From NCBI GenBank assembly GCA_964016885.1, contig OZ024742.1:161262001-161326000 (forward strand): a DNA stretch of 64,000 bases, in the 5' to 3' direction. Source of the stretch: Eledone cirrhosa. Taxonomy: Eukaryota. This document shows positions 1 through 64,000 of the stretch, piece after piece. Positions within the stretch are counted from its first letter, which is position 1. The number at the start of each line of letters is the position of its first letter. A model generated the notes under the pieces. It worked only from the letters and a program-made list of their open reading frames with translations, had not been told where the DNA came from and did not search any database. The translations under genes and the position numbers were made by a program.

Positions 1-49
1 CTTTATTCTCTTCATTCAGCAGTCTCTCATAGAAAGTCATCCATGCTTC

Positions 50-290
50 CTTCTTAATGGCAACAAGTGCTCCACTATCATTTTGAACAGACTTTTCCCC
101 AACTACATCATGATTTTTGCTAACACACTGTCTCACAATCTGAAACACTTCATGCCTCTGATCTTTATGGTGCAAATTTCTTCTTTTCTGCCTCTGCCCT
201 TGCTAGGTATACCTGACGCCTAGCCCCTCTTTTAGCTATTTGATATTTTTCCTGTCTCCCCCTTTCCTCCAGGCTCCCCAGGCTTGTCGT
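50..290 (-). mobile_element. Degraded RTE LINE fragment
   Basis: ORF 165-380 contains KYQIAKRGARRQVYLARAEAEKKKF, similar to DYQVARREARRQVYFARREAEERKF of the intact RTE ORF. Confidence 0.75.
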
Positions 291-2137
291 TTGTTTTATG
301 ACTCTATTTACCTTATACATATATACACATATATACATACATACACAACACACACACACCCTTCCTAGACCCCTAAACAATACACTTTTGTGTATGTGCT
401 TGTTTGTATGATCAGTTGTCTTATTTAAACCTTTTGATACCAGCTCACCAGAGCTGATCCTGGTTCTATGACATGAATTTTAAAGTGATCACATTTAAGT
501 TAAAACATTCCCTCATATTTTTTTGTGAAAACATCTTTGTTTAACCCTTAACATCAAACATATGCCATGCCATGTGTTTGTATATTTATATATATGTATA
601 TATCTGTCTGTAGTTCTTTAAAAGGTACACATACTTACATACATTTCCTATTTCAGTCATGTTACTACAAAAAGTTCACATTCCAATCACAAGACCCTGG
701 GTTCTAACCCTATATTTGTTCCTGTAAATATTTATTTCTCCAAAGTTACTCATACATTTAATACGCCATTTGTACATATATGCTAAACATTTATGTCATT
801 ATACCCCAGAAATAATTATTAAACTATCATTATCTTTAATCACTTCCAGATGTCAGTAATCAGTATAAAGGTTTTTCTTATGTAAACCATTAATTTATCA
901 AATCACAAATTTCTCAGTTTGTATGATTGTTCATATATCCAGTAATCCTGGTATTCCAATCCCGGACGCATTCAACGCTATTGTCATCATTACTGATGAC
1001 ACAGGTTCACTAGTCCTGTAATAATTTAACAGAAAATGTCTAAAATAGGTTTGTTAACTGAAATGTTTATAGTTTCTTTACTTATGGACAAATCATTGTG
1101 AAAATTTGGAGTATTCAAGTGAAGACATCAAATGTTAATGCCATGTAGTCATAGTGTTGTTTTGTACTTTTCAAGAACCTTTTTCTACTGCAAGTTCATG
1201 AGGTACAGGATATTAAGAATTAAGTTACATAGCAGAAACCAGTTTAATAATAGAAAAAAAAAGTTATTATACTAAATCCTTTAAAATTCTTCATTATTTT
1301 TCAAAATTTATTAAAACATAGATAAGATATTTCCTTGGGAATGTGGTCACAAAAGGGTGAAACTGTGTGCACATGCTTGAGTGTATGTGTGTGTGTGTGA
1401 GTTTAAGTTAGCATTCATGTGCATGTTTATCTGTATGAATTTGCATATATACATGTGTACATGCTTGCACACACACGCATACACACACATTCCCACCTCG
1501 GTGAGTGTGTGTATGTGTGTGAGTGAGAGAGAAGAGGATAAAATATAGTTGACAGTGACTGCAGCCTGTAGTTTCCTTTCAGTTAAAAATAACAATGATG
1601 ATGATGGTTTCAGATTTTAAGCACAAGGCTAGCAATTTTGAGGGCAGGGATAAATAGATTATATTGACCCCAATATTTGACTGGTATCATATCTTATCAA
1701 CCCACAGAAGGATGAAAGACAAAATTGATCCTGGTAGGATTTAAATTCAGAGCATAAAGAACCAAAATGAATAACTCAAAGCAGTTTTGTCCGACACTCT
1801 AATGATACTGCCCTAATAATAATTGTTTCTACATTTGACACAAGGCCAGTAATTTGAAGAAAAGGGGAAAGTTGATTAAATCAAGCCCAGTGCATTACTG
1901 GTACTTTATTTTATCAACCCTTTAAGGATGAAAGGCAAAGTTGACTTCAACAGGATTTGAACTCAGAACCAATAACTGACATTCTATAATTAATTCCTTA
2001 CATGGGCACAAGATCACAAATTTGAAAGTAGCAGGGTGTAATTTGTAAATATATATATATATATATATATATATTAGAGGTAGAGGTATTAAAATACTGA
2101 GGTACAGTTTGAAAAAATATTTTTGTATTTTAGTACC

Positions 2138-2172
<35 letters not shown>

Positions 2173-2246
2173 GGGATTGTAGCGTCCAGTTACTGTAGGT
2201 TCACCAGAGTGAGCAGTTGATGTGTAGTTTCCAGTAAGCAGAGTGT

Positions 2247-2498
2247 AATACCAATAATAAAAAGGACGATTTGTTAGGTCTTCATTACATTTATTGAGTA
2301 GTGACGCGCGTTTCACTATTGACTAGTTCAAGTTTCAATCTGACCCGACTCTGGAATCAAAAGTCCGATGAGCTTTTGATTCCAGAGTCGGGCCAGATTG
2401 AGACAGATTGAACCCTAAGCTGATCAATAGCAAAACATGCGTCACTACTCAATAAACGTAATGAAGACCTAACAAATCATCCTTTTTATTATTAGTAT
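2247..2498. repeat. Imperfect palindrome with a degenerate hammerhead ribozyme (Penelope-like terminal-repeat remnant)
   Basis: Arms of about 115-130 bp are inverted around 2363-2372. + strand reads agt-CcGATGA-gcttttgatt...gatcaatagc-aAAA-catgcg-TC-act. The opposite arm retains GAAACGCGCGTC. Confidence 0.65.
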
Positions 2499-3221
2499 AT
2501 ATCTCTATCTATCTAGGGCGGGTAAAATTCCCGAGATCCATGGACGAGTTCTCTCCAGCGGTCTCTGTCCCTCATTATCGCTGCCATGTCCTGCGTCTCC
2601 AACATATATATAGACAGATGTGATTTTTCTGGAAATCAAAGAAGATGCAAACCATCGACCTTAGTAATCAGTATCAATCACCAATTATCGATTTTGGTAA
2701 TAAGCAAGATTTCTTCCATCAGTAAGGTTAGGTCTTATATCACACTACCTAAAATTACTAGTAAATTACCCAGGGAAGAATTTTGAAATGTTCTCATGAT
2801 GTTAAAATAATGTTTAACAGAAGAGTAGATATTACAGGATAGGCCATAAGGAATGCTAAAAATAGCACAAAACAGGTCTCATTAAAGCAACTCGACTAAT
2901 TTTTTAAAAATTAGGAGTAGAAATATAGTTTTCTTTAATTTCCAGAAACAGCTATGTCTAAGGTACTATAGGAAATGCTACTATCTTGAAGTAAGTATAT
3001 TTACTAATATATTAATTGTTCTGTATATATGTACAAAACACTAATAGTTACTCAATTGATATATATTCTTTTATATATCATATAACTTATTGTATAATTG
3101 CTGTTCAAAACTAATATTCAAGGAGCATTTTTATTGAGAAATATAATTGATATATATTTTATATGTATCAATTAAACTTAAATTCAGTATATATACATGA
3201 CTATCAGGGAAAAGACATTAA

Positions 3222-3268
<47 letters not shown>
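3222..3268 (+). repeat. (GAT)n microsatellite
   Basis: Pure trinucleotide run, which produces the poly-Asp artefact in ORF 3197-3418. Confidence 0.95.
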
Positions 3269-3269
<1 letters not shown>

Positions 3270-4406
3270 GTATATGGGTGTATACACACAGGCTTCATTT
3301 TATTAACCACACCCACCCAGTCCACCTAAAAACACCTCCACGGTCCCTGGTAAGTTATTTTATCAACCTTGGAAAGAAACCTCAGCTGGATATGAATTCA
3401 GAAGAGAAAAGATGCTAACTATATTCAACATGGCATTTTTGACCAATGCTCTACCAATTCTGCCACCATTCAACATTCTTTACAGTAATGATAAATGTGT
3501 CAATGTAATTCACACCAGAATCTAATTTGAAAGGGAATCTTTTAATGAATGGTAGATAGAAAGACTAATAGAAGGGAGACAGGGGGCAGACATAGAGAGG
3601 AAAAGAGATAGAGTAATAGAGAAAGAGAGTGAGGGACAGAGAGTGAGTGAAACCGGAAACTTCTTAATGAACATATTAAAACATACATACATACATACAT
3701 ATATACATGCGTGTATGCATGCATACATACTACATACACACACGCACACACATACACATACATATATGGCAAATACATTTGTGTGTGTGTGTGCTTATGT
3801 CTGTGGAGATGGAGAAAGATATGTGGAGATGGGTGGGGATGGTAGATGATGAAGAGAGAAAACAGGGATGTGGTAAGGGGGATAAAGAATGGCACAAAGT
3901 AATAAAAGAAATATGTAAAAATATATTATTTTGACTGGTTTCATTCATAAGATTGTAGCCATGCTGGAGCACTGCCTTGAAGGAATTTAGTCTGATACTA
4001 CAACTGTAGGTCTAAATTGGGGGGACTTTATGCCCTTCAAATTTCATGTTAATAATGAATCGGTTTGAAATAAAATAACTTTTACAACTACATCAAAAAT
4101 ATGAGAAAGAATATTCAATCATTGCTAACCAAATGAGATGATCATCATCATCACCATTTAACGTCCATTTTCCATGCTAGCATGGATTACTCTCTAATAT
4201 CTATTTGTTGAACCACTATAAACTAACACGGATAGACACACAAAAGACGTTCCTATGATTTCATACAAATGAAACAGTTCTAGTCCTGAAGAAGTTATTT
4301 CTATATATAATATATATATATATATATATATTATGGAATACTGTTGGCTTCTTGCTACAATACTTTCTATACCTTTCATTTATATATATATATATATATT
4401 TATATA

Positions 4407-4868
4407 TAATTGTTTCTACTTTTGGCACAAGGCCAGCAATTAACCAGTGCATTACTGGTACTTTATTTTATCGACCCCGTAAGGATGAGAGGCAAAGTTA
4501 ACCTTGGCGGGATTTGAACTCAGAATGGCATAAAAAACATGCATATTCAGTTGGCATTATATATGCGGTGGATTGGCAGTATCGGTAGAGGGTCGGACGC
4601 CATGCTTTGCAGCAAAGAGTTACGGCCCTTTATGGTCTGAGTTCAAATCCCTCCGAGGTTAACTTTGCCTTTCATCCTTACGGGGTCGATAAAATAAAGT
4701 ACCAGTAATGTACTGGGATAATTGCTGGCCTTGTGCCAAAAGTAGAAATAATTATATATATATATATAATTGTTTCTATTTTAGGCACAAGGCCAACAAT
4801 TACCCAGTGCATTACTGGTACTTTATTTTATCGACCCCGTAAGGATGAAAGGCAAAGTCAACCTCGGT
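4407..4868. mobile_element. Cluster of three SINE-A copies in alternating orientation (4407-4525 -, 4565-4755 +, 4768-4868 -)
   Basis: All share gcctttcatccttacggggtcgataaaataaagtaccagtaatg...gctggccttgtgcc-aaagtagaaacaattat. Confidence 0.85.
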
Positions 4869-4872
4869 CGGA

Positions 4873-5100
4873 ATAATGCCAACTGAATATGCACGTTTTT
4901 TTCCTCACTTTTCCCCATTCCTTCCTCTTATCACTCTGTACTTTCTATTTATCTTCTATTTCGAACTATATCTTCTGTTGACGGACTAATGTCTGAAATG
5001 TTAAGACTCTCTTCGTGTTATTTCGAGCTTTAAAGTAATATGTTTCTTCCATGTACTGTGCCGTTTATTTTGTTATTTCTGTTTACCTTTTACATATATT
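4873..5100 (+). mobile_element. Dispersed repeat carrying a decayed minimal hammerhead motif (other copies at 29275-29580 +, 33601-33815 +, 48960-49210 -; fragments at 6020, 23340, 54255)
   Basis: Consensus across copies is tctt-CTGATGA-aggactagtgtcc-GAAA-cg-tt-aagactc, followed by a shared AT-rich tail. Confidence 0.65.
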
Positions 5101-5629
5101 GTAATGTGTTGGTGTCCGAAAGCACTAACTAACCATACTAACCCAGTAACAAGGCTTGTAAACTAGCTACAAACTAGATACACTAAACTTATTCTAATCT
5201 TAGTCATAGTAGATATACTAAACATATACTAATCTTAGTCATAAATCCACTCTCTCGTCAATTTAATTTTAATTTTTAATTCGTTTTCATCTTATTTTAT
5301 TCTAACCAACAATAGGCCATAAAACACAAAACATTTTAAAAAGTTCTATCACAAATTTTTGTTCCAGCTACGATCTCTTCCTCCTTTTTTCTTTCCTCCA
5401 GCTCCTTATACCTCACTCACCCCCTCAATCCTCACTTACATACCACGACCAGGGACTATGCACAACTACACCATCTACACAACCCTTCATATATATATAT
5501 ATATATAGTGTATATTATTCAGTGAATTACTGGTGGTGGTACCAAAATGAGCACTCAATGCACAGGCAGTGTTTATATAATAAGAAAAACAGTTTCATTT
5601 ACATGTATTTATGTTTTTATTGTGTATCA

Positions 5630-5720
5630 ACCTGTTATGCACATTTCACAAGGATTGGGTCAAGGTCACCCATGGGAATTATGGACCTGACTCCAGCATC
5701 AATCTGTTCTTCAGACTGGT
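5630..5720 (-). ncRNA. Type I hammerhead ribozyme with intact core
   Basis: accagt-CTGAAGA-[aca gattg..gtca ggtc cat / atg..gacc tgac caatc..tgt long stem II]-GAAA-tgtgca-TA|acaggt. Stem I pairs 5 of 6 bp. A partial inverted copy lies at about 5899-5980. Confidence 0.75.
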
Positions 5721-6359
5721 AATTGAACAAAAAATAAAATGTTTGTGGTGATTGGTGAAATGTTGGGTATATATAAACATCGGCCCTATTTTTTTTGCAT
5801 GGATGTGTGTGAGTATGTAAGTGTTTGAGTGCATAGACATACCTACTTTTGCGTATATATATATATATATATATATGTATATGTGCAAGTGTGTGTTTAT
5901 GAGTGACCTTGAGCCAATCCTCTGTGAAACGGGCATAACAGGTTGATACACAATAAAAATGTAAATACATGTAAATGAAACTTCATCATTTTTCTTATTA
6001 TATATATATATATATATATGTAAAAGGTAAACAGAAATAACAACACAATCGGTACAGTATATGGAAGGGATATATTAGGTTGCGTGTGTGATGACTATGG
6101 TGATGGAGAGGAAAAAAGACGAGAATGGAAAAGGGAAAAGAACTGAATGAAATAGTGAGAAAAAATTGTAATGGGGGGGGGGGGTACTTAGAGGGAGAGG
6201 AAAGGAAATTAAGAAAAAATATGAAATGATGAGAGAAGTAGATGAGATAACAAAAAAAGATAAGGAATGAAAACATTTCACCCAAGTCAGAAGTGTAAAA
6301 AGTGATAAAGAGATAATAGCTGTAGCTCTCTCCCTCATTCATTTATTTTTTTATCATTA

Positions 6360-6590
6360 CTATTATTATTGCCATCATTATTATTATTTTGCATGTTAAC
6401 ACTGCATTACCGAGCACAGCTCTGTGCACCTTGGGTATGTGCAGTGTAGTTTTTGGTGGTGCTTGTTCTACTGTATTGAGAGTACTCTTCGTAATATGTA
6501 TGCTATTTGTATGTTGTATATATGAGTGAGTCTTGGATTTTGGTTACGTATCTGTCTGAGTGCTTTTTTATCATTCGCAAAGCACTTATT
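6360..6590 (-). mobile_element. 3' end of an RLE-type (R4/Dong- or NeSL/Hero-like) non-LTR retrotransposon
   Basis: Frameshifted ALRMIKKHSDRYVTKI..GLTHIYNIQ..IAYILRRVLSIQ*, then a short 3' UTR and (TAA)n tail. Resembles the GALG..IQK..AHILRK C-terminus of these elements. Confidence 0.55.
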
Positions 6591-6608
6591 ATTGTTTAGG
6601 AATAAAAA

Positions 6609-6799
6609 GGGCGGTGGATTGGTAGTATCGGTAGAGGGTCGGACGCCATGCTTTCCAACATAGTTACGTCCCTTTACGATCTGAGTTCAAATCCCGCCGA
6701 GGTTGACTTTGCTTTTCATCCTTACGGGGTCGATAAAATAAAGTACCAGTAATGCACTGGGTAATTGCTGGCCTTGTGCCTAAACTAGAAACAATTATT
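6609..6799 (+). mobile_element. Full-length tRNA-derived SINE-A (~190 bp)
   Basis: A-box-like TGGTAGTATCGG, B-box GAGTTCAAATCC, central gactttgcctttcatcct..gtcgataaaataaagtacc domain (Meta/Sauria-like by recollection), target-site duplication (TSD) tttaggaataa. Confidence 0.9.
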
Positions 6800-7667
6800 A
6801 TTTAGGAATAATGCCAGCAAATTTTTTAAGGGGGGATTCAATTAAACAGACCCCAGTATTTGACTGGTACACTATTTTATCAACACCAAAAGAATGGAAG
6901 GCGAGGTCAACTTTGCCTTTCATCCTTCTGAGTCGATAAAATAAAGTATTAGTCAAGCACTGGGATCAATTTAATCAACTTTCCCCTCACCCAAAATTGA
7001 TCACCTTGTGCCTAAATCAGAAACCATTAATTACAAGGCATGGAGAATCTGAAGGAGGCTACTGCAGAGTAATCCAGATATTTTGCGTTAATGTACGGCA
7101 TCAATCTTATAGTTTTCTGTGTTATTTTAGAGTTTGATATGTTGTATGTGGTCTGTGTAAAATGAGTTGAGTTATTTTATTGGGTAGTAATCTTGTAGAG
7201 GGTATATTATCATTATTGTTGTTGTTATTACTATTAAGACCTTCCAACAAATTTGGATCGATGTAATCAATTGTTCCCCTCTCTACTTAAATTGCTGGCC
7301 TTGTGCCTGCTGGAAATAACTATATCAACACCAGCATTTAAATGACACTTTATTTTATCTATTGGCCCCAAGAAGGATAAATGGCAAAGTTAATCCATCA
7401 GAAGTCAACTTTGCCTTTCATCTTTCTGGAATTGATAAAATAAAGTACCTGTTAAGTACACAAGGTTGAATTAATTGGCTTCTCCCTTCCTGAAATAGCT
7501 AGACTTGTGCTTAAATTAGAAATAAATATCCTGATAATTATCATCATCATCATCATCTTTGTTATCATTATTATTGTTATCTTTTTGCTACTGTAGTTGT
7601 TGCTGATGTTGGTATTTCAAATATTTAATTCTTTAATTTTTTCCTTCAACTGCTGGAGCTCATTAAG

Positions 7668-7673
7668 TTTATT
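7668..7673 (-). promoter_or_regulatory. Candidate polyadenylation signal (AATAAA) for the HTATSF1-like gene
   Basis: tttatt on + strand about 145 nt past the stop codon. Such hexamers are common by chance in AT-rich DNA. Confidence 0.3.
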
Positions 7674-7815
7674 TCATCATTCTAGGCAGGTAGATAAGTA
7701 GGTAGGTAAATGGATACAACATTCATAGCATTGTAAATGACTACATATACACTTAGTCTCTTGTCAGGTAAAAAAAAAAAAAAAGAAATCCATGTAAATG
7801 AAGTGTCATAAGTTC

Positions 7816-8118
7816 TCAAACATCAGGGCTTGAAGTCGAAACTGCTGGTGTTTCAGATGTTGAGGCGTTATGCTCCTCGTCACCCACCTCATTTGATGAA
7901 CTCTTTAATGTTGAGCTACTCTGAAGGTAGTTCTGCCATTTGTTCAAACGTTCTAACTTTTCTTGTTCCGTTTCAGCTACATCAAACTTCTGTTTCCCAT
8001 CCCAGGTCTCGGCAACAATCTTTTTCTGTGCGAACCATCGCCCATTCAAAGCTACAATGCATTCATCAGCTTCCTCAGCTTCTCTGAAAGTCACTGATAT
8101 CACACCATTTTGGTTCCG
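7816..8118 (-). CDS. HTATSF1: Last coding exon of HIV Tat-specific factor 1 (Tat-SF1/Cus2-like U2 snRNP factor): end of RRM2/UHM plus short C-terminal tail
   Basis: Translates RNQNGVISVTFREAEEADECIVALNGRWFAQKKIVAETWDGKQKFDVAETEQEKLERLNKWQNYL...PDV*. This matches the Tat-SF1 RRM2 end (G-RWF-x-R/K-x-I-x-A-x2-WDG ... ER-L-x2-W). Acceptor ttttttcttctAG at 8120-8119, phase 0. Confidence 0.9.
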   Translation of the reverse strand, partial: RNQNGVISVTFREAEEADECIVALNGRWFAQKKIVAETWDGKQKFDVAETEQEKLERLNKWQNYLQSSSTLKSSSNEVGDEEHNASTSETPAVSTSSPDV

Positions 8119-8349
8119 CTAGAAGAAAAAAGATGTAAAATTGAAGTAAGCTAAGACAGAGAGGTGACACAATGAGCAAGAGTCATAGATAAGGTCACAG
8201 GTTGTGATGAAAGGACTTAGACAATGAATGACTATTAACCCTTTAGCATTTAAACTGGCATATATCTGGTCAGAATTCTCTCACCTCTTGCTGTTCAAAC
8301 CAGACATAACTGGCCACTCATACTGATGTTAAGGTATTGTTCGCAAAAT

Positions 8350-9255
8350 AAATAATATCAATAATGAACAGGAGAGGTGACAGTACACACCCTTGATGGA
8401 GTCCAACACCCACATTGAATGGTTTTGACTTAGCGTTATTTATCTGAGAAGGGCGGTGGATTGGCAGTATCGGTAGAGGGTCGGACGCCATGCTTTCCAG
8501 CATAGTTACGTCCCTTTACGATCTGAGTTCAAATCCCGCCGAGGTTGACTTTGCCTTTCATCCTTACGGGGTCGATAAAATAAAGTACCAGTAATGCACT
8601 GGGTAATTGCTGGCCTTGTGCCTAAAGTAGAAACAGTTATTTATCTGAAGACAAATACTCAAGAATTTGTATAGGGAATCAAGGCAACTAGAAGCTGTCC
8701 ATCAATCCCATACTCCTACAGAACCTTCCATAACAACTATGCCTTTTCAAGGTCTACGAAACAAAAATACATCTCTTGGCAATACTCCCACAATTTCTCA
8801 AAGACCTGCCGCAGTGTAAATATTTGGTCGGCTGTGCAGCATCCAAGGTGAAAATCACACTGTTCCTCAGCTAGCTAGGACTTGATAATCTCCCTACATC
8901 TCTTTGCCAGATACTTAGCATAGACTTTACCAAGGAGACTTAACAATGATTCCCTCTATAATTGGAGTTATCTCTCTTGTCTCTCTTTTTGAAAACTGTG
9001 ATTATCACTATTTTTAAGCCTCTTTCTTTGCTCGATTAGCTTCATTGAGCATTTGATTGAACCAAAGGGTTCTCCTGTCACTCGACGCCACACCGAGTTG
9101 CTTTCATCCACAGCATTTAACAGCTGAAGCAGAAACAGCTGAGCTGAACAGTCTTCACACTGTTTCAACATTGCTCAGGGAGTTCTATGAATTTCGATGC
9201 AATAATATCCACAAACCTGTTCCAAACTTTCTCATCTGTCTTCCTTGATTTCCAC
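8350..9255 (-). mobile_element. Old RTE LINE reverse-transcriptase fragment interrupted by a SINE
   Basis: Remnants TADQIFTLRQVFEK..FCFVDLEK and FNVGVGLHQGCVLSPLLFII, with stops and frameshifts. Confidence 0.8.
8451..8635 (+). mobile_element. Full-length SINE-A
   Basis: Near-identical to 6609-6799; TSD gttatttatctga on both sides. Confidence 0.9.
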
Positions 9256-9381
9256 AGCTTATATATATTTATATATATATATATATATATCAGGATAGAA
9301 CCAGATAAAACTAGTTCGACCAGTACTCAACAGAGTACTCGATACTTGGGATAGTAGAGTTTTGCTGTATTATAAAGATTT

Positions 9382-9444
9382 GGAGCCCGACGGCTGAGCT
9401 CTTGCCGTTTCAACAGCTAGTTCCAGACTGTACGGTCAAGCTCC
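9382..9444 (-). ncRNA. Degenerate hammerhead ribozyme
   Basis: ggagct-tgaccgt-acagtctgg aa ctagctgt-t-GAAA-cggc aagagctca gccg-TC|gggctcc. All three stems are recognisable, but the CUGANGA box is decayed. Confidence 0.5.
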
Positions 9445-11099
9445 GCCATAAAATCGGATCATGAGCAGTCCGTCTGAAGAAGGAATACCTTGATGTGGGG
9501 TGATTGTTGCAGAGGGTGTCACTGGCCATTGTTAGCGGAAATGCCTTTGCAGTTTTGTCCATGGAGCGCAGCCCAAACACCGCCCTGCCCTAGAGCCTAT
9601 CACCCTCTCCCCTTCCTCCTCCCTTTCTTCTGTGACTCATAGTCCTTGCTTTTTCTTTCATTTATGGCATTATAGCCCTTTCTCCTACTTTCCTATCCAA
9701 TCAGATCTGCTTTTCTTTACCCCTTCCCCCCTATGTTCGTTACTTGGCTTCGTTTTTATCCTTTCATCTTTTTCTTTCATATCTCCATCAATATTTGCAA
9801 TGCTATTTATACAACTGTGAATTGATTTATTGACTGTAATTCTATTAAATTTGAGAATTACAAGTTCACTTCATCCAGTGAGTCTCCACACAATAGCATT
9901 CTACTCAATTTGACTCGACCAGATGATAAAGTTAAAAAAAAGAAAATACACTAGTCCAATATGCCGCACTGGGATCGAACATGAAAATTCATGATTGCGA
10001 AGCGAACTTCTTAACCACCTTGCCAGGCTTTCGAATTTATCAAAATTAACTCATCTGTCATTTTGCATAAACATTTTTTTAAAATCGTATTTCATTTTCA
10101 AATCTTTATAAAATTTACACTAAAATAAAATGTTCTACTAAAATATTTTTTGTTATTTTTTCATACCAATAAAACTTGGTTTTCAATTTTCTAAGTGATT
10201 CATTTTATGATAAATTCACACAAGAGAGAAAAACAAATAAACTGTGTAGTCACTTAAAGTGAATGAATCAAGGGAGAGAACTTCAGCCATCCGCAAAATA
10301 ATTTTACCTTATGCTCACTATATGAACAAACAGAGAATTGACAGTCCTTAAAACGCCAGGCAGACTACTTTGCAGTATTTTGTTTCGGTTTTTTACTCTC
10401 TGAGTTCAAACTCCATGGAAGTCAACTTTGCCTTTCATCTTTTCGAAGTTGATAAACAAGAACCAATCCATCCAATACTGGTATCGATTTCCCTCCTCCC
10501 TCTCTCTTTCTTGGAAGAAATTGGTTAATGTCAGACCTAGAAACCACCAGGTTGAAAAAATATCCGAGGCATGTATGTCACTACGCCACCCCTAACACTT
10601 CACCATGAGTTATAAACCCACACATACTTATCGCAGACCTGCCAACCTCTAAACGGGGAGTACCATGAAAAAGAGGTGCCAAAAAAAATGGGTAGAAATG
10701 AGGCAAAATGAGATTTTACATAATGAAAGCTATACCCATTTTCACAAGAGAAGACATCTCTCACCCACCCCAAAATGGGTGGGATATCTCCTCGTCGGAC
10801 AGGGAAAATTGACAGGTCTGTTATATGCACAATTATATGAACATTTTGTTATTTTTTTGGCTAGGCATAAAACAGGATTTCTTTTTTCTTTCGTGTAAAT
10901 ATTGCTATTTGTCAAAAATGTCTAAATTCTTTAAAAAAAATATATAAACTGATGTTTGTATATACATTTTCTGCATTGAAAATTTGGCAGATTCTATTAG
11001 AGAGTAGGCGAAAAAACCTTTGCAGTGTTTGTTTTATGGATAGAGGCTGGAGACAACTAACATAAACCAGGAAATATTTGGAAGCATGATATGGCTGGT

Positions 11100-11530
11100 T
11101 TCCCAAACAACTAGAGCCTGCTGACCTCAACCATGATAATACTAAGCACCCAGATGGGATAAACCTCTTCTCGTTTGAAGGAGGTAAATCTCTAATCTGT
11201 GACACCACATGCAACATATTTTCTGCTTCCAGTCTTGTTGCTTCAGTCACAAACCCAGGCACTATCACCAATAATGTAGATGAGTGAAAGATATCCAAAT
11301 ACTATGACTTGACCAACCACTCCCTCTTAGAGCTAGGTCACCATCAAGACCGCTGGTGCCCTTGGTCTCCAGACTGCCATTTCCTTCCACAAAATTGGGA
11401 GGAATGCATCCTACCTAAAGAAGGAGCCCCATGAGGTAGAGTGGCTGATGCAGTCAGTGTCAGTGGCTGATGCAGCCTGTATCAATGGCTGTTCTCTGCA
11501 CATCATCTTGTCCAAGCAGTGCAGCTGAGA
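11100..11530 (+). mobile_element. Old CRE-like non-LTR retrotransposon, restriction-like endonuclease remnant
   Basis: HPDGINLFSFEGGKSLICDTTC..SSLVASVTNPG..KISKYYDL..GALGLQT..KEPHEVEWLMQSVSVA is homologous to 54681-55045 and contains stops. Confidence 0.7.
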
Positions 11531-11975
11531 TATACCACTTAAACAGGAGTATACACTCTGCCTCTACCTTCCTTTTACTTTCATTTTCTTTGTCATTTTT
11601 TACAAACATTAAATAATTTAATTGAAATTTGTTGAATAAAGCAAATATTACAGGGGGCTTGATTTATCCACTTTAGAAGGCTGAGAGGCAATATCAGGCC
11701 TAGTGATATTTAAATCCAGGACTCTAAGTTAAGAAAACTAAATATGTGACCCAATGGGAACAACACATTAAATAGTGTGGTTGGTCCCAGTTAGATACAC
11801 TGTCTGAAAATAAGATGGTACGGTCACGGCTGTAGTGACATTAACCATGTCTGTTCAATGATGGATGGCCTGGAGGTAAATAACAACTAAAATACTCGAT
11901 CCAAAGAGGTAGACTTTATATAGTCATCCAACCTGCTGGAAATAGCAGCTAAATTTGGTCCAGAAGATGCTTTAA

Positions 11976-12260
11976 CCCTTTAGCATTCAAACCGGCCATA
12001 TCCGGCCAGAATTCTCTCACATCTGTTCAAATCGGTTATAACTGGCCACTCATACCAACGTTAAAGTATTGTTCTTAAATAAATAATATCAAAATCTCAT
12101 AAATTTGATATTATGTGAGATAATTATGTAAGATAAAGCCTTTACTGTGAAAATACAATAGTATATATAGAATAATTGTTTCTACTTTTGGCACAAGGCC
12201 AGCAATTATCCCAGTGTATTACTGGAACTTTATATATAGAATAATGCAAATGCTAAAGGG
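11976..12260 (+). mobile_element. piggyBac-type MITE with a nested 5'-truncated SINE-A
   Basis: TTAA|CCCTTTAGCATT...AATGCTAAAGGG|TTAA. Nested SINE tail at about 12172-12230 flanked by TSD tatatatagaataat. Confidence 0.85.
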
Positions 12261-12777
12261 TTAAGACAGCTGATTTCTTGCAGAGGAGGAAAGAGAAATC
12301 AACCACAGTACTAGACTGGTACATTTTTATTGACCTTGAAAAGATAAAAGATAAAAGATAAAAGGTAGGTAAAGTTGAGCTTGGTGAGGGTTGAACTCAA
12401 AAGGCAAAGAAAAGGAATAAATACCACAAAGCAGTCTATCGGTTGTTCTAACAACTCTGCCAGTTCACCACCTATGTTTGTATATATAACTATGGTGTAT
12501 ATGGCTAAATAATTAAGAAGTTTGCATCTTGGGCTTGTGCCATTTACCATAACCTTGGATTGACCCATGACATATGAGTGAAATTGGGGGGAAACTGTTT
12601 GGAATCCCGACATATGGACTTTACCTGAAATTCAAAGAGCCAGCCTTGTCACACACTATGTTACATTGAATCTCCCTGAGAATTACATTAAGAGTACACG
12701 TGTCTGTGGAATGCTCAACAAAGAAAATAGCAAGAACAACACTATAAGAAAAGGAGATTGCCATGTATAATACTTAC

Positions 12778-12867
12778 ATCATAGATCACAATCTTACGAA
12801 CTTCTCCAAATTTTGAACATTCACTTTGTACATCATCTTTCAGTTCTCGCAGCAAACCAGGATCTTC
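12778..12867 (-). CDS. HTATSF1: Penultimate coding exon (90 nt) of the HTATSF1-like gene
   Basis: ttttaatcttAG|GAA GAT CCT...ATC TAT GAT|GTaagta encodes EDPGLLRELKDDVQSECSKFGEVRKIVIYD (UHM 'ECSKFG' motif). Splices in frame to the exon starting at 8118. Confidence 0.9.
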
Positions 12868-13140
12868 CTAAGATTAAAAAAAAAAAATAATAGATTTCCT
12901 TTTAATACTGCAGCAAGCATTTAAAGACCATTTTGACTGTTAGCTCTATAGTGACTATAGTTCTAATGAAATACAATCTATTTCAATTAATTAACTAATT
13001 AACTCTCATATCGTGTACCACATCAAACCAAATTAGCAAGACATTCTTGAAAAGTACAAAATAGCACAATGACTGTATCACATTAAAAATTCAAGTCTTT
13101 ACACATGCCATGGTAGTATATGGAAAGTATATATTAGGTG

Positions 13141-13895
13141 GATGAAAGAATGGTATTTAACTAATGTATTGGTACGCGATGGGGCCCACCCACAGCCCCG
13201 GCGGACAGAATGGAGAAGGCATTTCCCCGGTGAGGTAAAGTGGCCTGTTGCCACCCTATGTCGTCAAACTTGACGTTGCATATCCCCTCGGCTGCTGCTT
13301 GGATACAAGTATCGAGGTCAGCGAGGTGAGATGTCTGGGTGTAGCATGGAGCGCTGCGGAGTGTATAGAGAAGCTTCGGCATGGCGAAGCAGTTCCTCAG
13401 CAGAAAGAGAGCTGGGTGGCCGTCAATTAAGCCCAGTCGGCTCGTGAGAGTCTGGAGCTGTTGAAGACTGGACCTGATGGTGGAGCGGATGGCCGGCGGG
13501 TGGATCGGTGACCCGAGGATGAGAACATCATCTTTGTGGATCACCTGAACCTGGCGGAGAATGGACCGCACATCCAAGACGGAGGCTGCAAAGCTCGCAG
13601 CATCGAGGCTGACGTTCACCACCTCCGACTTGGCCGAGTTGACCTGGAGGCCGATTCCCGCCAGGGCAGGAATCACCGATTGAAGGTCTTGGCATACCGT
13701 CCGTACGGGCCCGCCCAACGTAGCATCATCCAGATACCAAACGTTGAGAAGGGCCGTGACACTCCGGGCGATGTGGTCAATACCAAGGGCGAACAGGAGG
13801 GGTCCCAAAAGGTTGCCCTGTTGGACCCCAGTAGCCGAGGGTATGACCGTATCAGCAGCTAGGAGCATGCTCGGGGCTCCATAGTCTAATGCCAC
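13141..13895 (-). mobile_element. CRE-like (RLE-clade) non-LTR retrotransposon, 5'-truncated and internally deleted
   Basis: GVQQGNLLGPLLF, WYLDD, LLRNCFAMPKLLYTLR and WQQATLP joined directly to the terminal RGNAFSILSAG. GC-rich. Same 3' end as the copy at 54661. Confidence 0.85.
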
Positions 13896-14667
13896 AAACG
13901 TTCACAATAATCAATCCACTAGTAAAGAAACTATAACCATTTGAATTAACAAACCTGTTTTTACATATCTTGTGTTAAATCATTACAGGATATTAAAAGT
14001 TAGTGAAAAGTTTCAAATATCAGCTTACTAATGAAAAGTTTAGTTATCTCAGTAAAGTCTTCAAATTTTCAAAATTAATTTGATACACATAGGCAGTGTA
14101 TGCCATTAAAATCAGTGCCATATTTTACAGATTATAACCCTTTCAAAACTGCATTTCTAATGAAATATACTCTGTTTTAATTAATTGATGAAGAATGTTG
14201 AGAGACTGACTAAAATCATCAATTATTTCATGACTAAAACATAAGGTTCTTATATAAAATTATGTTGGAAAATTTTAATTTAAATTGCAAACCTTTAAAA
14301 TTGGTGGCTTTATTTCATAGAGCCAGAGCCAGTTTTGGCCGGGTTGGTATCAAAAGCGTTAAATTACAAATGTTAGATGAAGGGTATAAAGTTTGTCATC
14401 ATAATTTTTTTATTATCATTCTACATCGTAATTCTAGTTGTACTATTTTAGTATATTACAAGTATTAGGAAGTATGAAAATAAATTTACTTTATTCTATT
14501 TATTGTTGAAATATTTAGTACATTTTTAAACCAAAAAAGTGAAAATAAATTTATTTTATTCATCGTGAGATTAAGAAAATTGTAACTTCTTTTAAAAAAT
14601 AGTTACCATTATTGGTGTAGAAGCGATTGCCACCGTGTTTACATTTGCTGAGATATTTGTGGTTTAA

Positions 14668-15264
14668 CCCTTTAGCATTTAAACCGGCCATATCCAGCCA
14701 GAATTCTCTCACCTCTTTCTGTTCAAACTGGGCATAACCAGCTGATCATACTTATGTTAAGGTAATATTTTCAAAATAAATAATATCAAAATCTCAAAGA
14801 TTCGATATTATCATCATCATCATCATCATCACCGTTTTACGTCCGTTCTTCCACGCTAGCATGGGTTAGACGGGTTGTCTTGTTGTGGGCAGTGTCTGGT
14901 CGGCTGACCATGCCTTGCTCATACAGGAACTGATTTGGCTTGATTTCTACAGCTGGATGCCCTTCCTAACACCAACCTCATTTACAGTGAGTGCTGGGTG
15001 CTTTTTCGTGGCGCCTACACGTCCACTTTACAGTGTGGGCTGGGTGCTTTTTTGCCGTGGCACCTCCACGACCACCTTGCGGTGGGGGGGGGGGGGGGGG
15101 GCATATTGTCTATATGCTTCAGCTTGTACCCATGGGAGGTTGGGTACTCTGTATTACTGCGTGACGCTAGAGGTCACGGCCGTGTGTCATTGCCTTTATG
15201 TGACATAAAGCCTTTACCACGAAAAATACAATAGTAAATATAGAGTAATGTAAATGCTAAAGGG
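14668..15264 (+). mobile_element. piggyBac-type MITE with a nested RTE-tail element (about 14810-15200, -)
   Basis: TTAA TSD and CCCTTTAGCATTT TIRs; internal (CAT)n plus ctggatgcccttcctaacaccaacc tail. Confidence 0.85.
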
Positions 15265-16534
15265 TTAATTTAAGGGCCACTGCAGTATTAGCCAATAACC
15301 CAAACTGACCCTTGACATAATAAAATACAAGGTGATTTTATGGGACATTTTTTGGAAAAAAAAGTGCTTCTTATAGGCCATCAAATACAGTAAGTAACAA
15401 ATGGGTTAATTCCCTAGATGCAGATATGGCTGTCTCTTTTCTTATACTGATGCTTCTACTTATGTCATTGTTATTGCCAAGCAAATGACTGATGATAACT
15501 ACAACAGTTTTAGGACTAGCTACAGCAACAACATTTGATGTAATGCTGAACACACAAAAACTAGGTCTCCTCTATTTTTATTTATCTATATATTTTATTA
15601 TATTTTATTTTATTTCTTCCTCTCTTCAGGAAGGTCTTGATCCAACCAGCTGTGTCTGGTACAGTTTTATAAAAAAAAAATGTTTAAAAGGCAAAAAGAA
15701 AAAGAAAAACACAATCTTAGAATTTCTGTGTTTGATGTTAAAACAGTATTGAAGGATTGGTCCCCACCTCTTGCTGCCTACCCTTACAACCCCCAACCCC
15801 TTGTTCAACACTGTTTTATGAGGTAAATATAAACAATATAGACAACTCCCTTCATCCTGTCAGATAATGTCCATAAGCTAGGGGGTGATGGTATTAGTGG
15901 CAATAGTGACAGTCTATTGGTGGTGGTATAGGTGATGGTGAAGCTGGTGATGGGTGTTGCTGATGGTTGCAATAGTAATAGTGATGTTGTTGATAAAAAT
16001 GAGAGAGAGGGGAGCAAGGAGAGAGAATAAGTATTGATATATATATATAAGAACAAAAGAACCTGCCTCCCCCAAACAAAATTCTTGATGACTTACAGAG
16101 TATGTTTGACATAATACTTTTCAACACTTTAACTTTATTGACTTACAATTATGGGTTTTTTTTATTGATCCAGTCTTTTCAGACATTCATTCACTCCATT
16201 CCCCACCCAGGTTTTGGAGGATGAGGGAAATTTAAGATGATCTGAGATGAAGATGGTTTGGGAACCTAATTTTTTCTTTTCTTTTTTTGTTAATTTGATT
16301 GATGTTTGGTGATAGGTGTTGTGGTAACACTTCAAAAAAAATCTTCAATGGGCAGAGGGGGAAGGGGTCAGAGTAGGGCAAATGAGGAGGTGTGATGTTA
16401 TGCATGTCAAGGTGAAGCAGATAAGTGAAAAAAAGAAGAAATAAGAAATAGTTTTGACTAAGTTGTTCTTCTTTTTTCCTCCTCACCCATTAAAACCATT
16501 TTATTTTTCCTTATTTGAAATAATAATGATAATA

Positions 16535-17220
16535 ATGGTTTATGATTTAGGCACAAGGCCAACAATTTTGATGAAGAGGAAATTTGATTAAATCAACCAC
16601 AGTGCATTACTGGTACTTTATTTTATCGACCCTGTAAGGATGAAAGTCAATGCTAACCTTGGCAGGATTTGAACTCAGAACCTAAAGGGCCATAACTATA
16701 TCCTGAAAAGCATAGTCCAACACTGTAACAATTCAGTTAATCCATAAGGGTTTCTTATATAGGGAAAAGGCCAGCAATTTTTGGGGAGGGGAAAGTCAAT
16801 TAAATTGACACCAGTGCGTGACTGGTACTTTATTTTTTCAACCCTATAAGGATGAAAGGGAAAGTTAACCTCGGCAGGATTTGAACTCAGATCATAAAGG
16901 GCCGTAACTCTATGTTGCAAAGCATGGCGTCTGATGCTCTACCGATAATGCCAATCCATCCATAATAATTGTTTCTACTTTTTGGCACAAGGCCTGCAAT
17001 TACACAGTGCATTACTGGTACTTTATTTTATCGACCCCCGTAAGGATGAAAGGCAAAGTTAACCTCGGTGAATAATGATGAGGATTTCTAACATTGACAT
17101 AATTTGGAGGAAGGGGAATGTTGATTGTGTCAACCTCAGTACTTAACTGGTATTTTATTTTATCAACCTTAGAAGGATGAAAGGCAAAGTAGATTTCAGC
17201 AGGCTTTGAACTCAGAATGC
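16535..17220 (-). mobile_element. Cluster of SINE-A and related older SINE copies
   Basis: Four successive gtactttattttatcgacccc..aaggatgaaaggcaaagt modules. Confidence 0.8.
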
Positions 17221-17796
17221 AGAAAATCATAATTAAATATCAAATAATGAGGATGAGGAAGAGGAAGAGAAAAACAAGGAAGAGGAATGGAAAAGAAGAT
17301 GTACTTTTTAAGAATATATATATATACGTAGGTGCCACGGCAAAAAAGCACCCACCACTCACTGTAAATGAGGTTGGTGTTAGGAAGGGCATCCAGCTGT
17401 AGAAATCAAGCCAGAATCAGTTCCCGTCCCACCCTTGCAAGCAGGGAAAAGCGGACGTAAAATGATGATGATGATGATGACAGGATTAGAGCTTGATAGA
17501 TTTTGCTCTGTATGCAAATGAGCTTCGTCAGCCAATGTTTATAAGCATAAAACCTTTAGCTTATTTTCGTCTTTGCATCCAAGAAGGAGTAAGCTCCTCT
17601 GACAATGGTTAACAAACCTGAAATGGCACCGTTAAAATGCTCTTCCTTGCGTGGTTGCTAAAGAGTAGTAGTGATTAATTACCACTTCTAAAATTTCATA
17701 GTGAGGCTATAAAAATGTATATTTACATAAACATTTCATATATGATTTAATATACAACCCCAGTCACACACACACACATATATATATATATATAAA

Positions 17797-20700
17797 TCTT
17801 GTATTTTCGTTTATTGTTAAATCATGCCCAAAATACGGCGATCTTATCTTAATCCTTACATTCTCGCTAACAACCCATCATCCCTCCCTCCCGCCCCCAC
17901 GCACCACCATTATTACGTGGACCAATCATAAGTCAGAGGCCCATACTATCGCTTAACTGGTTGCTTTTCGATATGATGGATGGACTACGGAATTCTGGAG
18001 AGTTGAAGAGAGAAAAATGTGGACGCTCAGCGACAATGCCAAAGATAAAGCCAAATTCACCTCGTGGACGAGAATGCAAGCACTCCTCCTTGTTTCGGCC
18101 CAGGATGGCTAATATAACCCCATCCCCCCCCGCGCCCCACCGCTCCCACCCTCCAAACGCAATCCAAAACTTCAGAGTTGGTACCATGAATGTAGGCACC
18201 TTAAAGGGTCGCTCGAACGAGGTTGTAGAAATGCTTGAACGTAAGGAGGTCGATGTTTGTTGTATTCAAGAGACCAGGTGGAGGGGAGGGTCGGCTAGAT
18301 TCATCGTGGGTAAAGAGCGATGCTATAAGCTTTTCTGGGTGGGAAATGACAATGGGTTGGGTGGGGTAGGAATCATGGTAGCAGAAAAGTGGGCAGATAA
18401 GATAATAGACGTAAATAGAGTGAACGACAGAATAATTAAAATAAGACTTGTCCACAATAAAACTACGGTGACAGTAATATCTGCGTACGCACCCCAATCC
18501 GGACAGCCCCGCGCTATAAAAGACAGATTCTACGAGACACTGATGCTCGCTACCTCCCAAATAACCGACAGTGACTATATAGTTATTGCAGGCGACCTAA
18601 ATGGTCACGTTGGACAACATTGTGACGGCTATGACGGAATCCATGGAGGCTATGGGTTCGGTACTAGAAATGAGGAAGGCTCCAGAATCCTGGAATTCTG
18701 CGACGCAAATAACTTAACTATCTGTAACACTAACTTCAAAAAACGAGACAATCACTTGATCACCTATAGGTCGGGGGAACACACAAGCCAGGTAGATTAT
18801 ATCCTTACCAGAAGACGTGACAGAGTGTCTGTTGTTAACACTAAATCCCACCCCCATGAAGAATTCACCTCCCAACATAGACTGATAATTAGCGACCTCA
18901 TAGTCAGGACGAGACGTACTAGACAGCGAAAGAGGACTATCCTCAGGAGAAAAATATGGAAGCTAAAGGACCCCATAGCCAGAAATAAATTTCAAAGCAA
19001 ATTACTTGACGCTTTCGACAGTAAGGAAGAGCAATTAGAGTCGTATAATATAGAGGAACAGTGGGAATTCCTGAGAGCAAACCTGCTGACGGCGGCAGAC
19101 GAAGTCTGTGGCTGGAGCAGGCCTGTAGGTAGGAGGAGAGTAACATGGTGGTGGAACAGTAAGGTGGAGGAGTCAATTAAGGCCAAAAAGCAGGCTTGGA
19201 AAGTATGGCGGGATGGGGGAAGTAGAGAAGACTATCAAGTGGCCAGGAGGGAAGCTAGGAGACAAGTGTACTTCGCAAGAAGGGAAGCAGAGGAAAGAAA
19301 GTTCAAGCATGTTCTACAACGTGAGGACCAAAAACGTGAGGTGTTCAGGATTGCCAGGCAATGTGTCAAGGAAAACCGTGATATTGTCGGGGAGAAGTGT
19401 GTACTTAACGATGATGGCATACTTGCCATCACCGACGCTGATAAGAAGGTAGCTTGGAAGTGTCACTACGAAAGGCTTCTAAATGAGGAGAACAAATGGG
19501 AGAAAGATAGTCTCCCCCAGATCGATCCAATAGAGGGACCAGCAGTGTTAGTTGAAGGTAGTATAATAAGTAAGGCAATCAAAGATATGAAGACGGGTAA
19601 GGCGGCTGGGCCTTCGGAAATAGTTGCTGAGATGCTGAAGGCATCTGGTTCGGTGGGACACACCATGGTCACCCGGATAGTTAACCAAGTCGTACAGAAT
19701 GGGGTTGTTCCGAAGGAATGGCGTAGCAGCATCATCGTTAACTGCTATAAGGGAAAAGGAGATGCCCTAGATAGGAGTAACTATAGAGGCATTAAATTAA
19801 TCGACCAGGTCATGAAGGTCACGGAAAAAGTAATAGCGCAACTAATCAGAGAGAGAATTGATCTAGATGAAATGCAGTTCGGGTTTGTGTCAGGCAAAAG
19901 TACCACAGACGCTCTTTTCATTGTACGACAACTACAGGAGAAGTACCTAGCTAAAAGTAAACCCCTATACTTAGCTTTTGTCGACTTGGAGAAAGCCTTC
20001 GACAGAGTCCCCCGTTCCATTATCTGGTGGTCTCTTAGAAAACTAGGTGTTGACGAATGGCTTGTGAGAGCTATACAAGCCATGTATAAAGAAACAGTCA
20101 GTAAGGTTAGAATTAACAACGAATATAGTGAAGAGTTTAGCGTAAAAGTTGGTGTCCATCAGGGCTCTGTACTTAGCCCCCTACTATTTATTATTGCCCT
20201 TCAGGCTATAACAGAGGAGTTCAAGACCGGCTGCCCATGGGAACTCCTATACGCAGATGATCTAACGCTCATAGCTGAATCAATGACCGAACTAGAGAAG
20301 AAATTCCAAACGTGGAAGCACGGCCTAGAATCAAAAGGCCTTAAAATTAACCTGGCTAAGACTAAAGTTCTAGTTTGTAGGAAAGAAAATAAGGCGGCGG
20401 TCCCATCGGGGAAATGGCCATGCTCAGTGTGTAGGAAAGGCGTAGGTAGAAACTCCATTTTATGTCCCAAATGCAAAGTATGGGTGCATAAAAGATGTAG
20501 TGGGATCACAGGTAAGCTAACTAAGAACATAGATTTTACATGTGGCCGGTGCTCTGGTGCAATAAGTAGCAGCAAGTGCCCACAAAATACTAGCTCCTTC
20601 AACTGCGCAGAGGGTTCTATAGAAATAGTGGATAGCTTCCGTTATCTGGGTGACAAAATCAGCAGTGGGGGAGGGTGCTCTGAAAGTACAGTAGCTAGAG

Positions 20701-21718
20701 TCAGAACTGGATGGAAAAAGTTCAGAGAGCTTATACCACTATTAGCCGCTAGAGGGTTCTCCCTAAAAATGAAAGGCAGGTTATACGATGCCTGCATACG
20801 AACAGCAATGCTGCATGGCAGTGAGACCTGGGCATTGTGTGCAGAGGATATACGCAGACTAGAGAGGAACGAAGCTTGCATGCTCCGCTGGATGTGCAAT
20901 AGTAATATACGTGAACGGCAAAGCATAAACGAACTAAGGAAAAAATTAGAAATAAGAGGGATCAGATGTTGTTTACTCGAGAGAAGGCTACGTTGGTACG
21001 GTCACGTGATGCGCATGAAAGACGACAGCTGTATAACAAAGTGCAGGGCAATAAAGATAGACGGTAGCCACGGAGTAGGCAGACCCAGAAAAACATGGGA
21101 CGAGCTGATAATTTCCGACCTCACACGCTTACACCTCTCCAAGACAATGTCACTGGACCGAGACCTTTGGCGGTACTCAGTAATAGAGAAGACCCGCCTT
21201 ACCTAAATACAAAGTAAAAACCTACTACAGTCAGTAGGCACCTCTATCAAAACACACCCCCGTCCCACCACCTCCACCTCCACCCCACCCACACCGCCCC
21301 TTTCAATGTAAAGTTATGTTGGCCCCACAACATCCAGGCCGAAACAAATGAGATCGTGTAGGTGTCACGACAAAAAACACACAGTCCACGCTGTAAATGT
21401 GGCCGTGTAGGCAACACGGTAAAAACCTCCCAGCCCCACACTGTAAATGTGGTTGGTGTTAGGAAGGGCATCCAGCTGTAGAAAACCCGCCAGACAGTCC
21501 ACGCTGTAATGTGGCCGTGTAGGCAACACGGTAAAAACCTCCCAGCCCCACACTGTAAATGTGGTTGGTGTTAGGAAGGGCATCCAACTGTAGAAAACCC
21601 GCCAGACAGTCCTATGCGAGCAAGACAACCACTCTTGCCTCAAGTGGGAAAACCCCCGTCCAAACCCATGCAAGCGTGGAACACGGACGCTAAACCTGAT
21701 GATGATGATGATGATGAT
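17797..21718 (+). mobile_element. Full-length RTE-clade LINE, apparently intact
   Basis: Single long ORF, 3' UTR with cctact-acagtc-agtagg hairpin, (GAT)n tail, flanked by (TA)n. The 5' boundary is approximate. Confidence 0.92.
17961..21206 (+). CDS. RTE LINE polyprotein: APE endonuclease, reverse transcriptase and internal PHD-type zinc finger
   Basis: Endonuclease motifs GTMNVGTL, CIQETRW, SAYAPQ, AGDLNGH, QVDYIL, SQHRL. RT motifs YRGIKL, QFGF, FVDLEKAFD, GVHQGSVLSP, YADD (20250-20261), FRYLG. RTE C-terminus RLRWYGHV..GRPRKTW. Likely start is ATG 17973 or ATG 18036 (MPK, conserved in copy 2). Confidence 0.93.
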   Translation: MLFDMMDGLRNSGELKREKCGRSATMPKIKPNSPRGRECKHSSLFRPRMANITPSPPAPHRSHPPNAIQNFRVGTMNVGTLKGRSNEVVEMLERKEVDVCCIQETRWRGGSARFIVGKERCYKLFWVGNDNGLGGVGIMVAEKWADKIIDVNRVNDRIIKIRLVHNKTTVTVISAYAPQSGQPRAIKDRFYETLMLATSQITDSDYIVIAGDLNGHVGQHCDGYDGIHGGYGFGTRNEEGSRILEFCDANNLTICNTNFKKRDNHLITYRSGEHTSQVDYILTRRRDRVSVVNTKSHPHEEFTSQHRLIISDLIVRTRRTRQRKRTILRRKIWKLKDPIARNKFQSKLLDAFDSKEEQLESYNIEEQWEFLRANLLTAADEVCGWSRPVGRRRVTWWWNSKVEESIKAKKQAWKVWRDGGSREDYQVARREARRQVYFARREAEERKFKHVLQREDQKREVFRIARQCVKENRDIVGEKCVLNDDGILAITDADKKVAWKCHYERLLNEENKWEKDSLPQIDPIEGPAVLVEGSIISKAIKDMKTGKAAGPSEIVAEMLKASGSVGHTMVTRIVNQVVQNGVVPKEWRSSIIVNCYKGKGDALDRSNYRGIKLIDQVMKVTEKVIAQLIRERIDLDEMQFGFVSGKSTTDALFIVRQLQEKYLAKSKPLYLAFVDLEKAFDRVPRSIIWWSLRKLGVDEWLVRAIQAMYKETVSKVRINNEYSEEFSVKVGVHQGSVLSPLLFIIALQAITEEFKTGCPWELLYADDLTLIAESMTELEKKFQTWKHGLESKGLKINLAKTKVLVCRKENKAAVPSGKWPCSVCRKGVGRNSILCPKCKVWVHKRCSGITGKLTKNIDFTCGRCSGAISSSKCPQNTSSFNCAEGSIEIVDSFRYLGDKISSGGGCSESTVARVRTGWKKFRELIPLLAARGFSLKMKGRLYDACIRTAMLHGSETWALCAEDIRRLERNEACMLRWMCNSNIRERQSINELRKKLEIRGIRCCLLERRLRWYGHVMRMKDDSCITKCRAIKIDGSHGVGRPRKTWDELIISDLTRLHLSKTMSLDRDLWRYSVIEKTRLT

Positions 21719-22666
21719 ATATGTGTGTCATGACAAAAAGCACCCAATACACACTGTAAATGTGGTTGGTGTTAGGAAGGGCATCCAGCCATAGAAACCA
21801 AGCCAAAATCAGTTCTGTGTGAACAAAACATGGTCCTCTCATCTAGATCAATCACAACAAGACACCAGATTCTACCCATGCTAGCATGGAAAATCGAAGT
21901 TAAACGATGATGATGGTGTGTTTCTTATTGGCAACATGACCCTCCCAAAGTATAACAATATATATATATATCCTTTAAGGCAGTTGCCTAACATGACTGC
22001 AGTCTGATGACTGAAACCAGTAAAAGGATAAAAGAGAGAGAAAGAAAAAAAGAGGTAAATTCTGCTTATTGAGAAAACTAACTCCAAAACACACCAAACA
22101 CACTTAAGAAGTGAAAAATGGAACAACAGCAGCAGCAAGAGTATAAAATAAATAAATTAAATAAAACAGATAAAATAAAAACAATAAAAATGGAAATAAA
22201 AACAGCAAGAAAACCAGGTTCTGTGGGTGTTTGGCAAGATGTGAGAAGAGGCCAGGCTGATCTTTGTGTGATACAGCTGGTGGTTCAGGTTTTATTTTAA
22301 ATGGGAACAGGATCAGAACAGAGGGACCCACAAGATATTCCCTTTTTGCAGTCAAAATATTGGGACCAAATGTCAAACAGCAGTTAAACATTATAACATT
22401 GATGTTATAATGTTGTAAGGTATTAGTAAGGTATGGTTGGTGTGTGTGGCGAGATGGGTTGAGGGGAGGTGACGTGTGTGTGTGGAGATTGAGGTAAGGT
22501 GTGAGGTGGGTGATATGTGTGAATGTATGTGGGGTGAGATGGGTGAGGTGAATGAAGTCCTTTGACCGCTTTGCTGGAGCTAGTGGAATAGCTCCCTTTA
22601 TTCCAGTATACAAGCTGATCTTTTATGTATGTCATTGTGTGTGTATGTCCATATATATATATATAT

Positions 22667-22773
<107 letters not shown>

Positions 22774-23057
22774 TATACATACATATATACGCACATATAT
22801 ACATATACACATACACACCTACATATATGTATACACCACATGCATATACAACACACACACATATATACATACATATACACACACATGCACACATATATGT
22901 CAGTGATCTTTTGTCAGTGAAGTTTCCTACCTACTGCACTGTTTAGACTACTAATAACTTTCTTTAACAAAAATATCACTGACAGACAAGCATCAAATTC
23001 TTCCTTCTGTTCTTGTTGTTCTTGTAAATGATGCTCTAAATGTATTACATCAAATGT

Positions 23058-23220
23058 GAAGGCACGTGGCTGAGTGGATAGAGATGTTCAGGTTCGATTG
23101 CTGGTGATGTATTGTGTCCTTCAGCAAAACACTATATTTCACATTTCTCCAGTTCACTCAGCTAACTACGGCGAGTTATATGTGTAATTCGAAGGACCAG
23201 CCTTGTTTCATACTGTGTTC
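23058..23220 (+). mobile_element. Degenerate tRNA-headed CORE-like SINE
   Basis: ggcacgtggctgagtggatagag..ggttcgatt head and gtgtccttcagcaaaacactatatttcacatt core. Confidence 0.6.
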
Positions 23221-23569
23221 AGAGCTAGAGTGAGGGGTGGGCTCCACCGTCTAAAAATGGTCAAGATATGTTGTATGCAACAACAGTTCCCCTTTGACTC
23301 CAAGAAAGGTTGATGGTCTCATACACACACACACATATACCGTGTCCTAAACATTAAGACTCTTTTCCTACTATATCAAGCATTAAACTAATATAATCTT
23401 CATTGTACTGTGTTGTTTGCTTTGTTGTTTTCCATTTACTTTTTGCATATATATATAAACTCAGTTCTGTGTGAGCAAAACATGGTCCTCCGATCTGGCT
23501 TGTCTCACAATGAGAGTTCATCTAACCTATGCTAGCATGGGAAATGGACATTAGGCAACAATGATGTAT

Positions 23570-24460
23570 ATAATAATAATAATGATAATAATGAAATTAT
23601 TGTGTACAGTGCTCAGGTGCACTACAACTCATCAAAGGTACATGTGTAGTAGTACATAGAATAATGTGCAAATGTCAGGAAAATGAACAGTGTACGAGTC
23701 ATGAAATACATGTGTGCGTGTGTATGGAGGGGCAACATCAGGTGTAGTGTTGGTGAATCTCAGGAAGCATGGAGGTTTTAAAGGATGCAATGTCTTGACA
23801 GCTAACAACTGATGCAGGTAGTTTATTCCATGCTTCAGCAACTCTGAACATGAAAAAATGTTTCCAAAAGTCATAGGAGCTGTGCTGTTTTCTGACTTTG
23901 TAGGCATGCCCACGTGTGTTAGACACATTGAGATCAAAAAGATGCTCAGGGTTGTTGTTGGCACCAATTTTGTGGGTGTTTACCAAGTCAGTTGCCAGAT
24001 GTCGGAGCTTCAATGTATCCATGCTCAGGGAAGCAAGGCGTTCTGAGTATGGTAGATCTCCGATGGAGGGTATTCACTTGGTTGCATGTTTCTGGAGTAT
24101 TCACTTGGTTGCATTCAATCGCTGCTAACAGTGATGCCCAGGTCACATTCACAAGAAGACTTCTTGATATTAGTGTTGTGGAGGGAGTATGTGGACGCTG
24201 GGTTTTTACTCCTTAATGCATGAAGGTACACTTGTCCACAGCCAACTTGAGATGCCATCCATTGTTGCATTGTGTTCAGGTCTGATTGCAGGAAAGATCT
24301 ATAGTGTTCAAGATCTGTCCTTTTTATCTCAAGGTACAGCTTGATGTCATCTGCATATTTCAGTACTGTGGAATTCTTTAAGTTGGCATCTATGTCATTA
24401 ATATATGCCACAAACAAAAGGGGACCAAGAACAGATCCCTGTGGTACACCAGACATTCTG
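23570..24460 (-). mobile_element. CR1-clade LINE 3' fragment (pseudogenised RT)
   Basis: SGVPQGSVLGPLLFVAYINDI, KYADDIKLY, TRGHAYKV..HFFMFRVAEAWNKLP; (ATT)n tail. Confidence 0.88.
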
Positions 24461-24671
24461 TATACATTATGACATTATGTATACATATATCATAACGTCC
24501 ATTTTCCATGCTAGCATGGGTTAGACAGGCTGTCTCGTATATATCATCATCATCATCATCATCACCGTTTTACATTCATTCTTCCACACTAGCATGGATT
24601 AGACGGGTTGTCCTGTTGTGGGCAATGCCAGGTCAGGTGACCATGTCTTGCTCATACAGAACTGATTTTGG

Positions 24672-24715
<44 letters not shown>

Positions 24716-24747
<32 letters not shown>

Positions 24748-24892
24748 GTTTAACGTCCATGTTCCACGCTTGAATGGGTTTGGACGGGAGTTTTCCCACT
24801 TGAGGCAAGAGTGGTTGTCTTGCTCGCATAGGACTGTCTGGCAGGTTTTCTACAGCTGGGTGCCCTTCCTAACACCAACCACATTTACAGTG
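24716..24892 (-). mobile_element. 5'-truncated RTE 3' end
   Basis: Reverse complement of about 21550-21718; (CAT)n abuts (TA)n. Confidence 0.85.
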
Positions 24893-25119
24893 TATATATA
24901 TATATATATACATATATTCCATTTTAAAATGTTCTATTAGCTATATCATGCAAGAGTGAGTGGGTGATTAAATAAGTATTACTACCCCCTCCACCCAAAC
25001 ACACAGCCCTACCCCCCTGTATCATATACAGCTAGATGTTAGAGATATATGCTTGTATTTTTGTTGTCTTTTTTGTTGTTGTAGTTGTTTTATTTATTTT
25101 ATTTCTTTATTCTGTAGCA

Positions 25120-26270
25120 AACCACCAACATCAGTACCACCACCAATATCACTAACACCAGCAGCACCACCAACATCAGCACCACTACCACCACCAATAC
25201 CAACAGCGGCACCAACACCAGCAGCATTACCAACATCAGCACCACTACCACCACCACCACCAACACTAGCAGCACCACCAAAATCAGCACCACTACCACC
25301 ACCACCACCACCACCAACATCAGCACCACTACCAGCAGCATTACCAACACCACTACCACCAACAATACCACCACCACAACTTCCAACACCATCAACACAC
25401 TGTCAATACCACCAACAACAACAACACTATCATCAACCCTACCACCACTACCACTAACACCATCATCACCAGCTCCCCCACCATCAACTCTACCACCATC
25501 AGCCCAACCACACCCACCACTAGCACTGCCACCAACACTACCATCACCCCTATCATCACCACCACTAGCACCATCAACTCCCACCAACAATAGCATCAAA
25601 ATCAGCCCCACAACCACCATCAACATTACTGTCACCACCCTGCAGTATCAGGCCCCACCACCATCAGCCCCACCACCACTACCACCAATACCACCACCCT
25701 AGTTGTTACAGCTGCCATTGTGAAGGTTCAGTGGGTCCTCTTAAAATAAAGTATCTGTGTCAAACAAACAGTTGTAGAGAAAGACAAGAGAAAACACATC
25801 AAGAAACACTTTAAAATGTGAAGTGGTTCTCCTCTTGGTTTCATAGAAATGATAGAACAACAACCACGACAACTACAGCAACTACTACTACTACTACTAA
25901 GACGACTACTACTACTACAACTTCAATAGAAATAGTTTGACAACAACCACCACAACTACAGCAGAAACCACAACTACAGCAGAAACCACAACTACTACTA
26001 TTACTATTACTAAAACAACTACAACAGGAATGGTTTGACAACAACCATGACAACTACAACAACTGCAACAACTACTACAACTACAACTACTACTATTACT
26101 ACTAAAACAACTACAAGAGATATGGCTCAACAACAACCATAACAATAACTTCTACTACTACTATTACTACTACTAAAACAACTACAGCAGCAACAACTAC
26201 TACTACAACTACTACAACAATAACAACAGAAATGACTGAACAACAACAGAAATTGTATGACAACAACAGC
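25120..26270. repeat. Degenerate (ACC)/(ACT)/(ACA) trinucleotide low-complexity tracts
   Basis: Cryptic trinucleotide repeats that produce the Pro/Thr/Val-rich ORF artefacts. Confidence 0.85.
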
Positions 26271-26514
26271 AACTAGATCAAGAACAAATACATCAAAGCT
26301 CTTACAACTGTCAATAACTATGATAAAAAAAAATGATGAGCATAATTCTAGTAATAAATCTTTCGTTGCCATATTTCTAATGAAATACACTGTGTTTTAA
26401 TTTATTTGGGAACTAATGGAAAATTTTGAGGAATTTAGTAAAATAACTAACTTTTTTGTTATTAAGAAGTTTTTTTTTTTAAACAGCTTAACAAAATGAT
26501 ATTTCTATTTAGAA

Positions 26515-26699
26515 ATAATTGTTTCTACTTTAGGCACAAGGCCAGCAATTACCCAGTGCATTACTGGTACTTTATTTTATCGACCCCGTAAGGATGAAAG
26601 GCAAAGTCAACTTCGGCGGGATTTGAACTCAGATCGTAAAGGGACGTAACTATGCTGGAAAGCATGGCGTCCGACCCTCTACTGATACTGCCAATCCAC
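26515..26699 (-). mobile_element. SINE-A
   Basis: Reverse complement of the consensus; TSD tagaaataat. Confidence 0.9.
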
Positions 26700-26747
26700 T
26701 AGAAATAATGATAACTTTTTTTACATAAAAAATAATAAAGAATTTAA

Positions 26748-26972
26748 CCTTTTAGTATTTACATTACTCTATATTTACTATTGTATTTTCACGTTAAAAG
26801 CTTTACCTCACAAAATTATCTCACATAATATCACATCTATGAGATTTTGATATTATTTATTTTGAGAACAATACTTTAACATCAGTCAGTATGAGCAGCC
26901 AGTTACGGCCAGTTTGAACAGAAAGACGTGAGAGAATCCTGACCGAATACAGCCAGTTTAAATGCTAAAGGG
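26748..26972 (-). mobile_element. piggyBac-type MITE, uninterrupted copy (~225 bp); older copies near 8236, 34450-34650 and 55378-55566
   Basis: TTAA flanks, CC(C/T)TTTAG(C/T)ATTT TIRs, internal identity to 11976-12260. Confidence 0.8.
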
Positions 26973-27677
26973 TTAATGTTTAATCAAACATATAGAAAAA
27001 GAAATGGTATAAATGAGAGGAAAAAGAGGGAAAGAGCAAGGATTATTAGGCAACAAAAGAAAGGAGATAGGGAAAAGGTGACAGACTATACACCTAAGTT
27101 AGAGCAGTGTTTTGGCTGCACCACACAGAAAAATTATGTTCTTAGATGAAATTATGTTGGAAGGTTTTAATATAAGTATGAACAGTTTAAGCCAGACCAT
27201 TTTGAAGGATAAAAGAACCATGGGCAATTTCAAGTGGGTTGGTGTCAAAAGGGTTAAGAAGAGGAAAGTTTGGTTCCTAAACTTTTCACTACCAGAGACC
27301 CCTTTTATTTGAATGAATTTTCCCACAGACATACACACACCCCTGCTCTGATAACTCCTCATCCAAACTGTTATACAGCTTGAATAACAATCAAAATAGA
27401 TATGTTTATACAGATACACAATAGTGTATGTATAATATGTTTATATCCAGAGCAGATGGATACACAAATGTGTGTGTGTATTGTGTTTATAACTAAGTAT
27501 TTAAAATTGTTATAAGATGTAAATAACAAACAAAAGACAAAAATGTTTATATCCAGAGAAGATTAGACAACAAATAGTGTATGTATATTATGATTTAATG
27601 AAATACTTGAAATTTTGAACTTAGCTCACAGAAACCCCCAGTATTAATTTTGCAGACCCCAAGTTGTTACTCTTCAT

Positions 27678-27950
27678 CAGGCATGTCAAACTGAGGGTCC
27701 TCTGAGGGCCACATGTGTCACATATGAGTTGTCTGAGGGCCACACGCGACAACTAATAGCACACATTACAACACATTATTTGCCTTTCATCCTTACGGGG
27801 TCGATAAAATAAAGTACCAGTAATACACTGGGATAAATGCTGGCTTTGTGCCAAAAGTAGAAACAATTATTTTATTTTATATTACGAAGATTAAACATGC
27901 TTGCGCTGCCACAGGTGTGCTTGTAAAGGGCCGCATGTTTGACATGCCTG
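27678..27950. mobile_element. hAT (Charlie/MER30-like) MITE with a nested SINE-A tail
   Basis: TIR CAGGCATGTCAAAC / GTTTGACATGCCTG; 8-bp TSD ctcttcat / ctcttgat; SINE fragment at about 27779-27870. Confidence 0.85.
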
Positions 27951-27994
27951 CTCTTGATGATAAACTGAAAGTTATAAAAATTGGCAGAATCATT

Positions 27995-28360
27995 ATAATT
28001 GTTTCTACTTTTGGCACAAGGCCAGCAATTATCCCAGTGTATTACTGGTACTTTATTTTATCGACCCCATAAGGATGAAAGGCAAAGTTAACCTTGGTGG
28101 GTCGGATAGAAAGCTTTGCGGTATTTGTTCTGGCTCTCCGTGTTCTGAGTCCAAATGCTGCCACGGTCAACTTTATCTTTCATTGGCAGTATCGGTAGAG
28201 GGTCGGACATGCTTTCCAGCATAGTTACGTCCCTTTACGATTTGAGTTCAAATCCCGCCGAGGTTAACTTTGCCTTTCATCCTTACGGGGTCAATAAAAT
28301 AAAGTACCAGTAATGTACTGGATAATTGCTGGCCTTGTGCCAAAAAGTAGAAACAATTAT
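27995..28360. mobile_element. SINE-A fragments in inverted orientation (27995-28100 -, 28183-28360 +)
   Basis: Identity to the SINE-A consensus. Confidence 0.8.
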
Positions 28361-29619
28361 TTTGAGGTCAATGAAAAAACATACCAGTCCAGTATTGGGA
28401 CAATCCTTCCGTTATTATCTTTCTAACTTCCTCTCTATCACTCTCTCTCCTCTTTTTCACTTTCTCCCTTATCACTCTTTCTCCTCTTTCTCACTTCTGT
28501 TTCACTCTCTATTTTATTCTGGAAGAAATCAGCTGGACAGGGGATGGGCTCTGCCAAGTTTAAAATTCTCAAGATTCGCCATATGTCACTACGACATCCT
28601 ACAACTCCATCAGGAGTTACAGTTTCATATATATATAAAAAGATATAAACATGGTGACATTACATGAAGAAAAATAGGGGTGATACTTAGGAATGACCAA
28701 ACAGGACAACAGTATGAACAATTATGTAAGAAAAATAGATGACAGATGACCAGAAGGTAAAACAATTAAAGTTACATGTACTTGAAGTACACAAAGAGGA
28801 AGGAATAGGTAAAAATAGTATTGTGATTGAAAAAGAACATTGGTTGTTCCTATGCTTAAAAGATTTCAAGTGGAAAAAATGCAATGTAGCCAGATTGAAC
28901 CTCGGACCTCATGACTGCAGGGGGAGTTTTCTAACCACTTGGTCATGCCTGAGGCCACACGTCCTCACATACGCACACACACTCACACATGTATATTATT
29001 TTTTCCTGTTACCATATTTATACTTATATATATCTACATCATCGTTTAACATCGATTTTCCATGCTAACATGGGTTAGACAGGTCATCACATTTGGGACA
29101 AGTCGGGTTAGGTGACCATGTCTTGCTCATACGGAACTGTTTCTGGCTTGGTTTCTACGGCAACCATATTTACAGTGTGTGCTGGGTGCTTTATGCCATG
29201 ACACCTATACGACCACTTTATAGTGTAGGCTAGGTAATATGCATACGCACGCGCACACGTATAGCTCTATATACAAAACGTTTTTTTTTCCATTTCAGGT
29301 AGATGCGCTCCATCATCCACTTTTCCAAAAAAGTATATCATACACAAAACGCCAGCATCAACAGTTTTCCAAGAGATGGCAACATGAATGGACCTGCTAT
29401 TTTTCTCTAAAAACATTTTTTCCGATTCTGCACTGTTCATCCCTTCAATCTTTCTAATTTCTTATTCTTTCTTCTGATGAAGGACTAGCATCCAAAACGC
29501 TATTCCAAGCATTAAACTAATATATTCCTTCCATATACTGTACCGATTGTGTTGTTATTTCTGTTTACCTTTTACATACATACATACATATATATATGTG
29601 TTTGTGTGTGTATATCATT

Positions 29620-29959
29620 TCATCATTCATCATTTCATTTTACGTCCACTTTTCCCTGCTTGCAAGGGTGGGACGGGAACTGATTCTGGCTTGATTTCTA
29701 CAGCTGGATGCCCTTCCTAACACCAACTTCATTTACAGTGAGTGCTGGGTGCTTTTTTTTTTGCCGTGGCACCTCCACGACCACTTTACAGTGGAATGAT
29801 AGGGATAGGACCTATCATCTCATTTCTACAGCTGAGTAAACTGGAGCAATGTGAAATAAAGTGTCTTGCTCAAGGAAACAACACATCACCCGGTCTGAGA
29901 ATTAAACTCACAACCTTTCGATTGCAAGGCCAATGCTCTAACCACTAAGCCATGTGCCT
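29620..29959 (-). mobile_element. SINE-B: tRNA head, CORE-like domain and RTE-derived 3' tail
   Basis: Head ggcacatggcttagtggttagagc..gagtttaattc, core ccttgagcaagacactttatttcacattgctccagtttactcagctgtagaaatg, tail ggttggtgttaggaagggcatccagctgtagaaa as in the RTE 3' UTR. Confidence 0.88.
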
Positions 29960-29980
29960 TTATATTATATATATATATAT

Positions 29981-30274
29981 GGAGGCATATGACTTAGTGG
30001 TTAGAGCATTGACCTTGCAATCGAAAGGTTGTGAGTTCAATTCTCGGACCGGGTGATGTGTTGTTTCCTTGAGCAAGAGACTTTATTTCACATTGTTCTA
30101 GTTTACTCAGGTCCCTATCATTCCACTGCAAAGTGGTCGTGGAGGTGCCACGGCAAAAAAGCACCCAGCACTCACTGTAAATGAGGTTGGTGTTAGGAAG
30201 GGCATCCAACTGTAGAAATCAAGCCAGTATCAGTTCCCGTCCCACCCTTGCAAGCAGGGCAAAGCGGACGTAAA

Positions 30275-30313
<39 letters not shown>
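29981..30313 (+). mobile_element. SINE-B, head-to-head with the previous copy
   Basis: Same structure, (GAT)n tail; separated from the inverted copy by about 20 bp of (TA)n. Confidence 0.88.
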
Positions 30314-30315
<2 letters not shown>

Positions 30316-30523
30316 ATATATATATATATTAGCAGTAGCACTAACATAGCATGATACATAATAGAGGTACATTTGAAGGAATACTCGTATGTTTATGTAT
30401 CTAATATGTAGGTATGTAAACATGCCAGAAAATACAAATTTCCATATAAATTGAAAAAATGATAAACATCTTTAATTGATTTTCGGATCTTATTGGAGCC
30501 TTATATATATATATATATATATA

Positions 30524-32630
30524 CAGTGGCGTAGCTAGGGTGTGGCAAGCAGGGCACATGCCACAGGCGCCATATTTAGTTGGGCGTAATTTCGACCTAG
30601 ATCAATTTACATCCATGTCGTTTTTATCATTTTAAAAAATATAAGCCAAAAATGAAGCAAGTGATTTCTTGATAGCCGACATCCACGCCATGTCTAGTGC
30701 ACTAGACAGAGCAGATGTCTGATTTGACCTCACAAAACCGCCCCCCCCCCTACACACACACACACACTGACTGAAGGGACGTAGTTTTGGACGTGCAACT
30801 GGTGGACACGCAGGCGCTATTTTTAGCAATGCATTGCAATGACCAATACAAGATAATTATAATTATGAAGCTGGTTTACAAAACAGAGTAGTTTGTCTTT
30901 TACAACTGGTACATAAGACGTATAGAAAAGGTATCATAATCCAAATGGCCAGATAGGATCGGATAGCTTCTATTAGGAATTCAATTTGACTCCAGTTTAG
31001 ATGGTTCAATGTTTTCTTGTATAATACAGTTTGTCAGAATTTACTAAATCGTATCCAAAAAGCAAGATACTATGGTCTGCTGATTGTTTCGACCCCCTGA
31101 CCACGCGCACCGAGAACAACTATCAAAAGTTGTGCGATATGTCGATGTTGATTTCAATATGAAGATGGTCATTGAGAGCATATCTTTTCTTGGATTCATT
31201 TAAGTAATCAAAAAAGATGCCGCAAACCTTGTTGAAACAATCGTGAAAGAGCTAGAAAAAGATGACCTACCACTGCAGAACTGTCGATCGCAGTGCTACG
31301 ACAATGCTGCCATAATGGCTGGGCACCGTAGTGAGGTTCAGCAGAGAATGAGAGAGAAGAAGAATTTGATTCAATTCATTAATTGTGATAACCATTCACT
31401 TAATCTGGCTGGTCTTCATGCAGCCAAAAACGATTCTGCTATGATGAACTTTTTCAGTTGCATTGACTCGCTATACAACTTTTTTTCTCGTTCAACATGA
31501 CGATGGGAAACCCTTAAAGAAGTTGCTCCAGTGGTTGTTAAATATCCTTCCAACACGCGGTGGAGTGCTAGATGTACCGCAGTCAGACCGGTGGCAAATT
31601 ATTTGACGCTGATTGTTCAAGTTCTCAAAAAAATTAGTGATGCGAGAGTAGAAGTGATGCCAGTAATCTCCATAATCGGATACTGAGTTATGAATTCCTG
31701 AACTTGATTAGATTCTGGAACACGATTCTCTCACGAATTGACCGGGTTCAAAAGAGACTTCAAGATCTAAGAATGAATTTTCACGATGCTGCAACTGATA
31801 TAGGAGCCCTTCAACTTTATTTTAAAGAAGAAGGAACATCCTTAGTCCACAAGTCTCTTGAAATGGGCTTCAACCTCTGCCAGAAATGGAATGTCGATTT
31901 TCCGAGGAGGCGAGGAAGACGACAAACCAATACCAAAATTACTGAGGACGTCGGGGTGGCTGCCAGAAAAGAGAGAGCAATGCAAAGTTCACTCAATTGT
32001 CTTCAAACAGAAATGGAAGAACAGTTTATTCGACTTAGGGAAAACGACTCAAGTTTTGGCTTTCTTCTTGATGTCAACTATGTTTTATTTGGCTGCTCCT
32101 GATAACCTTGTCCTTAAACAAAGGTGCAACAGTCTTGCGGAACTATACAACTCCGACATCGACGGAGAGCAATTGTATGAGGAAATCTTGGACTGCCGAT
32201 CTTTGCTGTCTACTAGGACAGCTGACACAATTTTAAAGCCAGAGGCGCTCCTCCAATTCATCATACAATATGGCGATGAATGTGTTTTTCCCAATTTGTG
32301 AATCAGCATTCAAATAATGTTGACGATTTCTATTTCAATTGCCAGTTACGAGAGGTCGTTCAGCAAGCTGAAGCTAATACATTCGTATTTGTGAACCTCA
32401 ATGGGCCAACAACGGCTGACTAACCTTGCGCTTTTGAGTGTAGAAATCGAAGAGTTTGAACAAACTGATTTCGAGGAAATTATCAACCAGTTTACCTCAT
32501 TAAAAGCCCGAAAAATCAAGTTGTAACTGTTTTTTGTTTTTTTATTATAAATTCTACCGCAATTTCATATTTGTGGATCTTGACTTTTTGATGCTTGCCC
32601 TGGGCGGCGTTTACCCTAGCCACGCCACTG
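30524..32630 (+). mobile_element. hAT DNA transposon (Tip100/ZMYM1-like transposase), internally deleted and pseudogenised
   Basis: TIRs CAGTGGCGTAGCTAGGG / CCCTAGCCACGCCACTG. Remnants CRSQCYDNAAIMAG, CDNHSLNL, TRWSAR and dimerisation domain VFPNL*..SIASYERSFSKLKLI..SMGQQRL, with stops and frameshifts. Confidence 0.9.
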
Positions 32631-32635
32631 TATAT

Positions 32636-33302
32636 CATCATCATCATCATCGTTTAACGTCCATCTTCCACGCTTGCATGGGTTTGGACGGGAGTTTTCC
32701 CACTTGAGGCAAGATTGGTTGACTTGCTCGTATAGGACTGTCTGGCGGGTTTTCTACGGCTGGATGCCCTTCCTAACACCAACCACGTTTACAGTGTGGA
32801 CTGGGAGGTTTTTACCGTGTTACCTACACGGCCACATTACAGCATGGACTGTGTGTTTTTTTGTCGTGACACCTACACGACCTCATTTGTATCGGCCTGG
32901 ATGTTGTGGTACCAACATAACTTTACATTAAAAGGGGTGGTGTGGATGAGGTGGGGGTAGTGGGACGGGGGTGTATTTTTGTTAGAGGTGCCTACTGACA
33001 GTAGGTTTTGCTTTGTACTTAGGCAAGGCGGGTCTTCTGTATTACTGTGTAGCGCCAAAGATCTCGGTCCAGTGACATTGTTTTGGAGAGGTGTAAGTGT
33101 GTGAGGTCGGAATTTATCAAGTCGTCCCAGGTTTTTCTGGGTCTGCCTACTCCGTGGCTACCGTCTATTTTTATCGCCTTGCACTTTTTTATACAGCTGT
33201 CGTCTTTCATGCGCATCACGTGACCGTACCAATGTAGTCTTATCTCGAGTAAACAACATCTGATCCCTCTTATTCCTAATTTCTCCCTTAGTTCGTTTAT
33301 GC
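32636..33302 (-). mobile_element. 5'-truncated RTE LINE copy (C-terminus, full 3' UTR and tail)
   Basis: ORF 33019-33219 is nearly identical to the last 66 aa of 17961-21206; (CAT)n tail. Confidence 0.92.
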
Positions 33303-33474
33303 ATATATATATATTTTAGCTTTCAATCATTTTGTCAAGTCAAAACCAAGTGGATATCTCCATTTATAAATGTTTGTATTTATATATATATATATTGAAG
33401 TTTCCGTGGAAAAAGTAAAAGGAATGAAGAGTGCTCTATGTAAGTAACAGAGCTAAATATTTAATGTTATATTT

Positions 33475-33542
33475 CCTTATCTGACGAACAAATGCGGACG
33501 TCTCTTGTGTTCGTTCTGTTCGGGAAACCTCAGGTAATGAGG
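33475..33542 (+). ncRNA. Hammerhead ribozyme candidate with irregular stem II
   Basis: ccttat-CTGACGA-acaaatgcggac..gttcgttctgttcgg-GAAA-cctcagg-TA|atgagg. 6-bp stem I and 3-bp stem III; sits in a (TA)n-bounded island. Confidence 0.55.
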
Positions 33543-34858
33543 TAATTATACTGTGTTGTTTATTATACATTAAATATATATATATATATATATATATATC
33601 CAAAATGGCTGACTGAATACACGTGTTTTTTTTCCCTTCCTGCTTCTTCTCACTCTTTATTTTTCTATTTCATCTTATATTTTTAGCTCTATCTTTTGAT
33701 GAAAGACTAGTGTCCAAAACGTTAAGACTCTTTTCCTGTTATTTAAAGCGTTAAACTAATATATTTCTTCAATGTACTGTATTGTTTGCTTTATTATTTC
33801 TGTTTACTTTTTACATATATATATATGCCATCGCATACAAACCTACAGTCAGTAGGCATCTCTTAACCCAATGTACACCCCACCCCCACACCCTACCTCA
33901 TCCTCCCTTTCCCGTTCCGTCCTCTATGTCGATGACACAACAGTCCACACTGTAAGGTGGCCATGTAGGAGACATGGTAAAAAGGCTCCCAGTCTACACA
34001 GTAAATATGGTTGGTGTTAGGAAGGGCATCCAGCTGTAAAAAATCTGCAAGAGACACCTCTGTGCAAACAAGACACAGTCTCCCGACCATTCCGACTGTC
34101 TAGCGTGGAAGATGGACGTTAAACGACGATGATATATATATAAATAAATAAGTAATAAATAATAAATCGACGGCTTCAGATGGAATCTACAGTATTTTTG
34201 TTTTTTTTACACCTGTTTTTTACAAATAAAACAAGGTGTAAAGATACAATTAGTCAACAACTCTTAGTTAAGTAAGATTCTACTATATGCGAGTAAATCC
34301 ATGTTAGTTATCCAGCATAATCCCACCAACACTTAATTCCATTTCATTTATTTTATGGATAAAATACACATAAAATTTAAGATTTCACCTGGTTTGTTCT
34401 ATTTGCAGATAGTAGAAGTACATTGGGTTTGAAATTTTCATGACATCTTAATCCTTTAGAATTCACATTACCCTATTTCTGCTATGATATTTTCATAGAA
34501 AAGACTTTATCTCACATAATATAGAATCTACGAGATTTTGATATTCATTCTGAGAACAATACGTTAACATTGGTATGAGTGGTCAGGTACAACTGGTTTG
34601 AACAGAAAGAGATGAGAGAATTTTGGCCGAATATGGCCGGAATAAATACTAAAGTTTGATTTTTCAACTCATTTCTTTTTTTGTGTCTATGTGTGTGCTT
34701 GTGCACATGTTTGTATGTATGTTTAGGTCCCATATCTTAGCAATTCAACGAAAAAAAGAGATTGACAGTACAAGATTAGAAAAATAAAAACTTTAAGGTG
34801 ATAATCTAGCAAGGCCTCAGTCTAATGACTGAAAGCAGTCAAAGAGTGTGCGTGCGTG

Positions 34859-34859
<1 letters not shown>

Positions 34860-34932
<73 letters not shown>
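34860..34932 (+). repeat. (TG)n microsatellite
   Basis: Pure dinucleotide run. Confidence 0.95.
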
Positions 34933-34934
<2 letters not shown>

Positions 34935-35719
34935 ATAAGACTTTCTATTATACCAACAAAATTCTTTCTGTTTGTTGTTTCAGTTTTGGAATGATGTCAA
35001 CAGTTTTAAAATAATATTTTCTAAGAATCTCTATGACTGGAGCAACTGACATTGTCGAAAGCTAAACACAAATATTAACACAACAAACACAAACAAAAAT
35101 AATACAAAAACAAAGACAAAAAAAAAACAACACAAAAGGAAACAAAAGAAAAAATGCTATTTTTTTAATATGTGGGAGTTTGGAAAGGAAAAATGTGTCG
35201 GTGTGTGTGTATATATATATATATATCGGGAATTTTACCCACCCTAGATATATATGTATATATATGTATATAAACAGAAGTGAAACATGCCATAACATAA
35301 CAGAAAAGAGTTGTTGGATTTGTGGACAAGACATCTGCAGCTAACTGAAAGCTGTTGGTTCATTATCTCCATGGACAGAAACAATACACCACTAGTGCCA
35401 CCAACACCAGCTATACTATTAACAACACTGACACCATCATCATCAAGACCACCACCAATACCATCATCATCAAGACCACCACCAATACCATCATCATCAT
35501 CATCACTACCATCACCACCATCATCATCACTACTGCTACGAGCACACAAACACTATCATCAACAGCTCTACCACCACCAACATCATCCTCATCACTACCA
35601 CCACCATCAACATCATTACCATCACCAACATCATTATCAACATCACTGCCACCACTAACATCATCATCATCATTACTCCCAACACTAACAACATTACAAC
35701 ATTATTACTACTACTACTA

Positions 35720-35910
35720 GGGCGGTGGATTGGCAGTATCGGTAGAGGGTCGGACGCCATGCTTTCCAGCATAGTTACGTCCCTTTATGATCAGAGTTCA
35801 AACCCGCCGAGGTTGACTTTGCCTTTTATCCTTACGGGGTCGATAGAATAAAGTACCAGTAATGCACTGGGTAATTGCTGGCCTTGTGCCTAAAGTAGAA
35901 ACAATTATTA
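35720..35910 (+). mobile_element. SINE-A inserted into the ACC/ACT/ATC low-complexity tract (35390-36240)
   Basis: Full consensus; flanked by attattactactacta on both sides. Confidence 0.9.
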
Positions 35911-38294
35911 CTACTACTACCACTACCAACATCAACCAACATACCAATACTATTACCACCGACACTAATAACACCAACACCATTGCCAACAACACTACTA
36001 CTAACACCAATATTGTTACCACCCACACTAGTAACAACATCAACAATACCAACAACACCACAGCTCTACACCTCCCACCTTCACTCACCAACAACACCTA
36101 TAACATTATCACCTACACTAATAACAACACCAAACCACATCAACACGACCACAACTACATTTCCACAAACACCAACAACACTACAAACAATACCACCAAC
36201 AACAACCCTACTACCCCACAACCATCTCCACCATTCCATACATCTCTCTCTCTCCCTCTTTCTCTCTATATATCTATCTATCTATCTATCTATCCATCTA
36301 TCTATCCCTCTATCTCCCTCCCTTGAGTTAAACACTCAAAACTCTTATTTACTCACTTCAATAACTTCATCATACTGCAAAAACCAAAACTCTTAGTGTT
36401 CTCATCTCTGGAGTTTATTTAGACAGAAATTCTAGCGAAAATAAACCAAAAAACAGGGGGAGATAATTCAAAAACAAGAAGAAAGAAAAAAAATAGTGAA
36501 TATACAGTGTCAGTCAGCTGGTGTTTGAGGAGCAGGAGGAAGAGGGTGAATGAGGATGGGATAGGAAATGAGTTGAGGTGAGAGTTAGGTTTAAGGAAAA
36601 AAAGAATAAGAAGCTGAAGAGACTAAATAAAGATGTCAAAGATAGGTTTTCTTTTACATACATATGTATGTAAACTAACTGGCTTCACTTTTGTGGTTAA
36701 AAACATAATAAATAACATTAACCTTTTTGATACCAACCCATCGGAAACAGTCTTTGGTTGTTTGAAATAAAACACCAATTCTAAGAGATTCTTATTTAAT
36801 AAAATTAAAATTTCATATATGAGCCATATGTTAACTTACTATCTTAGTAATAAAATAATTAATTTTAGTAAATCCCTCAAAATTCTTCGTTAAGTAATTG
36901 AAATAGAGTGTATTTCATTAGAAATACGATCACAACCTACCCCAAACCAAAGTTCTGTGAAATTAAACCATCCATTTCCTATATAAATTAAAACCTTACA
37001 ACATTTTTACTTTTAACTCTTAACATCATGTAATGATTTGGCAAAAAACACCTAAAAATGGGTTTGTTAATTCAAATGTTTGTAGTATCTTTACTAGTGG
37101 ACAGATCATTGTGAAAAATTATAATTACCAGGTATACTCATATATAAAGCTGAGAAATATGTGACCAAAAAAAACGCTGGTCAAATGGCGGTTGGCTTAT
37201 ATTCAAGGTCAATATTTTTTCTGATTTCCACCAAACTTCAAATTCTACGTAAGGTACTAAAATATCTGGAGTGATTATTTTACAATGAAACTTTTTTTTT
37301 TACTACAACATCGTTATTGTTATTTATGCATTCCTTCGGAAATATTTCTGACAAATTTGTATAATTTGAACTTTTTAATACATAAATATCCCATACCCAT
37401 ACACATATATGCACGCTCATGCACACATACATACATGCATGCATACACACATGTACATGCACGCAATTATACACACTCACATGAGTGCTGACTGTTTTTC
37501 TCTAACTTAATAATACTTTTTCTTTCAATTTTATGTAAGATCGAAATCTTACTTCTGACTTTTGTTTTATTGCTCTCACTCTCTCTCTCCTTCCTTGCCC
37601 TCTCTCTAACTTGCTGTCTTTCCTTCCCTCATCTACTCTATGAATCCTGAAACAAAGTATCTCTTGCTTCCATCTACTCCCAGCATGTGAGTAGCTGGAA
37701 GCAAACAAAAATTCAAGAAACGTCTTGAAACTATAAAACAGATGAAATGGTAAAAAAGCATTATGTAATGAAGTTGTGAAACAAAACCTATATTCTAAAG
37801 GATACTTAAAACATCAAAATATCAAAACTTCATGAATTTATTTTATATTCATGGGAATTTCAAACCACGCCATTTAAACATACTTGTTGATTAGCAACCT
37901 TGGCTTATGAACAGGGTTTGGATTTTTACCCATTTCTCAGACATAAAGTAAAGGGACAGCTTATATCCAAATATATATAGTAACCAAAGTAAAGACTTTG
38001 GTTACTTTAAAAGAGGTGGTTTAAAGTGGATTTGGAATTTAACTGCAATGAAAATGTCTAAAAATGATTTGTTAATTCAAATGTTTATAATACCTTTGGA
38101 CAGATTGTTGTGGCAATATGTAATATTAGAGTAAAAACTATAATTTTACTAATGCAGTTACCTGTGGTACAGGACATTACGAGTTAATAATGAAATAATA
38201 ATTTTAGTAAATCCCTCCAAACTCTTCAATAACTAATCTAATTAAATGCAGTGTACTTCATTAGATATTTGGTAATAAAAGGTAAATTTGGTAA

Positions 38295-38467
38295 TAATTG
38301 TTTCTACTTTAGGCACAAGGCCAGCAATTACCCAGTGCATTACTGGTACTTTATTTTATCGACCCCCATAAGGATGAAAGGCAAAGTCAACCTCGGCGGG
38401 ATTTGAACTCAGATCGTAAAGGGACGTAACTATGCTGGAAAGCATGGCATCCGACCCTCTACCGATT
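38295..38467 (-). mobile_element. Slightly 5'-truncated SINE-A
   Basis: TSD atttggtaataat. Confidence 0.9.
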
Positions 38468-38935
38468 TGGTAATAATGTCTTTTCAGAGTACAGATAGTG
38501 AATATTATCTTGACTGTCGAGAGTTAGCATTGTTGTTGTTGTTATTCTGCCGCATTGTTAACACTGATGTAGTAGAACTATGACAATGGAATGCACCCTA
38601 ACTGTGAACATAGGAAAGAGGACAATTTGAGGGAGATTTGGATATTGTTTCTAACAAATTGATTAATCACATAGACACTCACGTAGGCTCCAGAAACAAG
38701 AGATTAAGAGAAAGATATAAACAAAATCTAAGCAAGCGGTGGAGTAAGAAAGAGATATAGAGGAAGAATTGATCCTACTACTGGACTGGAACTTTTTATC
38801 AACCTCGAAAGGATGAAAGTTGACCATGGTGGCATATAAGCACAGAACACAAAGAGCTGGAACAAATATGGTAAAGTATTCTATCTGATGTTCTAATGAT
38901 TCTACCAGTTTGCTATTAGGTTGAATACTATAGAT

Positions 38936-39255
38936 CAGGGGTCCTCAACCTTTTTTTCGCTGTGGACCACTAAAATAAGTAATTTTTTCCTGTGGACCAC
39001 CTAAACTTTAAAATCTTTTGTAATAGAACTGCTACTTATAAGCATCAGTAGATGTTTTTTTTTCAATGAATTAGAAAATGCTATTATCATGTCGCAGTGC
39101 CTAAAAATCTACACAAATAAACAGCTGAAGTCGTACTTATGCGAAGAATAAGAACAGGGCTTTAAGTCAAATGCATGTTAGAAAATTTTCTGTGGACCAC
39201 CTGAATTTTCCTGTGGACCACTAGTGGTCCACATGGACCAGGTTGAGAACCCCTG
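38936..39255. mobile_element. hAT (Charlie-like) MITE, 320 bp
   Basis: TIR CAGGGGTCCTCAACC / GGTTGAGAACCCCTG, perfect 8-bp TSD CTATAGAT, repeated subterminal TGTGGACCAC motifs. Confidence 0.92.
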
Positions 39256-40622
39256 CTATAGATCACTATAATGATAACCTATAGGCATGTATATCAGTGA
39301 TTATTTTAACATACAGTTGCTCAATGCTTGTATAGTTCTAAAGTTAACTGTGTGCAGTAAATTTACATTTTGTGTCAAATACTATATGTGCTTACATGGT
39401 GAATTATGAATAAATGACTTAAAACATTCATAAAATATTTATAACAGCCTTTACAAATGCTTCTCAGAGAATATGAAACATTGGGTCAGGGTGCTTGCCT
39501 CAAAGATTTGTGCAGTTTTTAAATTTTCTTAAAATATAACCTGGTGTACATGGTGGGGCTGCAAAGTACTTCCATGGTGGCTATTAGGTCAGAGTGGGAT
39601 TTGAACTCAGAATTTTACTCATTTATCAAGGAGTAAATTACAGTGCCTAAGACCCTTTGCTCGAGCCATCAAGACTGGTTAGAGGGAGGGAAGGTGGAAA
39701 GTATCCTGAAATTGGGGGTCTGATGTGAATGCTTGTAAAAGTGTGGACTCAGCTAAATGCACCCAAGGACCAGGCAAAAACAAAAGGCAAGAACAAATAC
39801 CACAAGGCATTCTTGTCAGGCCCTTTAACAATTCTGGCAGTTCACCACCCTAAACCAGTACTTAATTTATCAATCTTATCAACTTCTAAAAGAAAGAAGG
39901 GCAAAGTTGACTTCAGTAGGATTTGAACTCTGGACACAAAGAGCCCAGGATATATAGCACAATGTGTTTTGTCTGATTCTTACAAAGTGTTTCTTAAACT
40001 TAGATTTTCAAAAATAAACCTGGAAGAAATGGATTGGGATGGGGAGAGAGATGGAGAGAGAGACACAGACAGACAGAGAAAGAGAAGTGGGGAGGTAAAG
40101 ACACTGTGAAAGAAAGAGAGATGGAGAGGAAGAGACAGTGTGAGAGAGAGACAATTAAAATAAAAAAGTAATGACAACTTGAAGCAGGAAATCTGCCCAA
40201 TTCAGCAAACACGATTTTGCTATAAAAAAGTTATTTTTAAAATTCTTTAATATTATATTTAGCTACAAAAATTCTTATTTTAAGGTAATTTATAATATAA
40301 AATGTTTCAACAGATCTGAGTAAAATTTATTTAAAAAGTGAAATAAATAGTCAAGAGATTCCAGAGAGTGTCAAAGTCAGGGAAGTATCTAAAGCTCTTT
40401 GTCATGTATTTTGTAAAGTATCCACTTGAGATGAACAGAATTCTTAAGACATTTCAACACAGTAAGCTTATAGTTTGTGTGTGTGTATGTGTATATATTA
40501 TGTGTGTATGTATATATATATATGTATGTGTGTATGTATATATATATGTATGTATGTATCTATTTATCTATCTATATATATATATATATATGTATGTATC
40601 TATATATGTATCTATCTCTCTG

Positions 40623-40660
<38 letters not shown>

Positions 40661-40662
<2 letters not shown>

Positions 40663-41056
40663 CGAGGGTAATCCCACAAGTAAGGTCTCCAAAGCGATGA
40701 GGACGCAGAGAAACTGTTGGTACGGCTGTTGGCAACACTGTTGTGATTGGTGCTTCCATCACTCCCAAACAAGCATGCGCGCGCTTCGCTGGGATCCTCA
40801 ATCTTGGCTTGGCAGCCGTTGAGAATGGAGCTCCCGTTGAACGCTACCGCCAAGTGTGAATTTCACGCAATTATTATATAGAGGTTAATCCCCAAAGTAA
40901 GGTCTCCTTCCGAGGAAAATATGCGTAAAGATCGGCGGATCACTCTGGATGCTCTCTGCATTTTGGTTCCTGAGGTTTCCCGAAGCACCATCCACAGGAT
41001 TTTAATGGAAAAGTTGCAATATCGGAAGGAGACCTTACTTTTGGGATTGCACTCAC
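40661..41056 (+). mobile_element. Mariner-derived deleted element with a duplicated left TIR
   Basis: TA|CGAGGGTAATCCCACAAGTAAGGTCTCC, second copy at about 40880, inverted TIR at about 41026-41056. Transposase remnants MELPLNATAKCEFHAII and DRRITLDAL..VSRSTIHRILMEKLQYRK. Confidence 0.8.
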
Positions 41057-41084
41057 ACATATATATATATATATATCCAGCTCC

Positions 41085-41237
41085 TCAATTCCTTAATTCT
41101 ATCGTATTCTCCAATTCCTTAATTCTATCGTATTCTCAAACAAAAAACAAAATCCTTCCCATTCTTAATTCTATCGTATGCTCCAATTCCTTAATTCTAT
41201 CGTATTCTCAAACAAAAAACAAAATCCTTCCCATTCT
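41085..41237 (+). repeat. Nested tandem repeats (25-bp caattccttaattctatcgtattct units within a 2x ~72-bp duplication)
   Basis: Direct inspection. Confidence 0.85.
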
Positions 41238-41729
41238 ACTTCTTATAAATTCCTTTAAATATATATATTATGCTACTTCGAAAGTCAAAAATCCCGCTTC
41301 TACACCCTTCACCCTCCATCTACTTCACGAGGGGCAGCGGTCAGCCACTCTCTCTCTCCCCCTTCCCCTCTCTCTCTCTTCCCCTTCCCCTCTCACTCTC
41401 TCTTAGCTACACATATATATATATATATATAAGATAAATTCCCCTTTATGTTTATTCACTTTTCGCCAATCCATTGCTGCTTCAATTATTCCTACTACGG
41501 TGTACCCATGTAATCGTAACGTACACATTTTTCTATCTACTCCACGCTTCAATTTCGTACATAGTCCAAACATCCAATCTCGCAAAATCCGAAATCTGTA
41601 TTTTTTGTTATTTATTTAGGTTTAAATACGGTTGTTTTTGTCGTATTGAACAGAACAATCTTGCAGTTTTGCTTTTTGTTAATCGCTTGTTAAACATTCA
41701 TAACCTTCCAGCTAGCTACCCCACACCCC

Positions 41730-44700
41730 TCCCACCCGCCCCCACACACCACCATTCTTAATACGTGGACCAATCATAAGCCAGAGCCCCCCCCCGCATC
41801 ACCATTATTATTATAAGCCAGAGCCCCCCCCCCCACCACCACCACGCATCACCATTATTATTATTACGCGGACCAATCATAAGCCAGAGGCCTATACTAT
41901 CGCTTGCCCGGTTGCCTTCGATATATGATGGATGGATGGATGGATGGACGGACTGCGGAATCCTGGAGAGTGGAAGGGAGGGAAAAATCTGGACGCTCAG
42001 AGCGAAAATGCCAAAGTTAAAGTCAAATTCACCTCGTGGACGAGAATGCGAGCACTCCTCTTTGTTTCGTCCGCGGATGGCTAACATAACCCCATCTCCC
42101 CCCGCCCCCACCCTCCAAACGCAATCCAAAACTTCAGAGTTGGTACCATAAATGTAGGCACCCTAAAGGGTCGCGCTAACGAGGTTGTAGAAATGCTTGA
42201 ACGTAAGGAGGTCGATGTTTGTTGTATTCAAGAGACCAGGTGGAGGGGTGGGTCTGCTAGATTCATTGAGGGTAAAAAACGATGTTATAAGCTTTTCTGG
42301 GTGGGAAACGACGATGGGCTGGGCGGAGTAGGAATCATGGTAGCAGAAAAGTGGGCAGATAAGATAATAGATGTAAATAGAGTGAACGACAGAATAATTA
42401 AAATACGACTTGTCCTCAATAAAACTACGGTGACAGTAATATCTGCGTACGCACCCCAATCCGGACTGCCCGGCACTATAAAAGACAGATTCTATGAGAC
42501 ACTGTTGCTAACTACCTCCCAAATATCTGACAGTGACTATATAATTATTGCAGGCGACCTAAATGGTCACGTTGGACAACATTGTGACGGCTACGACGAA
42601 ATCCATGGAGGCTATGGGTTTGGTACTAGAAATGAGGAAGGCTCCAGAATCCTGGAATTCTGTGATGCAAATAACCTAACTATCTGTAACACTAACTTCA
42701 AAAAAACGTGACAATCACCTGATCACCTATAGATCCGGGGAACACACAAGCCAGGTAGATTATATCCTTACCAGAAGACGTGACAGAGTGTCTGTTGTAA
42801 ACACTAAATCCCTCCCCCATGAAGTATGCACCTCCCAACATAGACTGATAATTAGCGACCTCATAGTCAGGACGAGACGTACTCGACAGCAGAAGAGGAC
42901 TATCCTCAGGAGAAAAATATGGAAGCTAAAGGACCCCACAGCCAGAAATAAATTTCAAAGCATATTACTTGATGCTTTCGACAGTAAGGAAGAACATTTA
43001 GAGTCGGACAATATAGAGGGACAGTGGGAATTTCTGAAAGCAAACCTGCTGTTGGCGACAGACAAAGTCTGTGGCTGGAGCAGGCCTGTAGGCAGGAGGA
43101 GAGTAACATGGTGGTGGAATAGTAAGGTGGAGGGGTCAATTAAGGCCAAAAAGCAGGCTTGGAAAGTATGGTGGGATGGGGGAAGTAGAGTAGACTATCA
43201 AGTGGCCAGGAGGGAAGCTAGGAGAGAAGTGTACTTAGCAAGAAGGGAAGCTGAGGAAAGAAAGTTCAAGCATGTTCTACAACGCGATGACCAAAAACGT
43301 GAGGTGTTCAGGATTGCTAGGCAATGTGTCAAGGAAAACCGTGATATTGTCGGGGAGAAGTGTGTACTTAACGATGATGGCATACTTGCCATCACCGACA
43401 CTGATAAGAAGGTAGCTTGGAAGTGTCACTATGAAAGGCTACTAAATGAGGAGAATAAATGGGAGAAAGACAGTCTCCCCCATATCGACCCAATAGAGGG
43501 ACCAGCAGTGTTAGTCGAGGGGAGTATAATAAGTAAGGCAATCAAGGATATGAAGACGGGTAAGGCGGCTGGGCCTTCGGAAATAGTTGCTGAGATGCTG
43601 AAGGCATCTGGCACGGTGGGACACACCATGGTCACCCGCATAGTTAACCAAGTCGTACAGAATGGGGTTGTTCCGAAGGACTGGCATAGCAGCATCATCG
43701 TTAACTGTTATAAGGGTAAAGGAGACGCCCTAGATAGGAGTAACTATAGAGGCATTAAATTAATCGACCAGGTCATGAAGGTCACGGAAAAAGTAATAGC
43801 GCAACTAATCAGAGAGAGAATTGACCTAGATGAAATGCAGTTCGAGTTTGTGTCAGGCAAAAGTACCACAGACGCTCTTTTCATAGTACGACAACTACAG
43901 GAGAAGTACCTAGCTAAAGGTAAACCCCTCTACTTAGCTTTTGTCGACTTGGAGAAAGCCTTCGACAGAGTCCCCCGCTCCATTATCTGGTGGGCTCTTA
44001 GAAAACTAGGCGTTGACGAATGGCTTGTGAGGGCTATACAAGCCATGTATAAAGAAACAGTCAGCAAGGTTAGAATTAACAACAAATATAGTGAAGAGTT
44101 TAGCATAAAAGTTGGCGTCCATCAGGGCTCTGTTCTCAGCCCCCTACTATTTATTATTGCCCTTCAGGCTATAACAGAGGAGTTCAAGACAGGTTGCCCA
44201 TGGGAACTCCTATACGCAGACGACCTGACACTCATAGCGGAATCAATGGCCGAGCTAGAGAAGAAATTCCAAACATGGAAGCACGGCCTAGAGTCAAAAG
44301 GACTTAAAATTAACCTGGCTAAGACCAAAGTTCTAGTTTGTAGGAAAGAAAACAAGGCGGCAGTCCCTTCTGGGAAATGGTCGTGCTCGGTGTGTAGGAA
44401 AGGCGTAGGTAGAAACTCCATTTTATGTCCTAAATGCAAAGTATGGGTGCATAAAAGATGTAGTGGGATCACAGGTAAGCTAACTAAGATCATAGATTTT
44501 ACATGTGGCCAGTGTTCTGGTGCAATAAGTAGCAGCAAGTGCCCACAAAATACTAGCTCTTTCAATTGCGCAGAGGGTTCTATAGAAATAGTGGACAGCT
44601 TCCGTTACCTGGGCGATAAAATCAGCAGTGGGGGGGGGTGCTCTGAAAGTACTGTAGCTAGAGTCAGAACTGGTTGGAAAAAGTTCAGAGAGCTTATACC

Positions 44701-45214
44701 ACTATTAGCTGCTAAAGGGTTCTCCCTAAAAATGAAAGGCAGGTTGTACGATGCCTGCATACGAACAGCAATGTTGCATGGCAGTGAGACCTGGGCATTG
44801 TGTGCAGAGGATATATGCAGACTAGAGAGGAACGAAGCTTGCATGCTCCGCTGGATGTGTAACAGTAATATACGTGAACGGCAAAGCATAAACGAACTAA
44901 GGAAAAAATTAGAGATAAGAGGGATCAGATGTTGTTTACTCGAGAGAAGGCTACGTTGGTATGGACACGTGATGCGCATGAAAGTCGATAGCTGTATAAC
45001 AAAGTGCAGGGCAATAAAGATAGACGGTAGTCACGGAATAGGCAGACCTAGAAAAACCTGGGACGAGCTGATAAACTCCGACATCACACACTTACACCTC
45101 TCCAAGACAATGTCACTGGACCGAGACCTTTGGCGGTACTCAGTAACAGAGAAGACCCGCCTTACCTAAATATATAGTAAAACCTACTCCAGCCAGTAGG
45201 CATCTCTAACAAAA
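41730..45214 (+). pseudogene. Second near full-length RTE LINE with two frameshifts and no 3' tail
   Basis: Collinear with 17880-21250. Frameshifts in a C-run (~42105) and an A-run (~42700). ORF pieces 41912-42151, 42193-42711 and 42788-45169 keep YADD and the PHD finger (44384-44515). Confidence 0.92.
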
Positions 45215-45368
45215 TCCTTAGTTAAATCTGGGGTGACCATAGTTAAAAAGGTACTCAATACATTAGTAGAGTGTAAACATCATTATTTAATAGAGAAATG
45301 GCTTATACAGGGCTAGAACTGTTTCATTCATATGAAATCATCATATGATATATATATATAGTAATAAT

Positions 45369-45419
45369 AGTTTCAGAAGATACCGTTAAGGGTAAAAGCA
45401 GTGATTCTTTGCTTAAACT
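45369..45419 (+). ncRNA. Degenerate hammerhead ribozyme
   Basis: agttt-CaGAAGA-tacc gttaag ggt-aAAA-gca gtgattctt tgc-TT|aaact. Three stems are present and two core positions are mutated. Confidence 0.5.
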
Positions 45420-45430
45420 TTAATCTGTTC

Positions 45431-45488
<58 letters not shown>

Positions 45489-45572
45489 AAGTTATATTTA
45501 AAATTGTTGGGTTACAACTAGTAAATATTTATAACTGATATAAAAGCACTCGACAAATATTTGGAGTATATT

Positions 45573-45941
45573 TACAATATTAAATAAATGGAAAACTATA
45601 TTTATAAAACCATATTTATTTCATTATATATATTTCGGGGATATCATATTAACAATATGCTATGCCTTCATCAGACAAAATACAATATAAACAGTTTTAT
45701 AGATAAATATATTCGACATACCGTAATAAACATCAACTTCATTTGGAGAGGTTTACGCTAGCAGTAAACCTCTCCAAATGAAGTTGATGTTTATTACGGT
45801 ATGTCGAATATATTTATCTATAAAACTGTTTATATTGTATTTTGTCTGATGAAGGCATAGCATATTGTTAATATGATATCCCCGAAATATATATAATGAA
45901 ATAAATATGGTTTTATAAATATAGTTTTCCATTTATTTAAT

Positions 45942-45947
<6 letters not shown>
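45573..45947. repeat. Perfect palindrome (184-bp arms, 7-nt spacer) with a hammerhead ribozyme in each arm
   Basis: 45573-45756 is the reverse complement of 45764-45947; spacer gctagca; flanked by (TA)n. Confidence 0.92.
45839..45902 (+). ncRNA. Minimal type I hammerhead ribozyme (mirror copy at 45618-45681 on -)
   Basis: attttgt-CTGATGA-aggcatagcatatt gtt aatatgatatcccc-GAAA-tatata-TA|atgaaat. 7-bp stem I with 2 GU pairs; palindromic stem III loop. Confidence 0.75.
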
Positions 45948-45979
<32 letters not shown>

Positions 45980-45994
45980 TATTAATATATTATA

Positions 45995-46700
45995 TCATCA
46001 TCATCATCATCATCATCATCATTGTTTTTATGTCCATTTTTCCATGCTTCCATGGGTTGACTGAATCCATCCCAGCACAGCATCTCTCCACTCATCATGC
46101 TCCTTCATCATCTCCTCTGTGAGTCTCCGTGATTTGAGGTCAGCCCTCACAATCTCAACCCAGGTCTTTCTTGGTCTACCTCTACTGTGGCTTCCTTCCA
46201 CTTCTTCACCCACCAATCGTCGTCCATACCAACACAGTCTTCTCTCCTACCCACCACCTCAGATTCATCTTAAACCTAAGTTCTACTTCAACTCGTCCAA
46301 GCTCTGCTTTGTTCTCACATTTACATTGCACATCCAATGAAGCATAGTTGCTTCATTTCTCTTCAGTCTGTGCATGTTCTCTGCAGTCACAGCCCATGTT
46401 TCACTACTATGCAGCATCACACTTCACACACAGGTGTGATACAGTCATCCTTTTATATGTAGGGAGAAACCTTTTGTGGTCAACAGTGGTAATAGCTCTC
46501 TAAACTTTTTCCATCCTATCCTTATTCTAGATATTATGCTCTCAGAGCATTCTCTACTAGTGCTAATCAAGTCACCAAGATAGCAGAAGCTATCAACCAC
46601 TTCTATGGGTCCTTCTTGTGACTGGAATAGGTTTACATCACTGGTGCTCTTCCCTTCAGTTACCTTTGTGCATCTTCTACATACAAATGTAGAGTGATAA
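45995..46700 (-). mobile_element. Older RTE subfamily 3' fragment
   Basis: FVCRRC..IEVVDSFCYLG..IGWKKFRELLPLL and RGRPRKTW; (CAT)n tail. Confidence 0.88.
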
Positions 46701-46724
46701 TTTTTTTTTTTTTTATTTGAATAT

Positions 46725-46955
46725 GGCAAAGCCGGCCATTAATCGCGCGTAAACAGGAAACTGACTGGCCTGCCTGCTGATAGGCAAATCTGGCTGATCA
46801 GTGGATCTGCTAATATGCAGATCTGGCTGGTCAGCCAGTCTGCTAATATGCAAATCAGGTTGATCAGTCACTGTATATTTTAGAAAATATCATATATTTT
46901 CACTAGCTCTGACAGTTGGCAGGTGAACAGTGAACTGCACTGATGAAGGGTGATA
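46725..46955 (+). mobile_element. Octamer-repeat/hammerhead element, copy truncated within the ribozyme
   Basis: Inverted homologue of 51590-51772. gtgaacagtgaactgca-CTGATGA-agggtgata is then fused to an RTE-type tail. Confidence 0.7.
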
Positions 46956-47943
46956 AAAGTACCCAGTCCACACTATAACATGGTTGGTGTAAGGAAGGGC
47001 ATCCAGCTGTTGAAACCAAGCCAAAATACAGATCCATATGAGCAAGATGAGGTCTCCGGACCTGATTTGTCTCATACTATGACAACCTGTCTAACCCATT
47101 AAAGCATGGAAAAATAGATGTTAAATGATAATGATGATGATATATATGTTAAACTAATATATATCTCTGTACTGTATCAAACACACATAACAGGTTGATA
47201 CACAATAAATATCATATACATGTAAAAGAAATTTTTTTAATATATATATATATCAGAGAGAGAGAAAGATTAAATGTATTATATATATATGCAGAAGAGA
47301 GAGAGAGATGTAAAATTCCGACTGTGGCGCCAAACGGTTTCGGCTTGTTTGGCATTCATGCCATGAAGTGTTTGGTAACAGGAAGAGCATCCAGCCATAG
47401 AAACCATGCCAGAATGAAATATATGAAAGAGATAAAAGTCATCTGACCTGTCTAGTCGTCAAACCCATACCAACATGGAAAATAGACATAAATCAGTGAT
47501 GATGATGATGATGATATGTACGTAATATATCTATATCAGCCAGAAACAGTCCTATATGAGCGAGACACGGTCACTCGACCCAACTTGCCTCAAATGGGAC
47601 AAACCCATCTAACCCATACTATCGTGGAAGATAGACGTTAAATGATGATGATGATATATATATTTTAAGTGTGGTTGGTGTTAGGAAGGGCATCCAACTG
47701 TAGAAAACCTGCCAGATAGTCCTATACGAGCGAGACACAGTCACCCGACCAATCTTACCACAAATGGGACAATTCCCGTCTAACCCATGCTAGCGTGGAA
47801 GATGGACATTAAACGATGATGATGATGATGATGATGACACACACACACATATATATATATATATGTCAGTTCCCGTCCCACCCTTGCAAGCAGAGAAAAG
47901 CAGACATACAATGATGATGATGAAAAAATGATGATGATGTGTA

Positions 47944-48310
47944 TCATCATCATCATCATTTTATATCCGCTTTTCCTTGCTTGCAAGGGTGGGACGGGAA
48001 CTGATTCTGGCTTGATTTCTACAGCTGGATGCCCTTCCTAACACGAACCTCATTTACAGTGAGTGCTGGGTGCTTTTTTTTTCTGTGGTGCCTACACGTC
48101 CATTTTACAGTGTGGGCTGGGTGCTTTTTTTGCCGTGGCACCTCCACAACCACTTTGCAGTGGAATGATAGGGACTCCAGCTGAGTAAACTGGAGCAATG
48201 TGAAATAAAGTGTCTTGCTCAAGGAAACAACACATCACCCGGTCTGAGAATTGAACTCACAACCTTTCGACTGCAAGGCCAAAGCTCTAACCACTAAGCC
48301 ATGTGCCTCC
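47944..48310 (-). mobile_element. SINE-B
   Basis: Matches 29620-29959; lies within a dense cluster of RTE-tail fragments (46955-47940). Confidence 0.88.
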
Positions 48311-48704
48311 ATTAGGTATATAAATATATATATATATATATACACACACATACACATCAACACAAGCACCTACACACACTCAATACATACATACATACAT
48401 ACATTCCAAGACATATGTAAGAGGCCAATCAAGCAGCCATATAAACACATGAACCGCCAACCCCTCCCAACTATATAAAAATAATAAATTGTGTCCCCCC
48501 CACCCTAAAAAAGACAAACATAAAAACTCACACTACATCAAACTACACATTCCCAGTTAAACTTTATATCCAACCACTTCAAAATGGATTAAAACACCAT
48601 TGAGAAAAAAATGATTACATGTTTACAAACAATTACAAAACGAAAACTGTCTGTAAAATAACTGGTGTGGAATCATACAATGTCTGGTGTTCTTCCAATG
48701 GCCA

Positions 48705-48746
<42 letters not shown>

Positions 48747-48869
48747 CTATAGTTTCTCTTCATTGGAAATATACAGAAACTGGTGGGTGGTTTTATAAAA
48801 AAACAAATTATTATAACTATCCACAAAAATTAATATGTATATACATGTAGGCATGAATCTATGTATGTA

Positions 48870-48901
<32 letters not shown>

Positions 48902-49379
48902 GTTAGGAATATTAGAAAACAAAAAACAGACAAACACAGGAGTAAATGTTACAAATATTATTAGTTTCACGCTTGGAGTGGGTATGGAAAAGGCAAACAG
49001 AAATAACAAAGCAAACGACACAGTTGTTGATATACTAGGAAAAGAGTCTTAACATTTTGGATGCTAGTCCTTCATCAGAAGATAGAATGAGAAATTAAAG
49101 AAGAAATAGAAAGATTGATGAGATGGGGAGGACAGAAACAAAAAAATGATTTAAGAGAAAAATAACAGGTCCAGTCTTGTTACCATCTCTTGGAAAATTG
49201 TTGATGCTGCCATTAAGTAATGAGAAAATTTCAGGAGAGGCATTAGATATCATTCAATTAGAATGCTACTTTATGTAGTAGACTTACATATGATGTATAA
49301 AGTGACTAACCAGCAACATCCTATCTGTCTAGGTTGGAGCGCAGCGATATACATAGTGGAACTAGATCTGATCTCTCAA

Positions 49380-49860
49380 CACATGGCAAGATACAGGGAA
49401 ACATGGAGTGTCATTACGCCATCAAATTTTATGTTAAACTTCAGAAAAACAAATAAGAATCCTATGGAATGTTAGAAGAGGCCTATGGGAGTTAATTGAT
49501 AAGCAAAGCAAGTTTCTACAGATGGTTTTAAAAAATTTCTGAAGAAAATGAACAGGTTGAAGATAAATGCAAATCTGGAGCACTGAAAAGCACATGAAAG
49601 GCAGAAAACCTTGAGGAAGTGTGAAAATTAGTGAAACAAAACCCTCAAGCAACTGTGAGGATGATATCTGAGCTGTTAGTATTGGAATATCTGAAGGTAT
49701 TATTATTGGAATAGTGGAGACAATTCTGACAAAAAAGATCTGAAGTTCCACAAAGTCTGTGCCAAGTTCATGCCAAAGATCCTCCTCTCAGGTAACCAGA
49801 GGCAGTTTCGTATGAAATGTTGTCTGACATTCTCAACATTACAGAAGCTGAATGTGGTTT
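49380..49860 (+). mobile_element. Degraded mariner transposase N-terminal half
   Basis: YAIKFYVKL..ESYGMLEEAYG..SKASFYRWFKKF..KFHKVCAKFMPKIL, with stops. Confidence 0.75.
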
Positions 49861-49894
49861 TCTGAATAAAGTAGAGACTGGGTAGATAATGTAT

Positions 49895-50640
49895 TTGCAA
49901 TAAGTAGAGTGTTCAACAATACCATTAAACTCCGGGTAGCCCTAGATAGAACAACTGTAATTATTATATCTGCATATGCACCACAATTGGGGTTACCAGA
50001 TAAACTTAAAGACAATTTTTAATGACTCCCTAATGCAGACTACTTCCCTAACAACAATGACAACTAGCAATCATAGCAGGTGACTTTAATAGACATGTTG
50101 GGAAACACTGTGATGGTTTCTATGGAGACTTTGGATTTGACACAAGAAACGAAGAAGGATCAAGGCTCCGGGAATTTTGCAATGCCAATGATCTAACTAT
50201 CTGCAATACAAATTTCAGAAAACCTGTCAACTTGATCATTTATAGATCTGGTGAGCACACTATCCAAATTAACTTTATCCACACCAGAAGACTGGATAAT
50301 GTGATGGTTGAAATCACAAAGTCCATCACTGGTGAAGAATGCACCCCCAGCACACACAGCATAACCTAGTGGTTTGCAACTTTAAAGTTAGAGCCAGACA
50401 AACACAGAAACAGAGAGTGACCTGGAGGGGAAGGATATGAAAGCTGAGGGAGCCCGCAGCTGGCAACAAATTTAGAGGTACTTTGCTTGATGCTTTTGAC
50501 AACAAAGAAGAAGAAATAGCAACATACAATACTGAGGAGCAGTGGGAGTCCTAAGAGATAATCTGTTGACAGCAACAGATGAGATCTGTGGTTGGAGCAG
50601 GGTCCCAGGGAAAAAGAGTGTAACTTGGTGGTGGAATAAA
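49895..50640 (+). mobile_element. Degraded RTE endonuclease-region fragment
   Basis: IISAYAPQLGLP, IAGDFNRHVG, TRNEEGSRLREFCNANDLTICNTNFRK, RVTWWWN. Confidence 0.85.
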
Positions 50641-51319
50641 AACCAAGCCAGGAACAGTTCTGTGTGAGCAAGATATAGTCATCTGATCTAACTTGTATCA
50701 AAATGGGATAACTCGTCTAACCCATGCTAGAGTGGAAAAATGGACATTAAACTGATGATGATGATGATGATGATTCATATGAGGCAGTTTAGAAAGAAAA
50801 CATTAAATATGCTCTGTGTGTCTCTTTCTCTGTATGTATGTGTGTTTATGAAAGTAATGTGTCTACATGCATATATGTGAATGTGTATTTGTGTGTGTGC
50901 ATGTATATGTGTGTACACATACACATGCATACAAACATGATTATATATATATGTATACATATATATCGATATATAAACATATATGCACACACACACACAT
51001 AAGTTTGTCTTAAGTGTTAGTTGGGTAGTGAGTAGTGGAACAGTGAATTCCCAAAGCAGACAGATCTGTCTAAGGTTTCAAATATTGAAGCAGTTGGCAG
51101 TGAAACATATTGAAATAACATATGTGACCTGCTCAGATGAAACCTCTGAACATACAAGATATACAAGTGTGACTAATTAAAATTAGGGATGTAAATTAGC
51201 TAGAGAGACTTAGTAATAATTATTAAATAGAGGAGAAAGAAAGAGAGAAAAGAAATGGCAACCAAACATTAGATTATCATTAAAGATAGCATGTGTCTGT
51301 CTGCATGCTTGTACATGTA

Positions 51320-51397
<78 letters not shown>

Positions 51398-51557
51398 GAA
51401 GAAATTTTCGCTCTACATGGCTGAATACAATAAATATAATCTGACTTATTTGAATATTAATAATAACATTCGATTCGTTTGCAATTATGCAAACAAGCCT
51501 CAATTTTATAGCCATGTCAGTAGAATGAACCCTTCATTCTTGCTCTTGTGTTGGCAT

Positions 51558-51623
51558 GTGAACAGAACTGCAGACACTAATGTTTCTGGGTATCACCCTT
51601 CATCAGTACAGCTCACTGTTCAC
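51558..51623 (-). ncRNA. Type I hammerhead ribozyme with GUC cleavage site
   Basis: gtgaaca-gt-gagctgta-CTGATGA-a gggt gat accc a-GAAA-cattagtg-TC|tgcagttc-tgttcac. 15-bp stem I with a 2-nt bulge; predicted cut between 51573 and 51572. Confidence 0.8.
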
Positions 51624-51949
51624 TTGCTAAACTGTCAGAGCTACTGAAAATATATGCTATTTTCAAAAATACAGTGACTGATTGGCCTGATTTGCATATT
51701 AGCAGACTGGCTGATCAGTCAGATCTGCATATGAGCAGATCCACTGATCAGCCAGATTTGCATATCAGCATATATAAATATACACGGGTGTGTATGATTG
51801 TGTATAGAAGATTATATTAATAAAAGGAATTCCAACTTTGTCTGATTTACTTGTTTTATTTACAATCCTTTAAAATTATAATGATATTATAATGAAATAG
51901 TATGGTAGAATATTAAATGTTAAGTGTTAATTGAACAAGTACTTTCATG

Positions 51950-53575
51950 CTTTCGCAATGTTCAGGTTCATATTCTGTGGTGACAGTCAAGTTTGCAATT
52001 CTCAATGTCCCAGCACAGCTGCTGCATGTGAAGCCTACATTCTTAATTAAGCTTCCTGAGATCCCGCTACATCTCTTGTGTACCCATTGTTTGCATTTGG
52101 GGCAGAGAATGGAGTTCCTACCTACACCTTTCCTACATACTGAGCAAGGCTATTTCCCTGGGGGATCTGGATTCTATTTTCTCGTCTACTTACAAGGACC
52201 TTAGTCTTTGTCATGTTGACTTTGAGACTCTTTCTTTCTAGTCCCTGCTTCCAAGTTTAGAATTTCTTCTCTAATTCTACCATAGATTCAGCTATAAGTG
52301 CGAGGTAATCAGCATACAGGAGTTCCCATGGGCATCCGGTCTTAAACTCCTCCGTTATTGCCTGCAGGACTATGATGAACAGGAGAGGGCTAAGAACAGA
52401 GCCCTGGTGGACCCCAACCTGTACGCTAAATTCCTCGCTATACTCATTGCTAATCCTAACTTTGCTGACTGCTCCCCTATACATGGCTTGTACCGCTTTC
52501 ACAAGCCATTCATCTACTCCTAGTTTTCTAAGAGCCCACCAGATTACAGCACGTGGAACTCTGTCAAAGGCTTTCTCAAGGTCGACAAATGCCAGGTAGA
52601 GTGGCTTACTTTTAGCTAGGTACTTTTCCTGTAACTGCCTCACAAGGAAGAGGGCATCAGTGGTGCCTCTTCCTGGTACAAACCCAAATTGCATCTCGTC
52701 TAGTTTCACCCGGTCCCTAATCAACTGTGCTATAACTCTTTCTGTTACTTTCATGACCTGGTCCATCAGCTTTATACCTCTATAGCTTCCTCTATCTAGT
52801 GCATCACCTTTACCTTTGTAGCAGTTGACAATGATGCTACTGCACCAATCTTTTGGTATGACACCTAGTATTACCTGGTTAACAATACGTGTGATTATAG
52901 TGTGACCTACAGACCTAGATGCCTTCAGCATCTCGGCAGCTATACCCGATGGACCGGTTGCCTTCTCCATCTTCATATCTTTGATTGCCTTACTTACTAT
53001 GTTGCTGCTGACTTTTACTGCTGGCCTCTCTATAGGGTCTACTTGGGGTAGGGTCTCTTCTTCCCATGCATTCTCCTCCTCATTTAGTAATCTATCATAA
53101 TGACTCTTCCATGCATCTTTCTTCTCAGCAGTTGTGAGGGCAAGCTCACCTTTATCATTCCGGATACACTTCTCTCCAATGACATCACAACTCTCTCTGA
53201 CACACTGCCTCGCAATCTTGAACACCTCCTGTTTCTGGTCCTCACGTTGCAAAACATGCTTGAATTTTCTATCCTCTGCTTCCCTCCTAGCTAAGTATAC
53301 TTGTCGCCTAGCTTCCCTCTTGGTCTCTATGTAATGTACCCTGCTCCCCCCATTCTTCCATTCTTTCCATGCCTGTCTCTTGGCCTTAACTGCCTCATCT
53401 ACCTTATTGTTCCACCACCAAGTCACTCACCTCCTGCTTGAGGTCTTACTCCAGCCACAGACCTCATCCGTTGCCTCTAGTAAGTTATTTTTTAGGAACT
53501 CCCAGTTCTCTTCTACATTGAATGTCTCTATCTGTTCTTCTTTACTGTCGTAAGCGTTGAGTAAAATATCTTTAA
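51950..53575 (-). mobile_element. RTE LINE internal fragment (related subfamily)
   Basis: ORF 52257-53426 (RT; YADY instead of YADD), then a frameshift into KTKVLV..CSVC..CPKCKQWVHKRC..CSSC. Confidence 0.92.
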
Positions 53576-53833
53576 GTCTACACTGTAAACATGATTAGTG
53601 TTAGGAAGGGCATCCAGCCGAAGAAAACCTACCAGACAGTTCTATACGAGCGAGACGACGAATCTTGCCTCAAGTGGGACAATTCCCGTCTAAACCCATT
53701 TTAGTGTGGAAGATAGACATTAAACGATGATGATGTTGACATGCACACACACACACATATATATAGATGCGTGTGTAGCACAAATAGAAAGTAACCATAT
53801 GGATATATTATACACATATACACACACACACAT

Positions 53834-53894
<61 letters not shown>

Positions 53895-53989
53895 AAGTTA
53901 ACTGAAAAGAGGTTTTGAGGTTTTCTTCTTTTTATTTTTTATATCTATGGCTTTGTATTTTCTTGATCGATGTATTGAAATAGAAATGC

Positions 53990-54430
53990 CCCCTAGAAAT
54001 GTATACACACTGCAACAGCATTCTACTCAAAGTGTGTATACATTTTTGGGGGACTCCCTGTAAATGTATATATATATATTCATTTATTAAGGCTAAATAA
54101 TAAGTCTTGTTACTTTGGAGTTTCGCCTGTTTACAATGTGGCAATGAGCAAAACATAGTCTCTTGACCTGACTTGTCTCATAATGCAACAACTCATCTAA
54201 CCTATGCAAGCATGGAAAAATAGACATTAAACAATGATGATATATAAATGTTAAACTAATATATATCTTCATTGTACTGTATTGTTTGCTGTATTGTTTT
54301 CCGTTTACTTTTCGCATACACACACATATACAGGGTGTCCTCAAAAATGTATAGACACTTCAACAGCATTCTAATAAATATTGCCTGTACAGGTAATCAA
54401 AGTATGCATACATTTTTGTGGGACACCATA
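53990..54430. mobile_element. Two short Tc1/mariner-like MITE remnants
   Basis: ta|cagggtgtcctcaaaaatgtata ... catacatttttgtgggacacc (54331-54428) and a related end at about 54035-54062. Confidence 0.5.
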
Positions 54431-54660
54431 CTAGCATGGAAAATGGATGTTAAACGATGTTGATGATGATGATGATATATATATATATATACACACATAT
54501 ACATATATATTCACACAAAGGAGTGTTTTCATTAGACATACGATAACAAAAGGGTCAAACAATCGCAAAGGTGATAACAACACGGTAAAGAAGTTATTTT
54601 TTTCTTTTTTCAAACACGTCCAACGCCAAGTATCAAAGATGGGTTTATTGTGTTGTATCA

Positions 54661-55045
54661 GATGAAAGAATGGTATTTAACTAATGTATTGGTATGCGAT
54701 GGGGCCCACCCACAGCCCCGGCAGACAGAATGGAGGTGTTTCCCCGGAGGACGGCAAGGGAGACGCGCTGGAAAAGCCACTCCAACTCGTGGGGCTCACA
54801 CCTGCGGCTGGCCAGCTCAGCGTGAGTAAGGAGGTAGCCCTGGGGCCGAGGACACCAGAAGTTTCCACTGCCGGGGAACAACCGCAAACCTGTTGGAGAG
54901 CGACCGGTATTTGAGGAGTTTGGCCCCCTCAGCCCAACGTGCAGCAGAACCTGGGTCAGTCGCAGACTGCACCAGGCTGCGGCTGCAGAAAGTGTCGGTG
55001 CAAGTGGCATCCCAGACGAGGGGTTTGCCACCACGGAACGGGAAG
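54661..55045 (-). mobile_element. CRE-like non-LTR retrotransposon 3' end (restriction-like endonuclease region)
   Basis: GKPLVWDATCTDT..AEGAKLLKYRSL..AVETSGVLGP..EPHELEWLFQRVSLAVLRGNTSILSAG. 3' terminus identical to that at 13141. Confidence 0.85.
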
Positions 55046-56161
55046 CCTTTGTCAGGGCATTCTTCTAGGAGAAGGCAACTCAGGAAACTGGGATAACTGA
55101 CTTAAAACCTGCAGCTCAGTAGTTACTGACGATGTTGATCTTTTCTTCTTTTGGGGTTATAGCTAGTCGCTCAGAGAGTGGGATTGGTTCAGTACACAGT
55201 CTTTCCTCACTTTTTAAAAAATCTTCACGCACAGGCATTGCAAAACAGAATTAATTAATAATTATTAATAATGTTATATCATGCAATGACCATGCTCGAT
55301 AACGAGGGGGCAGCCATCATATTTATTTAAATAGGTTATGTAAGAACTTAACTTTAAGTTATGTTCCAAACAATAGCTTAAACCTTTAGCATTTTCATTA
55401 TTCTATAAATACTATTGTATTTTCATGGTAAAGGCTTTATCTCACATAATATCGAATCTATGAGATTTTGATACTATTCATTTTGAGAACAATACCTTAA
55501 CATCAGTATGTGTGGCCAGTTACGGCTGGTTTGAACAGAAAGATATGAGAAAAGGATAAAGGGTTAATAATGAGAAAGTTAGTTATATTATCAAACACCT
55601 CCAAATTTCAAAACTATTTGGAAGTCATAGGCAGTGTTAAGCCTTTTGATACCAACCAGATCAAAACCACCTCTTGTTTTCTGAACTCATTTTAAGTGGT
55701 TTCTAAATGAAAATCTTCCAATATAATTTCATATAAAAACCTTTTTATTATGTTACAAATACATCTTAATGAAATAATGATTTTATTAAGTCAACAAAAT
55801 CCTTATCAACTAATTCAAAAACTGGATTTTATTAGAAATAAGGTAATGAAAGGGTTCATGGTTATCATCTGTTGTAAAATTATATTTGTTTAATTTTCTT
55901 TCTTCTTTTTTTTTATTTTTGTTTTGTTTTTATTTGTTTGTTTTTTCTGATTTAGGGGGAGGACGGTTAAATCATTGAAAAGCTCTCAGTTACCACATCT
56001 TGAAAATGGTGATAGATATTTGATAAACATTTGTCAACCCATCAGTCATCATTTACAGGTGATGTTGTTATTATTTTCTGACAACTCTGTAATATAATAA
56101 TAGTCAACAGCCCAAATTAATTAGATCAACAGAAGTCATTGTCCTCTCCACAATATATATA

Positions 56162-56497
56162 TCATCATTTCATCATTTCATTTTACATCCGCTTTTTCCC
56201 TGCTTGCAAGGGTGGGACGAGAACTGATTCTGGCTTGATTTCTACAGCTGCATGCCCTTCCTAACACCAACCTCATTTACAGTGAGTGCTGGGTGCTTTT
56301 TTGCCGTGGCACCTCCACGACCACTTTGCAGTGGAATGATATGGACTCCAGTCCCTATCATCTCATTTCTACAGCTGAGTAAACTGGAGCAATAAAGTGT
56401 CTTGCTCAAGGAAACAACACATCACCCGGTCTGAGAATTGAACTCACAACCTTTCAATTGCAAGGCTAATGCTCTAACCACTAAGCCATATGCCTCC
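56162..56497 (-). mobile_element. SINE-B flanked by ~90-bp inverted repeats
   Basis: Full SINE-B; flanks 56070-56160 and 56511-56600 are reverse complements. Confidence 0.88.
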
Positions 56498-57139
56498 ACA
56501 CATATATATATATATATTGTAGAGAGGACAATGACTTCTGTTGACCTAATTAATTTGGGCTGTTGACTATTATTATATTACAGAGTTGTCAGAAAATAAT
56601 ATATATATATTTGGTGATTGCAAGCAAGGAAAAGCAGGTGTAAAATGATGATAATGATGATATATATATATATATATTTCACTCTTGCACATCAATTTAA
56701 CAAGTAGGCCATTCAGTTGGCAGAACAGCTGGAACACTCATCGTTGCAACTGATGGAGATCCTCTTAACTTTATTGTTTTTCAAGAGTAGTAGGTGGTTG
56801 GTGATAGGAAGGACATCCATCTGTGGAAATCATGTCAAGACTGGAACATATACAAGCATGACCTGTCTCCCTTCCTATTTGGGAAAGGTCTGATTAAGTA
56901 TTGATTTTGGTCTGTAATGACCCAGCCAACCCAAGCTAGTATGGAAGAACCCATATTAAAATGATAATAGTAATGAAAATGATGAATGATCTTGCATAAA
57001 ACATTTCTGAATAAGAAAAGCATTATGATTATATTCCACAAAGTCACTGATTCATATTTTTGTTGCCATATTTCAGGGGTCAAATTAATCGACTTTCCTA
57101 TCACCCCAAAATTGTTAGCCTTGTGCCTAAATCAGAAAT

Positions 57140-57702
57140 CATATTTCTAATGAAGGACACTGCCTATGTTTTTCAAATAAGTTTTAAAATAATCAAACAT
57201 TTGGAAGGATTTAGTAATATAAACTTCTCATTATTTATCTGCTGTTTAGAACATAACAAAAGTCTTTACATAAAATTATGATGGAATTATGATAAATATA
57301 AACACTTTAACCCTTTCATTACCATATTTCTGATAAAAGACACTGCCTATATTATCCAAATAATTTTGAAAATAATCAAGAGTTTGGAAAATTTAGCAAT
57401 ATAATTAACTTTCTCATTATTTATCTGCTGTTTGGAACATATTTACATAAAATTATGATGAAAGGTTTTTAAATAAATATAAACACATTAACCCTTTCAT
57501 TAGCATATTTCTCATGAAAGACACAGCCTATGTTTTTCAAATAACAGCTATCTTTCTCATCATTTATCTAGTGTTTGGAAAATAACAAAAATCCTTACAT
57601 AAAATTATGATCAAAAGATAGAAAAACAAAAACATGTTAAAATAAACAGTTTTGTATCATAGAACTAGGGATGGTTTCAGATGATTGATATCAAAAGGGT
57701 TA
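57140..57702 (-). repeat. Three tandem ~180-bp units derived from a TTAA-type MITE
   Basis: Repeated ttaaccctttcattaccatatttct..gacactgcctat..tttggaacata..acataaaattatga; ends in tatcaaaagggttaa. Confidence 0.65.
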
Positions 57703-58308
57703 AAATAGGAAGGGGAAAATCTCATTGAGCATTTAAGCAAATTTGAAAATATACCTGTAAAAAACCTAAGAGCATTGAAAAATAGCAAAAAGAAATGATT
57801 GCAAAAAGATGCAAAGAAAATAACTTCTTATTTTCTTGATGATTTTTATTTGACATGATGGTGGATCCTCTGTCAGTGTCCATGATGAGAATTCAGTTGT
57901 TAAATCAACTAGCCATCAGATTCATTATATTAATATGTAAGTGACTGAATATTCCACAGACACATGCAAGTAAAGGTTAAAAGGAATTCTTGGGGAAGTC
58001 ACAGAGGTGCCGTCCTGACACATTTTAAAATCTGGCAGAACCCATACTTCTCTAGGTTGTTATTTCTTCCAGAGAAAAAGAAAGAGGGAGAAAGTGATTA
58101 AAGAAGATAGAGTAAGAATCAACCCCAGTATTTATTGGACTGGTACTTTATTTATCATACTCGAAAGGATGAAAAGCAAAGTTGACCTTGGAGGGATTGG
58201 AACTCTGAACATAGGGAACTAGAACAAATACTGAGGTATTTTTAATTTGACACCCTAGTGACTCTGCCAATTCACTGCCCTGCAGACACATGTACCCTTC
58301 ACATTCTC

Positions 58309-58562
58309 CATCTGGCATAATCAGAAAAAAGGCTGTCAATGACATTTTGTAGGGACTTCATCTGGCATAATCAGAAAAAGAGCTGTGTCAATGACATTTT
58401 GTAGGGCCTTCATCTGGCATAATCAGAAAAAGGCTGTGCCCATGACATTTTGTAGGGCCTTCATCTGGCATAATCAGAAAAAGAGCTGTGCCAATGACAT
58501 TTTGTAGGGCCTCATCTGGCATAATCAGAAAAAGAGCTGTGCCAATGACATTTTGTAGGACC
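58309..58562. repeat. Minisatellite, about 5 x 51-52 bp
   Basis: Unit catctggcataatcagaaaaagagctgtgccaatgacattttgtagggcctt. Confidence 0.92.
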
Positions 58563-59374
58563 TCCAAAACTGTAAGAACAATCCTTTGGACAGGTTTACA
58601 ACAGAATGAACTCTGCAAAGAGAGCCAGAGAGTGGTGCTGAACAATGCAACAGATTCACTGCCAATAACTCAGAATAGGCAGAGTTGGTAGAGAGCAGAA
58701 TAAAATTCCATTGTACTATTTGTTAGGGCTCTTGACATTCTGAATTCAAGTCCCACAAAGGTCAACTTTGCTTTTCATCCTTCTGGGGAAGGGGGGTCAA
58801 TAAAATAAAGTACAAGTACTGGAGTCAAGGGATGCAAGTATAGCCAAGTGGTTAAAAAGATCCTTGCAATCATGAGATCCAGGTTCAATCCTAATGCACG
58901 ACATCTTGAGCTAAGTCTAATTTAAAACAGATAAAAGCCCTTATCTCCTGATGGAGTCATAGGCATAATGTACTGACACGCAGAGTGTCTTTGGCTTTTT
59001 AAACCTGGCTGAGCCCAACCCTATCCTGCATTGGACTAGTATTTTATTTATGGTCCTTGAAAGGATGAAAAGCAAAGTTGACCTCAGTAGGTCTTGAACT
59101 ATGCAGTGAGTTAGAACAAATACCAAGGTATTTTTAATCCAACATTCCAATAGCTCTGCCAACTGGCCACACTCCAATGACTCTGTCAACTGGTCACACT
59201 CCAATGACTCTGTTAATTGGCTATCTTAGTTGTCTTTTACTGTACATTGAACTTGACTGAAACTATGTCAATAAAATTCATATTGATACCAATTATAGAG
59301 CCTGCAGTGATAGTTGTTTATGTCCCCCATACATATGTTCAGCAGCTTAACAGTCCAACAAACATTAGCAGATA

Positions 59375-59840
59375 AATACAGGCATATGGTGTACCTATTC
59401 TAAACCAGATATACACAGAGATATGGTGTACCTATTCTAAACCAGATATACACAGGCATATGGTGTACCTATTCTAAACCAGATATACACAGGGATATGG
59501 TGTACCTATTCTAAACCAGATATACACAGGGATATGGTGTACCTATTCTAAACCAGATATATACAGGGATATTGGATTGGCAGTATCGGTAGAGGATCGG
59601 ATGCCATGCTTTCCAGCATAGTTACGTCCTTTAACGATCTGAGTTCAAATCCCGCCGAGCTTGACTTTGCCTTTCATCCTTACGGGGTCGATAAAATAAA
59701 GTACCAGTAATGCACTGGGTAATTGCTGGCCTTGTGCCAAAAGTAGAAACAATTATGTACCTATTCTAAACCAGATATACACAGGCATATACCTATTGTA
59801 AACCAGATATACACAGGGATATGGTGTACCTATTCTAAGC
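59375..59840. repeat. 36-38-bp minisatellite interrupted by SINE-A (59573-59756)
   Basis: Unit atatggtgtacctattctaaaccagatatacacagg(g) on both sides of the SINE. Confidence 0.92.
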
Positions 59841-62800
59841 CAAGAAAAATGGCAATATTAAATCCAAGTGGAATTTGAACTTAGAATGTAAGGTGATCAA
59901 AACCAAATACAGTAAAGAACTTAGTCTCCAGTTCTACTATTTCTGCCAAGTTAATAAATAAAATTGTCAAAGAAATAAGTCCACATACACACAACCTACA
60001 CACACATGCACTCACATAGACAAATAGACACACACTCACATAGACAAACACACATACCTCTGCACAGACATACACATGCACACCAACATACATACACATA
60101 AACACATACCTATACATACATACACACAAACACATACCTACACACACACATCTACACATTCAGGGAAGCCATTTGACCACAATCTCACACCACCCCACCT
60201 CTCAGCCAATTTTCAAATAAACTGCAACAAAAGAGAGAATTTATTTATAAACAGTAGAAAAAAATTGTAATAACAGAGAATAATTTAGTTTGACGAAGAT
60301 AGAATAACCTAAGATGATGTTGATAAAACAACTTCTTGAATTTCTAAACATGCAGTGTGTGTGTGTGTGTAAGTATGTTTAAGTGTAAGTGTCTGTAAGT
60401 GTGTGCGTCTGTAAGCATGTGTGTATCTGTAAGTGAGTATGTCTGTAAGTGTGTGTGTGTGTATGTCTGTAAGTGTATGTATCTATGTGTAAGTGTCGGT
60501 AAGTGTGTGTGCGTGTGTGTGTCTGTAAGTGTATGTCTGTATGCATGTGTCTGTAAGAGTGTATAAATGTGTGTGTGTGTTGAGTTGACAACACTAGCCA
60601 GACAAACTATTTAATAACAGGGACATCTGTCAGACACAAAACACTACAACAAGAGAAGTAACTTTGTTCATACTAGAATAAATATCTAAACATCTAAATA
60701 TCTCTCCAAGTCTTTATAGCTTCCAAAATGTAGACAGACAAACAAGAGTAACTGATAGTTTATATAAATGTCCTTAATAGCCTCAAGAATATTTTGCTAC
60801 GATTTGCGAAAATGATCGGTGTTTATCTTAAATGTATAGAAGAAATTGAAAGAAAGAAATAAAGGAAAATTAGAAAGAAACAAAAACTATAAAGTATAAT
60901 AAATAAGCTTAGTTAGAAATATGAAAAACATTCTTGGCTGCCACTGCCATATGTAAAGAATGTGAAAACCAACCTAAATATAGTAATATTTCATTTAAAA
61001 AATATATATATTAAATAAACTAAAAATCCTAAAAATCTACAAGCTTTTATGTTGTATTTGCGGACACAAGGATATATATATACATGTATATATATATATA
61101 TACACATCTATATATATATAGTCACACAAACATATATGCATGTATGTATACATATTTCGTTTTGTTTTTTTTTGTTGTTTTTTTCTTAAAACCATTAAGG
61201 ATTCATAACAGAGGACAGCTGAGCATTCCTGAGCTGTGTTGTTACAGCTCACACATATGCAGGTTTAGCTGGCCTCCCACACGGTTGCATCTTATAGGAG
61301 GCCCCTTGGGTGCTCTCAATAACAATACAGTCCCCAGTCCAATCATGAAAAGTCCTGGAGATAGTGAGCCAAACACTCTAACCACTAAGCCACGTACCTT
61401 CACTAAGGAATTAGAGGCAAAATAAATTAACGCAGGCATGGCTGAGTAATTCAGAAGCACACTTCACAATCATGAGGTTCCAGGTTCGATTCCACTTGCA
61501 TGAAATCTTGGACTAAGTGTCTTTACCATAGTATCTCTAAGTAAACAGTATAAAAACGAAAATAACACATACTGGCATTGAAAATAAAAAGAATCATATT
61601 AAAATCATCATCATCATAATCATAATTTAATGTTCACTTTCCCTGCTAGCAAGTGTTGGATGGGTCTACATAGACCATGTCAGTACTGAAGCGGGGCTAC
61701 TGACCTCCTAGAGCGGCCAAGGATCGGGGTCTGCATCTCACTTATATATGGTCTTACATTACATCAAGTGCACAGGAGAGGTCATGTCTTTGTGAAAACG
61801 AAAGGGTCACCCAGCCTTTTATTTGACAGGCTTTCTAGAGCTGGATGCCCTTCCTACTACCAACCACTTTACAGCATACACTGGGTGCATTTCTTGTGTA
61901 AATCACCAGCCCTAAGGAAACTGTCATGTCCTTGGCACAACTGAAGGGTCCACCTAACCCTTTGTTTGGCAAGCTTTCTACAGTATCTAGGGGTTTGTGG
62001 AGAAGGGGGCAGTTGAATGAAAACAGGGGTGTGTAGTGATGGTAAGGATAGCAGCTAGTGAGAGGGACATGAGGGAAAAAGGAGTAGCTACCAGGGTGTG
62101 ATAGTGAGGGTATCAAAGGGCTTTTGAGGGGACAATGACTAAGGAGAGAAAGGGCTTTTGAGCGACATCAGCTAAGGGGTGAATGCTGAAGGGGGGCATG
62201 GTTGGGGTGGTGTAGCGCTGGTGAGGATAGTTCACTATCACTACAACACCTCACCCATGATACATATTGAAGGATAATATTAAATGATATTAGTTATATA
62301 CACCAATGTATTCATATGCAAATGCTGCAAAGATGAAACTAAGTAAAAGAGAAAAATAATATAGCTTCCTGTGTGACTGGGGGGGGGAGTACTGATAGCA
62401 AATATAATATATGAACAAGGCCAAATGTGAATAATTAGAAGGAACAAGAAATGTCTTTATAGCAGCAAGATTTGGTTAGTTTCAATGCTAAAGAATTAAC
62501 TCTTTTGATACCAAACCCAAAACCGCCCCAGACTCTCTTATATAAAACAGCTTGGTTTAACCCTTTCATTACCATATGTCTAATGAAATGCTCTACCTAT
62601 ATGCTCCAATTCATTCTGAAAATAACCAAAATTTTGGAGGAATTTAATAAAATAACTAAGTGGGTTTTTTTTTAAAGTAAGATGATATTTAGAACATTAT
62701 TTAATAAAAATGTCTTAAATCAAATCAAATTGAAAGCTCTTAATATAAGGAAAAACATTTTTAAAATGAGCAGTTTTACATTATATGTTTCAGGCACATT

Positions 62801-63299
62801 GGGTTCAAGTGTTGATATTAATCTAAAACCTTTCCTTCATAATTCATAGAATAATGAGAAAAACTCAACGCAAGAATAGTTCTTAAAACAGCAAAATGCA
62901 AGTAAAAATTACCTCAAAGGACAGAAATCAGTGGCTAGAAATGTGTTGGCCTGCAGAAGTGATAGGAAAAAAGAAATAAAGGAAAACTGAAGGAGACAAG
63001 ATCATACATACATCTATTGACCTCTTCAGCTCTCAGGCCGGCTGTGGTTTCGCACAATTTAATTTCCATCATAACTTTATAAGTTATGCACCAAACACCA
63101 GCTTAATAATAAGGAAGTTAGTTATATTATTAAATTCTCAAATTCTTGATTGTTTTAAAAATTATTTGAAAATTATAGGCAGTGACTTCCATTTGAAGTA
63201 TCAGTCCAATACTAGGGTCAATTCCTCTCTCGCTCTCTCTCTCTCTCTCACAGACAGAGAGAGAGAGAGAGCTGTGTTCCAATCTGAAGAGCACTGCCA

Positions 63300-63540
63300 T
63301 GTTTAAAATGCCCAAGGCATGTCATGTGTCAGATTCCATCTTTTTCTTTTACCTTTCTAATTTTTTAGCAACATTCCCTTCCTCATAAGCACAAAGCACA
63401 TCACTCAGTTCCCAGAACTTCTTCCACGCAGATTTTCCTCTAACCACCATTGCCAAGTACAATCCCCTTTTTCCATTCAACATGGCTCCAAGATAACAAA
63501 ATGTTTTCACACCTTCCATCTCCATGCCTAACTACAGCAG
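63300..63540 (-). mobile_element. Very old RTE C-terminal fragment
   Basis: VVRGKSAWKKFWEL remnant, similar to VRTGWKKFREL. Confidence 0.5.
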
Positions 63541-64000
63541 TCACTCACAACTGATTATGAACTAATAGTATATACCATGCTTTCACTAATGGTTTTAGAC
63601 ACCCATGCAGTTACAAGCAGATGTAATCATCCTCGTGACCCTCATTCTTACCCTTGATCCAGCAGAACAGAATGTGACAGCTAAAAGAGGGTGGCAACAG
63701 CACTGGGCTGATATTTTATTTACCGACACCAAAAGGATGAAAGACAATGCTCTAACGATTCATGTATAAATAAATAATCCAGAACATTTTCTGGTCTATA
63801 TTCCATGGATTCACCCCAACTCCTATAATTAAATCTTAATGTCCTGTACTACATGAAACTGCATTAGCAAGACATTCTTGAAAAGTACAAAACAGCAATA
63901 TGACTTCAACACCTTAAAAATTAAAGTTTTGACTCTAATACTGAGAATTTTCACAAAGATCTGTCCACTAGTAAAGATATAAACATTTCAATTAACAAAC

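What the first reader, a model, noticed from the sequence alone, without database searches (positions are those of the whole stretch)
51398..51772. Canonical GUC hammerhead downstream of octamer-motif repeats, on the sense strand of the putative HTATSF1 intron
Seen: an intact core with a 15-bp stem I, GGGU/ACCC stem II (A-A at its base) and GUC site. On the same strand it is preceded by ~30-bp repeats containing TGCTAATATGCAAAT (ATGCAAAT at about 51690 and 51756). A second copy lies inverted at 46725-46955, and its stem I differences (gagctgta vs gaactgca) are G-U to Watson-Crick swaps that keep the pairing. Established: ATGCAAAT is the POU/Oct octamer used in snRNA distal elements. Inference: a non-coding mobile unit pairing a promoter/enhancer-like array with a self-cleaving RNA. 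If the region is intronic, it could cut nascent pre-mRNA.
Basis: partly seen in the sequence, partly recalled or inferred. Interest (0 to 1): 0.8.

Follow-up and report, generated by a model that had tools for sequence, protein, structure and literature searches.

The report
Octopus retrozyme with snRNA-type promoter
This is one of more than a thousand scattered copies of a short non-coding octopus repeat that carries a hammerhead-ribozyme sequence right behind a close match to the animal's own snRNA gene promoter, so it likely transcribes and cuts its own RNA and likely borrows Penelope-type retrotransposon enzymes to jump, while this lone intronic copy is predicted to cut its host pre-mRNA poorly.

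Summary
The hammerhead is real: core at 51606-51573 (minus strand), predicted cut 51573/51572, on the sense strand of the 55-kb intron 5 of HTATSF1. It is not a host invention. It is a 5'-truncated copy (0.84 unit) of a 440-bp non-coding repeat with at least 1,104 genomic copies. Its insertions show Penelope-like-element (PLE) hallmarks: fixed 3' ends on (AT)n, a ~35-nt optional tail, inverted 5' pieces and partial tandems. It is best filed as a non-LTR retrozyme, a known kind. The second copy at 46.7 kb is cut inside helix II and has no cleavage site. The octamers are not a distal enhancer. Beside them lies a top-scoring match to this genome's own U1/U2/U4/U5 proximal element (0 of 346,226 background sites score as high), which places a predicted start at the foot of stem I. 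The octamer block itself recurs at -76/-78 of the genome's U6 genes and in sister families (24,619 motif hits). This echoes newt satellite 2. The monomer is predicted to misfold; a dimer is energetically competitive. No cleavage, start site or circle was shown, and no autonomous parent was found.

The parts
51398..51770 (-). Copy A of the 440-bp repeat family ('family A'): 5'-truncated, 0.84 unit, one hammerhead
   Evidence: BLAST to a natural tandem unit from L027: unit 276-440 at 51770-51607 (94%) and unit 1-205 at 51606-51402 (95%)
51677..51770 (-). 33-bp x 2.8 repeat; each unit is an octamer-like plus a TCAGT-like half, quasi-palindromic
   Evidence: TRF; motif positions
51756..51763 (-). 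Upstream exact octamer ATGCAAAT (about -138 from the predicted start)
   Evidence: exact in 43 of 51 copies scored
51690..51697 (-). Proximal exact octamer (about -72 from the predicted start), in a TATGCWAATNAG block like that at -76/-78 of host U6 genes and in sister families B and C
   Evidence: exact in 45 of 56 copies scored
51666..51683 (-). Match to the host U1/U2/U4/U5 proximal sequence element (TCAGT starts at 51681)
   Evidence: 17.3 bits, 0 of 346,226 background sites as high; 17.5 bits and 0 with U2 left out of training; model validated on U4
51732..51749 (-). Second, upstream PSE-like block without the downstream TATA-like part
   Evidence: 13.5 bits, 3 of 346,226 background sites as high; fails the longer model
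51649..51657 (-). TATA-like stretch at the place where host snRNA promoters are TA-rich (about -30)
51624..51626 (-). Predicted transcription start (55-57 nt after TCAGT), at the 5' foot of stem I; inferred, not observed
   Evidence: host offsets -55 to -58
51558..51623 (-). Type I hammerhead: stem I 51623-51607 with 51572-51558; core 51606-51600; helix II 51598-51588 flanked by A.A; GAAA 51586-51583; helix III 51583-51574 (self-complementary 10-mer); C17 51573
51398..51429 (-). Optional 3' 'tail' beyond the commoner 3' end at unit position about 177
   Evidence: 3' ends: 40 of 78 loci at unit 170-187, 20 of 78 at 200-217
51336..51397 (.). (TA)31 microsatellite, the likely insertion target
   Evidence: 51 of 78 family loci end on (AT)n
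51775..52005 (-). 3' end (pLTR) of a different, autonomous PLE family, abutting copy A; carries its own hammerhead (core starts 51965) with G8 changed to C
   Evidence: 93.6% to L107, whose ORF has RVT_1 and GIY-YIG matches
46687..46954 (+). Copy B: antisense to HTATSF1, keeps the promoter block and the 5' half of the ribozyme, truncated in loop II, no cleavage site
   Evidence: its loop/junction 25-mer is unique in the genome
12868..64000 (-). HTATSF1 intron 5 (continues to window coordinate 68294, outside the window)
   Evidence: tblastn of P0001/P0002 on the window plus neighbouring stretches
12778..12867 (-). HTATSF1 exon 6
   Evidence: spliced to exon 7 in contig 25 of run X4
7797..8118 (-). 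HTATSF1 last coding exon (part covered)

Best explanation
The feature is a truncated copy of a 440-bp non-coding, hammerhead-bearing repeat present in over a thousand places in this octopod genome, which likely spreads as a non-autonomous passenger (non-LTR retrozyme) of Penelope-like retrotransposons and is likely transcribed from its own snRNA-type promoter. Inferred cycle: in the minority of loci holding more than one unit, SNAPc-type factors would bind the octamer/TCAGT/TATA-like block and start transcription at the foot of stem I. The polymerase is most likely Pol II, because the unit holds four runs of four or more T. Read-through would give RNA with two hammerheads, which would pair through their self-complementary helix III and cut out a unit-length, strongly self-paired RNA that contains the promoter and could be circularised. 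A PLE reverse transcriptase/GIY-YIG protein would prime at a nicked (AT)n tract, start copying at a fixed point 143 or about 180 nt past the cut site, and stop or invert at random. Shown: anatomy, copy number, end geometry, promoter similarity, intron position. Inferred: transcription start, polymerase, cleavage, circles, helper. Copy A has one ribozyme and lacks unit positions 206-275, so it is likely a dead-end insertion that could still fire its promoter but is predicted to cleave HTATSF1 pre-mRNA only slowly.
For: 1,104 exact copies of the 34-nt core, 556 plus and 548 minus, reversed-pattern control 0; best 40 of 1,612 candidates 95-97% identical. The unit is 440 bp, circularly permuted, 39% GC, with the longest stop-free sense frame 78 aa. 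Of 78 loci scored (79 examined): 60 end in two narrow 3' windows, 51 abut (AT)n, 39 carry an inverted piece and 6 hold two sense cores. These are the PLE features listed in 10.1101/2021.04.23.441226. Autonomous RT + GIY-YIG PLEs in this genome show the same geometry, with a hammerhead 110-205 nt before ends on (AT)n and an optional tail of about 35-45 nt (10,596 GIY-YIG candidates). A U6atac retrocopy is fused to an inverted family-A piece and ends on a microsatellite (L288). The circular unit folds at -167.5 kcal/mol, z = -11.6, with 0 of 60 shuffles as good. Promoter: TCAGT at -55 to -58 in all 69 U1/U2/U5 loci; the model picks -58/-56 in 17 of 20 held-out U4 loci; copy A scores above all 346,226 background sites; the U4 block matches 24-26 of 36 ungapped in 55 of 88 family cores, against 1 of 345,910 background sites at 24 or more. 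The octamer is kept at -88, -100 and -93 from the core in families B, C and A, which otherwise barely align. Dimer -52.8 versus two misfolded monomers -53.0 and two active monomers -40.6 kcal/mol. Family sequence is present in contigs of run X4 (29 of 30 bins), a run that looks like RNA because it holds spliced HTATSF1.
Against: No autonomous PLE with a pLTR homologous to family A was found in 30 GIY-YIG loci plus 20 longer stretches. PLE ends abut family A in 7 of 79 loci but belong to four different families, which fits a shared target rather than a partner. Only 6 of 78 loci hold two sense cores and no long array of family A was seen. The A.A base of helix II departs from the conserved G10.1-C11.1 pair (PMC4209133), and 8 of 9 Xenopus retrozyme dimers did not cleave in vitro (10.64898/2026.07.22.740005), so activity is not assured. 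The TCAGT match is strong only in family A. In the -86..-70 window it ranks 1, 5, 10, 2 and 1 for B1, B2, C, D and E, with weak scores, and 2 for an unrelated T-rich family F. The promoter models rest on 12 non-redundant AT-rich promoters and four independent U6/U6atac loci. Window copy A is the 2-nt-shorter variant and was not scored separately against the U4 block. Sampled loci are best hits or exact-core hits, so core conservation counts are circular. RNA evidence is one run, contigs only, with no strand, start, level or circle, and could be read-through of introns or UTRs.
Confidence: 0.72

Rival explanations
1. Same element, but the promoter is U6-type (Pol III). It makes a ~220-nt RNA from stem I to the first T-run, like a SINE with an external promoter, and the longer templates needed for copying the promoter come from host read-through transcripts.
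For: The TATGCWAATNAG block plus TATA at -30 is the signature of host U6 and U6atac genes. The first T4+ run lies 220 nt after the predicted start, at the second class of 3' ends (20 of 78). U6/U6atac retrocopies also sit in (AT)n.
Against: The late first T-run is not significant (P = 0.16 for A, 0.14-0.34 for B, C, D). Octamer-to-TATA spacing is 42-45 nt in the repeats versus 46-47 in U6. Family A has the TCAGT block of Pol II genes, which U6 lacks. Autonomous PLE ends are T-rich too.
Confidence: 0.2
2. The copies are solo or deleted pseudo-LTRs of an autonomous Penelope-like element not yet found. The promoter and ribozyme are simply that element's pLTR parts, and the 440-bp unit never travels on its own.
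For: End geometry is the same as in autonomous PLEs here. PMC4209133 reports that most PLE hammerheads occur as dispersed single motifs. The search for a parent covered only 50 stretches out of 10,596 GIY-YIG candidates.
Against: Copies read through from the tail straight into the promoter region as a closed 440-bp permutation (L007, L010, L014, L026, L027), and no ORF was seen joined to any. The five ORF-bearing PLE families examined lack the octamer/TCAGT block. Sister families B and C form pure tandem arrays, about 30 units in one locus.
Confidence: 0.15
3. One reading: this sense-strand intronic copy cleaves nascent HTATSF1 pre-mRNA or acts as a co-opted Oct enhancer, and so regulates the gene.
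For: It lies on the sense strand of intron 5 with an intact core. Conserved intronic hammerheads exist in amniotes (PMC6155905). Nearest-neighbour folding ignores tertiary contacts that can rescue monomers (same paper).
Against: It is a young multi-copy repeat, 95-97% identical to other copies. The monomer has P(helix III) = 6e-5. The neighbouring PLE ribozyme is mutated and has a different helix III. Copy B could later pair with copy A over 182 nt at 91%. A spliced HTATSF1 contig of 2,119 nt exists in run X4, although that animal need not carry this insertion.
Confidence: 0.06
4. The octamer and TCAGT matches are by-products of quasi-palindromic repeats selected for RNA hairpins, and the repeat has no promoter of its own.
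For: The 33-bp repeats form hairpins in the circular fold. The sequences are AT-rich and the motifs are short.
Against: Families B and C keep the octamer without the repeats. Three separate motifs each put the start at -20 to -14 from the core. The U4 match was not used in training.
Confidence: 0.12

Closest known systems
Metazoan non-LTR retrozymes (coral, mussel, axolotl; PMC7229834, passages seen; bioRxiv 10.64898/2026.07.22.740005, abstract to discussion seen)
   Same: Non-coding 150-450-bp unit, GC under 50%, one type I hammerhead per unit, strongly self-paired circular fold, co-occurring autonomous PLEs, dimer-dependent cleavage expected.
   Different: Family A is mostly dispersed sub-unit copies with PLE-style ends and 5' inversions, not arrays. 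It has A.A at the base of helix II. It has an identifiable snRNA-type promoter. 'Octopus' and 'cephalopod' do not occur in the main text of PMC7229834, and the 2026 preprint sampled vertebrates, three insects and one anthozoan.
Newt satellite 2 (Coats et al. 1994, PMID 7984420; not held, only its title and a citing sentence in PMC2220036 seen; its octamer + PSE content is recalled)
   Same: A hammerhead repeat of a few hundred bp with an internal snRNA-type promoter; dimeric cleavage (PMC6155905, passage).
   Different: Different phylum and no sequence comparison made. Here the octamer block matches a proximal element of host U6 genes and abuts the Pol II-type PSE, and the promoter is inferred from sequence, not assayed.
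pLTR hammerheads of Penelope-like elements (PMC4209133, results and discussion read; 10.1101/2021.04.23.441226, passages)
   Same: Short palindromic helix III, partial tandems, inverted 5' pieces, 30-40-bp tail, microsatellite targets.
   Different: No RT/GIY-YIG ORF, a much longer helix I (15 pairs versus 4-6), no G10.1-C11.1, and no homologous autonomous element found.
Domesticated intronic hammerheads of amniotes, such as RECK (PMC6155905, passage)
   Same: Type I hammerhead in an intron of a protein-coding gene.
   Different: Those are few-copy and conserved across species. This is one of more than 1,100 near-identical recent insertions.
TRIMp3 elements Cassandra, Helenus and Ajax (PMC10886601, passages)
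   Same: Non-autonomous retroelements that carry a small-RNA-gene promoter.
   Different: Those are LTR elements with gene-internal tRNA or 5S promoters. This element carries a gene-external snRNA-type promoter, kept by circular permutation, and has a ribozyme.

Membership tests
Type I hammerhead ribozyme | Core C3-U4-G5-A6-N7-G8-A9, G12-A13-A14, A15.1-U16.1 and an NUH triplet | tested here: met
   All present in copy A
Type I hammerhead ribozyme | Helices I, II and III around the core, open at helix I | tested here: met
   15, 4 and 3 pairs; constrained fold -20.3 kcal/mol, but not the minimum (-26.5)
Type I hammerhead ribozyme | Conserved G10.1-C11.1 pair closing helix II next to G12 | tested here: not met
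   A.A in 84 of 85 in-register copies (partly circular sample); U.U in sister families B and E and in one autonomous PLE family
Type I hammerhead ribozyme | Match to a curated Rfam hammerhead model | tested here: not met
   0 matches at gathering score in the window; the E-value mode was not run
Type I hammerhead ribozyme | Self-cleavage after H17 | not testable with these tools
   Needs an in vitro assay or raw end-mapping reads
Non-LTR retrozyme | Non-coding unit of 150-450 bp, GC below 50%, one type I hammerhead per unit | tested here: met
   440 bp, 39.3% GC, longest sense frame 78 aa stop-to-stop, antisense 127 aa
Non-LTR retrozyme | Tandem copies with two or more complete hammerheads | tested here: inconclusive
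   6 of 78 family loci have two sense cores; this locus has one, so it fails the 'active' criterion of the 2026 preprint; sister families form long arrays
Non-LTR retrozyme | Highly self-paired circular fold | tested here: met
   68% paired, z = -11.6, 0 of 60 shuffles; prediction only
Non-LTR retrozyme | Expression as unit-length linear and circular RNA | not testable with these tools
   Only contig presence in one RNA-like run
Non-LTR retrozyme | No PBS or PPT; long target-site duplication when present | not tested
   PBS and PPT were not searched; a duplication cannot be told inside (AT)n
Penelope-like element (autonomous) | ORF with PLE reverse transcriptase and GIY-YIG endonuclease | tested here: not met
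   No such ORF in the unit; present in other families of the genome
Penelope-like element (mobilised by) | 5' truncation, partial tandems, inverted 5' copy, 30-40-bp tail, microsatellite bias | tested here: met
   39 of 78 inverted, 51 of 78 on (AT)n, two 3' end classes about 35 nt apart
Penelope-like element (mobilised by) | Sequence homology to the pLTR of an autonomous PLE | tested here: inconclusive
   None in 30 + 20 PLE stretches; only a small part of 10,596 candidates was seen
snRNA-type promoter | PSE 40-70 bp upstream of the start (PMC9652321, passage) | tested here: met
   Host-derived matrix: top score among 346,226 sites, validated on held-out U1, U2, U5 and on U4; the start itself is inferred from the match
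snRNA-type promoter | Distal element with octamer at -250 to -170 | tested here: not met
   Element octamers fall at about -72 and -138; host Pol II snRNA genes lack a distal octamer
snRNA-type promoter | SNAPc-dependent initiation; polymerase identity; 3' box | not testable with these tools
   Needs reporter, 5' mapping and inhibitor tests; a 3' box was not searched
Domesticated intronic hammerhead (RECK type) | Single- or few-copy and conserved at an orthologous intron | tested here: not met
   At least 1,104 near-identical copies; orthologous introns of other species were not available

The most novel reading that the evidence does not exclude
Octopus retrozymes have captured the host's gene-external snRNA promoter (a U6-type octamer block fused in register to the U1/U2/U4/U5 PSE) and keep it by circular permutation. 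A whole clan of more than 25,000 ribozyme-bearing, PLE-mobilised units therefore scatters SNAPc-driven start sites through introns and intergenic DNA. Together with newt satellite 2, this would make 'snRNA promoter + hammerhead + Penelope machinery' a recurring design for animal retrozymes, and explain how they are transcribed in many tissues.
Probability: 0.4. Interest if true: 0.72.

Novelty: new variant of a known kind. Interest (0 to 1): 0.5.

Why it matters
How animal retrozymes are transcribed and moved is open: the 2026 preprint infers a PLE link from co-occurrence and Xenopus homology and says the mechanism remains to be elucidated. This family shows PLE insertion signatures on a non-coding unit directly. 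It also offers a specific, mutable promoter that matches the host's own snRNA genes, with a predicted start to within three bases. That makes both questions testable with a reporter, 5' mapping and a cleavage assay. As a by-product it defines candidate cephalopod Pol II and U6 snRNA promoter elements, which are useful for guide-RNA expression in cephalopods. The single intronic copy is probably of little consequence to HTATSF1.

Tried and rejected
Rfam scan of the window at gathering score: nothing. Sequencing-run search: no RNA holder listed; one listed run proved RNA-like when laid, and contig depth was not used to rank parts. Search for an autonomous parent: BLAST of the unit against 30 GIY-YIG loci and 20 longer stretches gave only separate insertions in shared (AT)n tracts (L075/L095, L112); the sequence 3' of L020 was not an ORF continuation. 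Enrichment of one PLE family next to family A: none. A subfamily with copy B's longer loop II: rejected, it has a single genomic match. Compensatory double changes in stem I within family A: none seen, all common variants are one-sided and pair-keeping. T-run avoidance as a Pol III sign: not significant. Distal octamer in host Pol II snRNA genes: absent. Twelve further U6 hits and 11 further U6atac hits had no promoter block and look like retrocopies, so they were left out of the promoter comparison; of the 20 best U6 loci, 8 lack the block. Intron orientation bias could not be tested without gene annotation. Earlier findings of this scan: three look-ups, nothing returned. Literature searches for an octopus report and for an snRNA promoter in retrozymes or PLEs returned none beyond the newt citation. 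Repbase, subscription journals and the preprint's supplements were not visible and may already list this family.

Full report
Setting. The window is G000:C3:161262001-161326000 of a 3.0-Gb genome. A frame at 8118-7819 (minus) matches HIV Tat-specific factor 1 in the PDB, and its nearest full-length homologues are labelled Octopus bimaculoides and Argonauta hians, so the animal is an octopod. tblastn of these proteins on the window plus 110 kb of neighbours places seven exons, all on the minus strand, at 85971-85798, 84095-83877, 83428-83225, 74675-74505, 68393-68295, 12867-12778 and 8118-7834.

The observation. The hammerhead core starts at 51606, C17 of GUC is 51573, and exact octamers lie at 51763 and 51697, within a 33-bp x 2.8 repeat. 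Stem I has 8 + 7 pairs around a 2-nt bulge, helix II four pairs with A opposite A at its base, and helix III three pairs. It is not canonical. PMC4209133 (results and discussion read) names G10.1-C11.1 as highly conserved, and no Rfam family reached its threshold in the window. The second copy (46687-46954, plus) breaks off in loop II and has no cleavage site or 3' arm; its junction is unique in the genome.

It is a young repeat family. The 34-nt core occurs 1,104 times exactly (556 plus, 548 minus; reversed control 0). A DNA search gave 1,612 candidates, and the 40 scored were 95-97% identical apart from the copy itself. A natural tandem in L027 defines a 440-bp unit, and copy A covers unit 276-440 and 1-205. 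The unit is 39% GC with no long frame. I examined 79 loci (30 best hits of copy A, 19 exact-core loci on contig C1, 30 best hits of copy B) and could score 78. 3' ends fall at unit 170-187 in 40, at 200-217 in 20 and elsewhere in 18; 51 abut (AT)n; 39 carry an inverted piece; 6 hold two sense cores. The sample is biased to well-preserved copies and includes one duplicated pair.

These are Penelope-like signatures. 10.1101/2021.04.23.441226 (passages) lists 5' truncation, partial tandems, an inverted 5' copy, a 30-40-bp tail and microsatellite bias for PLEs. The genome is rich in them (10,596 GIY-YIG candidates, 150 scored). Families with RT and GIY-YIG in one frame carry a hammerhead 110-205 nt before ends on (AT)n, with the same optional tail. 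I call them Neptune-type from a cysteine-rich linker between RT and endonuclease; this is a reading of the translation, not a tree. One such pLTR end directly precedes copy A at 52005-51775, with its own, mutated, ribozyme. No autonomous element homologous to family A was found in 50 PLE stretches, and the PLE ends next to family A (7 of 79 loci) belong to four families. The helper is thus inferred, not identified. Because insertions end 143 or about 180 nt past the cut site and can exceed one unit (679 nt in L027), the template cannot be a cut-to-cut linear monomer primed at its end. A circle or a longer precursor is implied (inference).

The ribozyme is predicted to need a partner. For the 72-nt RNA from the predicted start, the minimum fold (-26.5 kcal/mol) pairs CUGAUG with the helix III strand. 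The active fold is -20.3 and helix III has probability 6e-5. The helix III strand is self-complementary over 10 nt (-8.8), and a double hammerhead of two copies (-52.8) matches two misfolded monomers (-53.0) and beats two active monomers (-40.6). This is the dimer logic described for PLE and newt hammerheads. The model ignores tertiary contacts, which rescue some monomers. Across 85 in-register copies the common stem I variants all keep pairing (pair 6 G.U/A-U 58/23, pair 13 G-C/G.U 45/28, pair 14 U-A/U.G 56/16), but none is a double change. The unit as a circle folds at z = -11.6, as reported for retrozyme circles (PMC7229834, passages).

The octamers belong to a proximal snRNA-type promoter. 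I fetched this genome's own snRNA genes. All 69 U1, U2 and U5 loci examined have a TCAGT block at -55 to -58. A matrix from 12 non-redundant promoters recovered each held-out class and picked -58/-56 in 17 of 20 U4 loci. Copy A has this block at 51681 with 17.3 bits, above all 346,226 background sites, and still so with U2 removed from training. A longer model leaves 7 of 345,610 sites as high. The U4 block, never used in training, matches 24-26 of 36 letters ungapped in 55 of 88 family cores, against 1 of 345,910 background sites at 24 and none at 25. Counting 55-57 nt on gives a start at 51626-51624, the foot of stem I. Exact octamers are nearly absent upstream of Pol II snRNA genes (U1 2 of 30, U2 0 of 15, U5 0 of 20 within 500 nt; U4 0 of 20 within 400 nt). 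In contrast, ATGCAAAT or ATGCTAAT lies at -76 to -78 in 12 of 20 U6 loci from three places, and a one-mismatch form at -77 of the best U6atac gene. So in this animal the octamer is a proximal U6-type element, and family A joins it to the Pol II-type block and a TATA-like stretch; all three put the start 14-20 nt before the core. PMC9652321 (passages) gives the general PSE and DSE positions and notes that polymerase choice differs between lineages. I favour Pol II for the mobile RNA because the unit has four T4+ runs.

Sister families support the octamer. Scanning fetched loci showed several other hammerhead families. Families B and C keep the octamer at -88 and -100 from the core (A: -93), while BLAST finds only that 23-nt block between A and B. 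Their shared 17-mer has 24,619 exact hits (control 0), including an array of about 30 units of 466 bp. Against this, the TCAGT match is weak in B and C, moderate in D and E (which lack the octamer), and at chance level in the ORF-bearing PLE families.

Expression. No holder was on record as RNA. Run X4 holds a 2,119-nt contig that joins HTATSF1 exons 6 and 7, so I treat it as RNA; X1-X3 cover the intron like DNA. X4 has 97 contigs on the family unit, over 29 of 30 bins. This shows presence only, from one study, and may be read-through.

Host effect. Copy A could in principle cut intron 5, but it has one ribozyme, predicted to be misfolded, and its neighbours cannot complement it. Copy B, transcribed 4.5 kb later in antisense, could pair with it over 182 nt at 91%. 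Co-option is not indicated.

Comparison and verdict. It works like, and on most testable features is, a non-LTR retrozyme (PMC7229834; 10.64898/2026.07.22.740005, abstract to discussion read, supplements not seen). An snRNA-type promoter in a hammerhead repeat is known from newt satellite 2, of which I saw only the title and a citing sentence (PMC2220036); that it has an octamer and a PSE is recalled. Searches for an octopus report or for this promoter type in other retrozymes or PLEs found none; Repbase and subscription papers were not visible. Verdict: a new variant of a known kind. The hammerhead in an intron is ordinary repeat content. The host-matched snRNA-type promoter and the PLE-style ends are the part worth following. 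Interest 0.5.

Noticed in passing
window 51775-52005 (-): 3' pLTR end of an autonomous RT + GIY-YIG PLE family (L107, L108, L113) abuts the finding; its hammerhead has U.U at the base of helix II and G8 changed to C in this copy. Nested insertion in (AT)n or a template switch.
   Followed up: partly
G000:C1:5738441-5751969; L114, L130-L159: Sister hammerhead families B (about 480-490 bp) and C (466 bp) with the octamer block; 24,619 motif hits; arrays of up to about 30 units.
   Followed up: partly
L056:3537-3859, L057, L063, L103, L110: Further hammerhead families (D, 322-bp tandem; E; F; G; one at L063). D and E have a TCAGT-like block at -77 from the core without an octamer.
   Followed up: partly
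L288:1257-1625 (G000:C19:7531494): U6atac retrocopy fused head-to-head to an inverted family-A piece and ending on (AC)n/(AT)n; several other U6 and U6atac retrocopies sit in (AT)n (L286, L293, L298, L299), and L295 has an inverted 5' duplicate. Suggests PLE machinery copies small RNAs.
   Followed up: partly
L115-L129, L160-L213, L244-L284: Candidate octopod snRNA promoter elements: TCAGT block at -55/-58 in U1, U2, U4, U5; TATG(C/G)WAAT(T/G)AG at -76/-78 plus TATA at -30 in U6 and U6atac. The genes lie in tandem clusters.
   Followed up: yes
L098, L102 (PLE family ending ...PRLNTSP); L104 (ending ...RPTLNKV): Autonomous PLE hammerheads with variant cores: U3-A8 in both, and GCAA in place of GAAA in the first.
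   Followed up: no
window 46687-46954 (+) and 51592-51770 (-): The two inverted copies could form a 182-nt, 91% duplex in HTATSF1 pre-mRNA, a possible A-to-I editing substrate (inference).
   Followed up: partly
window 17871-21206 (+), 42085-45169 (+), 52257-53426 (-): Endonuclease + reverse transcriptase LINE copies, one with an unbroken 1,111-aa frame; RTE-like by recall, not tested.
   Followed up: no
window 31204-32301 (+): Broken frames that read like a DNA transposase (hAT-like by recall); not tested.
   Followed up: no
window 13161-13901 (-), 54681-55101 (-), 23738-24474 (-): Fragments of other reverse-transcriptase elements; not classified.
   Followed up: no
window 58309-58563, 59369-59572, 57140-57544, 16532-16925: Minisatellite-like tandem repeats of 51, 37, 181 and 212 bp.
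   Followed up: no
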